62,017 bases of DNA from a virus (taxonomy: Duplodnaviria; Caudoviricetes): positions 1 to 62,017 of the IMG/VR virus record IMGVR_UViG_3300038530_002154; one strand, 5' to 3'. The notes under the pieces are model-generated. The model made no database searches. It was not told the DNA's origin and saw nothing but the letters and a program-made list of their open reading frames with translations. Of this stretch, positions 1 through 62,017 are shown in pieces. Every line of letters starts with the position of its first letter. Positions within the stretch are counted from its first letter, which is position 1. Made by a program: the position numbers and the translations under genes.

Positions 1-863
1 ATTTGGCTAAAACTTCCCCTATTGTCATATCTTGCAAAGTTAAGTTTTATTTTTGATTTATTTTTAACGGGCTGATACATGCCTCTTTGGTTTGCCATTA
101 TAGCTAAACCTGAGCTAATTGATGCATCAAACTTTGTTCTATTGTTAATATTAAACCTTGCCCAATCAGTCAATGTTCTAGTAAAATACATGGAGCCCAT
201 TGCATCAGAGTCTCTGAAAGTTCCTAAAAAATCTATTCCTACGTGCTTTTCAATAAAAGATTCTATTGCAGCTGCATGAGCTTGCTTGATGTCTTCACTA
301 GAGTTAGGTATTCCACCTAATTCTTTTTCTGATCTTGAAAGTTTGTTGTAAACCTTGTCAGGTCTATTCATTGAGTAGCCCCTGTATCCTCGATTTTTAA
401 AATGATACAACAGTCTTGGCTTGTTGTTTTCTATTAATATCGGCATCCCATAAAATACACATGCCATCAAAACATCCTCAAAAAATATTTCAGCAGTTTG
501 TGGCCTTGCAATATATTCTAAAAAAAATTCATTTGTTGGCCCCTCATCCATGTGAAATTTTGTCATTCCGTGCAATGCACCATTAGAGCCTCCACCGCCA
601 ACTGTACCTGAAATGTCATAACTATCACAACCAAAAGATCCCATGTGCTCATTACCAGGGTATTTTGATCCTTTTTTATATATAGTTTTATTTTGTAAAT
701 GTTTATTAGGCGTCCATGAAACATAAAATCTTCCACGATCATTAGGACTAAATATAACTTCGGTATCTTTTACTCCGTTTTTCCAAGAAAAAGAACCTCT
801 AGTAATTACCTGGTCTTTGATTAAGGATTCATTATAATCTATTTGTTGATATATTTTTTGTAG
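1..863. repeat. Imperfect direct terminal repeat, copy A (matches 61155-62017)
   Basis: Colinear without gaps at offset 61154. First 77 and last 56 nt identical; scattered, mostly synonymous substitutions in between. Confidence 0.97.
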
Positions 864-2213
864 ATTAAATAGTGACTGCTTACTCTCATCTCTAAATGCA
901 TGATTCTCAGATCTTGGGAATTGTCTATAAAATTCATTCAAAGCATCGGGATCATTTTTTAAAGACTCAACTTCATTTTCCCAATAATCAATAGCGCCTT
1001 GAGTTACATAGTCACCATATACATCTATAATGCTTTCTTTAGGATTTCTAAATACAGGCATACCATGTCTGTCTATAAAACCTTCCATATTCCACTCCAT
1101 AGGAATAAACAAGCTATATAGACCGCTTTTTGTTTGTCCATTTGCATTTCTATTATTTATGTCGGAATCATAAAATAGTTTTTTAAAACTATCACCTCCT
1201 TTTTCAAGAGAATTAGAGGTGCTTCCCATCATACATTTACCGATAATTTTACTTCCCAATCTTAAGCAAGTTTTGGTTACTCTCCAGTTATTTAAGATAT
1301 TATTTGGTCGTTCCCATTTTCCAGATTCATCATGTACTAAAAGTTTTAGTTTTTCTCCATCATAACTATTGTCTCCTGTATTTTTCCAATCAATGGTAGT
1401 GTCTAACCCTTCTACCATTTCAACCTCTTCAGTATACATATTTTTCTTTGTAATCTTTGAAGCGGGTACCCTAAAAGCTAGTTCTGTTTTTGGCTTATCC
1501 ATACCATCTTGAACGGGTTTAAAAAAGAAGGGGTAGTTGTTTGCAATAGGAACCACCTTGTCGGTAAACATTTTTTTCGCATCTCCTCCTGTTTTCGAAA
1601 GTATACCTATTCTAGAGTCTTTTGATATGGTGGCTATGTTTGCACACTCTTCGCTTCCCATGTAAGAAAACCCTGAACGCCTAATTTTTAAATAGCAAAT
1701 TCCAAATGATCTTTTGTCTGCTTTGCAGGCCTCCCAATATATATAAAATAATCTATTTGCTTCTCGATAGTTTGGATAACCAATATCTATTTTCGTCCAT
1801 TGCAAATACATGTAATGTGATCCTGTTATATAGGTTTTAATACCATTGTTGTAAAACCAAAAACCGTCTTCTCTTCTGTCAAATTCAGTTTCTATGTAGT
1901 CAACCCATTTGTCCTTGAAAGTGCTTGGTGCTGAGTGCCAATTGAATATTGATTTGATGCGGAATAACTCTTGGGGATATTCAAATCTTTCCCAATACTG
2001 CTCATTTTTTTTAGCAGACCTTTTATAGATTTTAACTGGAGCTTTTGGTAAGGCAATCTTAAGACCGTTGATTTGAATAATGTTTTCAATCTTTCCTGAT
2101 TTTGATATAACTACAATATCATATTTTTCATTATAACCATAATCCCATGCTTTAGCTTTATTTTTAACCGCCAACACGCTATTAGGAATATAATTTTCTA
2201 ATACACTATACAA
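1..2213 (-). CDS. terL: Terminase large subunit (runs off window start; about 740 aa when circularised; absent from ORF track)
   Basis: Manual translation gives Walker A GICYLKIRRSGFS (~1670-1705), Walker B KLLVHDESG (~1321-1350), coupling motif MGSTSN and nuclease GCDSYD. TTG start at 2213 is inferred. Confidence 0.92.
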   Translation of the reverse strand, partial: MYSVLENYIPNSVLAVKNKAKAWDYGYNEKYDIVVISKSGKIENIIQINGLKIALPKAPVKIYKRSAKKNEQYWERFEYPQELFRIKSIFNWHSAPSTFKDKWVDYIETEFDRREDGFWFYNNGIKTYITGSHYMYLQWTKIDIGYPNYREANRLFYIYWEACKADKRSFGICYLKIRRSGFSYMGSEECANIATISKDSRIGILSKTGGDAKKMFTDKVVPIANNYPFFFKPVQDGMDKPKTELAFRVPASKITKKNMYTEEVEMVEGLDTTIDWKNTGDNSYDGEKLKLLVHDESGKWERPNNILNNWRVTKTCLRLGSKIIGKCMMGSTSNSLEKGGDSFKKLFYDSDINNRNANGQTKSGLYSLFIPMEWNMEGFIDRHGMPVFRNPKESIIDVYGDYVTQGAIDYWENEVESLKNDPDALNEFYRQFPRSENHAFRDESKQSLFNLQKIYQQIDYNESLIKDQVITRGSFSWKNGVKDTEVIFSPNDRGRFYVSWTPNKHLQNKTIYKKGSKYPGNEHMGSFGCDSYDISGTVGGGGSNGALHGMTKFHMDEGPTNEFFLEYIARPQTAEIFFEDVLMACVFYGMPILIENNKPRLLYHFKNRGYRGYSMNRPDKVYNKLSRSEKELGGIPNSSEDIKQAHAAAIESFIEKHVGIDFLGTFRDSDAMGSMYFTRTLTDWARFNINNRTKFDASISSGLAIMANQRGMYQPVKNKSKIKLNFARYDNRGSFSQ

Positions 2214-2214
2214 T

Positions 2215-2490
2215 TTATTTTGATCTTCTTTCTGCAAAACCTCTTAATGTGTTATCTTTTTTTTTAGTTGTTTCCTCACCTAATAATTCTTTTTCAGATT
2301 CTATTCTAGAAAGTATTTCAAAGGCATCAAATATTGCTAATTTTTTGGTGGCTGCTGCATTTTTTAATCTATCAGCAGCCAACTCATCATTTGGATCTGG
2401 CTTTATAATATCTTCTTTAGCTACTTTAATCAATTGAGATACAGCTTTATGACCTGCTTCAATTATTTTTAGTTTTAATTCTTTACTCAT
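2215..2490 (-). CDS. Probable terminase small subunit
   Basis: 91-aa helical protein directly upstream of terL; call rests on position. Confidence 0.55.
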   Translation of the reverse strand: MSKELKLKIIEAGHKAVSQLIKVAKEDIIKPDPNDELAADRLKNAAATKKLAIFDAFEILSRIESEKELLGEETTKKKDNTLRGFAERRSK

Positions 2491-3049
2491 ATATCAAAGT
2501 TATATTATTTGTAAACATTCTATAAAGCTTTTCTCCATCAACATTATATTCATATTCGCTGTCAGGTTGAAAAGATATTAAATCTCCTTCTTTTACTCCT
2601 TTTTTTTCTAACTGTTTGTTAGAATATTTTACTATTCCTGTCAACGGCTCTTCCTCTACATGAGTTTTTAAATAAATATCTTTTTTCTCAATAGGTTTTA
2701 TCATGCAATATTTATCGTGACACTTCCATATATCATTACTTTTGTACATATAAAATTGATCAAAATCAATAAAGAATAAATCGTCTTTGAAAAAACTTTT
2801 ACCGCTTTTTTCTCTACCTTTCATGTCATTGTAATATTTAAAAACATTGTGGTGAACAAGTAGTGTATCACCAATCGAAACCTCTCCTTTATATCCTATA
2901 GGAAGTTCTTTAACAATGGCATATCTATTAGAAACAGTATGATCTTCTTTGGAGCTGCTAATTATAAAATCTACACTTCCAATTTTTTTAGTATTATCAT
3001 ACCTCTTACCATTGTAAGCCTGTACAATGAAATAAAAAGGTGATCTCAT
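2483..3049 (-). CDS. Tandem GroES-like (co-chaperonin fold) protein
   Basis: Two GroES-type halves: AIVKELP..EVSIGDTLLV and TGIVKY..GVKEGDLISF..EYEYNVDGEKLYRM. Confidence 0.6.
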   Translation of the reverse strand: MRSPFYFIVQAYNGKRYDNTKKIGSVDFIISSSKEDHTVSNRYAIVKELPIGYKGEVSIGDTLLVHHNVFKYYNDMKGREKSGKSFFKDDLFFIDFDQFYMYKSNDIWKCHDKYCMIKPIEKKDIYLKTHVEEEPLTGIVKYSNKQLEKKGVKEGDLISFQPDSEYEYNVDGEKLYRMFTNNITLIYE

Positions 3050-3276
3050 TCAAAATTTATATTATACTCTATTGAAATAGGCATATTACTATTAAACTCT
3101 TTCCACAAAAATATCTCTTGGTTGTCGTTTTCAACCCATATTTTTATTGAGTCAGATTCTGAATCATGTTTTATTAAGTGTATGTGATATTGAGAACCAA
3201 GAACAACCTGGTCTACTATATAGTGCATAGCGCTAGACTTGTAGTCTGCTCCTATCGAAATTTTTCTTATATCCAT
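3046..3276 (-). CDS. Hypothetical beta-rich protein
   Basis: 76 aa, ATGA-coupled to the downstream gene. Confidence 0.8.
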   Translation of the reverse strand: MDIRKISIGADYKSSAMHYIVDQVVLGSQYHIHLIKHDSESDSIKIWVENDNQEIFLWKEFNSNMPISIEYNINFE

Positions 3277-3299
3277 TATAATTTAATTTTATTATCATA

Positions 3300-4400
3300 T
3301 TAAAAGTAATGAGGAGTTATTTGCGTATTTACATCTCCATTTGAGTCAATACCTAACTCGTACTCTCCATTTTTTGTTTCCTCGTAATTTATTATTGAAT
3401 TCGAAGGGCCAATTGTGTTAATTCTTTTTATGTATTTAGCTCCCGCAGAGTTTGATAAAGGAGTTGTTAATGATTGGTTAGTGTAAAACTTCTGTACCGC
3501 CATTGGAAGGGGTTCTGCTGCGTAAGCATTAACCACAGTTGAGGTGTTAGATCCACTGGAGACATGATATGCATAACCTGTATTTTGGCCATCATATAGG
3601 CTTTCCATGTATATTTCAGCTGTAAAATCTTGATTATTTTGATAACTATTACAACCTCCCCCTGAAGATTTCCAAGAACCAATTATTATCCTATATTCTC
3701 CTACTGTGTCAAAGCAAAAAAATCTACTTACAGTCATAGGGGCAGTTAAGAAATTAGTTGTCACAAGTGCACCACAACCTCCAAAACCACCTGGTGTTGT
3801 GGGACAATTAAAATTATTTTTATATAAGCCTAATGGCTGTGGCACGCTTTGAACGTGAAATCCGTGATTTGTGTTATTCGTCATACTAACTCCCGCCATG
3901 TTTGTAGCAACAGTCCAGTTTTGTGTTGAATCGGGCCTTGTTTGAACTACAATCCCGCCTGCTAATCCGTTTCCATTTTGATTTCCTGCAATTTGCATGT
4001 TTACTTCTAACGAAAAAGCTCCCTGTGTTTGAGAAGTTTGGTATTGGTCACCAAAATTACTAGCAAAATATTGAGGTTGTGATGAACACTTGTCTTTTAC
4101 TGTGCTTCCGTTTAGTGTGGTAGGCACTGTAAATGACGCTCCTGTAACCGAAGATAAAGCTCCTGCTTGGGGGTTTTGTAAATTCACCAAGTTTTGAGTA
4201 GCCCATATTGCCTGTGCCATCTCTAAATTTAGTGAATTGCTCTGATATGGTATAAAATTTAAATCCGTTACAGGTCTATTAGCCTGTACTACTGGCCACA
4301 CTTGTGTTGCTCCCTGATATATTTTAGAGACATTATCGGAGCCTACTTTTATATTTCCAAATGAAGGTGTAATTCCATTTACTTTAAAATCTGAGGCCAT
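3300..4400 (-). CDS. Distal fibre / receptor-binding subunit
   Basis: N-terminal NIKVGSDNVSKIYQGATQVW motif, typical of genes that follow fibres ending in LTQAEY..A....MYVI; rich in G, S, T and N. Confidence 0.6.
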   Translation of the reverse strand: MASDFKVNGITPSFGNIKVGSDNVSKIYQGATQVWPVVQANRPVTDLNFIPYQSNSLNLEMAQAIWATQNLVNLQNPQAGALSSVTGASFTVPTTLNGSTVKDKCSSQPQYFASNFGDQYQTSQTQGAFSLEVNMQIAGNQNGNGLAGGIVVQTRPDSTQNWTVATNMAGVSMTNNTNHGFHVQSVPQPLGLYKNNFNCPTTPGGFGGCGALVTTNFLTAPMTVSRFFCFDTVGEYRIIIGSWKSSGGGCNSYQNNQDFTAEIYMESLYDGQNTGYAYHVSSGSNTSTVVNAYAAEPLPMAVQKFYTNQSLTTPLSNSAGAKYIKRINTIGPSNSIINYEETKNGEYELGIDSNGDVNTQITPHYF

Positions 4401-4409
4401 AAAAATATT

Positions 4410-7400
4410 TTAAATTATTACATACATTCTGTCGGCTAGTGGGCTTACAATTGCGTTATACTCTGCCTGAGTAAGAGTTACAATTTCTTTCACCGCTGTA
4501 GTTGATGACGATACTGTACCAGAACCTACTTTGTCTTGAAATGTATTATAGTCAGTTTGAGACAAATATCCATCTTGGCCTGCAGTTGCAACAGGAAGCG
4601 TTATATTCGGTGTTGCTCCTCCTGAGGATGCTAATGGGGCTGATGCCGTAACATCTGTAACCGTACCTGCGTTTGATGTATACCCCGCTGGGTTAGTTGC
4701 ATTGTATGGAGTAAATCCTAGTGCTCCTGTTACTGCTCCGCTTGTTAAACTTCCACTTAAAGTTATTGTTGGTGTAGTTGGATCATTATCACTTGTGATA
4801 CTAAGTCCTGCTACAGTGCCTGTTGCTGATACATCAGTAACTGTTCCGCCTCCACCTGAAGCTCCTGTAATAGTAACTGTTTTAACTCCTCCGTTAGCTG
4901 TTACTGCTGTTGTTACCGTACCCGCTCCAAGGAACCTTACTTCATCTGCATCATCTATTGTTTGTTGATTTCCTCCATCTCCTTCAATTACAAAATCATA
5001 ATTGTTTACTGCTGGGAAAGTTACTAAGTTTCCTTCACCATTAACATATTCACTTGATTGTCCATCAAATGAAAGTTGTAATGTTCCATTTGCTGTTATT
5101 GTATTTCCTGAAGTTGCATTTCCATCTGAAGCTAATGAAATACTTGTGATTCCACCGCCTCCACCTGTACCATTCGATGCTGCAGTTATTCTTCCTTGAT
5201 CATCTACCGTAATGTCTGCGTTTGTATAACTTCCTGCGGTTACTGCTGTGTCCTCAAGGGTAACAGTCACACCTAATGGCGATGCTGAAACGCTTGTGTC
5301 AATACCTGTTCCTCCTGATACTAAAAGCGTACTTCCACTGTTAACAGGTACAGGGTTTGTTGTTCCTGAGTCTGCTCCTAAGTTTAAAACAAAAGAACCT
5401 CCGCCTCCACCACCTGATATTGGGTTGACTGAAGATCCACTTCCTGTATTTATCTGAACTACTCCGTTATTAACAAATAACCCTCCTGTAGGAACTCCAC
5501 CCGCTTGTGCAGCTGCTTCGTTTGTGTAAGCAAAACCTGAAATGGTTGGCAACAATACTCTTGGTACTTGCGTCACACCACCACCTCTTGTTACTCCACC
5601 TTCTGTTATCAAAAGTGCATTAATATCATTTACCGTACCAACGCCTACTGTAAATTTAGTATATCCAAGACCTAAACTAAAGTTAGTGTTAGGATATGCT
5701 GTATTGTCGTTTCTAAATCCAATAGTCATATTTCCATCTGTACCATGCAGATTTCCACCTATCATGAATGAATTATTGGCAGGTTGTCCTGCAGGATCTA
5801 GTGATGGGCCCTCATTGTTTTCTCCAAAAGCAAACATAGAGTCTCCACCTGAAACAACATTAGAATATCCTAAAACAAATCCGTTTTGTTCTGTCGTAAC
5901 TTGGTTTTGTCCACCTGCAATAAAACTTGAATATGAATTTGTAAGGATATTTGTATTACCAATAATTGCAGATTGAACAGGTAAACTAATCGCTTGATTT
6001 ACTGTTACATCATTATTTGTTCCTAATACATATGTGCTAGAAACATCTCCAGTTAAAGAGTTGCCTTGTCCTGCTACTATTGAGTATTTAGTAAGGCTTG
6101 AAGTTGAATTGCCTAGACCTACATTTAAATTGTATGTCCCTTGTGCACCTCCCGCTCCTATGCCGTTTGGATTTGTTGAACCTAATAGTATATTATTACC
6201 ACTAATATTACCATTAGGACTTCCATTTCCTGAACTTTCATAATTTACCCAAAGTCCTCTATTTAATCGAATACCTCCACTAATTAGGTGAGCAAAATAA
6301 TTTGCCCTAAGACCTAAATCTCCTTGACCTATCGAAACTCCTCCTCCTGAACCTAAATACAATCTATTGTTTTGAGAGTTTCCTCCAATCGTAAGGTCGT
6401 TACCAACCATTACTGCTCCTAGTCTGCCTGCGTTTTCAAGGTCGTTACCAATGGCTAAGCTTTTTCTAGCTACATTGTTTGTTGTTATAGTAATTTGATT
6501 TCCTTCACCTAAAGCACCTGCGTTTCCTGATATTGTGTTTAATGCACCTATAGCAAAATTACCATTACCAGGTGTAGTTACTGCAATATCGTTTACAGAA
6601 TTTTGGAATCCTGATGTAAAATGACCAAAACCTTGGTCTTCATTAACTCTACTATTCCAGCCAATAGCTGCTGATCCTTGTGCGTTAGAAATAGTTCCAC
6701 TACCTATTGCGATAGATTGAAAAGCGGAAGCTGTACCTGTAAGCAATGCTAATGAAGAATTTCCATCAGCTTGTGCATTCGGCCCGATAGCTATTGCTTT
6801 ATCTCCTGTAGCCTCAGCTAAATATCCTATTGCAACTGAATCATCTCCGCTTGTCGAAGTCTCTGTTCCTATTGAAACACTTCTATTAGTATTTGTTGCT
6901 GATGTAGCCTCATTTCCAATTACTATTGAATTAGCGCCTCTTGCAAAAGAATCATTACCAATAATAAAAGATTCATTCGCATTTTGATTAGCATTTCTGT
7001 TACCAATAATGTAAGATCTATTGCTAGACATTTGAACAAAATTCTCTAGTCCAAGAACAATAGAATTGTTACTGCTTCCAACCGAACCATCAGCTCCTAT
7101 GTAAACACTTCCTGTTGAGGTACTATCTACAATTGCTCCACTACCTATAGCAACACTATCGGCTGCTTCTGCACGTGAAGATGAACCAAATGCAAAAGAA
7201 GTCGGGCCTTCTGCCTTACTTGCAGAACCTCCTGCAAAAGAAGCAGATCCGCTTGCTTCAACACTTGATCCTACAGCAAAAGATTGATCTCCTGATGCAA
7301 CTGACGCTGATCCAAGAGCAATTGATGTAAGTCCTGTCGCACTAGTTGACTTACCGAATGATAAGGCATATACTCCAGGCTTGGCATCTACACTGTCTCC

Positions 7401-9128
7401 ACCACCTTCTAAACTTCCATAAAGTTTTGTTAGTTCTGTAGGGTAGTTTCCTGCCGCTGCGTTACCAATAGAAACTGTATTATCTTCAGGAGGTATGGTT
7501 GTTCCATCTGAAGAAATATTAATCTGATTATCTGCAACCCCGTTTGTGTCGTTTAGTTTCGCTCTAAAACCTAGTGCTATTGAATATCCTGCTTCAGTAA
7601 CTGAAGATCCTCCTGTGTCAGCACCTATAAACGTATTTGCATTACCCTGAACTAGATTCTCTCCTGCTCCCGATCCTAAGGCTACATTAAAATAAGTAAA
7701 TCCTGTGGTAGGGTTAAAGTCTTGTAATGCCTGATGACCAACCGCTGTTACGCCACCTTGTTGATAAGTCATTTTCTGTCCTGCACGTGAACCAATTAAT
7801 GTATGAGCCGTAGGCTTATATAATATACCTGTTGATTTTGCTGCTAAAGAAGCACCTGCATTGTAACCTACTAATGTAAGTCCAAATCCACCTGCTCTCT
7901 GTGGATCTGCAGGATCAAAATTATCAGCCAAAGCTTTTCCTGCTCCTACACCTAAAGCAACTGTTTCTGATCCTTCATATTCAGCAGGTCTTTCTCCTTG
8001 AATAAGAACACCGTTTTTAGTCAATACACCTGTGTCAGCATAATATAAAAATGGCCAACCTGCTTCAAGAGTATTAGTGTTCAGCCAATTTGTTGTGTGC
8101 CCTGCAATACCTGATCCAAATACAGTGTCTGAATTATCAATTTTATCCCAAAATACATTACCTTGTATATCCTCTGATACTATTGCCCAATCACCAACTT
8201 TCCAATCAGTAATTGTTCCGCCACTAGCATCAGGTAACGCTGCACTACCGTCTTGATTTACTATCCAATATTTTCCTGTATTAGAAGGAATAAGTTGAAT
8301 GTTTTGTAGATTTGGATTACCTCCATCTGTAGATCCTCCTTCGGCAACAGTTCTAGCATCCCATGCGGATTGAAACTCGAGTCCTGAACCTTGATAGTTC
8401 TCCCATCTTACTGTTCCATCTGGTTGAGAAACTAATACTTGCTCACCCGAACCTAACAACTCATTTTTATCATAAACTTGTGCATTTTGAAAATGCAAAG
8501 ATGTTCCAAGAAATGTAGCGCTATTTAATCGAGAGTCTCCATCAACGGTTAGGTTTTCACCTACAGTTGCAGATATTCCTACAACTAAATCTGTTCCTAC
8601 CTCAACTCGTTCAGCGACCTCTAAATTACCTGCGCCTTCACCATTGTCAATATAAACTACTTGACCTGCTACAGGAACAACTGTTACTGTAGCTCCTCCA
8701 CCTTCTCCTTGTTCAATTGTAGGAATAGTGGAACTTTTTACATAAGGGAATTTACATTGATTGGATGAAACATTAATAAGTTCTGAAGCACCCGTAGTAC
8801 AATTTGTAATTTTGAAAACTGAAGCATCTTTTCCTGCACATAATTTATATTCACTACAGCCTGTAGGAAAATTAGCAAAGTTTTGATATAATAAAGAATT
8901 TACGAGTTTGAAAGAAATTTCACCCTCGGCATTTGCTGTAAACACAGGTAGTCTCCAGGCGTTACCATCAAATGCTTCATCTATAACAAATTCAGCAATA
9001 GCTTGTAAAGTAAAAGTTTTTGTCTGCTTTTGAATTGGATTTGAATTCGCAGCAGTTCCAATCAGATAATCCGCTCCTTCAATGGGGGATTGATTGGGAT
9101 ACGATAAAGTATTGCTAATTTTGGCCAT
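4410..9128 (-). CDS. Long tail fibre/adhesin with YadA-head-like repeats
   Basis: 1572 aa; many A.G..S.A.G..S.AIG repeats, glycine-rich linkers, VDDQGRITAASNG and GTVTDV fibre motifs. Confidence 0.85.
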   Translation of the reverse strand: MAKISNTLSYPNQSPIEGADYLIGTAANSNPIQKQTKTFTLQAIAEFVIDEAFDGNAWRLPVFTANAEGEISFKLVNSLLYQNFANFPTGCSEYKLCAGKDASVFKITNCTTGASELINVSSNQCKFPYVKSSTIPTIEQGEGGGATVTVVPVAGQVVYIDNGEGAGNLEVAERVEVGTDLVVGISATVGENLTVDGDSRLNSATFLGTSLHFQNAQVYDKNELLGSGEQVLVSQPDGTVRWENYQGSGLEFQSAWDARTVAEGGSTDGGNPNLQNIQLIPSNTGKYWIVNQDGSAALPDASGGTITDWKVGDWAIVSEDIQGNVFWDKIDNSDTVFGSGIAGHTTNWLNTNTLEAGWPFLYYADTGVLTKNGVLIQGERPAEYEGSETVALGVGAGKALADNFDPADPQRAGGFGLTLVGYNAGASLAAKSTGILYKPTAHTLIGSRAGQKMTYQQGGVTAVGHQALQDFNPTTGFTYFNVALGSGAGENLVQGNANTFIGADTGGSSVTEAGYSIALGFRAKLNDTNGVADNQINISSDGTTIPPEDNTVSIGNAAAGNYPTELTKLYGSLEGGGDSVDAKPGVYALSFGKSTSATGLTSIALGSASVASGDQSFAVGSSVEASGSASFAGGSASKAEGPTSFAFGSSSRAEAADSVAIGSGAIVDSTSTGSVYIGADGSVGSSNNSIVLGLENFVQMSSNRSYIIGNRNANQNANESFIIGNDSFARGANSIVIGNEATSATNTNRSVSIGTETSTSGDDSVAIGYLAEATGDKAIAIGPNAQADGNSSLALLTGTASAFQSIAIGSGTISNAQGSAAIGWNSRVNEDQGFGHFTSGFQNSVNDIAVTTPGNGNFAIGALNTISGNAGALGEGNQITITTNNVARKSLAIGNDLENAGRLGAVMVGNDLTIGGNSQNNRLYLGSGGGVSIGQGDLGLRANYFAHLISGGIRLNRGLWVNYESSGNGSPNGNISGNNILLGSTNPNGIGAGGAQGTYNLNVGLGNSTSSLTKYSIVAGQGNSLTGDVSSTYVLGTNNDVTVNQAISLPVQSAIIGNTNILTNSYSSFIAGGQNQVTTEQNGFVLGYSNVVSGGDSMFAFGENNEGPSLDPAGQPANNSFMIGGNLHGTDGNMTIGFRNDNTAYPNTNFSLGLGYTKFTVGVGTVNDINALLITEGGVTRGGGVTQVPRVLLPTISGFAYTNEAAAQAGGVPTGGLFVNNGVVQINTGSGSSVNPISGGGGGGSFVLNLGADSGTTNPVPVNSGSTLLVSGGTGIDTSVSASPLGVTVTLEDTAVTAGSYTNADITVDDQGRITAASNGTGGGGGITSISLASDGNATSGNTITANGTLQLSFDGQSSEYVNGEGNLVTFPAVNNYDFVIEGDGGNQQTIDDADEVRFLGAGTVTTAVTANGGVKTVTITGASGGGGTVTDVSATGTVAGLSITSDNDPTTPTITLSGSLTSGAVTGALGFTPYNATNPAGYTSNAGTVTDVTASAPLASSGGATPNITLPVATAGQDGYLSQTDYNTFQDKVGSGTVSSSTTAVKEIVTLTQAEYNAIVSPLADRMYVII

Positions 9129-9132
9129 AGTA

Positions 9133-9372
9133 TTATTCTTTTTGTTTTTCTTTTTCAGATACTTCTCCTGTTTGTAAATTTATAACAGAATTTTCTCCAT
9201 AGTTTTCTAGCAACTCTTTTTCTAATTTTGCAAACTCTACTCTAATGTTTTGAACTTGTGTCAAAACTAGAGATTTTTGAATTTCTAAATCCCCTAATTG
9301 TGTTTTGAGATTTACAAAATCAGAGTTTAATTGCTGTAATTTTTCTAGTTCTACTTTCTTTACTTTTTTCAT
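9133..9372 (-). CDS. Coiled-coil protein, possible fibre assembly chaperone
   Basis: 79-aa heptad pattern ending YGENSVINLQTGEV; directly upstream of the fibre gene. Confidence 0.55.
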   Translation of the reverse strand: MKKVKKVELEKLQQLNSDFVNLKTQLGDLEIQKSLVLTQVQNIRVEFAKLEKELLENYGENSVINLQTGEVSEKEKQKE

Positions 9373-9396
9373 TGTTTTAAATTTAAGTTATTAATG

Positions 9397-9404
9397 CAAA
9401 GGTA
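9397..9404 (-). promoter_or_regulatory. Bacteroidota -7 promoter element TACCTTTG
   Basis: Matches TAnnTTTG; intergenic, 25 nt before the 9372 start. Confidence 0.7.
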
Positions 9405-9409
9405 ATCAA

Positions 9410-9805
9410 TTATTCTTTATTATTTTTTCTACCTTTCTCCCAAGACCTGCCCACAAAATATGCTCCATAAACAGTAATAAGCAAAGATTGAAATATTGGT
9501 ATATATTCTTTTGCAATTTTGAAATCCCCAATGTTGCCGTCAGTAAAACATAGGGCAGTAAAAATTACAGTTAAATATATAAGAACCATAGGCCTTATAT
9601 TTTTAGAAAGAAAGCTGTCACTTTGCATGTCATACTTCCATCTTTCACTTACTTGTAGTTGTGCTTCGCTATCTGCTTTTTCTAAGATTTCTTTAATTAA
9701 TCTTTGTGCATTAAGCTTTTCTTCTTTTGTTGTGGTGAGTTTATCTATAACATCCCCCACCTCTTTGATGACTCCGCCTGTGAGCCATTGAATTATCTTT
9801 TTCAT
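9410..9805 (-). CDS. Holin (3TM / GTA-holin-like)
   Basis: DMQSDSFLSKNIRPM motif, hydrophobic helices, YFVGRSWEK ending; adjacent to the amidase. Confidence 0.75.
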   Translation of the reverse strand: MKKIIQWLTGGVIKEVGDVIDKLTTTKEEKLNAQRLIKEILEKADSEAQLQVSERWKYDMQSDSFLSKNIRPMVLIYLTVIFTALCFTDGNIGDFKIAKEYIPIFQSLLITVYGAYFVGRSWEKGRKNNKE

Positions 9806-10227
9806 AAATTACAATATTCATTATATGCGTCAAAACATGGACAAGATTTAGCAGCAAACTCATTGTGTCCGTGAATAGTAGCTTCTGGATGTAGTTTTTT
9901 TAATACACGCAAAAGCTCCAATAAGGTTGCTATTTGTTCAGGAGTTCTTGTGTCTTTTGCTACCCAATCGCCATCGGGCCCTCTTTCAGCTTCTACTCCT
10001 CCGATATAAACAATGCCAATAGAATTTTTATTCAATCCCCTAACGTGTGCACCTGGTTGTTCCACAGGTCTACCATACTCCATCATCCCATCTAAACCGA
10101 TGACATAATGATATCCTATTCCTTTCCAGCCTCTTCGTTTGTGCCATTTATCTATAGTGGCAGCTGAAACGGGCTTGCCTTCTTGTGTTGCAGAGCAATG
10201 AATAATTATTTTATCTATGAATCTCAT
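9802..10227 (-). CDS. N-acetylmuramoyl-L-alanine amidase endolysin (T7-lysozyme-like)
   Basis: IIIHCSAT, IGYHYVI, GAHVRG.N..SIGI and GHNEF..KSCP zinc-amidase motifs. Confidence 0.95.
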   Translation of the reverse strand: MRFIDKIIIHCSATQEGKPVSAATIDKWHKRRGWKGIGYHYVIGLDGMMEYGRPVEQPGAHVRGLNKNSIGIVYIGGVEAERGPDGDWVAKDTRTPEQIATLLELLRVLKKLHPEATIHGHNEFAAKSCPCFDAYNEYCNL

Positions 10228-10231
10228 CTAC

Positions 10232-10507
10232 CTACTTCTTAGAGTCGTAGAGTCTTTGCTCCATAATTAATATCTGCTGTTTAATCTCTGAAAGTTCTTC
10301 TTTGATGAATTCGAGCTCGGCATTTGTTTTTATGATGGCCTGTTGGAGCTCGGGATTAAGTTGGGTGGGGGCAGGAAGCTCTTTGGCCTCCTGAATTTGT
10401 GCGGCTAGGGAATAATACATTCCAACAAACATAGCCACAAATATGATAATGCTAACTAAATTTTTCGGTGTTAAATCAATCTTTGTCTTTTCATTTAGTG
10501 TCGTCAT
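10232..10507 (-). CDS. Membrane-anchored coiled-coil protein (lysis-associated)
   Basis: One TM helix then a coiled coil; directly upstream of the endolysin. Confidence 0.6.
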   Translation of the reverse strand: MTTLNEKTKIDLTPKNLVSIIIFVAMFVGMYYSLAAQIQEAKELPAPTQLNPELQQAIIKTNAELEFIKEELSEIKQQILIMEQRLYDSKK

Positions 10508-10567
10508 CACTTATAATTTCATATATTACCTCGATATCTCCGAGTGACGTATCCTGACTAAAATACT

Positions 10568-10825
10568 CTACCATAGTGCAACTATTTCACCAGCTGTAGT
10601 TCCTGTGTCAAACACCTGTAATACTTGGACAGGAAAAAATTGACCTGCATAAACTCCTGTAAATATCACATCATCACCTCCAACGGTTAATACTCTAATA
10701 TTACCAGGTGTTCCTATGTACAAAACACAGCCATTGTTAGTTCCACCCGATACTGATGGAATTTGATCTGTATCGCTTGGAGTTACTAATGCTGCTCTAC
10801 CTGCTTGTAATTTTTGATACGCCAT
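10568..10825 (-). CDS. Head spike base protein (RcGTA Rcc01079-like)
   Basis: Pattern VTPSD...LYIG..GNIRV....D.V.F....AG..FPVQV..V..TGTTA..IVALW. Confidence 0.75.
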   Translation of the reverse strand: MAYQKLQAGRAALVTPSDTDQIPSVSGGTNNGCVLYIGTPGNIRVLTVGGDDVIFTGVYAGQFFPVQVLQVFDTGTTAGEIVALW

Positions 10826-10830
10826 ATTAT

Positions 10831-10986
10831 TTATTTATTATATGGAAACAAACGATTTAAAGAATCTCTTCTTTCTTGACAACCGCATGGTTTCCCTGTT
10901 ACTTTCTCATAGGTTTTAGCCACTTTATCAGCTCCTATTAATTTTGCTGCTTTGTGAACCGTATCACCAAATCCTTTTGATTTCAT
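10831..10986 (-). CDS. Small protein MKSKGFGDTV...KPCGCQERRDSLNRLFPYNK (51 aa, not in track)
   Basis: Manual translation; GxGDT...CGC..R...LN pattern; fills the gap in the operon. Confidence 0.8.
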   Translation of the reverse strand: MKSKGFGDTVHKAAKLIGADKVAKTYEKVTGKPCGCQERRDSLNRLFPYNK

Positions 10987-10992
10987 TCTAAT

Positions 10993-11133
10993 TTATTTTT
11001 TACACATACATTGTGCCACTGGACAATCTTTAACATCTACAATTAATTTAGATATTAACCAGTTCCATTTACATAAAAGTTTACACCAAACTTTTTGTAT
11101 CCACATTCCTAATTTTACTAATGCTTTACCCAT
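10993..11133 (-). CDS. Small Cys/Trp-rich protein MGKALVKLGMWIQKVWCK... (46 aa, not in track)
   Basis: Manual translation; TAATG coupling with the upstream gene. Confidence 0.7.
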   Translation of the reverse strand: MGKALVKLGMWIQKVWCKLLCKWNWLISKLIVDVKDCPVAQCMCKK

Positions 11134-11330
11134 TATTTCTTTTTCATTTTACATCCAAAGTTATTGGCATAGTTTGCTTGCTTTACAATAGTTGCCGAAT
11201 ATTTTTTCGGACTTTTAACTACTGCTGCTGCCGCACTGCATGCATCTTTGAATCCATTTTTCATAGCCCACTTTGTGAACTTACCCTGGTTCTTTTCTTT
11301 AATAGCAGGAAATTTTTTTTTCTTTGCCAT
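11133..11330 (-). CDS. Small Lys-rich protein
   Basis: 65 aa; TAATG-coupled on both sides. Confidence 0.8.
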   Translation of the reverse strand: MAKKKKFPAIKEKNQGKFTKWAMKNGFKDACSAAAAVVKSPKKYSATIVKQANYANNFGCKMKKK

Positions 11331-11545
11331 TATTTTTTAAATAATCCGTGTAAGTGATTGTGCACACTACTTGGATAATGCTTCTCATATTTCATAGAGT
11401 GATCACCACCATATGCGTGACCATAAATCTTTTTGGACATAGCTTTTGATTCGTCTCTACGATCTTTTAAAGATTGTGAATGAGATCCTTTGTGTTTGCT
11501 ACCTAAAGATTCGTCTAGTCTAGCATTATAACCTTGATGTTTCAT
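11330..11545 (-). CDS. Small His/Lys-rich protein
   Basis: 71 aa; TAnnTTTG promoter upstream. Confidence 0.8.
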   Translation of the reverse strand: MKHQGYNARLDESLGSKHKGSHSQSLKDRRDESKAMSKKIYGHAYGGDHSMKYEKHYPSSVHNHLHGLFKK

Positions 11546-11572
11546 TTTTAAATTTTTAAATTGTTAATTGTA

Positions 11573-11580
11573 CAAATATA
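11573..11580 (-). promoter_or_regulatory. Bacteroidota -7 promoter element TATATTTG
   Basis: Intergenic TAnnTTTG 28 nt before the 11545 start. Confidence 0.7.
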
Positions 11581-11871
11581 CTAATATTTTCCTTGCCTAT
11601 TTTTAGGGCTAGACTTCTTAGATCCACCCTTTCCTGCCCATAGATTTTTACATGCCCAATAACGTGCAGTTAGTTTTGATTTTGCTGTTCCGCATTTGTG
11701 ACGTGCCTTGAAGCTCTTTCTTGCAGCTGCTGAATAATTATGTCCATATCCTTTTGCTCCAAAGTGAATAAGCTTTTCTCTTCCGCCTTCACAGGCTTTG
11801 ACCATTTTCTTTTTACCCGCTCTATCAGAAGGGCGAGGTTTGTTGCAAGGCATGTTTTTTTTATTGGCCAT
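11581..11871 (-). CDS. Basic protein with HFG..GY / SF.ARH.C / ARYW motifs
   Basis: 96 aa, strongly cationic; motif set recalled from small phage and giant-virus proteins. Confidence 0.8.
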   Translation of the reverse strand: MANKKNMPCNKPRPSDRAGKKKMVKACEGGREKLIHFGAKGYGHNYSAAARKSFKARHKCGTAKSKLTARYWACKNLWAGKGGSKKSSPKNRQGKY

Positions 11872-11872
11872 A

Positions 11873-12154
11873 TCACTGTTTCTTGTTTAAAGTGTATAAT
11901 TTGTAAGGATGCGGATCATTTTTATCATTGGTGTATGTTGTAGCGCTTTGTATAGAAGTATCAATCATTTTTCTTTTTTTCGGATCCTTACTATATCTTT
12001 TAATCATACTAATTCCAGTTGCCGAATTGCTGCTGTATGGATTGTAAATAGTATCAGTTTCTTTGTTAAAATTTGGAAAAATACTTGTCGCTTTTTTTTC
12101 ATATTTTTTCATGCATTTTCTAAGCGCACTACCTTTTAATCCTTTACAGTCCAT
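11873..12154 (-). CDS. Small basic hypothetical protein
   Basis: 93 aa; tightly packed in the operon. Confidence 0.75.
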   Translation of the reverse strand: MDCKGLKGSALRKCMKKYEKKATSIFPNFNKETDTIYNPYSSNSATGISMIKRYSKDPKKRKMIDTSIQSATTYTNDKNDPHPYKLYTLNKKQ

Positions 12155-12405
12155 TATGATGTATATTTTTTTGTTACTTTTCCAGCCCTAGTGTTTGCTA
12201 CAACTGTTTTTCCTTTTGCTCCTGCTCTTTTTTTCTTACGAGCAGTTTTCGCTCTTTCTGCTTTTGACATAGAACGAGCTTTTGCTAATGGCAAGCATCT
12301 GTCAGGGTTCTTTTTATTCTTGCTTGTGCCACAAGCACCAAGAATAGAACCATCGGTTCCTATACGAACCCATTTCTGATCTCTCCACTTTTTTAATTCT
12401 CCCAT
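12154..12405 (-). CDS. Basic protein (LKKW..QKWV...CG...RCLP motif)
   Basis: 83 aa; TAATG-coupled. Confidence 0.8.
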   Translation of the reverse strand: MGELKKWRDQKWVRIGTDGSILGACGTSKNKKNPDRCLPLAKARSMSKAERAKTARKKKRAGAKGKTVVANTRAGKVTKKYTS

Positions 12406-12548
12406 TAATACTTGACTTCCATTCCGTATCCTGGATTGTCTTTCTTTTTACCTCCGTGTAGTTTTGCATAAGCATGTGCTTGTGCTTTACCTACTGCGTT
12501 GTATGGGAATTTTCTATCTGGTAATCCTTTTACTTTTACTGTTGGCAT
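12405..12548 (-). CDS. Small basic protein MPTVKVKGLPDRKFPYNAVGKAQA... (47 aa, not in track)
   Basis: Manual translation; TAATG overlap with the next gene. Confidence 0.75.
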   Translation of the reverse strand: MPTVKVKGLPDRKFPYNAVGKAQAHAYAKLHGGKKKDNPGYGMEVKY

Positions 12549-12553
12549 AATTT

Positions 12554-12703
12554 CTATTTTTTATTTTCTGCTATAAACTTTGCTTTGGGATCTGCAGCAG
12601 TAACATCAGGATTATTATCTAACCCATATATAATGCTTTGTCTACCCAAATCTCCTTTACCGTTTTCTTTGCGAGGTCGGTTACCTCTTCCTAATTTACT
12701 CAT
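12554..12703 (-). CDS. Small protein MSKLGRGNRPRKENGKG... (49 aa, not in track)
   Basis: Manual translation; ATGA overlap; shares its N-terminus with 12700-12882. Confidence 0.75.
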   Translation of the reverse strand: MSKLGRGNRPRKENGKGDLGRQSIIYGLDNNPDVTAADPKAKFIAENKK

Positions 12704-12882
12704 ATTTTTTTAAAATATTTTAATAATTGTTTATAAGTCATTTGACTTAATATTGGATCATTTGTTGCGGCCTCTAGCTCCTCCCCATCTAATTTGGCTT
12801 TAGTTTTTGGTAAAGAAAAGTTTCCTGTAGCTAAAGCTCTTTTCAGTTTTCTAGGTCGGTTGCCTTTTCCTAATTTACTCAT
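12700..12882 (-). CDS. Small basic protein MSKLGKGNRPRK...
   Basis: 60 aa; ATGA-coupled on both sides. Confidence 0.75.
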   Translation of the reverse strand: MSKLGKGNRPRKLKRALATGNFSLPKTKAKLDGEELEAATNDPILSQMTYKQLLKYFKKI

Positions 12883-13004
12883 TTCTTTTTCTTTGACATT
12901 CTTTGCATATCCTTAATATGCTTTTCTATTATTTTAGATTGTGCCAAATGCATTTTAGATGCTTTTTTTAATTGAGACACAACTGATCTTAAACTTTTAT
13001 CCAT
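12879..13004 (-). CDS. Small helical basic protein MDKSLRSVVSQLKKASKMH... (41 aa, not in track)
   Basis: Manual translation; TAATG and ATGA overlaps. Confidence 0.75.
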   Translation of the reverse strand: MDKSLRSVVSQLKKASKMHLAQSKIIEKHIKDMQRMSKKKK

Positions 13005-13159
13005 TACTTTTTCTTTTTAGCACCCTTAGCGTAATTGGGATCTTTACAATATTTACTCGCTGCCATATTCGCATACGCTGACGGATATGTGTCAAATGTT
13101 CTCTTCGCCCAGGCTATGCCTGCGGGACAAATTTTATTTCCTTTTTTCTTTCTTGCCAT
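13004..13159 (-). CDS. Small basic protein MARKKKGNKICPAG...YPSAYANMAASKYCK (51 aa, not in track)
   Basis: Manual translation; PSAYA motif; TAATG overlap. Confidence 0.8.
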   Translation of the reverse strand: MARKKKGNKICPAGIAWAKRTFDTYPSAYANMAASKYCKDPNYAKGAKKKK

Positions 13160-13161
13160 TT

Positions 13162-13917
13162 CTATTTAGCTCTAATTCCTATATAAACTTCCATTTCTGC
13201 ATCTGACTGCGCTATACTTCCCGTCTCTACTCCCGATATATTAATTACATCACCTGCATTTAATTCAAAAGATGGCCCTGATAATCCTGTTGCTGTTTTG
13301 AGAGGATAAGTTCCATCATCGTTATTGTCAAGTAATATCCCTGGTATATCAACGCCTGAAGCATAGTTTGAACTATCGGTAGTTGATCCTAATGGACTTG
13401 ACATTTTGAATATTTTAACCTGCCATGAGCTTCCTGCATTTATAACTACTGCATCATCTGAAATATATTTTAGAGCTACACTTACTATTTCGCAATCAAA
13501 AGGCGCAATAAAAACTGAAGAGTTATCGGTTGATGGAACAGAAGCTTGGCCAAATTCTAAAGTGTCACCAAATATTCCTGGATTACCACCAAATAAATTT
13601 TTAAAAGTTCCGTTTACTATAAATGTGTTTAACTGTGTGTTGGTGATTGTAATATTATTAGCACCGTCATCAGCGATTTCAATATGCGTTCCTTCAAGCA
13701 AATTGATTTGATAAGAAGTTCCTAAATCGGGCCCTGCAAGTCCTTCTAAAATTACATTGCTTCCGCCCCCCACTATAGGAAGAGAATTTAATCCGTATAG
13801 GCTATCTAACTTTGCAGGTTCTATTTGAACATTAGCTACATTTTGATATCCTACAACAAAGTCTATTCCAGATACATCTGCTGCTGGTGTAAATTGTGAA
13901 AATTTTTTATTTGCCAT
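13162..13917 (-). CDS. Putative virion fibre/decoration protein
   Basis: MANKKFSQF-type fibre N-terminus and an acidic beta-sandwich-like C-terminus. Confidence 0.55.
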   Translation of the reverse strand: MANKKFSQFTPAADVSGIDFVVGYQNVANVQIEPAKLDSLYGLNSLPIVGGGSNVILEGLAGPDLGTSYQINLLEGTHIEIADDGANNITITNTQLNTFIVNGTFKNLFGGNPGIFGDTLEFGQASVPSTDNSSVFIAPFDCEIVSVALKYISDDAVVINAGSSWQVKIFKMSSPLGSTTDSSNYASGVDIPGILLDNNDDGTYPLKTATGLSGPSFELNAGDVINISGVETGSIAQSDAEMEVYIGIRAK

Positions 13918-13930
13918 TTTTTATATTTAT

Positions 13931-14092
13931 TTATGGACAAGTTTCAGGTATCATTCTACCATCGCCTGTAAACAACTCTTGTTCACAAAACTCGTCTATT
14001 TCTGTTATTATAAAACACAATTCGGGTATGTCTTCGTTTCTTTTTTGTGGAAACGGTGTTCCATTACCTATTCCTGCTGCTAGTCCGCTCAT
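13931..14092 (-). CDS. Small acidic protein MSGLAAGIGNG...IITEIDEFCEQE (53 aa, not in track)
   Basis: Manual translation; fills the gap between two minus-strand genes. Confidence 0.7.
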   Translation of the reverse strand: MSGLAAGIGNGTPFPQKRNEDIPELCFIITEIDEFCEQELFTGDGRMIPETCP

Positions 14093-14094
14093 TT

Positions 14095-14409
14095 TTATTT
14101 ACCTCCTGTGTTACCTTTATTTCTTCTTCCTTTGCCTTTTTTACCTCGAGCTCTTCTGTCTCCAGGTGTATTTGTTTTGCTTCCTCTATTTTTTTTCTCA
14201 GACTCTAAAACATATTTCCCTTTTCCTTTGTGAGAAACATCAAGTCCGTCATAGTTGCCATAAGTTCCAAATCTTCGATTTGCTCTATTGTCAGCAACTC
14301 TTTGTTTGATAGACTTCTTTTTTTTATTGTACTTGCTTTGGTAAGCATTGTGCTTTGCACGAGCCCTTTTATTTTTACGATAATATTTTGCCGTTCTACT
14401 AAGGGCCAT
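14095..14409 (-). CDS. Basic protein with degenerate HNH-like motif
   Basis: DGLDVSH...LES.KKNRG; start reassigned to the ATG at 14409, downstream of the promoter. Confidence 0.6.
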   Translation of the reverse strand: MALSRTAKYYRKNKRARAKHNAYQSKYNKKKKSIKQRVADNRANRRFGTYGNYDGLDVSHKGKGKYVLESEKKNRGSKTNTPGDRRARGKKGKGRRNKGNTGGK

Positions 14410-14420
14410 TATAAAAAAGT

Positions 14421-14436
14421 TATCTTTGCAAAGATA
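14421..14436. promoter_or_regulatory. Perfect palindrome TATCTTTGCAAAGATA giving TAnnTTTG on both strands
   Basis: Lies in the 40-nt gap between the divergent starts at 14409 (-) and 14450 (+). Confidence 0.8.
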
Positions 14437-14449
14437 CAAATTTAATCTA

Positions 14450-14866
14450 ATGCAAAATGACTACTTAAAATACTGGAAAGTGGTTCGTCAATGGGCAAGA
14501 TCAACTTACAAGTTGTCTACTTCAGAAATAGAAATGCTTTTGTTTTTATATAGCGAAGATTTGTTTACTAGAAAAAATTTTGAAGAATATAATCAAATCA
14601 TGTCTTGGGATAAAAGAAGATTTGATAATCTACTAAGAAACGGGTGGATAATAAAGTGGCGTGAAAGAAAAGGGCGTGAATCTATATTGTACGGCCTAGC
14701 GTATAAAAGTAAGCGCTTATGCGCTTCGATTTATAAAAAATTAAACAAAGAGGAAGCTATATCCGAAGATCGTAGAAAAAATCCGATGTTCAGATCAGGT
14801 GCTAAATATTCCGATAAAGTGTATCGTAGGGTTATAAAGAAAATGAATCAAGAAAGAAAATTATAG
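14450..14866 (+). CDS. Putative winged-helix (MarR-like) transcription regulator
   Basis: LSTSEIEMLLFLY...FDNLLRNGWI...Y.L..K pattern; the only credible plus-strand gene in the late region. Confidence 0.6.
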   Translation: MQNDYLKYWKVVRQWARSTYKLSTSEIEMLLFLYSEDLFTRKNFEEYNQIMSWDKRRFDNLLRNGWIIKWRERKGRESILYGLAYKSKRLCASIYKKLNKEEAISEDRRKNPMFRSGAKYSDKVYRRVIKKMNQERKL

Positions 14867-15118
14867 TACAACGACTATATCTCGTTCTTGAATAATACTT
14901 ACCACGTCTTCATGCAACATCATTTTGTGTCCTGCTGCTTTGTCGTAATATATAATATCACCTTCCTTAACAACAGACACTTCAGTGCCTGGTAAAAGTA
15001 TCAATCCTTTTTTGTATCTTAGTTGGTTGCTATCTTCTGAAGTAAGCAAAATACCTGATTCAGTTTTTTGCTGCTCTTCAATTTCAGTTACAACTATATA
15101 CTTCCCTACTGCTTTCAT
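14861..15118 (-). CDS. groES: Co-chaperonin GroES
   Basis: KTESGILL mobile loop, VKEGDIIYY, IQERDIVVV. Confidence 0.9.
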   Translation of the reverse strand: MKAVGKYIVVTEIEEQQKTESGILLTSEDSNQLRYKKGLILLPGTEVSVVKEGDIIYYDKAAGHKMMLHEDVVSIIQERDIVVVL

Positions 15119-15246
15119 ACAACTTCTTTTTCGTGCACTTCGGTTTTATATATTTTATATCCGTTTTCCTTTAGAAGTTTAATGGCTTCTTCAACCTTTT
15201 TGTTTTCTTTTCTAAAGTGCTCGAATATTTGATTATGTATTACCAT
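15115..15246 (-). CDS. Small protein MVIHNQIFEHFRKE... (43 aa, not in track)
   Basis: Manual translation; ATGA overlap with groES. Confidence 0.7.
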   Translation of the reverse strand: MVIHNQIFEHFRKENKKVEEAIKLLKENGYKIYKTEVHEKEVV

Positions 15247-15266
15247 GATTTATATATTTAAATTAA

Positions 15267-15398
15267 CTATCTTCCTTGGCCTCTGTATCTTTTTAAATAG
15301 TTTTTACTATTTTTTACTTTGCTGCTTTTGGTCTTACAGTGTATACCTTTACGCTTACGACTTTTAGATTTATATTCAGCAAGAGTTATTTTAGCCAT
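15267..15398 (-). CDS. Small basic protein ending KRYRGQGR
   Basis: 43 aa from the ATG at 15398; very rich in Lys and Arg. Confidence 0.75.
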   Translation of the reverse strand: MAKITLAEYKSKSRKRKGIHCKTKSSKVKNSKNYLKRYRGQGR

Positions 15399-15687
15399 TA
15401 TTTTTATTTTTCTTTCTAAGGTCTTCTTTACCCTTTTTGAATATAGCAACTACTTTTGTTTTGCCCATGACTTTGGCTCTTTGTTCACCAACAGTTAGTA
15501 TTTGAATTTTTCTAGCAAAGGGTTTTTTTATTTTTTTCACCTTAGCTACTGTGGCTCTAGCGTCAGCAGGCGTGGCAAATTTTATACTTACTGTGTCTTT
15601 TGGGTTTTCATCAGTATACAGTCTACGGCCACTACCCTTTGGTTTTTTTCCAGTTCCTACTTTGGGATCTTTTTTCTTTTTAGCCAT
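15391..15687 (-). CDS. Basic protein (GTGKKPKGSGRRLYTDENPKDTV motif)
   Basis: 98 aa; overlaps the end of groEL. Confidence 0.8.
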   Translation of the reverse strand: MAKKKKDPKVGTGKKPKGSGRRLYTDENPKDTVSIKFATPADARATVAKVKKIKKPFARKIQILTVGEQRAKVMGKTKVVAIFKKGKEDLRKKNKNNG

Positions 15688-17257
15688 TTTTTCTTTTCAT
15701 TGTTACTATTGCGTTTGTTGTTAGTATAGTAGTTGCTACACTTACTGCATTTTTCAATGCGTTCTTTGTGACTTTGGCAGGATCAATGATTCCCATTTTA
15801 TACATGTCACCAAATTTTTTATTCTTTACATCATATCCATAATTGTATGGAACATCATTGCAATTACAAACCTCATCTCTAATTTTTTTTACGTCTTCAC
15901 CTGCATTGATAAGTATTTGCTCTATTGGTTTACACAATGCTCCGTATAATATGTCGCAAGCATGCCCTTCGTCTAAAAGTTCACCCGCTCTAAGCAGAGA
16001 TATTCCGCCTCCTGGAAGTATTCCTTCTTCAACGGCTGATCTTACAGCGCACACCGCATCTTCGATGCGGTCAAATTTTTCTTTTTGCTCAATATCCGAG
16101 TTTCCTCCAACATATAGCACGCCAACTCCCCCAGATAACAAAGCAATCCTATCATTTATAAATTCTTTCTCAGCTTTTATCTTATTATTGTCTCTTTGTT
16201 CCTTTAATTCTTCAATTCTTTGAGTTATTTGTGGATTTTCGCTGTGATTTGTTACAATCACGCTAGAATTTTGCCCAATAATTACTTTATCTGCGTGTCC
16301 AAGGTCTTGCATTGTCAATAATGCTAGGTTATCTCCTTGTGATTCGCTAAAATATGTGCCGCCTGTAGCCAAAGCTATGTCGGATAGCAGTTCATTTGTA
16401 CGATATCCAAACGAAGGTGGTATAATATTGCAAAGTTTTAGATTATTCTGCACAACATTTGCTGCAAGAGTGTTGACAACGCCCTGAACGCAGTTGCCTA
16501 TGATCAATAATTTTTTATTTTGGTTGATTACTGGCTTTAGCACTGATTCAATTTGAAGAATATTAGTAATCTCCATGTCTGTTATTAAAATCAACACATC
16601 ATCTAAAACACATTCATCGTTTCTTTGATTATTAATAAACAACTTAGAAGTATATCCTCTATCTACTTTGATTCCTTTTGTAATTTCATAATACGTTTCT
16701 TCTGTTTTGCTATTCTCAACAGTAAGAACTCCGTCTTTACCTAATTCTTTATAGGCATCAGCTATCATTTTCCCTAGATCCGCATCATTGTTGGCCGATA
16801 TGGTCGCCACATCTCTTAATGTTTTGCCTGTTACTTTCTTAGAGTTCTTTTCTAATCTTTTAATTATATTATTTGAGATTAGATTAATTTCTTTTACAAG
16901 TTCTGCCTTGTTGATATTCTCTTCTCTTTTAAATAACTGCAATCCTTCACGAACTATAGCCTCAGTAAGTACAATAGCTGTGGTTGTTCCGTCACCTGCT
17001 GAGTTTGCTGTTCGTTCCGCTGCCTCTTTCATCATTCTTACTGCAAGATTCTCAACTGAGTCCTCCAGGTCAATAGATTTTGCAACGGTGACTCCGTCTT
17101 TTGTTATGGTGATTCCGTGTGTGTGGTTTTGAGACTCAATCAAGACTGTTTGGCCTAGAGGGCCTAACGTACTCTTTACTGCTTTTGCTATCTTGCTGAT
17201 CCCTTTTAATAATTTATCTCTCCCCTCTTCGTCAAACGAAAGTATCTTTGGATTCAT
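15680..17257 (-). CDS. groEL: Chaperonin GroEL
   Basis: TLGP.G, ITKDGVTVAK, GDGTTT, ISAN.D, GILPGGG, GIIDP.KV; no GGM tail. Start reassigned to MNPKIL at 17257. Confidence 0.97.
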   Translation of the reverse strand: MNPKILSFDEEGRDKLLKGISKIAKAVKSTLGPLGQTVLIESQNHTHGITITKDGVTVAKSIDLEDSVENLAVRMMKEAAERTANSAGDGTTTAIVLTEAIVREGLQLFKREENINKAELVKEINLISNNIIKRLEKNSKKVTGKTLRDVATISANNDADLGKMIADAYKELGKDGVLTVENSKTEETYYEITKGIKVDRGYTSKLFINNQRNDECVLDDVLILITDMEITNILQIESVLKPVINQNKKLLIIGNCVQGVVNTLAANVVQNNLKLCNIIPPSFGYRTNELLSDIALATGGTYFSESQGDNLALLTMQDLGHADKVIIGQNSSVIVTNHSENPQITQRIEELKEQRDNNKIKAEKEFINDRIALLSGGVGVLYVGGNSDIEQKEKFDRIEDAVCAVRSAVEEGILPGGGISLLRAGELLDEGHACDILYGALCKPIEQILINAGEDVKKIRDEVCNCNDVPYNYGYDVKNKKFGDMYKMGIIDPAKVTKNALKNAVSVATTILTTNAIVTMKRKNG

Positions 17258-17279
17258 GTATATTAAATTTGATTTTAAG

Positions 17280-17287
17280 CAAAGATA
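17280..17287 (-). promoter_or_regulatory. Bacteroidota -7 promoter element TATCTTTG (groEL)
   Basis: 23 nt upstream of the ATG at 17257. Confidence 0.75.
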
Positions 17288-17302
17288 CAATAATTTTTGT
17301 AA

Positions 17303-17489
17303 ATGTCGTATGTCGTTTTTCTACGCTCCTATACTCTCATATAGTAAATACTGTTTTATAATTTTATTTTTTTTTATAATTACTATATAAAATTGACATA
17401 ATCGACATAAAATTGATAATCAAACAGTTAGAGTAAAAAAAATCAACATACTATTGACATGAGTCGACACAAAACCTAAAAAACGACAC
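17303..17489. repeat. Iteron-like heptamer array (TYGACAY-like) flanking an AT-rich core; putative replication origin
   Basis: ATGTCG at 17303 and 17310; TTGACAT 17393, TCGACAT 17402, TCAACAT 17443, TTGACAT 17454, TCGACAC 17464, ACGACAC 17483. Confidence 0.6.
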
Positions 17490-17521
17490 AAAAAAAAAGA
17501 GGTTGATTAGATCAACCCCTC
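17490..17521 (-). terminator. Rho-independent terminator
   Basis: Minus strand reads GGGGTTGAT-CTA-ATCAACCTC followed by a T9 run. Confidence 0.8.
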
Positions 17522-17555
17522 TTCCGTGAAACACAAATTAACTCTGGGAAGAAAG

Positions 17556-17762
17556 TTACTTGTAAATACTAAAGAAATTCTTTTTAGCCTCTGCGAGTTC
17601 CATTCCCTCAGCAATCATACTAATTTTTTTAGCACGTTCTTTTGCTTTTTTAAACTCAGCTAGTTTTTTAATTCCTGTTTCATAATAATTAAATCCACCT
17701 ACAAGCTCATGCCTGTTTCTTTCAGATAGATATTCTTTCATAATAGGCCTCTTAGTCATCAT
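17556..17762 (-). CDS. Hypothetical protein
   Basis: 68 aa, followed by a terminator. Confidence 0.7.
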   Translation of the reverse strand: MMTKRPIMKEYLSERNRHELVGGFNYYETGIKKLAEFKKAKERAKKISMIAEGMELAEAKKNFFSIYK

Positions 17763-17910
17763 TGTCTTGCCATTTAAAATTTAAACTTATGATCCCTAAA
17801 TAAATAATCAATTCATTGTAAGGATATTCTTCGTTTGCTCCGAAATAACTCCAGCCTAAGCTGAAACCTATCGAGAGTCTTTCTTGTATTTCTAATGTAA
17901 CTTCTTCCAT
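17752..17910 (-). CDS. Small protein MEEVTLEIQERLSIGFSLGWSYF... (52 aa, not in track)
   Basis: Manual translation; directly after a promoter. Confidence 0.7.
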   Translation of the reverse strand: MEEVTLEIQERLSIGFSLGWSYFGANEEYPYNELIIYLGIISLNFKWQDNDD

Positions 17911-17915
17911 AGCAA

Positions 17916-17923
17916 CAAATATA
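17916..17923 (-). promoter_or_regulatory. Bacteroidota -7 promoter element TATATTTG
   Basis: Only 5 nt before the 17910 start, so the transcript would be nearly leaderless. Confidence 0.6.
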
Positions 17924-18071
17924 CGAAAATATTTTTAAATATCAGATATAAATAGATTTTGGGTAATATATTGCTTTGACGCAACTCCATCATAATAATA
18001 ATTAATTTTTTTTTTGACACCCCCCCTCTAAAATTTTTTGCCTTGCCTCGATTTTTTTGGCTTTTTGTAGG

Positions 18072-18163
18072 GCACCCCCTCGCACCCTCACCCCCTCACC
18101 CCTCGCACCCCTTCCGCCCTCCCTTCCTCCGCCCTTTGCCCCTCACCCCTTCCCCCTTTGCCC
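18072..18163. repeat. C-run tract (G-rich on the minus strand)
   Basis: About 12 runs of 3-5 C in about 90 nt in an AT-rich genome. Confidence 0.85.
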
Positions 18164-18351
18164 TTCTTTTTTTTGTTGCATACCCAAAACAAAGAGGTAA
18201 TAAAAGCCGAATAATTAAAAGATATAAAACAAATTTACACTTTTAACGATTTTAAAATCTTTGAATAATCCGCAATAAAAAACTATAATTAATAAATAAT
18301 TCGCAAAGAAAATGTTAAATCCCCAGAAATTCCATAAAAATGCAGTAGTTA

Positions 18352-18384
18352 TTTGCTTTTTATATTTTTTTTATATTATATTTG
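18352..18384 (+). promoter_or_regulatory. Early promoter TTTG-N21-TATATTTG
   Basis: Full Bacteroidota -33/-7 consensus upstream of the first plus-strand gene. Confidence 0.8.
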
Positions 18385-18453
18385 TAGTAATTAAAAATGT
18401 GGTGAAGGGTGCACCACAATAAGCACCCAAAAATTAATTTAAATAATAATAAA

Positions 18454-18921
18454 ATGAGTACAATTAAAACTAATTCAGTTAAAAAAGTTGTTAAAGCAAA
18501 AAAGACAATAAGCAAAGCAACAAGAGAGGCAATAGCCAAAAAACGCGCTTTAAATCCGCAGTTTGCAATAGTGCAAAGTAACAGAAGGAAAGCGCAAAAT
18601 TTAGAGGTTAGAACGTCTCTAATTAATACACTTATAGAAGTGAAAAAAGATACATCTATTCAAATTGACTTAAGTTCGGTTGAAAATAAGGTGTATTTAA
18701 AAGAGTGTAAAACCCTAATCAATTACATTACTAAAGCCGAAAATAGAAGTAAGTTTTTGCCTCTCTTGATGCCTTTGGTAAGAGTAACGAAAAAAGGTCA
18801 CTTTGTGAAGTTTTACACTGAGCAAGCAATTCAAAAGGTTGTTAAATTGAAAATGACTAAAAACATGGACTATTTAACCGCTTTTAATGGGCTGAACGCA
18901 AAAAAATTGATTGAGGCGTAA
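18454..18921 (+). CDS. First early gene, basic hypothetical protein
   Basis: ATG at 18454 after an AT-rich leader; 155 aa. Confidence 0.8.
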   Translation: MSTIKTNSVKKVVKAKKTISKATREAIAKKRALNPQFAIVQSNRRKAQNLEVRTSLINTLIEVKKDTSIQIDLSSVENKVYLKECKTLINYITKAENRSKFLPLLMPLVRVTKKGHFVKFYTEQAIQKVVKLKMTKNMDYLTAFNGLNAKKLIEA

Positions 18922-19634
18922 CCCCCAGAATTAACCCCCTTTAAACGTGTTTAGCGCGTTGTAAAACTCATATTTTGAGGGGGTACAAAATACGTTCTTT
19001 GTCCTTTGGCGCATATGCGTGGGCACAATTCCGAAAGTGGTTAATCCCTTTGGAAGTTCTGAAAATATCCTTTGATTTTTCAGTGTTCCCGACAGACATA
19101 AAAACAAGAGAGAATAACTCCTATTGTTAGATAGTAGGTAAAGCAGTCGGCACCTATACGACATTAAACTCAAGATGGAAGGCTAAACTCTTGTTTTGAT
19201 TGGTGGAAACACAAAGAAATCAATGCGTTGATAATCTCCACGCAAGGGGGCGAAGTATGTCCATTGACTACTTACTGCTGTAAACTCTTGCACCAAGTGG
19301 CAAGTGCCCTGCGAGAAAATCATAGATATCTGAATACCTGCAAACATTGTGAGCAGAGGCTTGTTATGGTGTCGTTTATTAGTATCGCACCGAAGGCAAG
19401 GGTGACTTGTGTCTGCTCGGCACAAGTGGGACAGCTAACCTAGTCCCTGCAAACATCAAAACACAAACACAGACAATGACTTAATTGAAGTAGACAAATA
19501 CATCTTTGTTGAAACCTGGGGGTTGGAAATAGAGCCACACTATCAGGGCTACACTTGGGCTAATGAAACAGATAGGGAAGCAAAAAAAGTGAAACACAAA
19601 GGGCATGCACACGTAGAGAATATTGTGCATGCTC
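18922..19634 (+). ncRNA. Candidate large structured non-coding RNA (~710 nt)
   Basis: No credible ORF; visibly GC-richer than its flanks; more than 12 consecutive or nested helices with G-U pairs. Confidence 0.6.
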
Positions 19635-19655
19635 ACTAATTTTAATTTAATACAT

Positions 19656-19880
19656 ATGAGAACACGAATAAGAACGAACTCAGTTGCTAAAGTAGTAATT
19701 GAGCAAGAGGGCAAACGCCTGGAGACTCAAGAGGCCAGAGAGAAAGAACTCTATGGTTGGAAAGTCAGACAGATAATGACTGAACTAAATCTTACTTGGG
19801 AGCAAGGGAAAGCCGAATACAATAAGAGGAGAGTGGCAGGGGCGATCAGCAGAGGTATGCAAAACTTAAATATAACATAA
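19656..19880 (+). CDS. Early hypothetical protein
   Basis: ATG after the TTTAATTTAATACAT leader. Confidence 0.75.
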   Translation: MRTRIRTNSVAKVVIEQEGKRLETQEAREKELYGWKVRQIMTELNLTWEQGKAEYNKRRVAGAISRGMQNLNIT

Positions 19881-19881
19881 T

Positions 19882-20022
19882 ATGACACACAAAGTATTAT
19901 CAACAGGACTGCACACAATCATTGACAACAATGGTAGAGTGCACGTATTCACAGAAGAGGAATACACTCACCTATCGTGGTGGAAGCAAATCAAAATCAA
20001 GTTTAATTTTAAATCAATATAA
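19882..20022 (+). CDS. Small early protein MTHKVLSTGLHTIIDNNGRVHVFTEEEY... (46 aa, not in track)
   Basis: Manual translation; fits exactly between its neighbours. Confidence 0.7.
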   Translation: MTHKVLSTGLHTIIDNNGRVHVFTEEEYTHLSWWKQIKIKFNFKSI

Positions 20023-20024
20023 TT

Positions 20025-20252
20025 ATGGAAGCAATCATTCAAGAAGTAAAATCAATTTACAAATCAACACAAGTAAGAGACAGACAAGGCAGAGTCTTGA
20101 CAAGTTTCACGGGCAGACTATGGTCACTCATTCTATTCATAGCAATGTTAGGACTGATGACTATGGCAATCACGGGAATACTATTCATGATAGGTGGACT
20201 TATCTTTGGATATATAGACGCAAGTAACGCAAACTTTGGAATTTACGGATAA
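20025..20252 (+). CDS. Early membrane protein
   Basis: Long hydrophobic segment LWSLILFIAMLGLMTMAITGILFMIGGLIFG. Confidence 0.75.
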   Translation: MEAIIQEVKSIYKSTQVRDRQGRVLTSFTGRLWSLILFIAMLGLMTMAITGILFMIGGLIFGYIDASNANFGIYG

Positions 20253-20267
20253 TAAAAATAGACAATC

Positions 20268-20408
20268 ATGTATAATATAATTTATAGTAGTCGGTGGGGC
20301 AACGAGATAGTTGATACTGCAGACAATAAAAAAGAGGCTGAATACTTACGCAAAGAGTATATGTTAGCATTCAATAGTTTTAATATAGAAGTCGAATTAA
20401 ATAAATAA
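20268..20408 (+). CDS. Small early protein MYNIIYSSRWGNEIVDTADNKKEAEYL... (46 aa, not in track)
   Basis: Manual translation. Confidence 0.7.
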   Translation: MYNIIYSSRWGNEIVDTADNKKEAEYLRKEYMLAFNSFNIEVELNK

Positions 20409-20410
20409 AA

Positions 20411-20707
20411 GTGGGAAAAATAATTAAGAAAGCAAGGGTGGTAAAAAACCCACCAACCTTTGATTGGATAAACAAAGGTGATAGATTAAAAGTCATAGAG
20501 GTAAACTGCCTATTGGTAGAACCTTGGCACTTGTCGGAAAGTTGTTTTCATAAGTGGTATTGGTACGGACAACCAATGGACAGGAATAAAAATATGAAGG
20601 CAAGGTTCAAAGAGGGGAGTTATTACATAGTGTCAGTAAACGGAATGAAATGTAGCACAGCATTTTACTTAATAAACAAAGAATACTTATCATTTAAAAA
20701 TAAATAA
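20411..20707 (+). CDS. Early hypothetical protein
   Basis: 98 aa, GTG start, packed in the operon. Confidence 0.7.
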   Translation: MGKIIKKARVVKNPPTFDWINKGDRLKVIEVNCLLVEPWHLSESCFHKWYWYGQPMDRNKNMKARFKEGSYYIVSVNGMKCSTAFYLINKEYLSFKNK

Positions 20708-20709
20708 AT

Positions 20710-20868
20710 ATGGAAACAGAAATTACAGAAATAAAAAGAAACCTAAACATTGTAAGAATGTTCTCGCCAGGATCACATCAATTTGATCAAGCGAACAAGA
20801 TACTGAACAAGTATCACAGAAAGTATGGAACAGTAGACACAAGTATAATTGAAAATATATTGAGATGA
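20710..20868 (+). CDS. Small early protein METEITEIKRNLNIVRMF... (52 aa, not in track)
   Basis: Manual translation; ATGA overlap with the next gene. Confidence 0.7.
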   Translation: METEITEIKRNLNIVRMFSPGSHQFDQANKILNKYHRKYGTVDTSIIENILR

Positions 20869-21062
20869 ATATAGTATATGGTAGTAATGTTATCATTGAT
20901 AGAGAGGCAATGATAGACAGCAATTTAACAGACAACAAGGGGATTGTATTAAAACTATGGAATGAACCCCTTAAAAATTCACAATCCACCCCATTGGCTA
21001 AAATACTTTTAGATGATGGCACAATAGCAGTTGTAGGACAACATGAAATTAAAAAGAAATAG
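20865..21062 (+). CDS. Early hypothetical protein (SH3-like beta pattern)
   Basis: 65 aa; GIVLKL...AKILLDDGTIAVV. Confidence 0.7.
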   Translation: MNIVYGSNVIIDREAMIDSNLTDNKGIVLKLWNEPLKNSQSTPLAKILLDDGTIAVVGQHEIKKK

Positions 21063-21064
21063 AC

Positions 21065-21340
21065 ATGAAAGCAAACAATTTAATTATTGACGGAGTAGAT
21101 TACATTGGAACATTTTATAATGAAATAAAAGGAGATGTAAGTAAAGAAATGTATGTTCAACATGATGATGACGAATGGAGTGAAGTAGAGGAGTTTGGAT
21201 ATACAAAGATAGCGTATAAAGATATAGGTTTCTTTACAGGTTGGATAGAGTATGATAAAGTAAAAGCAGTTAAGATAAGAGTCTATCGAACTACCTTAGA
21301 TGATTATATTGAAGATGTACAAGAATATATATATAAATAA
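21065..21340 (+). CDS. Early acidic hypothetical protein
   Basis: 91 aa; packed in the operon. Confidence 0.75.
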   Translation: MKANNLIIDGVDYIGTFYNEIKGDVSKEMYVQHDDDEWSEVEEFGYTKIAYKDIGFFTGWIEYDKVKAVKIRVYRTTLDDYIEDVQEYIYK

Positions 21341-21349
21341 AGAGATAAA

Positions 21350-21520
21350 ATGAAAGTAAAAGTAATCAATACAGAAGGTTTAGATAAAGAAACTATTGAC
21401 AAAATAGAAAGCCACATGCAATTCAATCGTTGGTATTATGAATACGATACGGAATTCGCAGAACTTGAAAACACGAGGGGAGACATCATAAGAATATTTC
21501 CTGAAAGAATAGAATTTTAA
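21350..21520 (+). CDS. Small early protein MKVKVINTEGLDKE... (56 aa, not in track)
   Basis: Manual translation. Confidence 0.7.
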   Translation: MKVKVINTEGLDKETIDKIESHMQFNRWYYEYDTEFAELENTRGDIIRIFPERIEF

Positions 21521-21531
21521 AACTAATAAAT

Positions 21532-21756
21532 ATGAAGAACATACAAAGCAGAGGCACATATACTGATGTGCAAGAAACATACACCTTATCAATAGACTAC
21601 ATGTATTATAGAGTTTGGGGAGACTACGAGTATCCTGGAGACGAGGACTTGGAAATAGTAAATGTATATATAGACGATACAGACATCACAGATTTCTATT
21701 GGGATAGACTAGATTGCTATGATGAGGTAGTACAATATGCAAGAGAGAACGTGTGA
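21532..21756 (+). CDS. Early acidic hypothetical protein
   Basis: 74 aa; GDYEYPG...EIVNVYIDDTDIT. Confidence 0.75.
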   Translation: MKNIQSRGTYTDVQETYTLSIDYMYYRVWGDYEYPGDEDLEIVNVYIDDTDITDFYWDRLDCYDEVVQYARENV

Positions 21757-21836
21757 TTGTTCACACTCATCTTGCGAGGGAAGGTAAAGGGGTAGCCGAA
21801 AACCTTAAAGAGTAGGCACAATTTAATTTAATACAT

Positions 21837-23117
21837 ATGAATACAGAAGAAGTAGAAGAACTCATCTATGTAGAGATAGATGGGGAAAAGTATCTTATGG
21901 AAGATACCGTGGAGTCGGTACACCTCAACGAGAGGATACCGAAAGATCAGGCTCAACGAGTAATCAACGAGCATGATGAAGACGATTGGATTTGGGACAA
22001 TGACAATCTTGATTTCAATTGGGCAAGAGACGAGGGGTTGTATATACACCCCGACCTAGGTTTCTATGACTCAGTAGAAAACTGTTTCTACTATGACACA
22101 GATTACATGGTAACGTCCTATTGTGGAGAGACGCTCCATGAAACCAATGCAGACGGCAGTAACGAGTGGGTGTATGTTGAGCGAGGTATAGCAGATGGAA
22201 GTTATGTGTGGTATGAGAACTGTACATGGTGCGAGGACATTGAAGAATATGTTCACGAGGATGATGCCGTGTATTGTGAGAGAGACGAGTGCAGTTATTG
22301 GGATGAAGAAAACATGCCCGAGGATGAAGACGAAGAGTGCATCAACCCATATCACACAAGCAGGGGGTTTGTTCGACACATTGTTGGTGGCAGTGAATTT
22401 ACCATTGGGTTTGAGGTTGAAAAGTTACACTTTGAAGTAAACGGTGGTGACGCCAGTGATGAAGGTGACTATGTGGGATCTCATGCGCTGTTTGCAGGAT
22501 ACGAATGCGACAGCTCGTGTGGTGTAGAGGCAGTGTCACACATCTTGCCTTTGAATGGCCCTAGACACCCAAATAGGAACAAACTGTTTGAGTACATGGA
22601 TGAGGCAAGTGAGATCATCAACAGTCCCTCAGACAAGTCTTGTGGTGGACACATCACAATAGCAGTCAAAGGAGAGTATGATGGCTACAATGTTGTAGAC
22701 AAAATGCGACAGCCCTTGGCTTTGATATACGCACTATACAGGTGGAGGCTCAAGCGAAGTTATTGTGAGAACAACAAGCCCGCTAAGAAAGAGAACAACT
22801 ACAAGTATTCACCTGTGCATGTAAAGTCAGGTGGCAAGGTTGAACTCAGACTACCCTCAGCTGTAAAAAACGTCAAGCAGTTGAAACTCAGATATGATTT
22901 GATGTATAAGATTATGTATCATTCATTCAAAAGACCTGTGAGTTTTGAGGTCTTTCTCCAGAAGGTCAGACACATTGTAAAGAAAATGTACAATGGCAAC
23001 GACACCAAGGTAGACTTTATCTATGATGTTGCTAGAGACTTCAGGAGATACCTCATAGCAGAGGAGATTACAGATAGAACAGACGAATATATTAACCCTA
23101 AAAGAGAGGAAGAATAG
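21837..23117 (+). CDS. Putative amidoligase (COOH-NH2 ligase, glutamine-synthetase-like fold) with an acidic Cys-containing N-terminus
   Basis: IGFEVE, DSSCGVEAVS, SCGGHITI and VELR motifs. Confidence 0.8.
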   Translation: MNTEEVEELIYVEIDGEKYLMEDTVESVHLNERIPKDQAQRVINEHDEDDWIWDNDNLDFNWARDEGLYIHPDLGFYDSVENCFYYDTDYMVTSYCGETLHETNADGSNEWVYVERGIADGSYVWYENCTWCEDIEEYVHEDDAVYCERDECSYWDEENMPEDEDEECINPYHTSRGFVRHIVGGSEFTIGFEVEKLHFEVNGGDASDEGDYVGSHALFAGYECDSSCGVEAVSHILPLNGPRHPNRNKLFEYMDEASEIINSPSDKSCGGHITIAVKGEYDGYNVVDKMRQPLALIYALYRWRLKRSYCENNKPAKKENNYKYSPVHVKSGGKVELRLPSAVKNVKQLKLRYDLMYKIMYHSFKRPVSFEVFLQKVRHIVKKMYNGNDTKVDFIYDVARDFRRYLIAEEITDRTDEYINPKREEE

Positions 23118-23119
23118 AT

Positions 23120-24136
23120 ATGTGTATAATAATAATTAAAAACAACAAGAAGCTCATCAAAACAGAAACACTGATGGCTTCAGCACTCAAGAATCAAGAC
23201 GGACTTGGTATCTTGTGGCTAGACAAGTGGGAAGTAACATTTCATGATAGCGCAGACTACATGCAACTAAAGACCACTAGACCATTCATTGCTCACTTCA
23301 GATACGCAACAGTAGGTGAGGTAAGCAAAGCAAACTGCCATCCCTTTGATATCAACGAGGATGAGATACTATTTCAGAACGGCACAGTCTACGGACTTGG
23401 CAACAAGAAAAAGACAGACACTCAGCACATGGCAGAGATACTCGCTGACTTGCCACGCAAGAGATGGAAGAGTGTATTGGAGATGAATGACTCAAGATTT
23501 GTTACAGCAAACCTTAAGAAGAAAACATTTCAAGTATACAACAAGCAGGATTGGACTACTAAAAACAAAATTATGTATAGTAAAAACAATGTGCTAGACA
23601 TGACACTGATAGGCGTGTATGGAACACTAAAGAAAGGCTACTCAAACTACCACAACTACCTAACAAGGGCTTGTTACGTAGGTAGTGGAGAGACAGTAGA
23701 CAAGTATCCTATGGTCATAGACGGCATACCATTTCTTATCAACAGGCCAGGGGAAGGACATAATGTAGACATTGACTTGTTCTTAGTGACAGGAGATCAG
23801 CTCATGGACATTGACATGCTTGAGGGTAATCCTAATTGGTATGAACGCAAAAAGGCTGAGGTAATTACAGACAAGGGCAATGTGTTCTTGCCGTACATAT
23901 ACTTCAACGACACGAGAGACACAGGAGTGTATCACAAAACCTATACTCAACAACCTATCTACAACAGTTACAGTGGATACAATCGAGGATGGGATTATGT
24001 AGATGAGTATTGTGAGTGCGAGAACCCACAATTTATCAAAGACTATGGTGATGAATTCTGTGATATTTGTTACGGAGAGAGACCTCCGCAACAAGACTAT
24101 CATTGGCAGACTAACCAATGGAGACACTTAAAATAA
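23120..24136 (+). CDS. Class II glutamine amidotransferase fused to gamma-glutamyl cyclotransferase (AIG2/GGCT)
   Basis: N-terminal MC, HFRYAT, HPF, NGT, TDT; then GVYGTLKKG and DMLEG.P.WYER. Confidence 0.88.
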   Translation: MCIIIIKNNKKLIKTETLMASALKNQDGLGILWLDKWEVTFHDSADYMQLKTTRPFIAHFRYATVGEVSKANCHPFDINEDEILFQNGTVYGLGNKKKTDTQHMAEILADLPRKRWKSVLEMNDSRFVTANLKKKTFQVYNKQDWTTKNKIMYSKNNVLDMTLIGVYGTLKKGYSNYHNYLTRACYVGSGETVDKYPMVIDGIPFLINRPGEGHNVDIDLFLVTGDQLMDIDMLEGNPNWYERKKAEVITDKGNVFLPYIYFNDTRDTGVYHKTYTQQPIYNSYSGYNRGWDYVDEYCECENPQFIKDYGDEFCDICYGERPPQQDYHWQTNQWRHLK

Positions 24137-24151
24137 CTTAAATAAAACAAT

Positions 24152-24436
24152 ATGACAATAGAAAATTTTAAATGGACAGATGAACTTGTAATGAGATTTG
24201 ATGGATGGCTGTTTACATACGGCATGAGAAAAGAAGATAAAATACAAGAATTCAAAGAAATGATAATTAGAGAAATTAATAATAAACAAAAATTAATAAA
24301 TATGAAACACAAAGAGAACTCAAGCAAGCAAGTATTAGAATGGTATGACAATTTTGTAGACTATGTGATGCAATACTACAGCAATATATATAACTCAGCA
24401 TGTGAGTATGCTGATCTAAAAGAACAAGAAAAATGA
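24152..24436 (+). CDS. Hypothetical protein
   Basis: 94 aa; possible internal start at 24302. Confidence 0.65.
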   Translation: MTIENFKWTDELVMRFDGWLFTYGMRKEDKIQEFKEMIIREINNKQKLINMKHKENSSKQVLEWYDNFVDYVMQYYSNIYNSACEYADLKEQEK

Positions 24437-24633
24437 AAGTAATAATAAAAACAATAGATGGTTCAAGAACCATTGAGGACATGAGATACAAAATAGAGTC
24501 TTGTGCTGACACAGTTATAGACAACATAGAACTTATGCAGTATGTCTATGATGAGTTTGGTCACGACTTAGATGTCCACGAGGCCGAGAGACTCGCTAAT
24601 ATAGTGTATCAACAAATTAAATATAGAATGTAA
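24433..24633 (+). CDS. Hypothetical protein
   Basis: 66 aa; ATGA overlap. Confidence 0.75.
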   Translation: MKVIIKTIDGSRTIEDMRYKIESCADTVIDNIELMQYVYDEFGHDLDVHEAERLANIVYQQIKYRM

Positions 24634-24635
24634 TT

Positions 24636-25292
24636 ATGCCAAATCATGTATTCGCACACATATCGGTTGAAAAAAAGTATGCCGATAAGCTGAGAGAAAT
24701 CTCAAAGGTAGGGCTGTGCAGACACTACCTTCCAATGCCTAAAGGGTTAGATCTCTTTCAATGGTACAACACAAGCCACCCTGACCATCAGTATGATCAA
24801 AAGGGTTGGTCAAAGTTTCAAGATGAACAAAAAGAGTGGATAGAACATCAAAAAGCGTTCAACAAAGCCCAACATGGCGCTGAAGATTGGTATATGTGGG
24901 CAATCAATAATTGGGGAACAAAGTGGGGTTGTTATGAAACACACTTTCATGAAGATGATGAAATGGCTCACTACTCGTTTTCTACAGCTTGGTCACCTAT
25001 ATCACCAAGAATTATGGATATGTTTATGAAAGACATACCATCATTTACATACGATTGGGAAGAAGAGCAAGGCTATGGTGAATCTCACAAGGTAAAAGAT
25101 GGAGAGTTCGTTGAGTTTGAGGAGTGGGATTTGCCTGAATGGGATTACAAAGACGAGTATGACCGTTTATATAAACTCAAAAAGCCATACAAAAAATTTG
25201 GTCAGACATACCGCCCAGGTTTTTATCTTGATGCGGATTTGCAAATTTTTATGGGAGATAGGCTTAAAGATGCATTGAAGCGAGTTGAATAA
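24636..25292 (+). CDS. DUF1281 / Api92-YubB-like ferredoxin-fold protein
   Basis: MPNH, WY.W...NWGTKW, F.TAWSP and EEEQG motifs. Confidence 0.8.
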   Translation: MPNHVFAHISVEKKYADKLREISKVGLCRHYLPMPKGLDLFQWYNTSHPDHQYDQKGWSKFQDEQKEWIEHQKAFNKAQHGAEDWYMWAINNWGTKWGCYETHFHEDDEMAHYSFSTAWSPISPRIMDMFMKDIPSFTYDWEEEQGYGESHKVKDGEFVEFEEWDLPEWDYKDEYDRLYKLKKPYKKFGQTYRPGFYLDADLQIFMGDRLKDALKRVE

Positions 25293-25304
25293 ACTGTATG
25301 TATT

Positions 25305-25697
25305 ATGATAAAAGTAACTATGGGGTTAGTATTGTTCACACTCATCATTGGGGGAAGGTCATCCCTCAATGCTGAGGTGGTGGTAGATGCCACGATTTAC
25401 CACGCAGTAGAAGGACAAACAGATAGCACCCCGCTAATCACAGCAAGTGGCAAACACATAAACCCCGAGAACCCTGCAGGACATAGATGGATAGCTGTGT
25501 CTAGGGATCTTGAAGAGTTAGGCTTTGTATTCGGTGAAAAAGTTTTAGTCACAGGTGCAGAGCACATGGATGGAGTTTATGTAGTAGAGGACAGGATGAA
25601 TAGAAGATGGACAAAAAGAATAGACTTTTTAGTAAACGAAAGTATGAAGGGAGGAAAATGGAGAGGAGTAAAAATAAAACTGATAGACACATATTGA
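25305..25697 (+). CDS. 3D-domain (double-psi barrel) lytic-transglycosylase-like protein with N-terminal signal/anchor
   Basis: ATIYH...QTDSTP.ITASG, IAVSRD, VEDRM..R...RIDF. Confidence 0.8.
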   Translation: MIKVTMGLVLFTLIIGGRSSLNAEVVVDATIYHAVEGQTDSTPLITASGKHINPENPAGHRWIAVSRDLEELGFVFGEKVLVTGAEHMDGVYVVEDRMNRRWTKRIDFLVNESMKGGKWRGVKIKLIDTY

Positions 25698-25700
25698 ATA

Positions 25701-25820
25701 GTTAGTTGTCGCTAATGAATTAGTTGTAATGCGTGAGTCAAAAGCCTCGTGTCTATCTGTACTCATATGGGCTAAATTACAACAAGACTGACAGCACGGA
25801 AAGACGGCTACCTTCGGGTA
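25701..25820 (+). ncRNA. Candidate small structured RNA / cis element
   Basis: GTTAGTT/GACTGAC and GTTGTAAT/ATTACAAC nested stems, followed by a TACC-TTCG-GGTA hairpin. Confidence 0.5.
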
Positions 25821-25838
25821 TAACTTAATTAAATAAAC

Positions 25839-25976
25839 ATGAATAAATTAAAAACTTATCAATGTATCGAACACAATGAGATATTCTACATTGATGCGAA
25901 AAACATAGAAGAGGCAAGAGAACTTGCTATACTATGGGGAGGAAGTGTAATAAAACAAATTAAAAATTATGATTAA
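25839..25976 (+). CDS. Small protein MNKLKTYQCIEHNEIFYIDAKNIEEARELA... (45 aa, not in track)
   Basis: Manual translation; AT-rich leader. Confidence 0.7.
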   Translation: MNKLKTYQCIEHNEIFYIDAKNIEEARELAILWGGSVIKQIKNYD

Positions 25977-26223
25977 AAATGTAAGACAACATTGGACAAA
26001 AAGAGCCAAGGACAACCTAGTTGGTTGTAAGATTATAGGTGTAGAGTATATGCCTGAAAAAGAAGTAGAAGACATGATGTGGTATAGTTCACCACTATGT
26101 ATATTGTTAGAAAATCCAAAAGGAGAAAAGTTTTGGATATATCCAAGCAAAGATGATGAAGGCAATGATGGGGGTGCCTTATTCACAACAATCAAAGATT
26201 ACCCCATCGCGCCAGTAATATAA
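25969..26223 (+). CDS. Hypothetical protein (PSKDDEGNDGGALF motif)
   Basis: 84 aa. Confidence 0.8.
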   Translation: MIKNVRQHWTKRAKDNLVGCKIIGVEYMPEKEVEDMMWYSSPLCILLENPKGEKFWIYPSKDDEGNDGGALFTTIKDYPIAPVI

Positions 26224-26241
26224 ACTTTAAAATTAAAAATT

Positions 26242-26730
26242 ATGGGATTAGACATGTATTTAAGTAAAAAAACTTACGTAAAAAGATGGGAGCATCAGAC
26301 TCCTGAAGAAAAACACAGTGTGACTGTAAATAGGGGTGGTAAACCGCATCCGACTATTAAAACTGACAGAGTATCTTATGTAGTAGAGGAAATAGGATAT
26401 TGGAGAAAAGCCAATCAGATACACGCTTGGTTTGTAGACAATGTGCAGGATGGAGTAGATGATTGCAAAGATTATTATGTAGAGGCTGAGAAACTTAAAG
26501 AACTTTTAGATATTTGTATAGAGATTAAAAGTCTTTATGCAAAAAATAAACAAAAGTTTAGAAAGTATGCAAAAGAGAAACTTCCGACACGAGAAGGATT
26601 TTTCTTTGGTAACAATCAATATGGGGATGACTATATGTATGATATAAATCAAACCATAGAAATACTACAAGATGTATACGAAAAAGACGATCAGTGTCTT
26701 GGTGACTACACATACCAATCATCATGGTAG
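26242..26730 (+). CDS. Conserved phage protein (MGLDMYL / YWRKANQIH.WF / GFFFG family)
   Basis: Recognisable motif set; function unknown. Confidence 0.8.
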   Translation: MGLDMYLSKKTYVKRWEHQTPEEKHSVTVNRGGKPHPTIKTDRVSYVVEEIGYWRKANQIHAWFVDNVQDGVDDCKDYYVEAEKLKELLDICIEIKSLYAKNKQKFRKYAKEKLPTREGFFFGNNQYGDDYMYDINQTIEILQDVYEKDDQCLGDYTYQSSW

Positions 26731-27329
26731 TTCTTGTAGCGTGTGAGGAAAGTCAAGCAGTGACCAAGGCTTTTAGAGAACTTGGTCACGAAGCTTATAG
26801 CTGTGATATACTTGACTGCAGTGGAGGACATCCTGAGTGGCACATAAAGGGAGATGCAATAAAAGAAGCATACAGTGGAAAATACAGTATGATGATTGCG
26901 TTTCCCCCGTGCACCCACCTTGCCACTAGTGGTGCTAGGTGGTTCAAGGAGAAACAAAAAGACGGAAGGCAACAGTGTGGTATAGATTTTTTTATGAAGC
27001 TAATCAATGCACCTATCGACAGGATAGCAGTTGAAAATCCTGTTGGAATAATGAGCACGAAGTATAGAAAACCAAATCAAATTATACAGCCGTATGAGTT
27101 TGGAGATCCATACGAAAAGAGAACGTGCTTGTGGTTGAAAAATCTGTCCGAACTACAGCCCACAAACATAGTAGATCCTGCGCCTAGGATAAAGTTTGAT
27201 AGCGGGAAAACAATGCCCGCTTGGTATTCTGATGCTTGGAAACTTAGCAAAGAAGAAAGGTCAAAAGTTAGAAGCAAAACATTTCCAGGAATAGCAGAGG
27301 CTATGGCAAAACAATGGAGTAATAATTAA
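26724..27329 (+). CDS. Short DNA cytosine-5 methyltransferase-like protein
   Basis: VLVACEESQ motif I, FPPCTHL catalytic PC, AVENP, KRTCLWL, RSKTFPGIAEAMA. Confidence 0.8.
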   Translation: MVVLVACEESQAVTKAFRELGHEAYSCDILDCSGGHPEWHIKGDAIKEAYSGKYSMMIAFPPCTHLATSGARWFKEKQKDGRQQCGIDFFMKLINAPIDRIAVENPVGIMSTKYRKPNQIIQPYEFGDPYEKRTCLWLKNLSELQPTNIVDPAPRIKFDSGKTMPAWYSDAWKLSKEERSKVRSKTFPGIAEAMAKQWSNN

Positions 27330-27340
27330 AAACTAAAACT

Positions 27341-27529
27341 ATGAATCATTTTATGAATAACGCAAAAGAAATAGAAAAAAGCAAGTGGACTTATACAGTG
27401 TATGTTTACCATGGTGGTGAGCAGGAGGATGAGATATGGTACACCACTAGTATAGAGGAGGCTAGACAGCTTGCTAAGACAGGGGAACACTCTGAAATAA
27501 TTAATGCACAAGGAATTTCTGTGCAATAA
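27341..27529 (+). CDS. Hypothetical protein
   Basis: 62 aa; SIEEARQLA motif. Confidence 0.7.
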   Translation: MNHFMNNAKEIEKSKWTYTVYVYHGGEQEDEIWYTTSIEEARQLAKTGEHSEIINAQGISVQ

Positions 27530-27540
27530 TTAGAAATAAA

Positions 27541-27572
27541 TTTGCATATAATTAAAAAATAAATTATATTTG
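27541..27572 (+). promoter_or_regulatory. Middle (replication operon) promoter TTTG-N20-TATATTTG
   Basis: Full Bacteroidota consensus. Confidence 0.85.
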
Positions 27573-27592
27573 AAAACACAAATAAACTTAAT

Positions 27593-27736
27593 ATGGGAAA
27601 ATCAAGTGAAGAGTTTATGCGTCAAAGAGAGAGGGAGAGTAACTCACTCCCTCCCAATGTCATTGATGACATTTGGAGAAGCTACTTTGAATATATAAAT
27701 CAATTAAAATCAAATTATGAAAAGAGGAATATTTAA
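27593..27736 (+). CDS. Small protein MGKSSEEFMRQRE... (47 aa, not in track)
   Basis: First ATG after the promoter; the ORF contains two hairpins. Confidence 0.6.
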   Translation: MGKSSEEFMRQRERESNSLPPNVIDDIWRSYFEYINQLKSNYEKRNI

Positions 27737-28028
27737 TCGTTATGTCGACTACATTTGTCAAGAAATGAAAGTAAGTCGAGAGCAACTATTCTCTAAGAAT
27801 AGAACCGCCAGGGTTTCCACAGCAAGATTTTTATTATACAGTGTTTGTTATCAGCGACCAATGACAATCGTGCAGATTGTAGATTTGATGGCTGAAAACG
27901 GATACGACATAGCAAGATCTGCAGTGGAGTATGGTATTAAAAAATATCAAAACTCTGACGATGTAGATGTGGATTATTTTATAGACACAGCTGCCAAGGC
28001 ATGTGAGATAGAGAGTCCATATGTATAA
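27717..28028 (+). CDS. DnaA C-terminal (domain IV)-like HTH protein
   Basis: LFSKNRTARVSTARFLLY...SAVEYGIKK pattern. Confidence 0.6.
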   Translation: MKRGIFNRYVDYICQEMKVSREQLFSKNRTARVSTARFLLYSVCYQRPMTIVQIVDLMAENGYDIARSAVEYGIKKYQNSDDVDVDYFIDTAAKACEIESPYV

Positions 28029-28404
28029 TCATAGTCTTTACACTTTATGGGATGATGCTGTCAATGACAGAAAATCAGTAAACTTAAGTTCTGGAAACGA
28101 GGAGGCTTATATTTACAAGGGTATTAAAATAGTTAATACCAATGGAGATATAAAAATCTACAACACTAGAAAATTAGGCATGACCTACAAAGAAATATCA
28201 GACGATGATTATTATTTATTTCTAACTCATGGATTTAGAAAAGGTGTTCACGAAGTTATGAAGCATACCTACAAAGAACAAATAGAAAAAATAAATTCAA
28301 AAATTCATGGAGAAGTAAATAATAGAAACAATAAAAAGCACTATGAGGCTTTGAAACAAAGACGAGAGTCTTTATTAAATAAATATAGTAATTTAAATAA
28401 ATAA
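28021..28404 (+). CDS. Hypothetical protein
   Basis: 127 aa; overlaps the previous gene. Confidence 0.75.
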   Translation: MYNHSLYTLWDDAVNDRKSVNLSSGNEEAYIYKGIKIVNTNGDIKIYNTRKLGMTYKEISDDDYYLFLTHGFRKGVHEVMKHTYKEQIEKINSKIHGEVNNRNNKKHYEALKQRRESLLNKYSNLNK

Positions 28405-28406
28405 AA

Positions 28407-28997
28407 ATGGGAAACACAAAATCAACATTCAAAGAACTTACCGCTATAAATGTAAAGGGTAAGGTAGAAAAAAAGGGTAGATTTGATTATTTGTCCTGGG
28501 CATATGCTTGGGCTATAGTTAAAGACAAATACCCTGACACAAACAGAACTGTATATGAAAGTCCACACACAGGTCTTAATTATTTTACAGACGGAACCAC
28601 TGCTTATGTAAAGGTTGGTGTCACAGTAAATGGAGTAGAGCATATTGATTATCTACCTATTATGGACAACCAAAACAGATCCGTTGGGCAAGATAGGATC
28701 ACCTCTTTTATGGTCAACAAAGCCATACAACGTAGCACAGTCAAGGCAATAGGTATGCATGGATTAGGCTTATCGTTGTGGGCAGGAGAGGATCTAGTTG
28801 ATGTAAGTGTGTCAGCGCCAAGTGTAAAACCTAAAACAAAGGATACACTTAAAAAGACACACGAGAAATGGGATAGTGTTGTAGATTATGTAAAAAGCAA
28901 AAGCAATCAACCCTTTGCTACAACAATGATAGCTATAGAGAAAAAGTATGTAGTTCCTACTGCACTAAAGAAAGAGCTAGCAACTTATGGAAAATAA
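28407..28997 (+). CDS. DUF1071 (Sak3-like) single-strand annealing protein
   Basis: YLSWAYAW, YLPIMD, NKAIQRSTVKAIGMHGLGL.LWAGED. Confidence 0.85.
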   Translation: MGNTKSTFKELTAINVKGKVEKKGRFDYLSWAYAWAIVKDKYPDTNRTVYESPHTGLNYFTDGTTAYVKVGVTVNGVEHIDYLPIMDNQNRSVGQDRITSFMVNKAIQRSTVKAIGMHGLGLSLWAGEDLVDVSVSAPSVKPKTKDTLKKTHEKWDSVVDYVKSKSNQPFATTMIAIEKKYVVPTALKKELATYGK

Positions 28998-29718
28998 AAT
29001 AATCACAAAACTAAGGGATGATAGTAAGTATTATGGCGAGTTCGGTGGAAAATTTCTATCGAACTCTGACATAATTGACTTGCTGAACTACAAGTTTAGA
29101 GAGCCACGTAAGACACTAGATATGTTATATGGTAGATACTTTCATACTTTGCTTTTAGAACCTGAAAAACTTTCGGAGTTTCATATTTTAGATTCATCTA
29201 CAAGAACCACAAAAGGATTCAAAGAGTATGTATATGAAAACAAACTTGACTCCTATGATGTATTATTGGAAAAAGAAATACCGATGATTCAATCTTGGGC
29301 GGATAGAATGTTAGCTCATGATGAAATGAGATATGATATTGAGGATTTTGAAGCAAAGAAAGAGGAGCCAGGGATAGAGGCTTTGTTTGGAGTTATGTTC
29401 AAGGGTAAAGCAGATATTATAAACGATGAGTTTGTAATTGATTTGAAATCAAGTTCTAATATCAAATCCTGGAACAGAAGTGCAGACATGTATAACTATG
29501 ATAGTCAAGCATATATATATCAACAGCTGTTTGATAAGCCTGTAAAGTTTTACATAGTGGACAAGAAAACTTTAAACCTAAAGATTGCTACTGCAAGTGA
29601 GGAAACCTTGCTTCGTGGTAGAGATAAAGTCCTAAGAGCAATTGAAATTTACAAAGAGTATTTTGCTGAAGGTGCTACAGGAGACGTCAACCAAGTGGTT
29701 GAGGTTGTAGAATTTTAA
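28987..29718 (+). CDS. RecE-like PD-(D/E)xK exonuclease (DUF3799-type)
   Basis: LSNSDI, GRYFH..LLEP, KGKADI...VIDLKS, Y..QAYIY. Confidence 0.85.
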   Translation: MENKIITKLRDDSKYYGEFGGKFLSNSDIIDLLNYKFREPRKTLDMLYGRYFHTLLLEPEKLSEFHILDSSTRTTKGFKEYVYENKLDSYDVLLEKEIPMIQSWADRMLAHDEMRYDIEDFEAKKEEPGIEALFGVMFKGKADIINDEFVIDLKSSSNIKSWNRSADMYNYDSQAYIYQQLFDKPVKFYIVDKKTLNLKIATASEETLLRGRDKVLRAIEIYKEYFAEGATGDVNQVVEVVEF

Positions 29719-29771
29719 CATGGAGTCAGATGTGTTGCTCCTACTCAACACTCAAACTAATACTATTAATT

Positions 29772-30035
29772 ATGTCACAAGACAAAGTATTCGCAGATGG
29801 GTTCCTCTTCAAAAGGAGAGAGAACGCACCCGATTTTGTAATCGGCAACATAAGTGTAAAGGTTGATGAGGCTATTACATTTTTAAAAGACAACCAAAAA
29901 AATGGTTGGGTTAACCTTAATGTTTTAAATAGCAAGGGAGGAAAACCTTATGTAGAACTAGATCAGTTTGTTCCTAAAAAGAAAGAGACTGAAACAGTAG
30001 AGAGTGATAAAGAGACTGAGTCTCTTCCATTCTAA
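29772..30035 (+). CDS. Probable single-stranded DNA-binding protein
   Basis: Short beta-rich domain with an acidic tail ending in LPF; next to the annealase and exonuclease. Confidence 0.6.
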   Translation: MSQDKVFADGFLFKRRENAPDFVIGNISVKVDEAITFLKDNQKNGWVNLNVLNSKGGKPYVELDQFVPKKKETETVESDKETESLPF

Positions 30036-30053
30036 TAATTATCTAAGAGAGAG

Positions 30054-30098
30054 AGAAGGGCACGAGAGAATTCACACTTCAAGCCCTTTTCTTTTCTC
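30054..30098 (+). terminator. Possible intrinsic terminator
   Basis: AGAAGGGC...GCCCTTTT followed by CTTTTCTC; long loop. Confidence 0.5.
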
Positions 30099-30198
30099 TA
30101 ATCTATGTTGAAAATGTCAATTATTTTCCTTAGATATGTAAAAATAAAAATTAAGTATAATAAAATATATATATAGTATATAGTAGAATAAAATCGAC

Positions 30199-32622
30199 AT
30201 GCAAGAAAATAAAGTAACTATATTCAGAAACATAAAAGACACCTCAACACCTTTCTTTAGAGAATTAAATTCAATATTAGAAAGGATAAAAGAGGGGAAG
30301 TCAAAAGAACTTATCAAACAGATAAGGTCTGAAAAAAACAAAGAGGTAAGACAAGAACTCAAAAAGAATTTACCTGCAATATGTTTTTCTGGAACATTCA
30401 ATAAACGTAACGATGATAGTTTGATAGAACACTCAGGATTTATATGTTTAGACTTTGATGGGTATAAAACAAAAAAAGATATGATGTCTGAAAAGGAAAG
30501 GATATCTAAAGATAGATATACGTATGCTGTTTTTGTTTCTCCAAGTGGTAATGGGCTAAAGGTTTTGGTTAAGATACCAAAGGAGCCTGAAAATCACAAG
30601 AATTATTTCTTGTCATTAGACAAGCATTTCAATTCAGAATACTTTGATAAGACTAGCAAAAACTTGTCCAGGGTTTGTTACGAATCTTATGATCCCTTAA
30701 TACACATTAATACTAATGCACATTTGTGGACAAAGATTGAGGAACAAGAGTATAAGGTGGTAGATAAATATTCATCAAGACCTACGATACCTGTGACTGA
30801 TGAAAACAAAATAGTAGACATCTTAATGAAGTGGTGGACTAAGAAGTATGGATTAGTTGAAGGAGAAAGAAACAACAATGTTTATATACTTGCAGCTGCA
30901 TTTAATGATTATGGTGTAAACAAATCATTAGCCGAGTATATAATGTCACAGTTTGAAAGCCAAGGGTTTTCATTACAAGAAATAAAACAGACAATTAACT
31001 CTGCTTACACACAGACTCAAAACTTTGGATCAAAGTATTATGAGGATGAGGATAGAGTTAATCAAGTAAGAATGAAACTCAAAAGGGGTGTATCAAAAAA
31101 AGAAATCCGTCTTCAGTTAGCCGACTCTCAGATTGAAGACGCTGTAATTGATTCAGTGATTAATACAATAGAGGAGGATGAAACAGATAAGAGGTTTTGG
31201 ACTAAAAGTGAAAAGGGAGTCATAAATATAATACATTATTTATTTAGACAGTTTTTAGAGGACAATGGATTTTACAAGTTTTGTCCAGAAGGTAGTAGGA
31301 ATTTTATATTTGTAAGGGTAACCAACAACTTAATAGACCACACAAGCGAGGAAGAAATAAAAGACTTTGTGTTGGGATACCTGGAGGATTTAGATGATAT
31401 GTCTGTATATAATTATTTTGCAGACAAGACAAGGTTTTTTCGTGAGGAGTTTCTATCTCTTTTAGGAACTGTTGATGTATACTTTATTGAGGATGATAAA
31501 GACACAGCATATTTATACTACAGAAACTGTGCTGTAAAAGTAACTAAAGACAAAAAGACAACCATAGACTATTTAGATTTAGGTGGATATGTTTGGAAAG
31601 ATCAAGTTATTGATCGTGACTTTGATATGTGTGAGTCTTTTGATTGTGATTACAAAACATTTATTTCTAACATAGCGGGAGGCAACAAACAAACTATCAA
31701 GTCTATGAGAAGTACTATAGGATACATGTTGCATGGTTACAAAAACTTATCTTATTGTCCTGCAATAATTCTAAATGACGAAGTTATATCAGACAACCCT
31801 GAAGGTGGTACAGGCAAGGGTTTGTTTATTAATGGATTGTCTCAAATGAAAAAGTTAGTTGTGATTGATGGAAAAGCTTTCAATTTTGAAAAAAGCTTTG
31901 CATATCAATTAGTATCAGCTGACACTCAAATACTATGCTTTGATGATGTAAAGAAACATTTTGACTTTGAAAGATTATTTAGTGTAGTGACTGAGGGATT
32001 AACTTTAGAAAAGAAAAACAAAGACGCAATAAAAATTCCTTTTAAAAAATCGCCTAAGGTAAGTATAACCACAAACTATGCCATTAAAGGTAGAGGTGCT
32101 TCATTTGAGAGGAGAAAGTGGGAGTTAGAATTTAAACAGTTTTATACTAAAGATTTTACTCCCCTGGTAGAGTTTGGCAAGTTATTATTCTCTGAATGGA
32201 ATGAGGAGGAGTGGTGTGCCTTTGATAATTACATGGTAGAAAACTTAATGTTTTATTTAAGTAATGGATTAATCAAGGCAGACTTTAAAAATCTTACTAT
32301 TAGAAAACTATCAGCTGACACATGTCATGAATTTATAGAGTGGTGTGGGTTGGTTGGTGCAGACAATAAAAATGATTCAATTAAATACAATGAAAAGATA
32401 TACAAAAATGATTTGTATTTAGAGTTTATAGACGATAATCCTGATTTTGCTCCAAAGGCAAAACGAACCATTTCCAGAACAGAATTTTATAGGTGGCTGA
32501 ATTCATTCGCACTGTATAAAACAGGAATAAAACCTGATGAGGGTAGAGATCTAAATGGCAGGTGGATTATATTTTTAACTGACAAAACAAAAGTAAAGAA
32601 AGATGAGCAATTGGTATTCTGA
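30199..32622 (+). CDS. Primase-helicase (VirE-N/BT4734-like primase + PriCT + P-loop helicase)
   Basis: KKNLP..CFSG, GFICLDFD, SPSGNGLK, GERNN, GGTGKG, FDDV, TTN. Confidence 0.9.
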   Translation: MQENKVTIFRNIKDTSTPFFRELNSILERIKEGKSKELIKQIRSEKNKEVRQELKKNLPAICFSGTFNKRNDDSLIEHSGFICLDFDGYKTKKDMMSEKERISKDRYTYAVFVSPSGNGLKVLVKIPKEPENHKNYFLSLDKHFNSEYFDKTSKNLSRVCYESYDPLIHINTNAHLWTKIEEQEYKVVDKYSSRPTIPVTDENKIVDILMKWWTKKYGLVEGERNNNVYILAAAFNDYGVNKSLAEYIMSQFESQGFSLQEIKQTINSAYTQTQNFGSKYYEDEDRVNQVRMKLKRGVSKKEIRLQLADSQIEDAVIDSVINTIEEDETDKRFWTKSEKGVINIIHYLFRQFLEDNGFYKFCPEGSRNFIFVRVTNNLIDHTSEEEIKDFVLGYLEDLDDMSVYNYFADKTRFFREEFLSLLGTVDVYFIEDDKDTAYLYYRNCAVKVTKDKKTTIDYLDLGGYVWKDQVIDRDFDMCESFDCDYKTFISNIAGGNKQTIKSMRSTIGYMLHGYKNLSYCPAIILNDEVISDNPEGGTGKGLFINGLSQMKKLVVIDGKAFNFEKSFAYQLVSADTQILCFDDVKKHFDFERLFSVVTEGLTLEKKNKDAIKIPFKKSPKVSITTNYAIKGRGASFERRKWELEFKQFYTKDFTPLVEFGKLLFSEWNEEEWCAFDNYMVENLMFYLSNGLIKADFKNLTIRKLSADTCHEFIEWCGLVGADNKNDSIKYNEKIYKNDLYLEFIDDNPDFAPKAKRTISRTEFYRWLNSFALYKTGIKPDEGRDLNGRWIIFLTDKTKVKKDEQLVF

Positions 32623-32875
32623 TTTTAAATGGTGTGTTGAAAATGATTTCCAAGTATATGTAAAACCACTAAACAATGGAGGAGAATGTAAGATTGCAAT
32701 TAGAAAGGGAGGAATATCTACAGAGGGCAAGCCCTCAAAATATAATAAAGAAAAAGGCTTAACTTTGTATAGTAAAGAAACTTTAGGAACGGTAATTTAT
32801 AAAAACCAAAAGAAAGCATTTCAAGCTTTACCTAAAGTATACAACTATCTAAGAAAGCGCTATGGCAGTATATGA
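32603..32875 (+). CDS. Hypothetical protein
   Basis: 90 aa; overlapping operon arrangement. Confidence 0.75.
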   Translation: MSNWYSDFKWCVENDFQVYVKPLNNGGECKIAIRKGGISTEGKPSKYNKEKGLTLYSKETLGTVIYKNQKKAFQALPKVYNYLRKRYGSI

Positions 32876-33104
32876 CGAAGAAACTCAAATACATTTAGGA
32901 ATGCTTAATTCCTATGACATAGTAGTTTACAAAGTGCCTTATTCTGATTTGGCGATAACCACAAGTAGTTTTTTTATTCACGACATTACTAAACCCGTGA
33001 CTCAACAAACAGTTGATGATCTAATTTATTATTTCGAGCAAGAAGAAGACTATGAAAGGTGCGCAGAACTTCAAAAAATAAGACACGAATATGATACAAT
33101 TTAG
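32862..33104 (+). CDS. Protein with UvrB/C-type helical motif
   Basis: YFEQEEDYERCAELQKI. Confidence 0.6.
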   Translation: MAVYDEETQIHLGMLNSYDIVVYKVPYSDLAITTSSFFIHDITKPVTQQTVDDLIYYFEQEEDYERCAELQKIRHEYDTI

Positions 33105-34323
33105 AGATTACCAAAAAGACATAATCAAAAAGGCTTCCAATATATTAAGGGATGTCAAATTTGTTTACCTGTCTATGGAGGTTAGAACAGGAAAAACACT
33201 CACCTCTTTAGGCACCCTGGACTTGATGAGTGTGAACAAGGTATTGTTCATCACAAAGAAGAAAGCAATAGGTAGTATTATTGTAGACTACAAATTGCTT
33301 AGGCCTAACTATGAACTAGAAGTTATTAATTACGAGAGTCTTCACAAAGTAAAACAACGAGGTTGGGATGCTATTGTGTGCGATGAAGCGCATACATTAG
33401 GAGCATTTCCAAAACCCAACAAGCGAGCTAAACAAGTCAAGTCGCTTCTACTCAACAACAATTGTTTTGTAATGCTTTTATCTGGAACACCCACGCCTGA
33501 ATCTTTTAGTCAGATATATCATCAGGTTTACGGATTGTTTATGTCTCCGTTTAGAAAATACAACACCTTTTACAAGTTTGCAAGAGAGTATGTAAATGTA
33601 ACTCAAAAGAAAATAAATGGATTTATGATTAACGACTACAGCAGTGCAAAGAAAACTGTTTTGGACGAAATGAAACCTTATATGATTTCTTATACTCAAA
33701 AAGAAGCAGGCTTTGAATCTTCAATTAAAGAGATGGTTTTGATTGTTGAAGCTCCTAAATCAATTTATGATATGTGCAACAAACTCAAAAAAGACTTGGT
33801 GGTGGAGGGAAACAGCGAGGTTATATTAGCAGACACAAGTGTAAAACTGATGCAAAAGCTTCACCAAATGTATAGCGGAACTGTAAAGTTTGAAGGGGGA
33901 AATTCTATGGTGCTAGACACATTTAAGGCTGAATATATACAGGAGTATTTTAAAGATCAAAAAATTGCAATCTTCTACAAGTTTAAAGAAGAATACAATG
34001 CACTAAAACTTGTGTATGGAGACAAACTTTGTAACACCCTGGAGGAGTTTTGTAACTCAGATAAAAACATAGCACTTCAAATAATAAGTGGTAGGGAGGG
34101 AATATCACTCAAAGACGCTGATTGCTTAGTGTATTACAATATTGACTTTAGTGCCACAAGCTATTGGCAGTCACGAGATCGCATGACAACAAAAAACAGG
34201 CTACACAATAAAATTTATTGGGTGTTTACCGACAAGGGTATAGAGCCAAAAATATACAGAGCAGTAACTAAGAAAAAAGATTATACTCTGACACATTTTA
34301 AAAAAGACTTATTGAGTGTATAA
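33091..34323 (+). CDS. Superfamily 2 (SNF2-like) helicase
   Basis: FRDYQ, RTGKT, CDEAH, LSGTP, GREGISL, QSRDR. Confidence 0.9.
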   Translation: MIQFRDYQKDIIKKASNILRDVKFVYLSMEVRTGKTLTSLGTLDLMSVNKVLFITKKKAIGSIIVDYKLLRPNYELEVINYESLHKVKQRGWDAIVCDEAHTLGAFPKPNKRAKQVKSLLLNNNCFVMLLSGTPTPESFSQIYHQVYGLFMSPFRKYNTFYKFAREYVNVTQKKINGFMINDYSSAKKTVLDEMKPYMISYTQKEAGFESSIKEMVLIVEAPKSIYDMCNKLKKDLVVEGNSEVILADTSVKLMQKLHQMYSGTVKFEGGNSMVLDTFKAEYIQEYFKDQKIAIFYKFKEEYNALKLVYGDKLCNTLEEFCNSDKNIALQIISGREGISLKDADCLVYYNIDFSATSYWQSRDRMTTKNRLHNKIYWVFTDKGIEPKIYRAVTKKKDYTLTHFKKDLLSV

Positions 34324-34354
34324 TTTATTGGAAATTTTTTGTTATTTTGTTTTT

Positions 34355-34594
34355 ATGACAGAACAGCAAATTCAATCCAAAAGAATTAAAGAGCTCGAAA
34401 GCGAAGGTTATTACGTAATTAAATTACTTAAGACCAACAAAAATGGAATACCTGATTTACTTGCTATTCCAGAGAATTCAGATGTTTTATTTTCTGAAAT
34501 CAAAAAAAAGTCAGGCAAGGTGTCTGCAATACAACAATATAGAATAAAACAATTAAAAGAGCATGGAGTTAAAACAGAAATATATAGAGGATGA
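34355..34594 (+). CDS. VRR-NUC nuclease (resolvase-like)
   Basis: TEQQIQ, GIPDL, FSEIK, S.IQ; ATG at 34355. Confidence 0.85.
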   Translation: MTEQQIQSKRIKELESEGYYVIKLLKTNKNGIPDLLAIPENSDVLFSEIKKKSGKVSAIQQYRIKQLKEHGVKTEIYRG

Positions 34595-34874
34595 ATTTGA
34601 AATTGATGAGTATTTCATCAAACAAATACATGGATTCAAAAGAGCTAGCGTAAGAATCGCAGCAAAAATAGATTATATGTTTGGAATCAAACATACAGGA
34701 GGTAGAATGCAAAATATAGCAGGGCATGTCAATGATAAGGATGACAACCCTATATTTTTTGTGGTTGATTATTTTAGAGAGTCAGATGAAAGCCCAATCG
34801 TTCTGATTGATATTAGAGAAATAGAAGTAGATAGATATTTAGATTTTATTAATAAAAAAAGATATATTAAATGA
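34563..34874 (+). CDS. Hypothetical protein
   Basis: 103 aa. Confidence 0.7.
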   Translation: MELKQKYIEDEFEIDEYFIKQIHGFKRASVRIAAKIDYMFGIKHTGGRMQNIAGHVNDKDDNPIFFVVDYFRESDESPIVLIDIREIEVDRYLDFINKKRYIK

Positions 34875-35245
34875 AAGCAAACATGGCTCAACAGTTCGTT
34901 ATTAAATCTGTGGAAGAGACCACAGGTTTACACAATATAAGACAACACACTAGAAAAAGAGAATATGTAGACGCCAGGAGAATTGCTTATTTAATTATGA
35001 GAAAAATGTATGGAACCCCTTACTATCAAATTGCTAAACTATTTAACCGCAACCACGCCACAGTTATTTATGGTGTAAACAGTGCACAAAATCTTATAGA
35101 TACTGATCCTAATTTTCGTGAAACATATTTTGAAACATTGGCTGAAGTCAGTGGAGGAGGCACAAGAATGTCAGAAATCGTGCTACAGATTAAAGAATTA
35201 AAAAAAGAGTTTTTAACACTACAAAAAAACGGATATGAAATATAA
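34871..35245 (+). CDS. DnaA C-terminal (domain IV) HTH protein
   Basis: TRKREYVDARRIAYLIMR...IAKLFNRNHATVIYG. Confidence 0.85.
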   Translation: MKANMAQQFVIKSVEETTGLHNIRQHTRKREYVDARRIAYLIMRKMYGTPYYQIAKLFNRNHATVIYGVNSAQNLIDTDPNFRETYFETLAEVSGGGTRMSEIVLQIKELKKEFLTLQKNGYEI

Positions 35246-35468
35246 TTATGACGATATAGAAAAAATTGCAGAATTCAAAAGTTGGTCGGAAAAAAGAAAA
35301 ATTGACGAGCTTTTACGTATAGATTGCATTATGTATACGAATATGGGTAGTGATAGTACGAAAAAAGAAAGACTTAATACAAAAAAGAGATCCAGATCAA
35401 TTTACAGGCTCATTCAAAAAATAAATCCTGAGGTAGGAAAAAGCTTTTTATATCACATGGATAGTTAA
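35235..35468 (+). CDS. Hypothetical protein
   Basis: 77 aa. Confidence 0.75.
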   Translation: MKYNYDDIEKIAEFKSWSEKRKIDELLRIDCIMYTNMGSDSTKKERLNTKKRSRSIYRLIQKINPEVGKSFLYHMDS

Positions 35469-35533
35469 TAACTTTTTATTGTCGTGTTATGCATGTTTTT
35501 TAAGTTTTCTTTAACTTATTGCAAAACAGCAAC

Positions 35534-35722
35534 ATGACTGTCCAACCAAACAACCAAAATTCTATAAATTTCATCAATCTTTTGATGTCTAGAATTAATA
35601 CACTTACAGACGATGTGTATGAGTCTTTAATGGATGAAGACTACGACACGCTAAAATCTACGATCAAAGAGCTGCAAGGGGTGTTAAGGGACACTCAGAA
35701 ACTAGCAGACGATGAAATATAG
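35534..35722 (+). CDS. Small helical hypothetical protein
   Basis: ATG at 35534. Confidence 0.7.
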   Translation: MTVQPNNQNSINFINLLMSRINTLTDDVYESLMDEDYDTLKSTIKELQGVLRDTQKLADDEI

Positions 35723-36728
35723 ACCAAGACTGAATGAAGAGGAGTATGCTTTAATAACAAAACATCGTGCCCTTCAAAAAGAGTGTGACCTAAGAGGCAT
35801 ACCTATGGATGACGTAAATCACTATTGGTATAAAGGGAAACATTTTTCTCTTCACGTTAAGAACAAGGGCGTATCTCCAGAAGAACTTAGAGACGACATT
35901 ATAAAGGCGATGAACGAGCATTCGCCTACTTATTATAAAATAAAACGTAAAAAACAAACAAATGGACACTTATTGGTTATTGATCCTGCAGATATTCATA
36001 TTGGCAAGTTGTGCTCCTCTTTTGAAACAGGGGAAGAATATGACGCACAAATCGCGGTCAAAAGAGTTAAAGAGGGAGTCAAGGGAATTATAAATAAAGC
36101 AGATGGGTTTAACATTGATAGAATACTTTTTGTTGGCGGTAATGACATATTACATGTTGACACACCCAAGAGAATGACAACCTCTGGAACACCACAAGAT
36201 ACAGACGGTATGTGGTATGAAAACTTTATGATAGCAAAAAAACTATATGTAGATGTATTAGAAATGCTAATTAGTGTTGCTGATGTACACTTCGTGTATA
36301 ATCCAAGTAACCATGATTATATGTCAGGATTTATGTTGTCTGATTCTATTCAATCGTGGTTTAGAAAATGCAAAAACATTACCTTTGATTGTGGGATTGC
36401 TCACAGAAAAGGGTTTAAATACGGCAGCAATCTTATTGGTACAACACATGGTGACGGTGCAAAAATACCTGATCTTCCGCTTATAATGGCAAATGAATTT
36501 GCTAAAGAGTGGGCTGAAACAAAGCACAGATATGTATATACACATCACGTTCATCATAAAACAAGCAAAGATTTTCACGGTATAACTGTGGAAAGTTTAA
36601 GATCACCAAGCGGTACAGACTCCTGGCATCACCGTAATGGGTATGGTGTAGGAGGAGTCAAAGCTATTGAGGGCTTTATACACTCAAAAAAACATGGGCA
36701 AGTTGCCCGATTAACACATATATTTTAA
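35712..36728 (+). CDS. Calcineurin-like metallophosphoesterase
   Basis: DIHIG, GGND..H.D, SNHD, HGD and HVHH motifs. Confidence 0.88.
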   Translation: MKYRPRLNEEEYALITKHRALQKECDLRGIPMDDVNHYWYKGKHFSLHVKNKGVSPEELRDDIIKAMNEHSPTYYKIKRKKQTNGHLLVIDPADIHIGKLCSSFETGEEYDAQIAVKRVKEGVKGIINKADGFNIDRILFVGGNDILHVDTPKRMTTSGTPQDTDGMWYENFMIAKKLYVDVLEMLISVADVHFVYNPSNHDYMSGFMLSDSIQSWFRKCKNITFDCGIAHRKGFKYGSNLIGTTHGDGAKIPDLPLIMANEFAKEWAETKHRYVYTHHVHHKTSKDFHGITVESLRSPSGTDSWHHRNGYGVGGVKAIEGFIHSKKHGQVARLTHIF

Positions 36729-36730
36729 TT

Positions 36731-36832
36731 ATGAAGAAAGTAAATTTTAAAGTCATCGGATGGATGACAATGTTAGCCCTAACTTTTGTGGGGTGTATTT
36801 ATGGAATAGTTATAGCAATATCTGCGTTTTGA
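36731..36832 (+). CDS. Tiny membrane protein MKKVNFKVIGWMTMLALTFVGCIYGIVIAISAF (33 aa, not in track)
   Basis: Manual translation; basic N-terminus plus TM helix; last plus-strand gene. Confidence 0.55.
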   Translation: MKKVNFKVIGWMTMLALTFVGCIYGIVIAISAF

Positions 36833-36847
36833 ATTGATTTGAAAGAA

Positions 36848-39800
36848 TTAGAGCTTGCTCTTGACGTTTAACTTATTCTTTTGTAGTTTCGGTTTTTGAT
36901 TAAGAGGCCCCTCGTCTTTCAGTGTCTTTCTTGGTTCAGGTTCTTCTAACTTTCCAGGATCTATAGGTTTCATTTTTTTCAAATCTCTAAAAACTCTTTC
37001 GCTCATATATCCCACTTCTGATAAAGGAATTAAATTCATCAAGTGAAGAGCATAAATAATCGCTGTATTGTTTAATTTATCTTGAGCGCTTTTAGATATT
37101 TTTGACTTCTTGCCAAATCTGTTTGTATATTCACCTGTTTGTGCAATCATAATCATGTCTTTTAAGGTAGTAAGTTTCTTACCACCTATACCCAAAACAC
37201 CCAACTGATCCACAAGTTCTTTGTCAGTATTTGCAAAAAACTTCCACGGGTTTTCTTCACCTTCTTGAACAATGTTTAAAAAGTAGTTTGCTGAATTTAG
37301 TAGTATATCGTTTGCTGGAGGAAGCGGTGATATAATATCTGCTACCACATTACCCAATCTTCCCTTTATTTGATTCTGTAATCTTTTGTCTTGTTTCTCT
37401 CTAGCTTCCATTCTTTTTTCCCACTCAGGTCTCATATCCTCTTCGTCCTCTCCCGCAAAACCTTCTGCTAATTTTGATAGCATTGAAGATATGGCTAAAC
37501 CTAAAGCATTAAACATTGTGGTTTCCACTCCTAAACCTGCTAAAGATCTCGCAGCTCTTGCTTTGTCGCCAGGTAATGCAGTAGGGTTGTTCACTAGTGT
37601 ATTTATGTCAGCATACATTCTAGTTTTTTGATTTAGTAAAAAGTTAGAAAATGGTAAAAGGGTTTTTCTAATAACTGAGGTTGTAAGGTTGTTGCTTGTA
37701 AATGCACCACCCTGCAAGTCTTGGTCTGAGGCGTTTTGCTGTCTGTCAACTTGTTGTTGTGCATAATCTAAACTAGATTGATTTAAAGGCTTGCTCCAAT
37801 CTATTTCATTAGAAGGAACACCTCTTTTTGCTTCAGCTTGAATATAATACGCAATAAAAGATGCTCTTGCAGTTCCAACATCGGGATCTACAAGTGTCTT
37901 TTGTAAAATGTATTTGTTTACTTTATCAAATCCATCTACTACTTTTTTGCCTGCTTTTTTAGTTTTATTAATGACACCTTTTTCATCACCAATTCTTGTG
38001 TCGTTTTCAATTTGACTATTTAAAGAATTTAAGTCCGCTTGAGATTGCACACCTCTGTTTGCTATAGGCATGCCTGAATTATCTAAGGCTTTTGACACCA
38101 CAGGATCAAACACAAGTTTTGAACCTAACAATGTATTAACTGCACCTGCATTTGTTAGTGTGTTGAATATAGGAATCATTTGTTTAAATGGTTGTGTTAT
38201 ACCACCAAGTGCACGAACAACACCAAAGGTTGCTATCTTATCTACTGCATTTAATACTGATGAGTCTTCTTTATTATATTCACCAATACCTCTTTTTTTG
38301 TCTACATATAAATTAATCCTATCGTCTAAAATTTTTCTGGACTGATCGTTTGGAAATACTTTTTTGAATGCATCAGATTCTCTAGCCCCTTTTATTTGCT
38401 GAATAGAGGGAGCTGTAAATATATCAGTCAAAGCTGCTTCATAGTTGTTTAGGTTTTGTCTGTCAAAATCTAAATTTAGTATTCTGTTTTTTGGCAAAGA
38501 TTTTGGTTTGGTTGCCTCCTTCAAAATTCCTGCTTCTTTATCATAAGCGCTTCTTCTATTTCCTTCAGGATTAAACATTGGCTCTGTTATATCTCGTGTG
38601 CTTTCTTCTGGGTTTACTCTAATAACATTTCTAGGTGTATAGTTTATGTCTTTTCCTAAATTCCTATTATATATATTTAAAGAGGTGTCTGCTAAATCTC
38701 CATATTTATTAGCCCACATTTCAGTTATATAATTTACTCCCTCAAGGTTTACAGGATCTACTTTAGATTCTACATCGTTTATAGTTTCAGAATCTGCCAA
38801 TAGTTTATCGTAAGACTCTTTAATTAACTCTCCCTTTTTTATGTTGTTGGGATCCTTGCTTTCTAAAAGTCTTTCGTATGTTTCTTTTACAAGGCCTTTG
38901 CTTTTCTCAAACTCTGCCTGTTGTTCAGCCTCTGTTCCAGGCGATACTCTTCTTACCTCAGCCAATACACCTCTTTCTGTGTTGTTGTTTGCGTCAAAAT
39001 ATTTACCATTTTGCATTTTTTTCTTTCTAAATGCGTCTGCATAATCAGACTCCGCTCTATTGGCTTCAGATCTTGCCTTGTTTGCTCCATTAATTAAATC
39101 CTGAATACCCAAAGCTTTCATTACCTTAAGGCCTTTAGATTGAGACTTAAACATTAAATCAAACGCATTTGGAAGGGTTGCTATGTATTTATTCCATGCT
39201 CTTCCAATCCACCCGCTATTTTCTTTCGATTTTATATTTTGTTTTTCTAAGCCAATCATCCCTTTATTTCCTCGATACTGACTTAACACAGCCTGCATAC
39301 CTCCTGTAGATTGATTCATTTCAAAATTTATTATTGAATCTAACACAGCCATTTTTTGTGCAGTGCTTAAAAGATTTAAATCCATGTTTAAAAAATCCCT
39401 CACAAGATCTTTATTTCTTTTACTAAGTTCTAGGTCGCCACTTTCAATATCTCCTTTGATGTTAACCTTTATGTTGTTAAAAGCGTTTTTGATAGCTTTA
39501 TCTACTTCTTTTTCTTTATTTTTTTCAAACTCCGCTTTTGCTTCAGGGCTCATTTGTTTTCCTTCAATTTCATATAAAGCCTCTCTAACTTGCTCAAGAG
39601 TAAGTTCTGTAGGATCTAAACCTGTTAGTTCCTGGAAAGATTCTTTTGCTAATTCATAGTTAGCCTTCTTTTGACTATCTATCTCTTTTTTACTGTAATT
39701 GTTGATATTCTTAATATCAAAAGGTTTACTTGTTTGAAGCCCTTTTTTAGTTTTCTTGGTTTTTTTGAGACCGTCTTTTACTGCTTGTGCTTTTTCTAAG

Positions 39801-42800
39801 TATGTGTCAATATCTTTTACCTGACTAGGATTTATTTCTGCAAATTGCAAAGCAGAATCAGCTAGCGTGGCTTCTTTTCCTTTTGCATCTTTTTTTATCT
39901 GCTTCTGTAAAGACTTAGCTTTTTTAATTTTAGATTCATACTCTGCACTATTCATGGCGTTGGTTATATAATCCAACACGCCTTGAACTTTTTTTGTATT
40001 ATTTAAATTTACCGTTGAAACCTGTTTTATTAAAGCTTTTGCTTTTGTTAGGCTTATGTTGCCAATTTTTCGTAAGTTTTTTATAGAGTTGTACAATGCT
40101 TTTCTTCTACTATCTTGGTCTTTTTTGGCATCACGAGCTGCCTTTGCTTCCATTTTTATTTGATCCTTTAAAGCAGCGGATTCATTTACAGTTACAAATT
40201 TTTTGTCTTTTTTCTTTTTAGAGTCTATTTGTCTTTTGGTCGGAGAAGGTATTTGTAATCCGAGTTTTTTGTTTAACCTTTGAACAGCTGCTTCTCTTTC
40301 TGTATCATTCATTTGCTCATTAAACACAGTAGATTGTTCTAGATATTTAAGAGCGTTTTCCTGTTCAGATAACCTGTTGTCTTTGTTACCTCTTCTTTTG
40401 TTTCGACCTTCTGTTTTTTTAATTATATCGTCTACTATTGCGTCAACTCTTTCAGTGTTCACACTCATCACTTCCTCTTGTTCAAGGGAAGGTTGTTCTG
40501 TCTCAGTAAGTAAGTCTATTTCCGTTTGCGCTTCTTGCTCAGGAGTGAGCCGTACTTCTTGCTCCACTTCTGTGCCAACTTCGGATTGTTGATCCTGAGA
40601 TATATTTCCTGTTTCTTGCTTTTGAATGGCATCTTGGTTTTGGTTTATAAGTTTATCTCTATTTTTTTGAAGTTCAGATATATCTTCTTGGCTTTCTTTA
40701 ATTCTGTTTTCTATTTCTTGAACTTGCTCTACAGTTGCTAATCCGTTCTTTAAATCTCGTTTAGCTTTAAGTAATCTGTTTTGGTTTTTCTCTAGCTCTA
40801 ATTTTTCCTCATTAATATTTTTATTAAATAAATCAATTTCTTTTTGAGTTTCAGTTTTAACTTCAGTTTCTGAAGTTGCGTCTACCTTTCCATCAATAAT
40901 ATCCTGGGCTTCTTGTAGGTCGTTTTTAGCTAAAGTGTTTAATTGTGCATCTACATCTGCAATTCTTCTATCAATATCTTCTTTTAAAGGGCCTTCTAAG
41001 CCATCTCTCTGCTCCATTAACTTTTGTCTTTGAGTAAGCAGGTCTGCTGCCTGCTCTACATTCTTAGACATTTTAATGGTACCCTTAGTTTTTAATTCAG
41101 CTGCCTGCATGCTGTACACTTCATTATAGGCATTGTATGCCTGCTCTTTTGTGAGCTCCTTATTTTTGACTAATTCATTAAGAGTTTCAGTAAGGTTATC
41201 AGTGTCTTTGGCAATCATTCTTACAAAATCTTTTCTTTGGTTGCCCGAAAGAAGTTTTCTGCTTCCTAAAGTAGAGGTTGCTCCGATTGTCATGACTCCC
41301 GTTTCAATAATATCAGCTTTAGTTACGTTGGCGTTTAACACATCTTTACCTATACTTTGGTTTACCAAATAATTTATACCTCTTTCACTAAACAAAACGG
41401 GTAGTTCTTCAACAAAAAGCTCCTTAGCATTTTCTTTTAGAAGCTCAACTCCTTTTTGTTTAAGTTCTTTTTGAGAAAAGTCCTTGCCTTTTGTTTTTGC
41501 TAAATTTAAGATTTGTTGTTTTACACCTGTAAGACCTGTAAGAAGTTTTTCATTGCTACCTGCTAATCCTGAAAAAATTGCATCTAATGAAGCGATTGCA
41601 TTCCCTGCATTTATAGATATATCAAGCGCTTCTTTTTCACTCATTCCTGATGCGACTAATTGATCATAAACATCTTCCACACTTCCTGTTAAACTACTCA
41701 TATAAGATGCTATCCCCATACCAAAATTTCCTGCTCTAGGGCCTTTGAGTCCTAATGCTTTAGTTGTTTTGCCTCCAGCCTTAATCAAAGCAACTAAGTT
41801 TGCAATAGTTTGCACACCACCTCGTAATACAGATCCTCCTGTCCAATTTATTTCTTCATTTGGAACATCTTTAGATCTTAAAACAATTTCAGCTATTTCT
41901 GCCTGAGGCAAAATACCCTCCATCCTAACATTGGTATTTGCATCAATAACTTGTCCGCTTCTATCAACCATAAATTTTTCTCCATTATAAAACACAGGCT
42001 TGCCCTGAACAAAGGCACTGGTTTTTACTGCTCCTGTACTAAGCTCGAGGTGATCAGCAGTGTCGCTTATCATTTCACTAAGACCTGCAAAGAAACCTTT
42101 TTTATCAAATCCTTTTTGGGATAACCGTTGGTCGAAAAACGCAGGGATAGAGGCAAAATAATCAGCAGCAAAAGTTACTATTGTATTTGCTGCAACCGCA
42201 CCTAATTCCATGGCGCCTACTCCCATTTCATCTGCACCGCCTTCTTTTGCAGCATAGTAAAGTCTTTTTCTATCTCTTAAATCTTTTTCCTCAGTACCCT
42301 CTTTGAATTTGGGAAATAAATCAACCACACTTCTCATTTCAACTGCGGTATCTAAAAAAGCGTCTTGAAGTTTTTTCTTTGCTTTTTTTATTTTATCTAG
42401 TTCAGCGGGATCAGACGTGTAGTTTTCTAATGCCTCAAGTCTAGTTAATTCTTTTGTAATGTCATTTAAAAGATTAGCCTTATAGCTTTGAATTCTTTCA
42501 AATTGTAGTTTTTCTCTTTCAAACTCATTACCCTCTTCATTTGCAAGAAGTGTTTTAAAAAATCTGTAAACAGAACCGTCTTTTCTAGTGTTTGTTTTTA
42601 CCCATTTTGCGTAATCTAACGGATTAATATTTGCTTTTGCTAAAATATCAGCATCAACCCCACCTAATTTCTCTATTTCTTCTTCAGTCAATTCAACATT
42701 TTTGAGCGAATTGCTTATAATTCCAATATCACTTACCTCAATATATTCAGGTAGTTGGCTTTTTTCATATGTTACAATGGCATTTAAAACTTTTTCATCT

Positions 42801-43720
42801 AATTCACTTCCTTTTTTTGCTACAGTATTTCCATTTTCATCTTTTATAAAGTAAGTTTTATCTTTTGTGTCTTGTTGTGATTGTTCCCATGGCGAAACAT
42901 CTACTACTTGCCCTGTTTTTTCATCTATTCTGAAACTCATATACTCACCAAGGTTTCTATTTTCTTGCTCTTCTAAAACATCAAAATAACCTACTGAATC
43001 TAAAATCTCTCTGTTTTTTTTATTGTTGAATGATGATTTCCAGGATCCCTCACCATATGCAATGGCACTCTCTTTGTCCTTTCCAAAATTTATTACTTCT
43101 CCTCTTTTTTGAGCTTCTTCAAACACAGGTTTCCAATCTTGTTCTGCTTGTTCAGACATGTCTGTAAAAGAGCCATCTGGATTTTGAAAAATAGTAGGAA
43201 ATGAAAACCAATTACCTTTGCCATCAGTTTCTGTTTTCATCTTGTGAGTAGACTCGCTACCATCTTCGTTTGTTAAAACTCCTGTTCTGTTAGGAGCATC
43301 AGGAATGTTTAGGTTAGCAAAACTTACTTCTTCTTCTTCTGTTTCTGGTCTTTGGTTTCCTGTAAAAGAAAGTTTTCCGTCACTAACTAAATCGTAAAAT
43401 TGATTTCCGTATTTACCAATAAGTTCCTCTTGGGTGTATTCATTACCCGCAGGTGTGGTAAATAAAGAATTATTTTGATACAGTGGACTTGAAGAATCCG
43501 AAAAGGAATCGGCTAGTGTTGTTTCTGTAGTAGATTCCGTAACTTCCGTTTCCGAATTTGAATCGGAGGTGTCGTTTGGATTTTTTTTTTCAGTGTCGTC
43601 TCCTAAAACCAATTCTAAGGTGCCTTCTTTGACAAGTTCGTCAAAACGATCTTGTCCGTATTTTGCAATTAAATCAGTCTCGCTTCTTACATTGCCAGCA
43701 GGTGTTCTATATTTTTTCAT
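36848..43720 (-). CDS. Giant internal virion / DNA ejection protein
   Basis: 2290 aa, helical and coiled-coil; last of three genes after the nozzle and GNAT gene, as in podoviruses. Confidence 0.7.
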   Translation of the reverse strand: MKKYRTPAGNVRSETDLIAKYGQDRFDELVKEGTLELVLGDDTEKKNPNDTSDSNSETEVTESTTETTLADSFSDSSSPLYQNNSLFTTPAGNEYTQEELIGKYGNQFYDLVSDGKLSFTGNQRPETEEEEVSFANLNIPDAPNRTGVLTNEDGSESTHKMKTETDGKGNWFSFPTIFQNPDGSFTDMSEQAEQDWKPVFEEAQKRGEVINFGKDKESAIAYGEGSWKSSFNNKKNREILDSVGYFDVLEEQENRNLGEYMSFRIDEKTGQVVDVSPWEQSQQDTKDKTYFIKDENGNTVAKKGSELDEKVLNAIVTYEKSQLPEYIEVSDIGIISNSLKNVELTEEEIEKLGGVDADILAKANINPLDYAKWVKTNTRKDGSVYRFFKTLLANEEGNEFEREKLQFERIQSYKANLLNDITKELTRLEALENYTSDPAELDKIKKAKKKLQDAFLDTAVEMRSVVDLFPKFKEGTEEKDLRDRKRLYYAAKEGGADEMGVGAMELGAVAANTIVTFAADYFASIPAFFDQRLSQKGFDKKGFFAGLSEMISDTADHLELSTGAVKTSAFVQGKPVFYNGEKFMVDRSGQVIDANTNVRMEGILPQAEIAEIVLRSKDVPNEEINWTGGSVLRGGVQTIANLVALIKAGGKTTKALGLKGPRAGNFGMGIASYMSSLTGSVEDVYDQLVASGMSEKEALDISINAGNAIASLDAIFSGLAGSNEKLLTGLTGVKQQILNLAKTKGKDFSQKELKQKGVELLKENAKELFVEELPVLFSERGINYLVNQSIGKDVLNANVTKADIIETGVMTIGATSTLGSRKLLSGNQRKDFVRMIAKDTDNLTETLNELVKNKELTKEQAYNAYNEVYSMQAAELKTKGTIKMSKNVEQAADLLTQRQKLMEQRDGLEGPLKEDIDRRIADVDAQLNTLAKNDLQEAQDIIDGKVDATSETEVKTETQKEIDLFNKNINEEKLELEKNQNRLLKAKRDLKNGLATVEQVQEIENRIKESQEDISELQKNRDKLINQNQDAIQKQETGNISQDQQSEVGTEVEQEVRLTPEQEAQTEIDLLTETEQPSLEQEEVMSVNTERVDAIVDDIIKKTEGRNKRRGNKDNRLSEQENALKYLEQSTVFNEQMNDTEREAAVQRLNKKLGLQIPSPTKRQIDSKKKKDKKFVTVNESAALKDQIKMEAKAARDAKKDQDSRRKALYNSIKNLRKIGNISLTKAKALIKQVSTVNLNNTKKVQGVLDYITNAMNSAEYESKIKKAKSLQKQIKKDAKGKEATLADSALQFAEINPSQVKDIDTYLEKAQAVKDGLKKTKKTKKGLQTSKPFDIKNINNYSKKEIDSQKKANYELAKESFQELTGLDPTELTLEQVREALYEIEGKQMSPEAKAEFEKNKEKEVDKAIKNAFNNIKVNIKGDIESGDLELSKRNKDLVRDFLNMDLNLLSTAQKMAVLDSIINFEMNQSTGGMQAVLSQYRGNKGMIGLEKQNIKSKENSGWIGRAWNKYIATLPNAFDLMFKSQSKGLKVMKALGIQDLINGANKARSEANRAESDYADAFRKKKMQNGKYFDANNNTERGVLAEVRRVSPGTEAEQQAEFEKSKGLVKETYERLLESKDPNNIKKGELIKESYDKLLADSETINDVESKVDPVNLEGVNYITEMWANKYGDLADTSLNIYNRNLGKDINYTPRNVIRVNPEESTRDITEPMFNPEGNRRSAYDKEAGILKEATKPKSLPKNRILNLDFDRQNLNNYEAALTDIFTAPSIQQIKGARESDAFKKVFPNDQSRKILDDRINLYVDKKRGIGEYNKEDSSVLNAVDKIATFGVVRALGGITQPFKQMIPIFNTLTNAGAVNTLLGSKLVFDPVVSKALDNSGMPIANRGVQSQADLNSLNSQIENDTRIGDEKGVINKTKKAGKKVVDGFDKVNKYILQKTLVDPDVGTARASFIAYYIQAEAKRGVPSNEIDWSKPLNQSSLDYAQQQVDRQQNASDQDLQGGAFTSNNLTTSVIRKTLLPFSNFLLNQKTRMYADINTLVNNPTALPGDKARAARSLAGLGVETTMFNALGLAISSMLSKLAEGFAGEDEEDMRPEWEKRMEAREKQDKRLQNQIKGRLGNVVADIISPLPPANDILLNSANYFLNIVQEGEENPWKFFANTDKELVDQLGVLGIGGKKLTTLKDMIMIAQTGEYTNRFGKKSKISKSAQDKLNNTAIIYALHLMNLIPLSEVGYMSERVFRDLKKMKPIDPGKLEEPEPRKTLKDEGPLNQKPKLQKNKLNVKSKL

Positions 43721-43724
43721 AAAA

Positions 43725-45803
43725 TTACTTTTCTAGTTTAGCAATGAAATCGGTTACAACACCTTCTACCTCTCTATAATCTTGATTGTCAGAAGTTATA
43801 TCGTTACTTTTTATAGTTACTGGTATACCTTCGTTGTCAATATATTCTATAGTGATTCCATCTCCACCTGGAGTTACCTTAACATTAAACCCTTTTGGAA
43901 TCGGAACACCTTGGTTTTGCATTGCAGTCGTAACAGCTGATTTTACTCCTGACGCAAGATTTTTTCTGTCAATACCAAAACTATCAGCTGAATCCGCATC
44001 ATCAAACGCAAGTTTTAATTGGCTACTTAAACTAGTTTTTGATCCACCAACTTCATATTCACTACTTAAATTAAATGTCTTTTTAGACTTGTAATTTCTG
44101 TTTCTTGAACCTACACCAGGTTGAGATACATTTTCAAAAAGCTCTCCATCGAAACTTTCAAACGCTGTGTTGAAATCAACTGCATTATCTTTTGCAAAGA
44201 ACTCATAGTTTGCATTTATAAAGTCTTTAGCATTAGTTTCTTGGAATTTACCATCGACTACCTTACCAAACTCAACAGGTATCAATTGACCACCTAAACT
44301 AATGTTAACTCCTGTAACTATTTCTTCTCCATCAACCACCGCAGTAACTTCTTCTATTGAATCATATTTCAGTCCTGAAAGTCCTGAAAGTTTTTGTAAA
44401 GAAAGCTCTATATCTTCAACAGACTTAGCGCCTCTCAAGTTATTTAGGGCCTCTATAACACTAACTCCATTTGCAGTTTTAGATTTGCTCTCAAGTTTAT
44501 TAGGTCTGTAAGGATCGAATTGTGCGTCTCTCTCTCCTGAATCTGTAATATCTCTGTCTAATGATAAATACAACGCACCTTTTGCGTGTCTTTCTGCTGC
44601 TACTCTATCTTCTTCAGTAAGAATAGGCACTTGAACGCCATTGTTTTGAGCGTTTGGCCCACCAACTTTAATATATTTTGGTTTAGTTCCTGTTTTATAT
44701 TTTTTTTCTACAGGATCATAATACCTGTATTCCACTTTTGCGTTAGCCATAGTAGATTCATCCCATTTAGTAAATGGAACTACTATACTATCAGCGCTTT
44801 GACCATCAGGCGTTAACATTCCATTTTCAGATAAAACACTAACGATCCTCTCTGGCGTTGCTGTAATGTTTTGTGCGGCAACATTTAATAAACTATTGAA
44901 CTGCTCCACTTCCATTTGACTCACATCATCGGTGACTACGCCACTCATGTTACCAACACGGCTAATTAACTCATATGTTTTGCCTAAAGCAGTATCCTTA
45001 CCTACAAGTTTACTAGCCTCATCATAAAGATAAAGCCTGTTTGCTCGTTGGTTTGCATCTTTTTTAAGACCTAAAATACTCATAGCCCCATCTTTTATAG
45101 GTATAGGATTGCCATTTGCGTCTAATTTGTTTCTAGTTAAACCCGTGATATAATCAACCTCTTGCTCATAAAATGTTATTATACCTAGCCCGCTGTCATC
45201 AAAGCCTAATGCATAAGATCCAGGTGCGCCTATAGACGTTTGAATGTCTTGAAGGGCAGCTTCTAAATTACCAGAAATAGGTCTTTCTATAGTTTTCTGT
45301 TCATTAGAAACACTTGGACTACTACTCCCCTTGGTGCCATCTCCAGGACTTATACTTCTACTAGTAACTGTATAGTCTCCACCAACAGCTCTTGCTTGAG
45401 TTTTTTCAAACTCATTGCTTTCGTCTTTCATCCATTGAGAAGCAATGGTAAAAGTTTGAGATAAGTTGTCTCTGAAACGAGTATTGTCATCCATGGTTAT
45501 TACACCACCCTGAACTAAACGCATATTGTTGTCAAGCCTTCTTTTAGCTTCTGCCAAATAGGCAAGCATTTCTTCACGACCTGTTTTTGTGCTAGGAAAT
45601 TCTTGCTGTGCTTGTTTTAGTATTTTTAAATACTCTTGTTGATTGTTGTCTTGTAGGTTTTTTCTTTGAGTAAGTATATTTTCTCGCCATTCATTTACAC
45701 CCGTTATCGCATCGTCAATAAAGTCAAACCTACCTTTTACTCTTTCAACTCTAGCCTTTGCTACTGCCTCTTTACCTAATGCTGCTTGTACTGCGTTACC
45801 CAT
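43725..45803 (-). CDS. Internal virion / ejection protein
   Basis: 692 aa; call rests on position. Confidence 0.6.
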   Translation of the reverse strand: MGNAVQAALGKEAVAKARVERVKGRFDFIDDAITGVNEWRENILTQRKNLQDNNQQEYLKILKQAQQEFPSTKTGREEMLAYLAEAKRRLDNNMRLVQGGVITMDDNTRFRDNLSQTFTIASQWMKDESNEFEKTQARAVGGDYTVTSRSISPGDGTKGSSSPSVSNEQKTIERPISGNLEAALQDIQTSIGAPGSYALGFDDSGLGIITFYEQEVDYITGLTRNKLDANGNPIPIKDGAMSILGLKKDANQRANRLYLYDEASKLVGKDTALGKTYELISRVGNMSGVVTDDVSQMEVEQFNSLLNVAAQNITATPERIVSVLSENGMLTPDGQSADSIVVPFTKWDESTMANAKVEYRYYDPVEKKYKTGTKPKYIKVGGPNAQNNGVQVPILTEEDRVAAERHAKGALYLSLDRDITDSGERDAQFDPYRPNKLESKSKTANGVSVIEALNNLRGAKSVEDIELSLQKLSGLSGLKYDSIEEVTAVVDGEEIVTGVNISLGGQLIPVEFGKVVDGKFQETNAKDFINANYEFFAKDNAVDFNTAFESFDGELFENVSQPGVGSRNRNYKSKKTFNLSSEYEVGGSKTSLSSQLKLAFDDADSADSFGIDRKNLASGVKSAVTTAMQNQGVPIPKGFNVKVTPGGDGITIEYIDNEGIPVTIKSNDITSDNQDYREVEGVVTDFIAKLEK

Positions 45804-45811
45804 AATTTATT

Positions 45812-46750
45812 TTATTTTGGTTTACTCAAACCTAAAGATTGAAACAATTCACCAAAAAATCCACCAGATCCAAATACTCCTTCTTCATTACCTTCGCCAA
45901 TGCCTAAAAAGCCTCCGATATCATCTATTAATCCATCATCACCTCTTAAAGCTCCATCTTTTCCGAAAAACCCTTCTGATCCGAATATTGCACCATCTGA
46001 TCCAAACAAACCATCGGTTGATTTTGGTAGGACATTAATCACGTCTCCTTCGGTGCTGAAGTTTCCTCTTGCAATTTGCCTTAATTGAGACTTGTCAAAT
46101 TTACCTGATTTAATCATTTCAAGCGCTTTGTCTCCAGATAAACTAGAGTCGCCTTCCATAAGTTTTTTAATAGCCTTACCTTCAGCATTTCCAAATGCAC
46201 CAACTAAGCTCGTCAAAGCACTTGTTCCTGCGTCAATAAAACTCTTACTAGCCTGTCTGCCAAACATATCCGCCTCAGCCCTTTTTGCTTCGGCCTCAAT
46301 TCCTGCGGCTTGAGCTCTGTCATCTTTCAAGGAGGCAATATCTTCTGCAGACGCCTCACCCGCTTTTGCTCTAGCCATATCAATTGCTAGTTTTTGCATT
46401 GCTTGTTTGTCTGCAATCTTACCTGTTCCTATGTCTTGTATTTGTTTGATTTTACCTGCTGTTGCAGCAACACCTCTTTGGTCGCCTTCTTGTGCTGCTT
46501 CTAAAATTTGAGTTCCTTGAACATTTGATAATTGTAGAGCTTTATCATAAACATCCGTGGTAGCTCTAACGGCATCATAAAAGTTTTGCTCCAAAGCTGC
46601 AATAGACTCTTGCTCTAATTGTTCTTTTTTAATTTCTAATCTTCCCGCTTCTCTTGCTGCGTCTTTTGCTGCGTCACCTGCTAAAAATCCTTTAGCGGCT
46701 TGACCTCCTACTGCAACTGTTGCTGTTGCTATTGCTGTGAATCCTGCCAT
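45812..46750 (-). CDS. Internal virion pilot/ejection protein
   Basis: Ala/Gly-rich hydrophobic N-terminus, coiled coil, G(L/I/F)FG.DG repeats at the C-terminus. Confidence 0.7.
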   Translation of the reverse strand: MAGFTAIATATVAVGGQAAKGFLAGDAAKDAAREAGRLEIKKEQLEQESIAALEQNFYDAVRATTDVYDKALQLSNVQGTQILEAAQEGDQRGVAATAGKIKQIQDIGTGKIADKQAMQKLAIDMARAKAGEASAEDIASLKDDRAQAAGIEAEAKRAEADMFGRQASKSFIDAGTSALTSLVGAFGNAEGKAIKKLMEGDSSLSGDKALEMIKSGKFDKSQLRQIARGNFSTEGDVINVLPKSTDGLFGSDGAIFGSEGFFGKDGALRGDDGLIDDIGGFLGIGEGNEEGVFGSGGFFGELFQSLGLSKPK

Positions 46751-46751
46751 A

Positions 46752-47162
46752 TTATAATAATTTCATCATTTCTGCGTTATATGCGTCTGCTTTGATATAC
46801 CCATTATCCTCGTATATTTTAATTAATGAGTCATTTTTTAATAATGCATACCCGTATTTGCAGCCGCTTAATTTCAAAGTATGCGATAAAACTTGAACTA
46901 AAAAGCTCAAAGCTTCTTTTCTTTTTTTTCTGTTTTTATACTCAAAATTAGACACTATCCAATCACACCATCCTACTTTTGAGTTTGTAACATACATATA
47001 CCCAGCGCAAACTGGAATATTTTTGTCAAAAACTATCATTCCTCCCTCACCATCTTCAGGTAAAAAATCTTTTGATGGAGGTGTCCACCGCCAATCTTTC
47101 CACCATTTTAACAAAATGGTATCGTAATCATTTTTATTTAATTTTCTTATAGTAAATTTCAT
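46752..47162 (-). CDS. GNAT-fold protein (T7 gp13 / P22 gp14 position)
   Basis: IRKL...DY, PVCAGYMY, WIVSN, LIKIYE..GY pattern; precedes the ejection genes. Confidence 0.65.
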   Translation of the reverse strand: MKFTIRKLNKNDYDTILLKWWKDWRWTPPSKDFLPEDGEGGMIVFDKNIPVCAGYMYVTNSKVGWCDWIVSNFEYKNRKKRKEALSFLVQVLSHTLKLSGCKYGYALLKNDSLIKIYEDNGYIKADAYNAEMMKLL

Positions 47163-47167
47163 TTACG

Positions 47168-47175
47168 CAAAGATA
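47168..47175 (-). promoter_or_regulatory. Bacteroidota -7 promoter element TATCTTTG
   Basis: In the 20-nt gap, 5 nt before the 47162 start. Confidence 0.65.
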
Positions 47176-47182
47176 CAAAAAA

Positions 47183-47971
47183 CTAAGGATTGCTTTTAAA
47201 GACATCAGAATCAACTGTAAACAGTTCTACAGCCTGAGTGTTGTAATTTGTTATTGTGAATTCTAAAAAGTATCCTGTAGCCCCATAAGATTCTGCGACA
47301 GGATCTTTTAAAACTAATATAAATGCGTCATTAGGCACAACTGAGCCTGCAGGTAGGTAGTTGATTGCATTAATAAAAATAGTCTTTCTATCGCTACTCA
47401 TTGAGGTTATAGGGCCTATTTCTATAGGATCACTATAGTCGTTTGGCTCAGGGCCAATAAAAGTGCTATAGTACACCTCGTCTCCAAAACTAATCATTGT
47501 AGGCACAGGCTGATCAAAAGAAACTTGTATGAGGTTAGGTGATTGGCCTGTGGTGCTTTGTAAAACACCTATGCCTTGTGTAGATCTTAGTGCAAGGTTT
47601 TCTGTTCCTGCTATTCTTTTTATAAAAGCAAAGAAACTTCCTTCTTTTTTGACAAAATCTGTAGAAGGCATGGCGCCTGCCCCTAAGTCAGTTACTATAT
47701 CAATATCCCATCTATCGTCACTCTCAAGTTCTATTGTTTTAAAAACCTTTACTGTGGTTGGTTCTTGATTAAAAACGCTTGTAACTTTTGATGGGTAGTT
47801 AACTCCATAATACTGATTTCTTACTGTTCCTGTGTTGTGTCTGTATAAATTACCACCTTTGAAAGTATACAAATACTGATTCATTCCCTTTATAAAATCA
47901 GGAAAATAGCTGTAAAAAGAAGGCCATCCTTTTACGGTTTCGCTATATGTTAATGTATAATTTTGAGACAT
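47183..47971 (-). CDS. Tail nozzle C-terminal-like subunit
   Basis: TLTYSE..KGWPSFYSY.P...NQYLYTFKGGNLYRHN and VKVFKTIELES resemble the C-terminal part of gp10-like stabilisation proteins. Confidence 0.6.
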   Translation of the reverse strand: MSQNYTLTYSETVKGWPSFYSYFPDFIKGMNQYLYTFKGGNLYRHNTGTVRNQYYGVNYPSKVTSVFNQEPTTVKVFKTIELESDDRWDIDIVTDLGAGAMPSTDFVKKEGSFFAFIKRIAGTENLALRSTQGIGVLQSTTGQSPNLIQVSFDQPVPTMISFGDEVYYSTFIGPEPNDYSDPIEIGPITSMSSDRKTIFINAINYLPAGSVVPNDAFILVLKDPVAESYGATGYFLEFTITNYNTQAVELFTVDSDVFKSNP

Positions 47972-47980
47972 AGATATATT

Positions 47981-48898
47981 TTAGGTACATGTTTGTATGT
48001 TGGTTACAACTCCGTTTGTAACAGTAATTACATTTCCGTCATCCATCAAATAGTTTCCGTCACTTGCATAACTAAGACCATTAATGTCGTCAAATACAAA
48101 GTTATTAATTACAGGATAATTATTTGTAGCATTTCTAAACTGAGCAAAATAATATGTTTGATTTGTAGCTCCACAAGATGTGCCACTGCCTAATGCTTGC
48201 CCTGCAAAACTAGGTAATGGAGCTTGGCATTCAACCTCGAGATCCCATTGTGTATTATTACAAGGCCCTAAAACTTGCACAGTAACTAAACCTGGTAGTC
48301 TGTTGGGTTTTGGAACAACTAGGGTGCTATATTCACTAACCCCACCACCAACATAATCTCCTGTTTGTATTGTGACACTTTGTGGGCTGGGTGATCCAAC
48401 TAACCAACCTGTATTGTCATAGCCGTTGTAAAATGTATAATTATCAGTGTTTGGTGCATTTGGAACACAAGGATTATTCAAAGCGCCAATGATTGTAAAA
48501 GAATCTGCCACACCACTTGTGGATTGTAAATTACCGTTTGTTGGGCTCATCAATCTATTATAATACAGCCCATCATATAAAACTCTTATACCATCAGGCA
48601 CAGATCGAGGGTTAAAATGAACCAAAATAGCTCCCGTGTCTCCTTGCTCGGTTCCTGCGCTAAATGATAATTGATACAACCCATTAGTCCCCGCTGGAGT
48701 AGTTATTGTTCCTCCACAAGGGATACCACATTCTTCACATAAAACTACAGGGCCTAATAAACCATTTAATTGTTGTCGATAGTTTCCACTATCTTGGTAA
48801 AATCCATCTGCAGATTTTGTTATAAGGTTTTCATCCTCAAAAACTGCAGTAGCAGTTAAAAAATCATTTGAATCTATATATTTATTTACTAAACTCAT
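47981..48898 (-). CDS. Tail-associated beta-rich protein
   Basis: Start reassigned to MSLVNKY at 48898; Cys-containing; lies between the nozzle parts. Confidence 0.6.
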   Translation of the reverse strand: MSLVNKYIDSNDFLTATAVFEDENLITKSADGFYQDSGNYRQQLNGLLGPVVLCEECGIPCGGTITTPAGTNGLYQLSFSAGTEQGDTGAILVHFNPRSVPDGIRVLYDGLYYNRLMSPTNGNLQSTSGVADSFTIIGALNNPCVPNAPNTDNYTFYNGYDNTGWLVGSPSPQSVTIQTGDYVGGGVSEYSTLVVPKPNRLPGLVTVQVLGPCNNTQWDLEVECQAPLPSFAGQALGSGTSCGATNQTYYFAQFRNATNNYPVINNFVFDDINGLSYASDGNYLMDDGNVITVTNGVVTNIQTCT

Positions 48899-48900
48899 AA

Positions 48901-51900
48901 TTATACTGTTGGGGGTTGACAATCGCAACATGCGTCTGTTGGACTTGAACTATCGTAACACAACTCAATAGGGGTTGGTTCTCTCAAATCCCAAACTAAA
49001 TATAAATACTCTTCACCACCTACATAAGTAAAAGACGCTTCGTTTTGTATGCCACTAGTAGTAATTGGAGTGGCGGTGTTTAATAACGGTAGCAAGGTAT
49101 CTATATCTGTCTCATCATAATTTGTTGCGGACTCTAAATATTTAAATTTATCTTTTGTTGGATCAAACACAAATGTTTGTCCAGGCTCTTGCCTATTTTG
49201 CATATATACAGTGGCTCCTGAAACGGGTATGCTTCCAAAAGATTCTTGTCCATTTACTTCACTAAACAAAGAAACTTCATCCTCCTCTAACACAACCGAA
49301 TTTGAACTATATGGGCTTGTATCGGAAGCAAGCTGCCATCTATATCTAGTTGTTGTAGTTAAAGATGCATCACCTGAAAAATTTATAACAATTTGTTTAA
49401 CAGTTATAGAGTCTGCTTCAGGACAACCAAAGATGGCGTTATAGCTAGGAGCAACTGTTGAATTTGCATTAGGCCTTATAGTTACTAAAGCATTAGTAGG
49501 ATTATTAAGTGTCTTAGTAAAACTAACTGGTATTTGACCACTCAAGCCCACTTGGTTTACTACTTCTGTATTGTTCCAATTTACAATCACATCTATCTCT
49601 CCTTGTATAATGTCAAAAGAAAATGAAACAGGGCCTATAATGGTGCTTAAATTAATTGATAGGTTATATTCACTAGTAGCATCATTTACATTTAACACAT
49701 AACCACAGTCTCTTTCAACAGGAGGTTGAGGTATTTCAGTCGTATTCGAACTAATAACATATTCATTCATATATGGATCAAATCCGCCAAGTTTTTGCGT
49801 TGGAAAAGAATCTATAAATAAATCTCTAAACCAAGACCTCATTCCTACTTGAGAAATCACTATAAGTTGATCAGTTTTTGCGCTTCCGCCCTTTAACTGT
49901 ATAACAGAGCTTCTTTTTGCGTCTGTAAAAAACACGTCATATCCGTATGCAGTAAAACTTTCTGGATTGTTGCTTATACCATACTCTTCCATCCTAGCCA
50001 ACTGCGTTCCTAAAACCTCAGGAACTGATGTAATTGCACCTCCTGCAGCTGCATCTGAAAGTAAGTTTTTTCCCACAAGAACATAGGATATTTTATCTTC
50101 TTGCAAAGTAAGAATATCTGTTTGTCTTGCGTGCATTTTCCTAATCGGCCCAAAGTCAGTTTCAAGTGTTTTAAAATTTGTTAGCGCTAAGTTAAACTGA
50201 TTTAGTTTGTTTAAGTTAGTTTCTTGATTAAAAACACCACTGTATGTAATATCTGCAAATCTATCTGCCTGTTGATATTGCTCCTCCGACACAGATGTTA
50301 CTTTTTCACCTAATTGTACAAAAGGCTTTGTTAATCCCGATAGCACATGGTTTTCTTCTACCCCATTACCAAAAGTATAACAATTAAAAAAGCTTAAATC
50401 TATAATTGCGGGCTGAGATGCTGTTTGGTTTTGATCAAAATTACCATCACCCGACATGTGATAGCCGTTAACTATATCAAAAGATTGATTATTTTCGAAA
50501 TATAATTCATCGTTAGCGTCAAGTGGTTCTGTTTCAAAAACAGTCAATGTGGTTGCTAATTCAAGTACAATTCTAACATTAACATAAGAACCTCTTTTGT
50601 CAGGTGATCCACATTTAGGTGTACCTGATGCAAATGTCAAAAATAATTGATTATCGTTTTGATCTCTTTGAAAACCTATATAACTCTGACCGTTGGTTGC
50701 TTGATTGATTCTGTAGTTTTTTATATCACTGAATTGATTTATAACATTTATAGTATCATCGCTACCTGCGGTTATTCCATTGGTAAAATTTATATTATCG
50801 CCTATAGACCAGTCAGCCAAACTAGCATAGTCATTTGAAGCTACAAAGTTTTTGTCATAGTTATACGTTCTGCTTCCGCATTTACTTCCTCTTTTTCTTC
50901 TGCTTGCACTAAGTATTATATTTATTCTAGATCCTGCGGGTATTTCTATATCAAGAAATTGTCCTTGATTGACTTCATCTTCAATACTACAACTAACTTG
51001 TGCCATAGGTTTGTTGTCTCCAGCACCATCTTTTCTATCAAAAAATGAATTAGGTGGTTTGTTTGCTGCAAAATTATTTGCTTTTAATCTCATGTATGTT
51101 CCTGTTGGCTGTCCACATGTTCCTTCAATTACCTCACCATCTGCATTTTTTGTACATAAAAAATCTTCTGCTTCGCTACCAAAACCTAAAACCTTTGTAG
51201 ATGCACAATTCAATACAGGGCCATTTGTGTCTGATTTTACAAACAAAGTATCATTGTCTTTTACCTTATCTCTATTGTCACCATCTAACAAATAATATAC
51301 ATCTCCTGTTCCTTCTTCTCTAAAAAATATATTTGTATATATTGTTCGGTACAAACCTTTAGATTCTTTTATTACAAATTTATATTTAGTTGCCCAATAA
51401 GGAGGATAACTATTCATTGTTACCCTAATATTATTTTTGTTCACAGAATTTTCACAAGCAATAAATACTGTATTGTCAGTATCTACAAGCGCTGTTGAAG
51501 CTCTGCCATATTCATCCATGTATACAACTGCAACTTCATAATCTCTATTACTATGCAATGATTCTTTTGATGCGCTTTGAGCATATAAACCTTCAGCTGT
51601 TATGCATTGCAAATATTCATAAGCAAATCTTGGTGGTGAAAATGGAACAGGGGGGTTTTGAGTTTGATCATACTCTTCATATTTTATTGCAGGAATCGTA
51701 AGGCTTATTACGTCACTTCCCTGCGATGTTTCAATTGAAAACCCTTGAGGGTTTGAGGTTATTCCAAATCCTACTTTCTCCCAACCGCTTTTTGGAACTG
51801 CTTCACAAATAAGCCTATCAGTTAGACTTGTTCCAATTTCAGCCCCAGGAGGTTGATTGAATACACATTGATTGTCTACCAAAGGAACAAACTCGCTAAT

Positions 51901-53286
51901 AGCAGCTATAAACTCGGGGCTTGATGCCATTTCAAATACACTATTATAGTCTTGTTGTAATTGAAATAAAAACGTATCGTTAAATATGTTTTCAGGCTGT
52001 GTACCGTCATCATATGACGCATCACCGCTATAAATGGCGCTTACATAATTAAAAGCAAAACCTATTTGAGCTCCCTCTACAAGTTGAACTTCATCAGCAC
52101 CAAAGTCTACGCTAAATTTTGCTTGAGGGACTGTTACTGATCCATCAATAGTATAGGTCGCATCACTAAGAGTTGCCACTATTTCAGCAGCAGATAAACT
52201 TTCACTTATCAATTCAAGATCGTAATCTAAATAAATTTGTGCGCCATTATCATCAACTATGTCGTATCCATCAATGTAGTTTCCATACATCAATCTGTTA
52301 CCCATAATAGTTTGAGCCTGCGCTTTGAGTGGCACATTATCATATAACCTAAGTAGTTGTTCTTCTGGAAGCGTGGTATATATTTTCTTGTTTGTAAATG
52401 TTAAGGTTTGGGTAGTGTTGTCAACCCATCCTTCATTGACTTTGTTAAATCTTTCTATTACATTAACACTTTGGCTCGTGCTAAATTTAAATATTACATC
52501 AATGTCTTTTACGTTTTTGCCCCCCGTTTCAAACTCTATATCTACCGCATTAAGAGTATTTCTCATACCCTCTTGATTGTAATTACTGTAATCAAACTGA
52601 AAAGGCCCTGGTGTAAAAGCATATTCACTAAAAGGTGATAATGCAGAATACTCTCCATCTTCGTATTGCCATCTATACGCAAAACTTAAAAGAAGCTCTT
52701 CCATATAGTTTTCACCCCCTCCAATTTGATATTGATTTATTTTAGGAGCATTCAAGGGCGGTGCTAAAATAACACCTATATCTTGCTCGTTTAAAACGGG
52801 TTCGGTAGGATATGTTCGTGTGACATTTATTTTTCTTGGAGGATTTAAGTTGTCAGTAAAAAACAACAAATCTCCAATCATATTTACACCATTAACTAGA
52901 TAATCTTTATCAAAATTTAAAACCTCTGTGGATATTAAGTGGTATATTAAGACAAATGTTCTTGTGTTATAGGAAACCACTAAATCAACTTTGCCTGTTG
53001 GAGAGTTTGTGTTGTTTGGATCATTAACAAACCAATACATTGTTTCCTCACCACCATCCTCAAAAGCTCCTATACACTTAGCCTGATTACTTAATTCTTG
53101 TCCCTGATAAGTTAACTGAACAAGCAATTCATTCCCTTTAGAGTTTTCTACAGCACCAATCTCAGTGCCTTCTGTAGAACCTAACCTTACGTTTAAAGCG
53201 TCTACATACTCACCATTAGGAACTAAGCGCTCATCCACGCCTTTGTTCATTCGGCCCTTTATAAAATTTCTTTGAACTTTAGGCAT
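48901..53286 (-). CDS. Tail nozzle / stabilisation protein (P22 gp10-like)
   Basis: NF.KG.MNK..DERL.P.GEY.DALNVR, LFFTDN.NPPRKIN, FAYRWQY.DGEYSA.SPF, NRLMYGNY, GISNNPESF. Confidence 0.8.
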   Translation of the reverse strand: MPKVQRNFIKGRMNKGVDERLVPNGEYVDALNVRLGSTEGTEIGAVENSKGNELLVQLTYQGQELSNQAKCIGAFEDGGEETMYWFVNDPNNTNSPTGKVDLVVSYNTRTFVLIYHLISTEVLNFDKDYLVNGVNMIGDLLFFTDNLNPPRKINVTRTYPTEPVLNEQDIGVILAPPLNAPKINQYQIGGGENYMEELLLSFAYRWQYEDGEYSALSPFSEYAFTPGPFQFDYSNYNQEGMRNTLNAVDIEFETGGKNVKDIDVIFKFSTSQSVNVIERFNKVNEGWVDNTTQTLTFTNKKIYTTLPEEQLLRLYDNVPLKAQAQTIMGNRLMYGNYIDGYDIVDDNGAQIYLDYDLELISESLSAAEIVATLSDATYTIDGSVTVPQAKFSVDFGADEVQLVEGAQIGFAFNYVSAIYSGDASYDDGTQPENIFNDTFLFQLQQDYNSVFEMASSPEFIAAISEFVPLVDNQCVFNQPPGAEIGTSLTDRLICEAVPKSGWEKVGFGITSNPQGFSIETSQGSDVISLTIPAIKYEEYDQTQNPPVPFSPPRFAYEYLQCITAEGLYAQSASKESLHSNRDYEVAVVYMDEYGRASTALVDTDNTVFIACENSVNKNNIRVTMNSYPPYWATKYKFVIKESKGLYRTIYTNIFFREEGTGDVYYLLDGDNRDKVKDNDTLFVKSDTNGPVLNCASTKVLGFGSEAEDFLCTKNADGEVIEGTCGQPTGTYMRLKANNFAANKPPNSFFDRKDGAGDNKPMAQVSCSIEDEVNQGQFLDIEIPAGSRINIILSASRRKRGSKCGSRTYNYDKNFVASNDYASLADWSIGDNINFTNGITAGSDDTINVINQFSDIKNYRINQATNGQSYIGFQRDQNDNQLFLTFASGTPKCGSPDKRGSYVNVRIVLELATTLTVFETEPLDANDELYFENNQSFDIVNGYHMSGDGNFDQNQTASQPAIIDLSFFNCYTFGNGVEENHVLSGLTKPFVQLGEKVTSVSEEQYQQADRFADITYSGVFNQETNLNKLNQFNLALTNFKTLETDFGPIRKMHARQTDILTLQEDKISYVLVGKNLLSDAAAGGAITSVPEVLGTQLARMEEYGISNNPESFTAYGYDVFFTDAKRSSVIQLKGGSAKTDQLIVISQVGMRSWFRDLFIDSFPTQKLGGFDPYMNEYVISSNTTEIPQPPVERDCGYVLNVNDATSEYNLSINLSTIIGPVSFSFDIIQGEIDVIVNWNNTEVVNQVGLSGQIPVSFTKTLNNPTNALVTIRPNANSTVAPSYNAIFGCPEADSITVKQIVINFSGDASLTTTTRYRWQLASDTSPYSSNSVVLEEDEVSLFSEVNGQESFGSIPVSGATVYMQNRQEPGQTFVFDPTKDKFKYLESATNYDETDIDTLLPLLNTATPITTSGIQNEASFTYVGGEEYLYLVWDLREPTPIELCYDSSSPTDACCDCQPPTV

Positions 53287-53287
53287 C

Positions 53288-54214
53288 TTATTTTATCCAT
53301 TTTGATTGCCCTCTCAGATTCATTAATAATCTTCCAGGGTGTATATTACTTAATCTTAATTTAGCATTTCTTAAAAGCGCAGACTTTTCTTTTCTAAGCC
53401 TGTTTATTATAAACTCTTGCACTCCAACTTTGCTATTTAGTATTACATATTTTATATATGCATAAATAAATTCTTCAAAAAGCTTGTTAACACTTACTTT
53501 AGAGTCATCGCCTTTTTCCATTCCATCTGAAACATATTCTAACACGCAAAGCTCGTTTGCCATGTCAGAGCTAAAATTAATAACACCCCCTTGTTTGTTT
53601 ATTTTAAATGTAGGATTTTGATTTGCAGTTTCCGTATTTAAACCATACCTTCCGCCTATAGGGTATTCAAAGTACCATAATCCATTATAAAAATATCCTT
53701 CTTGTCCATGATAACAACTTGATTCATTTAAGTAAATAGTTTTTTTCTCATTTAGAATTCTTTGCATATCAATTGTAGATGTCGAAGGCTTCAAGATGTT
53801 GCCATCGTGATCAAACAATATTCTACAATTATTATCCTGCAAATATGCATCCGACCAATTAGTTTGAATGTTTTCTGTCAACGGCATAAGAAGACCATCT
53901 TTATATAAAGATAACCTTACCCAATTTACATAGTCGGGTGGCAAAACAAACCTTAGAGTATCACAAACTTGTAGTTCTAAAATTTTTATTTCTTTCAAAG
54001 AATCATAATTAAGCTCCTGAATTGCTCTTTTAGCGTGAAATAAAATATTATATCTTTCTACGTTATTAATAAGTTTATCATTGCCCACATACATCAAGAT
54101 AAAATTTGTTACAATATCATCTAATGATACATATTGATATGATCCCCAATTTGCATCTTCTGTGTTTGGGTTTCCTGTGTTTTCGTAATATGTATAATCG
54201 TTAATATATGCCAT
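53288..54214 (-). CDS. Tail ring/adaptor protein
   Basis: AKRAIQEL.YD and LPPDYVNWVRLS; position after the capsid genes. Confidence 0.7.
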   Translation of the reverse strand: MAYINDYTYYENTGNPNTEDANWGSYQYVSLDDIVTNFILMYVGNDKLINNVERYNILFHAKRAIQELNYDSLKEIKILELQVCDTLRFVLPPDYVNWVRLSLYKDGLLMPLTENIQTNWSDAYLQDNNCRILFDHDGNILKPSTSTIDMQRILNEKKTIYLNESSCYHGQEGYFYNGLWYFEYPIGGRYGLNTETANQNPTFKINKQGGVINFSSDMANELCVLEYVSDGMEKGDDSKVSVNKLFEEFIYAYIKYVILNSKVGVQEFIINRLRKEKSALLRNAKLRLSNIHPGRLLMNLRGQSKWIK

Positions 54215-54216
54215 AA

Positions 54217-55185
54217 TTATCCTTCTTGTTTAGTTGCTTCATTTTCTTCTAATTTTCCAAAAGCTGCCACCTCTTTGTCTCTTATAGAAACTCCTGCATA
54301 TTGTAATATTTTATTTACTAGGTTGGGCTCATCCGAAATGGGAAGCTCAAAGTCTTGATAATCTAAGGCCGACTCATTAAATGCAGGCTCACCACCTGGA
54401 GGTAACTGAACATAAGTCCAATTTGGATCTTTAGGGTATCTTATGTATTGACTCACTATTGATCCTGGTTGTGTCAAACTTATGGGGTATATGGTTATTG
54501 TGTTTCCATATGTTGTGTCATTTGCACCACCTAAAACATAAGCTGGATATGTGGTTGACGGACTTGTAAGAGGGCTTGAGTTTAAATAGAATATTTTATT
54601 CTGAGAAACTCTTTCTACCTCTTTGATTGTGTTATAAGCTGTACTTACTATTGCGTATTCAGCAAACAAATCCGTTGCTCCAAAAATATCTTGAGTCAAT
54701 CTAAGTTCGGTATTACTAATAATTTCAACAACAAATGCGGTATCACCACTTACAATATTACTTACCAAGCTACCAACTTGAACGGTAGATGTAAACGTAG
54801 CGTTGCTATCAATTAACCTGTTATTAGCAATACTAGTTGCCTGTCCTTGTGCGAGAAGTGTATTGTAGTAATTTATCTTATTAATTAGGTAATAATCTTC
54901 AGGTAAATCATAATTTGATACTCCTGTGTTTGCAAGCACTTTGGTTCGAGAAAAACTATCTACTACTTCCTCAATACCCTTTACAATATCTGCATATCCA
55001 GAGCCTGATTGTCTGACGTTTTGTTTTACTAATTGACTATTGTATTGATAAAAATAGTCTTCAAATATGTCTAACTGCGCTTGTTTTGCATATAAATTAA
55101 AATCATTAGGTGTTATATACCCAAAATTATTTTTATTTGCAATGGAAAGCACAGTGGCTCGGACTGTGTTAATAAGTGATGTCAT
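54217..55185 (-). CDS. Tail ring/adaptor protein
   Basis: GYITP.DFN.YA.QAQ, LPEDY, YIRYP. Confidence 0.7.
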   Translation of the reverse strand: MTSLINTVRATVLSIANKNNFGYITPNDFNLYAKQAQLDIFEDYFYQYNSQLVKQNVRQSGSGYADIVKGIEEVVDSFSRTKVLANTGVSNYDLPEDYYLINKINYYNTLLAQGQATSIANNRLIDSNATFTSTVQVGSLVSNIVSGDTAFVVEIISNTELRLTQDIFGATDLFAEYAIVSTAYNTIKEVERVSQNKIFYLNSSPLTSPSTTYPAYVLGGANDTTYGNTITIYPISLTQPGSIVSQYIRYPKDPNWTYVQLPPGGEPAFNESALDYQDFELPISDEPNLVNKILQYAGVSIRDKEVAAFGKLEENEATKQEG

Positions 55186-55203
55186 CCTCTATTTTTCTTT
55201 GTA

Positions 55204-55211
55204 CAAAGATA
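55204..55211 (-). promoter_or_regulatory. Bacteroidota -7 promoter element TATCTTTG
   Basis: 19 nt before the 55185 start, directly after a terminator. Confidence 0.7.
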
Positions 55212-55213
55212 AG

Positions 55214-55248
55214 AAAAAAAAAGAGGCCTCATTTTTTTGAGGCCCCTC
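55214..55248 (-). terminator. Rho-independent terminator
   Basis: GGGGCCTCA-AAAAAA-TGAGGCCTC followed by a T9 run. Confidence 0.85.
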
Positions 55249-55251
55249 TGA

Positions 55252-55998
55252 CTAATCTAATTTAGATTCCAATATCCTTAAAACTTCTAGCCCTTCATCG
55301 CTTTGTAAAAACGAAGCTAGTATGAATAATGGATCTTCACCATAAGGAACAGTAAGTAGCTTGTTCTTGTTTCCTTTTAAGTTGTAATAAACATCCTTTT
55401 TATTTTTAAGAACCAACAAACCTTCGCTAAAAAATTTAGCACATTTGTTTTGAAGCATAAGCAAAGGATCATTAATGGATTCCATAAACTCTCCAGGATA
55501 TCTTTTTGCAAATATTCTTACATCTCTTTTTAATTCTGATGAACTTAATTTATCAATATTCAATCCTATAACTACTCTTGCTATTGTTTCTAGCATTTCA
55601 ATGTCTAAATCCTTGGCGACTATTTGAGCCTCCAGTGCGATATCTAAATCTTCTACTTCTATGGAAGCATCTTTTTCTTTATCTACCTCAACAAATTCAT
55701 TCCCATTCCCTGGATGATAAGCTAAAAACTCTTGCAATATTTGGTTTTGTTTTGGGACTCTCAAAAAGCCATCTTCAAAAACAATAGGCTCCAATAGTAT
55801 GTTGCCGTCCTGTTCATCCTCAAAAATACTTTTTTGATTTTTTGCATAACGCATGGCTCTGTTAACACCTGTTGTGTCATCAAAATATAATAGTGATTTT
55901 CTCTTTGTGTGTCTAGAGGGTATAGTGTAGCTCAAAGGAGCTTTATTTCTAGTAAGTTTGTAGGTTTTATCTACAAATTTTGTTTTCTTTTTTTTCAT
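55252..55998 (-). CDS. Conserved hypothetical protein downstream of the capsid gene
   Basis: 248 aa. Confidence 0.8.
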   Translation of the reverse strand: MKKKKTKFVDKTYKLTRNKAPLSYTIPSRHTKRKSLLYFDDTTGVNRAMRYAKNQKSIFEDEQDGNILLEPIVFEDGFLRVPKQNQILQEFLAYHPGNGNEFVEVDKEKDASIEVEDLDIALEAQIVAKDLDIEMLETIARVVIGLNIDKLSSSELKRDVRIFAKRYPGEFMESINDPLLMLQNKCAKFFSEGLLVLKNKKDVYYNLKGNKNKLLTVPYGEDPLFILASFLQSDEGLEVLRILESKLD

Positions 55999-56026
55999 TG
56001 TATTTAATTTAAAATTTAATTTTATT

Positions 56027-56070
56027 AAAAAGAATGAGGGCCACGCTCACTCAGTGGCCCGCTCATTCTT
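56027..56070 (-). terminator. Hairpin terminator after the major capsid gene
   Basis: AAGAATGAG.GGCCAC / GTGGCC..CTCATTCTT inverted repeat with a T run. Confidence 0.75.
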
Positions 56071-56082
56071 ATAATCTATATC

Positions 56083-57513
56083 TTACTTAAAGATAAAGAA
56101 GTTATTCGCTCCTAGAGTACAAAGTGCTCTTTCAGATAAGAAGTGAACTTCCATAGCATCTAAGCTAGTAGTAGCCGCTCCACCTGCAGAACCTGTAATC
56201 CAAGTTTTGTAGCGTCTGTCTTCAGTTTCTGAAGCTCTATATCTAACGTGTAAGAAAGGTCTCTTAGCGTTTTTACCTAATACTTGATCGTATACAGTTG
56301 TTGAACCTGCTGGCACTAAAATACCATTAATAGCTCCACCAACAATATCTCCTCTCATAGTAGGATCGTTAAGGTATTTCCAATCTGACTTGTAGAAATC
56401 ATAACCTCTTCGGAATCCTGAGAATCCAAGGTTTAATGCCATTTCTGCATCATTGTCAAATAATCCGAAAGATGCTGAGTTAGCAGAACCACCTGCAACG
56501 AAACCGTTGAGTGTAGCCAACATATCATCAATATCAAATCCGAACTCTCTGTTTACAAAAAGTACATTTTCTTCAATAGAACCTTGCTTGTCTAATCTTT
56601 GAATAATAGCATCAAAGTCAGCTAAAGTAGTAGGGTTACCACCACTAAAGACATTTCCTCTTTCTTCTACTACATAGAATAAACCTTCTGATCCTTTGTT
56701 ACCAACACCACTAGCAATTCCTTCTGCTATTGCTGCTGCTCCTGATCCTGCTACTGCAGGTACGGCCTCAACCATTGCTGTCTCAAGATAGTCTTCAAAT
56801 CTCAATCTTGTTTCGTGCTCTGATTTTAGATACCACAAGAATCCTGTTGCTCCGTTTTCAGTTGTAACTTCAATCCAACCAATTTGTGCCATATCAGATC
56901 CTGATACTGCATACTTATCTTTGATAATAATTGGTGAATTTTCAAAAATAAAGTCATTTGCTTCCAATTGACCTTCCATTCCGATTGCTCCTTTTTGGAA
57001 CTCAGAACCATAAATAAATAGTGAACATTGTACGGCTGCTGCCATTGACTGACCTGCAGCTTCATAGTATGCTACATCAATAGTTGCATTTGCTAAATCA
57101 ACTGCTGTAACAATAGCCTTGTTACTGTTTGTTGAGTTTATCGAACTATCGGATAACATAATTGTCTGACCAACTCTAATTGCAATTTGAGATCCCGCAG
57201 GAACTAAAACATCATTTATAGTTAGGGTAGCTGTTGCGCTACCAGCCGCTGCTCCAGATGTAACATCCACATATTTTGTGTGTAATCTTCCTTGCTCTGC
57301 CCACTTAATAAGGTCAGAGTTAGAAGGCATTTCAGCTCCCACCATTCTTAAGAATGATGATACTGTACGATTACCATATCTTTCAAATTCTTTTTCATAA
57401 GTATCTGGTAAATACTGATTCAAGAAGTCGAAGTTGGTAATGTAGTTTGTTTGTAATAAGACCTGTTCCGAACTTGGTTGTAAGTCAAACCCAGGTACTG
57501 CATCTACTGGCAT
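56083..57513 (-). CDS. Major capsid protein
   Basis: 476 aa after portal and scaffold; followed by a terminator; W.EQGRLH motif. Confidence 0.85.
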   Translation of the reverse strand: MPVDAVPGFDLQPSSEQVLLQTNYITNFDFLNQYLPDTYEKEFERYGNRTVSSFLRMVGAEMPSNSDLIKWAEQGRLHTKYVDVTSGAAAGSATATLTINDVLVPAGSQIAIRVGQTIMLSDSSINSTNSNKAIVTAVDLANATIDVAYYEAAGQSMAAAVQCSLFIYGSEFQKGAIGMEGQLEANDFIFENSPIIIKDKYAVSGSDMAQIGWIEVTTENGATGFLWYLKSEHETRLRFEDYLETAMVEAVPAVAGSGAAAIAEGIASGVGNKGSEGLFYVVEERGNVFSGGNPTTLADFDAIIQRLDKQGSIEENVLFVNREFGFDIDDMLATLNGFVAGGSANSASFGLFDNDAEMALNLGFSGFRRGYDFYKSDWKYLNDPTMRGDIVGGAINGILVPAGSTTVYDQVLGKNAKRPFLHVRYRASETEDRRYKTWITGSAGGAATTSLDAMEVHFLSERALCTLGANNFFIFK

Positions 57514-57532
57514 AATTTTTAATTTTTAAATT

Positions 57533-58657
57533 TTAAACATTTTTTTTACTTCTAATTCTCAATCCTCTACCGCTTGTACCTGAAATGTGTCTTGCTTTAA
57601 AACCACCTTCACTAATTTTTTGAGGCGTCTGCCTTATGTCTGTGTTGATGTTTTTACTCTTTTTCGAAACATCATCAATAGCATCTGCCTTGCCTTGCTC
57701 ATAAAAATACTGAGCAAATTTTTCAGGATCCATAGCTGCACTAAGTGCCCTATGCCACCCTTTAGCGTCACTGACTAAACCATCATCACCTACATATTTT
57801 TTTACAAAATTATTTAGGTTACTTTGTTTAGACTTCATTTCTAGAGCATCCCCATATGCGTATGATATTTTTTTATCTCCTACATTGAACTCAAAACCTT
57901 TGAACTCGGAATCAAAAACTTTATCAGTTTGCTTCAAAAAGTATTCATTCTTTTGTTGGGCGCTCTCACTAGCTGTTTTGGATTTTTTGAGAGCCTCTCT
58001 ATAAGTATTCAATTCTTCTAAAAGCTTTTCATCAACAGTATTCCCGCTTGACTCAAGAGGAACACTATATGTGTCGCTGAATTCTTTTAGATATTTTCTT
58101 GCTTTCGATATCTCTCTTTTTTTTGCAATATTCTTTTTCTTTTTTACATCAGGCTCATCTAACTCCTCATCATATCCGAACTTATCGTTCATCAAATATT
58201 CAATGTCCTCTGAGTCTAGATCATTTTCAGTCAAAGAATAATACTCTTTAAGTAGTTGGTCATCAGATAAACTCGTATAATCTCTATTCGCTTTTACAAA
58301 ATCTGAAAAACCTCTACCTGTTTTCTTTTTGAAATCCAAATATTTTGATACGTCTTCTGGAAGAGGATCGTTTTGCTCTTTATTAGCAAACAAATCATCA
58401 ACAGAAGAAATATCTTTGTCATATCTATTTTTAATAAATTTAAGAACGTCTTCGTCTTTTATAGTTGGACTTTCAACTACCGATTCTTCATCGGCACTTT
58501 GTTCTACAGGCTGCTCTTCAACAGGTTCCGTAGATGTTTCCTCTTTTGCCTCTACAGCATCAGAGTTTTCTTCTTCATGTTTTTTTAGTAGTTGTTCTTC
58601 TACTTCCTGCACAGACTTCTCTTCTACAGGATTTACTTCTTTTACTTTAAATTCCAT
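57533..58657 (-). CDS. Capsid scaffolding protein
   Basis: Acidic low-complexity N-terminus, helical; lies between portal and capsid genes. Confidence 0.75.
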   Translation of the reverse strand: MEFKVKEVNPVEEKSVQEVEEQLLKKHEEENSDAVEAKEETSTEPVEEQPVEQSADEESVVESPTIKDEDVLKFIKNRYDKDISSVDDLFANKEQNDPLPEDVSKYLDFKKKTGRGFSDFVKANRDYTSLSDDQLLKEYYSLTENDLDSEDIEYLMNDKFGYDEELDEPDVKKKKNIAKKREISKARKYLKEFSDTYSVPLESSGNTVDEKLLEELNTYREALKKSKTASESAQQKNEYFLKQTDKVFDSEFKGFEFNVGDKKISYAYGDALEMKSKQSNLNNFVKKYVGDDGLVSDAKGWHRALSAAMDPEKFAQYFYEQGKADAIDDVSKKSKNINTDIRQTPQKISEGGFKARHISGTSGRGLRIRSKKNV

Positions 58658-58673
58658 TTTATTTAATTTTTTA

Positions 58674-58681
58674 CAAAGTTA
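58674..58681 (-). promoter_or_regulatory. Bacteroidota -7 promoter element TAACTTTG
   Basis: 17 nt before the scaffold start. Confidence 0.7.
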
Positions 58682-58708
58682 ATACTAAATTTAATACCCT
58701 TTTTAAGG

Positions 58709-61144
58709 CTATCTCGGTTCAAACTCAGCTAAATCAAAACCGTCTAAACTATCTTCATTAGACTCAAAACTTACAGGCGGTAAATTGTTTTTACGTTGCT
58801 CTATAAGCTTTGATTGTTCAGTATTAGCTTGAGATATTCTTTCAGACTTGGCTTTTTCTCTTTGATCCTCTCTTTCTTTAAGTCCTTTTTGTTGAGCGTT
58901 TTGAATTTGCATTTGCAAGTCAAATTCTAATTTCATGAGCTCTGATTTAATTGCAGCCTCACCTTTCATTTTTTCTACACTGTAAGTAGCTTTTGCCTGT
59001 TCTATTTGCATAGCTGCCTGAGTTTCCATTTGTAATTTCTGCATAGCGGTCTGAGCTGCCATTTGTTGAGACTGCATGTTTATCTGCGCTTGTTGTTGGG
59101 CTGCTGCCGCTTTAGCTTGTTGATCTTGCTCTAGTTTTTGTTTTCTTTTTAATTTTAAAACTTGATTGGCTAATTTAATGTTTCTGATTTCCCTAACATC
59201 TATTGCATCTTCAAGATTAATGTCATTTTTAGAAAGAGCCATTTGAACATTAGCTTCTAGAACTTTTTTCTCTTCTTCATCGGGTAACACCTCAATAAAA
59301 ATACCGAAGTCGCTTAAATACAAGTTGGCGACCTCCTCTAAAATACCTACATTAAATTTACCAACTTGATTAATAAACTCATCTCTAAATTCTGAATATT
59401 CTAATAAATCCGCTATTCTGCTTGATAAAGCAGTGCAAAGTCTTTCAGTTAATGTAAGTCCTGCATCTAAAATATGTCTTGTTGCAGTGTTGCTACTCAA
59501 AGCAGCAAGTTTTTGTAAGCCTACCAAAGCGTAAGTATCAGGTCTAGTTCCGTCTCTTGCTTCATTCAATCCTGTTACATCTCTTAACATAGACATGTAG
59601 TGATTATAAGTAGCGACTAAGCTTTGTATCTTGGCTTGACCAGAGTTTGAGTTTAATTGCTGTATAGGCACCCTAGATTGATTAAAGTCACCATCTTGAG
59701 TGTAACTTCTACCAATAACACTACCTGTTTGAAAAAACATTCGAATTGCATCTTCAGGATTATAGGTTTGACCTGTACCTAAGTCAACCTCGCTTAATCC
59801 GTCTGCATCTATAAAGATTCCATCAGGAACAGTTCTAGCAATGACTTGTTGTAGTTTCAAGTGCGTAACTTGAATCAAATCAGCAAAAGTTATCATTCTT
59901 CTAACTAAAGATTCCACTACACCCTTATACATTCTTGGTGCAGCAGCAATGAATTCAGGATAAACTTCTTGACTTGCAGATTGTGGTCTAGCCATATTTT
60001 CTGCCATTTGCCATTTCAGTAAAATATTTGTTCCCATAACCATAACCCCTTCATACCAAACATCTATAGTTTTGGTCACCTTTACAAACTTTCCTTCTTG
60101 TTGCATTTCTGGAGTTGGATCAAAATCCTGGTCTTTTTCAATAACTTTTTCTGCTCCTAAATTATTTTCTTTTTTCTTATATGTAAAAGTATTCGTGGTT
60201 TTGTAGTTAAAAAATAAACAAGTTGCACTGTCCCTACTAAACATGCTATTGTTATAGTATTGAGCTGTGTTGTTGTAATCATACCAGCTTTGACTGTATT
60301 TTGAAATTTCATCCATGTCTGCATTTGTCAAACTAGGATCTATTTTTTTTAGCTCTATGATTGGCAGTGTTTTAATTTCACCCCAATAAAAACAATCTTT
60401 AAAATTTGGATCTTCTGTGTAGCTATAAACTACATTTGCAGGATCTACATATTCTATAGATATACCTGCGTTTGGCAAGAACCTATGCTTGCACATAGAT
60501 ATCCCTAAAACCATTTGGTCATAGTATAATTGTTTTTGAATATCTTGATATCTGTTTTCAGACAATACAGTGTTTAGTGCCTCTTCCTCTGCTATTTCTA
60601 TCGCAGGCTTGTATTTAAGCTGCATATGTAAGCTTAATTCTTCACTTGTATTTGGTATTTCATCTTCTGGTATGGGAAAAGGATTTATGTTGAAGTCTTT
60701 TTGGAATTGTTGCATCAATGGCTTTGCCTGCATATTTTGACGCATTTCAACCTGATACTGACTTCTTCTATCCAAAGACATTGCGTCTTGAGCGTAGCAA
60801 TTTATTTTAAAAAGTCTTTCTGCCATTCCGTTAACAACTATGTCAACGAATTTTGGAATAATAGGCACAGGAGTCCAGTCTAAATTTAAGTAACTTAAAT
60901 CTCCATCAATTGCTAATTCATTTTTGTATTTTTGAATTGATTGCTCACCGCGAGCATATAGGCGTAGCCTATGAAAGTCAGCCCACTGATTATAAAACCT
61001 ACTTTGACCTCCGTCTTTTCTAAACCATTCATATTGTATGGCTTGCCCTATTTGTAACCCAAATTCAAGGCTTTCCTTAACTTTGTCTGAAACGAATTGA
61101 CTTGGGAAACCTTGGGGGTTTATTGAAATCTTTACATCCTCCAT
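58709..61144 (-). CDS. Portal protein
   Basis: 811 aa directly after terL; PIIPKFVDIVVNG, VTGLNEARDG and a Gln-rich C-terminal coiled coil. Confidence 0.88.
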   Translation of the reverse strand: MEDVKISINPQGFPSQFVSDKVKESLEFGLQIGQAIQYEWFRKDGGQSRFYNQWADFHRLRLYARGEQSIQKYKNELAIDGDLSYLNLDWTPVPIIPKFVDIVVNGMAERLFKINCYAQDAMSLDRRSQYQVEMRQNMQAKPLMQQFQKDFNINPFPIPEDEIPNTSEELSLHMQLKYKPAIEIAEEEALNTVLSENRYQDIQKQLYYDQMVLGISMCKHRFLPNAGISIEYVDPANVVYSYTEDPNFKDCFYWGEIKTLPIIELKKIDPSLTNADMDEISKYSQSWYDYNNTAQYYNNSMFSRDSATCLFFNYKTTNTFTYKKKENNLGAEKVIEKDQDFDPTPEMQQEGKFVKVTKTIDVWYEGVMVMGTNILLKWQMAENMARPQSASQEVYPEFIAAAPRMYKGVVESLVRRMITFADLIQVTHLKLQQVIARTVPDGIFIDADGLSEVDLGTGQTYNPEDAIRMFFQTGSVIGRSYTQDGDFNQSRVPIQQLNSNSGQAKIQSLVATYNHYMSMLRDVTGLNEARDGTRPDTYALVGLQKLAALSSNTATRHILDAGLTLTERLCTALSSRIADLLEYSEFRDEFINQVGKFNVGILEEVANLYLSDFGIFIEVLPDEEEKKVLEANVQMALSKNDINLEDAIDVREIRNIKLANQVLKLKRKQKLEQDQQAKAAAAQQQAQINMQSQQMAAQTAMQKLQMETQAAMQIEQAKATYSVEKMKGEAAIKSELMKLEFDLQMQIQNAQQKGLKEREDQREKAKSERISQANTEQSKLIEQRKNNLPPVSFESNEDSLDGFDLAEFEPR

Positions 61145-62017
61145 TTACTTTATAATTTGGCTAAAACTTCCCCTATTGTCATATCTTGCAAAGTTAAGTT
61201 TTATTTTTGATTTATTTTTAACGGGCTGATATAGGCTTCTTTGGTTAGCCATTATCGCTAAACCTGAGCTTATTGACGCATCAAACTTTGTTCTATTATT
61301 AATATTGAATCTTGCCCAATCGGTTAATGTTCTTGTAAAATACATTGAACCCATTGCGTCAGAGTCTCTAAAAGTTCCTAAAAAATCTATTCCTACATGT
61401 TTTTCTATAAAAGATTCTATTGCAGCTGCATGAGCTTGCTTTATGTCTTCGCTAGAGTTAGGTATACCCCCTAACTCTCTTTCAGATTTTGAAAGCTTAT
61501 TGTAAACTTTATCGGGCCTATTCATAGAATATCCTCTATATCCTCTATTTTTAAAATGATATAACAACCTTGGTTTGTTGTTTTCTATCAACACTGGCAT
61601 ACCATAAAACACACAAGCCATTAAAACATCTTCAAAAAATATTTCTGCTGTTTGAGGTCTAGCTATGTATTCTAAAAAAAACTCGTTTGTAGGCCCTTCA
61701 TCCATATGAAATTTAGTCATGCCGTGCAACGCCCCATTTGATCCGCCACCACCAACTGTACCTGAAATGTCATAACTATCACAACCAAAAGCTCCCATGT
61801 GCTCATTACCAGGGTATTTTAATCCTTTTTTATATATAGTTTTATTTTGTAAATGTTTATTGGGTGTCCATGAAACATAAAATCTTCCACGATCATTAGG
61901 ACTAAATATAACTTCGGTATCTTTTACTCCGTTTTTCCAAGAAAAAGAACCTCTAGTAATCACCTGGTCTTTGATTAAGGATTCATTATAATCTATTTGT
62001 TGATATATTTTTTGTAG
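61145..62017 (-). CDS. terL: Terminase large subunit, C-terminal nuclease part (second allele; open at the window end)
   Basis: GCDSYD, ENNK and KFDA motifs; colinear with 1-863. Confidence 0.9.
   Translation of the reverse strand, partial: LQKIYQQIDYNESLIKDQVITRGSFSWKNGVKDTEVIFSPNDRGRFYVSWTPNKHLQNKTIYKKGLKYPGNEHMGAFGCDSYDISGTVGGGGSNGALHGMTKFHMDEGPTNEFFLEYIARPQTAEIFFEDVLMACVFYGMPVLIENNKPRLLYHFKNRGYRGYSMNRPDKVYNKLSKSERELGGIPNSSEDIKQAHAAAIESFIEKHVGIDFLGTFRDSDAMGSMYFTRTLTDWARFNINNRTKFDASISSGLAIMANQRSLYQPVKNKSKIKLNFARYDNRGSFSQIIK
61155..62017. repeat. Imperfect direct terminal repeat, copy B
   Basis: Matches 1-863 with substitutions. Confidence 0.97.
61189..61196 (-). promoter_or_regulatory. 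Possible internal -7 promoter TAACTTTG for the portal gene
   Basis: Inside the 3' end of terL, 45 nt before the portal ATG; identical in both repeat copies. Confidence 0.5.

Follow-up and report, generated by a model that had tools for sequence, protein, structure and literature searches.

The gene-free stretch at 18922–19655 of the window (the whole 62,017-nucleotide stretch of viral DNA that was analysed) is bounded by the stop codon of a 155-aa ORF (18454–18921, + strand) and by an ATG at 19656, and raises the question of what it encodes and how the product would act. Comparative analysis identifies positions 18934–19639 (+) as a conserved, non-coding, structured RNA of ~705 nt. Its start was placed 13 nt past the stop codon of the upstream gene and its 3' limit at 19639, where a conserved terminal hairpin is followed by ACTAA; the size of ~710 nt guessed in a preliminary description of this DNA was thus right.

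That description had also called 18922–19634 gene-free, which was borne out by the reading frames and by the lack of codon periodicity. Between 18850 and 19700 each of the six frames holds 12–21 stops, with TAA, TAG and TGA all present in every frame, so that no stop reassignment could open one; the ORFs overlapping the gene-free stretch are only 30–80 aa long and are spurious short frames inside the RNA. Substitutions by codon position against four close relatives were 21/14/68, 18/6/52, 23/13/64 and 18/13/70 in the flanking gene and flat in the RNA against the same relatives (26/26/25, 24/31/21, 25/31/21 and 39/31/23). GC content was 0.39–0.44 in the RNA stretch, 0.25–0.32 upstream and near 0.40 for ~300 nt downstream; the statement that the stretch is richer in GC than its flanks therefore holds on the upstream side and fails on the downstream side. 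A C-rich tract (18040–18175) and a switch to divergent transcription lie close to the locus.

Fold and covariation

Covariation was assessed by counting compensatory double changes with slid-partner and shuffle controls, phylogeny being ignored. Such changes were counted in every domain (H1, variable hairpins, D2, D3, S2, D4 and terminal hairpin), and the secondary structure drawn from the alignment comprises ~20 helices and one pseudoknot. Alignments A5, A7 and A12 were fitted to the analysis's own covariance models, so that pairing in them is inflated; raw MAFFT alignments gave lower values (77.8% for D2, 66.5% for D4). Among variable pairs, G-U/U-G exceeds A-C/C-A by 48 to 13, which marks the + strand as the RNA strand and agrees with the earlier reading of mismatches as G-U on the plus strand. 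Minimum-free-energy z-scores were weak and not significant for the 713-nt stretch (−1.74 on the + and −1.41 on the − strand, 20 shuffles) and not significant for 19092–19362, spanning D2–D3 (−0.07 and −0.44, 200 shuffles). Since these z-scores are weak, the case for structure beyond chance is made by covariation and not by folding energy; of two checks proposed in the preliminary description, covariation among homologues from related phages gave double changes in every domain and the folding z-score did no better than shuffles. With raw MAFFT alignments as input, RNAalifold failed to recover the long-range helices, since these alignments were shifted in register.

The predicted fold is multi-domain (5' hairpin, clade-variable hairpins, multi-helix junction, H-type pseudoknot domain, 3' hairpin domain, tail and terminal long hairpin), all features lying on the + strand. 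The 5' hairpin H1 (18934–18984) has an outer stem of ACCCCCTT (18934–41) with GAGGGGGT (18977–84), an inner stem (18945–49 with 18955–59) and a conserved asymmetric loop, GUAAAACUCAUAUUUUG; in raw MAFFT alignment A9 (34 distinct sequences) 90.5% was paired, with double changes in 9/13 pairs and a score of 0.441 against ≤0.171 for slid partners. The clade-variable region (19009–19083) forms three hairpins in the window, Ha (GCGC 19009–12 with GCGT 19017–20), Hb (TTCCGAA 19029–35 with TTTGGAA 19049–55) and Hc (CTGAAAA 19059–65 with TTTTCAG 19077–83), and different hairpins in other clades; raw MAFFT alignment A13 (13 sequences) gave 86.7% pairing, double changes in 12/18 pairs and a score of 0.394 against ≤0.115. 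The central junction domain D2 (19101–19197) is closed by a helix of 19101–10 with 19188–97 and contains hairpin A (19120–26 with 19132–38, conserved UUGUUAGAUAG), a helix of AGC 19142–44 with GCT 19182–84, hairpin B (GTCG 19146–49 with CGAC 19159–62, loop GCACCUAUA) and the conserved strand AUUAAACUCAAGAUGGAAG (19163–81). Pairing in D2 was 77.8% in raw MAFFT alignment A4 (double changes in 16/23 pairs, score 0.425) and 92.9% in the CM-aligned A5 (41 distinct sequences, 18/23 pairs, 0.666 against ≤0.12); covariance model R1 scored 104.9 bits on the window at 19092–19202. The part at 19203 (GTG-GAAA-CAC) varies between clades.

The pseudoknotted domain D3 (19221–19358) comprises Px (CAATG 19221–25 with CATTG 19345–49), Py (TGAT 19229–32 with ATCA 19319–22), Pz (GCAAGGG 19242–48 with CTCTTGC 19285–91), Ph1 (19253–57 with 19269–73, bulged U19258, 19259–61 with 19266–68), Ph2 (19296–301 with 19306–10), the conserved UAGAUAUCUGAAUACC (19323–38) and the pseudoknot stem S2 (CCTGC 19337–41 with GCAG.G 19353–58), the loop of which contains the 3' strand of Px. 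Alignment A7 (46 distinct sequences) was 88.5% paired, with double changes in 33/35 pairs and a score of 0.561 against ≤0.101; S2, counted on columns that are unpaired in the model, was 91.7% paired (4/5 pairs, 0.328 against ≤0.11), and covariance model R2 scored 102.5 bits on the window. The 3' domain D4 (19360–19447) consists of Pd1 (CTTGTT 19360–65 with GGCAAG 19395–400), Pd1b (19368–74 with 19386–91), Pd2 (ACTTGTGTC 19405–13 with GGCACAAGT 19419–27) and Pd3 (GGGAC 19428–32 with GTCCC 19443–47). It is the domain with the weakest support: raw MAFFT alignment A8 was 66.5% paired (double changes in 16/26 pairs, 0.248 against ≤0.151), and the CM-aligned A12, with Pd3 outside the model, 76.8% (12/17, 0.397 against ≤0.192). 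The tail (19448–19600) begins with an A-rich linker and continues with a module common to the window and seven relatives (alignment A10), in which CTATC 19540–44 pairs with GATAG 19571–75 around GGGCUACACUUGGGCUAAUGAAACA, followed by GGGAAG..AAAAAGUGAAACACAA; the stem is CTCTC/GAGAG in locus L018.

At the 3' end (19601–19639), an 11-bp hairpin of GGGCATGCACA with TGTGCATGCTC carries a conserved 12-nt loop, CGUAGAGAAUAU, and is followed by ACTAA; alignment A11 (8 sequences) was 96.6% paired, with double changes in 6/11 pairs and a score of 0.568 against ≤0.182. The hairpin occupies the place at which relatives have a tRNA-like acceptor/T-arm minihelix, the trailing NCTAA being common to both forms. 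The minihelix was defined by ~12 stacked base pairs and a 7-nt T-loop of the UUCGAAU type; among 43 distinct loci, 24 had the canonical T-loop motif, 11 a plain minihelix and 8 the loop type of the window. Cells of the tRNA-like minihelix (A14) were 100% paired, with double changes in 7/12 pairs. When the element of locus L007 (4674–4719) was compared with the Rfam tRNA model (28.5 bits, E 0.0011, cut-off 29), only the acceptor and T arms aligned, with just 4 nt left of the D region and 3 nt of the anticodon region; by this comparison the relatives' 3' element is tRNA-like and not a tRNA. Since the hairpin of the window has no T-loop, its reading as a tRNA mimic is carried over from the T-loop-bearing relatives, with which it shares place and ACTAA.

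Most of the helices that the preliminary description had picked out from the window recur in this fold. Those at 18934/18977, 19029/19048 (TTCCGAAAG/CTTTGGAA) and 19601/19624 proved real and covarying, as did CTGAAAA/TTTTCAG (the latter and 19029/19048 in 13 sequences); AAAACAAGAG/CTCTTGTTTT at 19101/19188, CCTATTGT/ATAGTAGG and GTCG/CGAC covaried strongly, and the helices at 19360/19395 and 19405/19419 were supported by the D4 alignments. Support for GGGAC/GTCCC (19428/19443) came from the raw alignment only, and only from sequences that have GGGAC/GTCCC. The helix TGCGT/ACGCA (19224/19240) found no support and is probably wrong, as it competes with the three covarying helices Px, Py and Pz. 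CCTGCAAACAT does occur twice (19337 and 19446), the closest relative not keeping the second copy. That description had overlooked the pseudoknot, and also the tRNA-like module found at the 3' end in relatives.

Occurrence, neighbouring gene and transcription

The RNA is conserved in more than 50 related loci, and these place the family in marine crAss-like podophages of the Flavobacteriia-phage neighbourhood. Its core was found by nhmmer where the flanking protein is only 42–52% identical; identity of D2–D3 to the window was at least that of the gene in five of nine loci compared, the gene being higher in four. Model R1 gave 51 matches, R2 matched 50 of 56 sources, 10 of them divergent loci from outside its seed, and R3 all 47 of 47. 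Searches of 50,697 phage records by blastn with 18400–20100 and by tblastn with the basic protein gave no match, and the RNA is absent from the records whose primase is closest, MW202828.1 and Flavobacterium phage elemoF. Bacterial or prophage copies were rejected: the 17-mer of hairpin B matched 96 genome-contig stretches, and these are taken as chance matches because none of 100 sources (the 96 and four IMG/VR loci) fits R1. The D3 motif matched 21 IMG/VR stretches, the real RNA being present in only three of 23 sources scanned.

The ORF directly upstream (18454–18921, +) encodes a basic protein of 155 aa, predicted by AF2 to be all-helical (pLDDT 84.2) with a Lys/Arg-rich N-terminal tail of low confidence and seven helices; 63 homologues were found. 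Apart from its own record, neither Pfam, PHROG, PDB profile and Atlas searches of the protein nor Foldseek searches of the model against PDB and BFVD returned a match, and no known RNA-binding family or fold was recognised by any of them. Of the related marine phage contigs that carry this gene, 52 extend at least 600 nt downstream of it, and in every one the RNA follows directly; 51 have an R1 or R2 match and the remaining one (L068) fits R3. Conversely, a search that began from the RNA led to locus L196, where the gene directly upstream encodes a diverged homologue of the protein (34.5% identity). Two complete relatives, MW202828.1 and NC_055853.1, lack the protein as well as the RNA. The partnership of the RNA with the basic protein suggested in the preliminary description is, on this co-occurrence, possible: the gene invariably adjoins the RNA, and neither is present in those two complete relatives, but adjacency inherited as a block would give the same pattern and cannot establish a partnership, and the protein has no recognisable RNA-binding fold.

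A pattern search found a promoter-like site, TTTG-N21-TATATTTG, at 18352–18384 (+), upstream of the basic-protein gene; we take this pattern to be the Bacteroidetes-type promoter consensus. The window contains 12 such sites where 5.35 would be expected; the interval 18454–19656 has none, and 18352–18384 is likely to be the start of a transcript carrying both gene and RNA. A place for the RNA in the earliest transcript is plausible from the arrangement of the locus. A consensus scan of the + strand (17300–20300) gave no intrinsic terminator-like site. Parts of the RNA are represented among contigs that three studies obtained from RNA libraries; as assembled sequences these carry neither strand, ends nor level, with DNA carry-over possible. 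In one sample (X14, X15) the sole piece longer than ~33 bases within 15000–25000 is 19021–19233, gaps in contig cover of that region carrying no information, and contigs of X12 also span the downstream early genes.

Possible mode of action and alternatives

We favour, as somewhat more likely than not, the view that this conserved ~705-nt RNA is early, stable and trans-acting, alone or as an RNP, with a tRNA-mimic 3' end. Transcription would presumably begin early at 18352–18384, together with the basic-protein gene, and the product accumulate as a stable RNA. The 3' end might well be set or protected by the terminal acceptor-stem-like helix, which in most relatives would be a true mimic of the tRNA acceptor/T-arm, recognisable by host RNase P, 3' trimming and CCA addition, by analogy with MALAT1/mascRNA. 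More tentatively, the mature RNA could be a trans-acting factor directed at a target of the host or of the phage; it would then most likely work in a particle that includes the basic protein inherited with it or, failing that, as an RNA-only assembly. In a bolder version, speculative and on balance unlikely, RNA and fold-orphan protein would together make up a phage ribonucleoprotein of a new kind, present from the very start of infection through delivery or synthesis, the tRNA-acceptor mimic of which engages the host tRNA-processing, aminoacylation or ribosomal machinery, for example as a decoy or inhibitor of tRNA-directed defence, or in which the RNA is catalytic.

Several other accounts of the locus were weighed. 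That the RNA needs no dedicated protein for folding and self-assembly, in the manner of ROOL and GOLLD, the neighbouring basic protein being unrelated, seems rather doubtful: a large, multi-domain, pseudoknotted phage RNA beside a tRNA-like element has the same habit (accessible part of PMC12286853) and the protein lacks a recognisable RNA-binding fold, but no ROOL or GOLLD match was found even at E ≤ 10, protein and RNA are never found apart, and the palindrome AGAUAUCU is not kept across clades (inspection by eye gave AGAUAACU in its place in other clades and no loop that is palindromic across clades). We think it distinctly improbable that the stretch acts in cis to control stability, termination or translation, whether as an extended 3' UTR in the mRNA of the basic protein or as a leader for the early genes that follow. 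The beginning of the RNA 13 nt after the stop codon, the lack of a promoter-like site between gene and RNA and the extension of X12 contigs over downstream early genes would suit such a role; an element of ~700 nt that combines ~20 helices with a pseudoknot and has a tRNA-like module at its 3' end goes far beyond known cis-regulators, however, and the RNA is kept while the downstream gene changes, other ORFs following it in L014, L016 and L024.

Phages carry group I introns, and the size and pseudoknotted core of the RNA fall within the group I range. A self-splicing intron or other self-processing ribozyme interrupting a gene is nevertheless very improbable, as no group I or II model matched at E ≤ 10 and the genome has no reverse transcriptase. 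No contig joining the 18921 side to the 19640 side was seen among the RNA contigs, which can miss such joins. An intron splitting one gene was rejected in view of the complete, independent flanking ORFs, of which the upstream one keeps its C-terminus and stop codon across relatives and the downstream one its own ATG, and of the ORF at the RNA's place in the RNA-less MW202828.1, which is unrelated to either. Less probable still is a DNA-level element (replication origin, packaging or recombination site) with inverted repeats mimicking RNA helices; the nearby divergent-transcription switch and C-rich tract would fit it, but the G-U over A-C asymmetry, the covariation of long-range nested helices and pseudoknot, and the occurrence of pieces in RNA libraries speak against it. 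Some crAss-like phages reassign stop codons, which could favour a recoded gene; yet a decayed or recoded protein-coding gene is scarcely credible with all three stop codons in six frames and no third-position excess, and is refuted as far as frames and substitutions can do so.

Comparison with known RNA classes

A search of the whole window against Rfam 15 (covering, among others, GOLLD, ROOL, OLE, HEARO, raiA, RNase P, tmRNA, 6S, SRP and group I/II introns) at the gathering cut-off returned only DUF805b at 21786–21818, away from the RNA. At E ≤ 10, 17900–20100 gave nine weak matches, none to a large-RNA family and none within ~20 bits of its cut-off, and the loci of nine relatives gave none; the lack of group I/II intron, tmRNA and RNase P hallmarks reported in the preliminary description is in line with this. 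ARAGORN found no tRNA or tmRNA gene in the window, L002 or L003, and with no Rfam match for tmRNA this candidate was rejected. In the 62-kb genome there was no match to Ro60 (TROVE, PF05731), used as the mark of a Y RNA (YrlA) and positive in control genomes, nor to reverse transcriptase (PF00078), used as that of a retron or DGR. Literature searches turned up no description of this RNA. The proposal of a new large structured RNA on the + strand therefore stands: conserved in more than 50 loci, covarying in every domain, with a G-U excess, no coding signal and no Rfam 15 match, it is by these comparisons a previously undescribed family.

Large, intricately folded non-coding RNAs are rare, and to our knowledge every such class so far (ribosomal RNA, RNase P, group I/II introns, tmRNA, OLE, GOLLD and ROOL) has proved catalytic or architecturally unprecedented. 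The present RNA adds to these a new and well-supported class of similar size, carried by abundant uncultured marine crAss-like phages, tied to one orphan protein and, in relatives, usually ending in a predicted tRNA mimic. The alignment yields a testable secondary structure and three covariance models for finding further members, and indicates that 'intergenic gaps' of phages in metagenomes can conceal major RNA genes missed by gene callers and Rfam. Were a ribonucleoprotein with a tRNA-acceptor mimic true, it would be a mode of host take-over undescribed for any DNA phage.

The survey of Fremin et al. 2023 resembles this analysis in its IMG/VR source and covariation evidence; its candidates are 29–151 nt long in the accessible part of the report (PMC10690425) and, being so short, could include at most fragments of the present RNA. 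ROOL and GOLLD, according to the accessible part of PMC12286853, are phage-encoded RNAs of hundreds of nt, rich in helices and pseudoknots, that frequently neighbour tRNAs or tRNA-like elements and whose function is unknown. The present RNA is likewise large, multi-domain, pseudoknotted, phage-borne and, in relatives, adjoined by a tRNA-like element; it differs in its sequence motifs, in giving no covariance-model match at any threshold tried, and in having been found here solely in crAss-like marine podophages allied to Flavobacteriia phages and always after one protein gene. With tmRNA it shares, through the 3' element of its relatives, a tRNA-like acceptor/T-arm part that lacks the anticodon arm and is joined to a pseudoknot-rich RNA; here, however, both acceptor strands belong to the 3' end, separated by 14–31 nt, and do not close the molecule as a whole, and no tag reading frame was recognised, nor any ARAGORN or Rfam match.

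MALAT1 and MEN-beta with mascRNA are long RNAs ending in a tRNA-like element that is cut by RNase P. In the relatives, too, a small tRNA-like element without an anticodon arm comes after a long structured RNA, at the point where that RNA would have to end, although those transcripts are eukaryotic, the mascRNA model gave only 17.6 bits (E 1.2) and the hairpin of the window has no T-loop. The large structured RNA OLE is conserved and has genetic links to small proteins dedicated to it. It is bacterial (Bacillota), not phage-borne, and has no sequence match to the present RNA; the likeness lies in a large conserved structured RNA tied to a protein, here by a genomic link.

Genomic setting and coding capacity

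Genes in the window, a complete 62-kb virus record, ran leftward left of ~18030 and rightward from 18454 on, the rightward block opening with the gene of a basic 155-aa protein (18454–18921, +). The 734 nt between this gene and the next ATG (19656) hold the RNA. From a crAss-type muzzle domain in the structural module, PHROG matches to virion and portal proteins, and primase matches (nearest, uncultured podovirus MW202828.1 with 66.6% identity; farther, phages of Flavobacterium, Maribacter, Polaribacter and Nonlabens), the phage was read as a marine crAss-like podophage of Flavobacteriia. The window also encodes a Cpn60/GroEL-type chaperonin (15680–17257, −; E 2.4e-53), a protein with a crAss muzzle C-terminal domain (47183–47968, −) and a 2289-aa protein without Pfam family (36848–43717). 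The divergent intergenic region separating the gene blocks contains a ~135-nt tract (18040–18175), extremely C-rich on the + strand, with CCCTCGCACCC- and CCCTCACCCC-like units and a GC skew of about −0.5.

The preliminary description had called the gap gene-free, and no frame runs open through it: each of the six frames holds 12–21 stops, and TAA, TAG and TGA all occur in every frame, so that no stop reassignment would rescue one. Against four close relatives, substitutions by codon position were third-position-heavy in the basic-protein gene (e.g. 21/14/68) and flat, with no third-position excess, in the gap (e.g. 26/26/25).

A match to the Bacteroidetes-type promoter consensus lies at 18352–18384, and none between the basic-protein gene and the RNA. 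The predicted 5′ leader of that gene includes a hairpin (GTGGTGAAGGGTGCACCAC, 18398–18418) scored as terminator-like on the − strand by a terminator scan. Among the 20 public sequencing runs listed as holding part of the stretch, six are RNA libraries. Two of these from one sample (X14 and X15), mapped to 15000–25000, gave a 216-nt contig at 19021–19233 with zero mismatches and otherwise pieces of 21–33 bases each; X12 covers 18853–19044, 19267–19430 and downstream early genes, and X18 covers 19436–19580. Parts of the RNA's sequence are thus present in RNA libraries of three studies, as assembled contigs that may include DNA carry-over and carry no strand, end or level information.

Covarying structure

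Pair counts were controlled by shuffled and by slid partners. The observed covariation score was reached by 0/500 shuffles for every domain and alignment counted; the highest slid control is given here after each score. In raw MAFFT alignments, the 5′ hairpin H1 (18934–18984, A9) had 90.5% of cells paired and 9/13 pairs compensated (0.441 vs 0.171), and the variable hairpins (19009–19083; A13, 13 sequences) 86.7% and 12/18 (0.394 vs 0.115). The junction domain D2 (19101–19197) gave 77.8% and 16/23 in the raw alignment (A4; 0.425 vs 0.245) and 92.9% and 18/23 when model-aligned (A5; 0.666 vs 0.12). Domain D3 (19221–19349; A7, model-aligned) reached 88.5% and 33/35 (0.561 vs 0.101), and stem S2 (19337–41 with 19353–58), counted in A7 columns left unpaired by the model, 91.7% and 4/5 (0.328 vs 0.11). 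S2 and helix Px are predicted to form an H-type pseudoknot, because the 3′ strand of Px sits inside the S2 loop. The 3′ domain D4 (19360–19447) was the weakest, with 66.5% and 16/26 in the raw alignment (A8; 0.248 vs 0.151) and 76.8% and 12/17 model-aligned (A12; 0.397 vs 0.192); the terminal hairpin (19601–19634; A11, 8 sequences) gave 96.6% and 6/11 (0.568 vs 0.182). Counts from A5, A7 and A12 are biased towards the proposed structure, which the fitted models hold, and all counts ignore phylogeny among sequences that share descent.

Nine of the helices in the preliminary description were confirmed, and its covariation check was passed; its TGCGT/ACGCA helix is incompatible with the covarying Px, Py and Pz, and probably does not form. 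The proposed + strand agreed with D2 variable pairs, where 48 G-U/U-G cells vs 13 A-C/C-A cells fit an RNA read from that strand. The folding z-score check failed: values were −1.74 (+) and −1.41 (−) over 713 nt with only 20 shuffles, and −0.07 (+) and −0.44 (−) for D2–D3 with 200 shuffles. Thermodynamic stability is unremarkable.

Several elements vary among relatives. An optional hairpin of D2, ~20–25 nt past hairpin B (ACAAGGGTA...TGCCCTTA or ATTGGGCAA...TTGCCCTA; L006/L007/L008 clades), occurs in 18/36 sequences, its stem covarying between clades. Locus L015 (3393–3543) and its clade (L016–L019, L024, L028, L030) carry a ~50-nt insertion (ATCGAAGACAACACGAGAGGACGAGTTCCCTTGTCGGTTTAGTAGGGAAG) within helix Pd1 of D4 that looks like an extra clade-specific arm. 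In several clades one short loop motif of hairpins, GGUUAAUCC (a divergent group has GGUCAAUCC), is repeated in different domains of a single RNA; examples are 19040–19048 of the window, the D3 hairpin of L002/L011/L012/L014, and the L010 group.

Conservation and the 3′ module

Searching a large protein collection yielded 63 homologues of the basic protein, from marine sources, through which 6 IMG/VR and 62 metagenome loci were fetched. DNA homologous to 18925–19480 (nhmmer) lay directly 3′ of the basic-protein gene on the same strand, even where the protein was only 42–52% identical; 36 distinct full-length RNA copies had 47–80% identity to the window. Covariance models of the junction (R1), pseudoknot (R2) and 3′ (R3) domains gave 51 matches, matches in 50/56 sources (including 10 divergent loci outside the seed) and in 47/47 sources, respectively. 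Protein-bearing loci that extend 600 nt or more past the gene number 52; R1 or R2 matches 51 of these, and R3 matches the remaining one (L068). Starting from the RNA motif, with the protein unused, two more IMG/VR contigs were found: L196 has a diverged basic-protein homologue directly upstream (34.5% identity, E 3e-8), and L178 ends too early to reveal an upstream gene. Both protein and RNA are missing from two relatives whose genomes are complete, MW202828.1 and Flavobacterium phage elemoF. The hairpin B 17-mer was also present in bacterial contigs (96), by chance, since 0/96 match R1.

No relatives of the basic protein were found in Pfam, PHROG, PDB sequences or Atlas. Its AlphaFold2 model (pLDDT 84.2, pTM 0.71) has seven helices and a low-confidence, Lys/Arg-rich N-terminal tail of ~20 residues that would be compatible with nucleic-acid binding; with Foldseek the best PDB hit had E 0.93 (threshold 0.001), and BFVD returned nothing beyond the protein's own entry.

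At the 3′ end, all 43 distinct loci have an 11–12-bp helix followed by NCUAA or AUCUA. In 24 the helix is capped by a canonical T-loop (GGTTCGAATCC type), and most of these have a 7-bp acceptor-like stem and a short linker in place of the D and anticodon arms; eight, including the window, have an equally long terminal helix capped by a conserved 12-nt loop (CGUAGAGAAUAU), and 11 a plain minihelix whose loop is of a different kind. From the shared place, helix length and trailing motif, the window hairpin GGGCATGCACA/TGTGCATGCTC is read as this phage's version of a 3′ module found throughout the family, predicted to mimic the acceptor/T-arm half of tRNA in most members. Against the Rfam tRNA model (cut-off 29), the L007 element (4674–4719) scored 28.5 bits (E 0.0011), only acceptor and T arms aligning, and against the mascRNA model 17.6 bits; its stems were paired in 100% of cells, with 7/12 pairs compensated. 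Further examples are L002 (~5008–5075), L006 (~4645–4690) and L028/L030/L196; the forms comprise an acceptor stem joined to a T arm by a short linker, one with a 31-nt linker, a bare 11–12-bp minihelix with a T-loop, and a minihelix with another loop.

Comparison with known RNAs

At gathering score, Rfam 15 matched neither the RNA in the window nor the loci of nine relatives, and at E up to 10 the RNA locus gave no credible hit. The one window match at gathering score was DUF805b (RF02914; 21786–21818, +; 47.1 bits, cut-off 35.6), just 5′ of a 426-aa ORF without Pfam family (21837–23117); a literature search on DUF805b found nothing related. ARAGORN found no tRNA or tmRNA, and neither a reverse transcriptase nor a Ro60 domain was found in the window genome. 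A split gene is rejected because, at the equivalent place, an RNA-less relative has an ORF with no relation to either of the flanking ORFs. Candidates that Fremin et al. list from IMG/VR span only 29–151 nt (PMC10690425), and fragments of the RNA may be among those in the supplementary tables; literature searches found no description of it. Judged by its sequences the RNA is a real family, and a new one as far as Rfam 15 and literature searches show, as the preliminary description had proposed.

We read it as an early and stable RNA that would act in trans, its 3′ end shaped by the tRNA-like helix; the neighbouring basic protein perhaps works with it. ROOL and GOLLD are described in PMC12286853 as large, ornate, phage-borne RNAs of unknown function, often encoded beside tRNAs, that assemble RNA-only cages. 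They are the nearest analogues in kind of the window RNA. The closest parallel to its 3′ module is the arrangement of MALAT1 and mascRNA.
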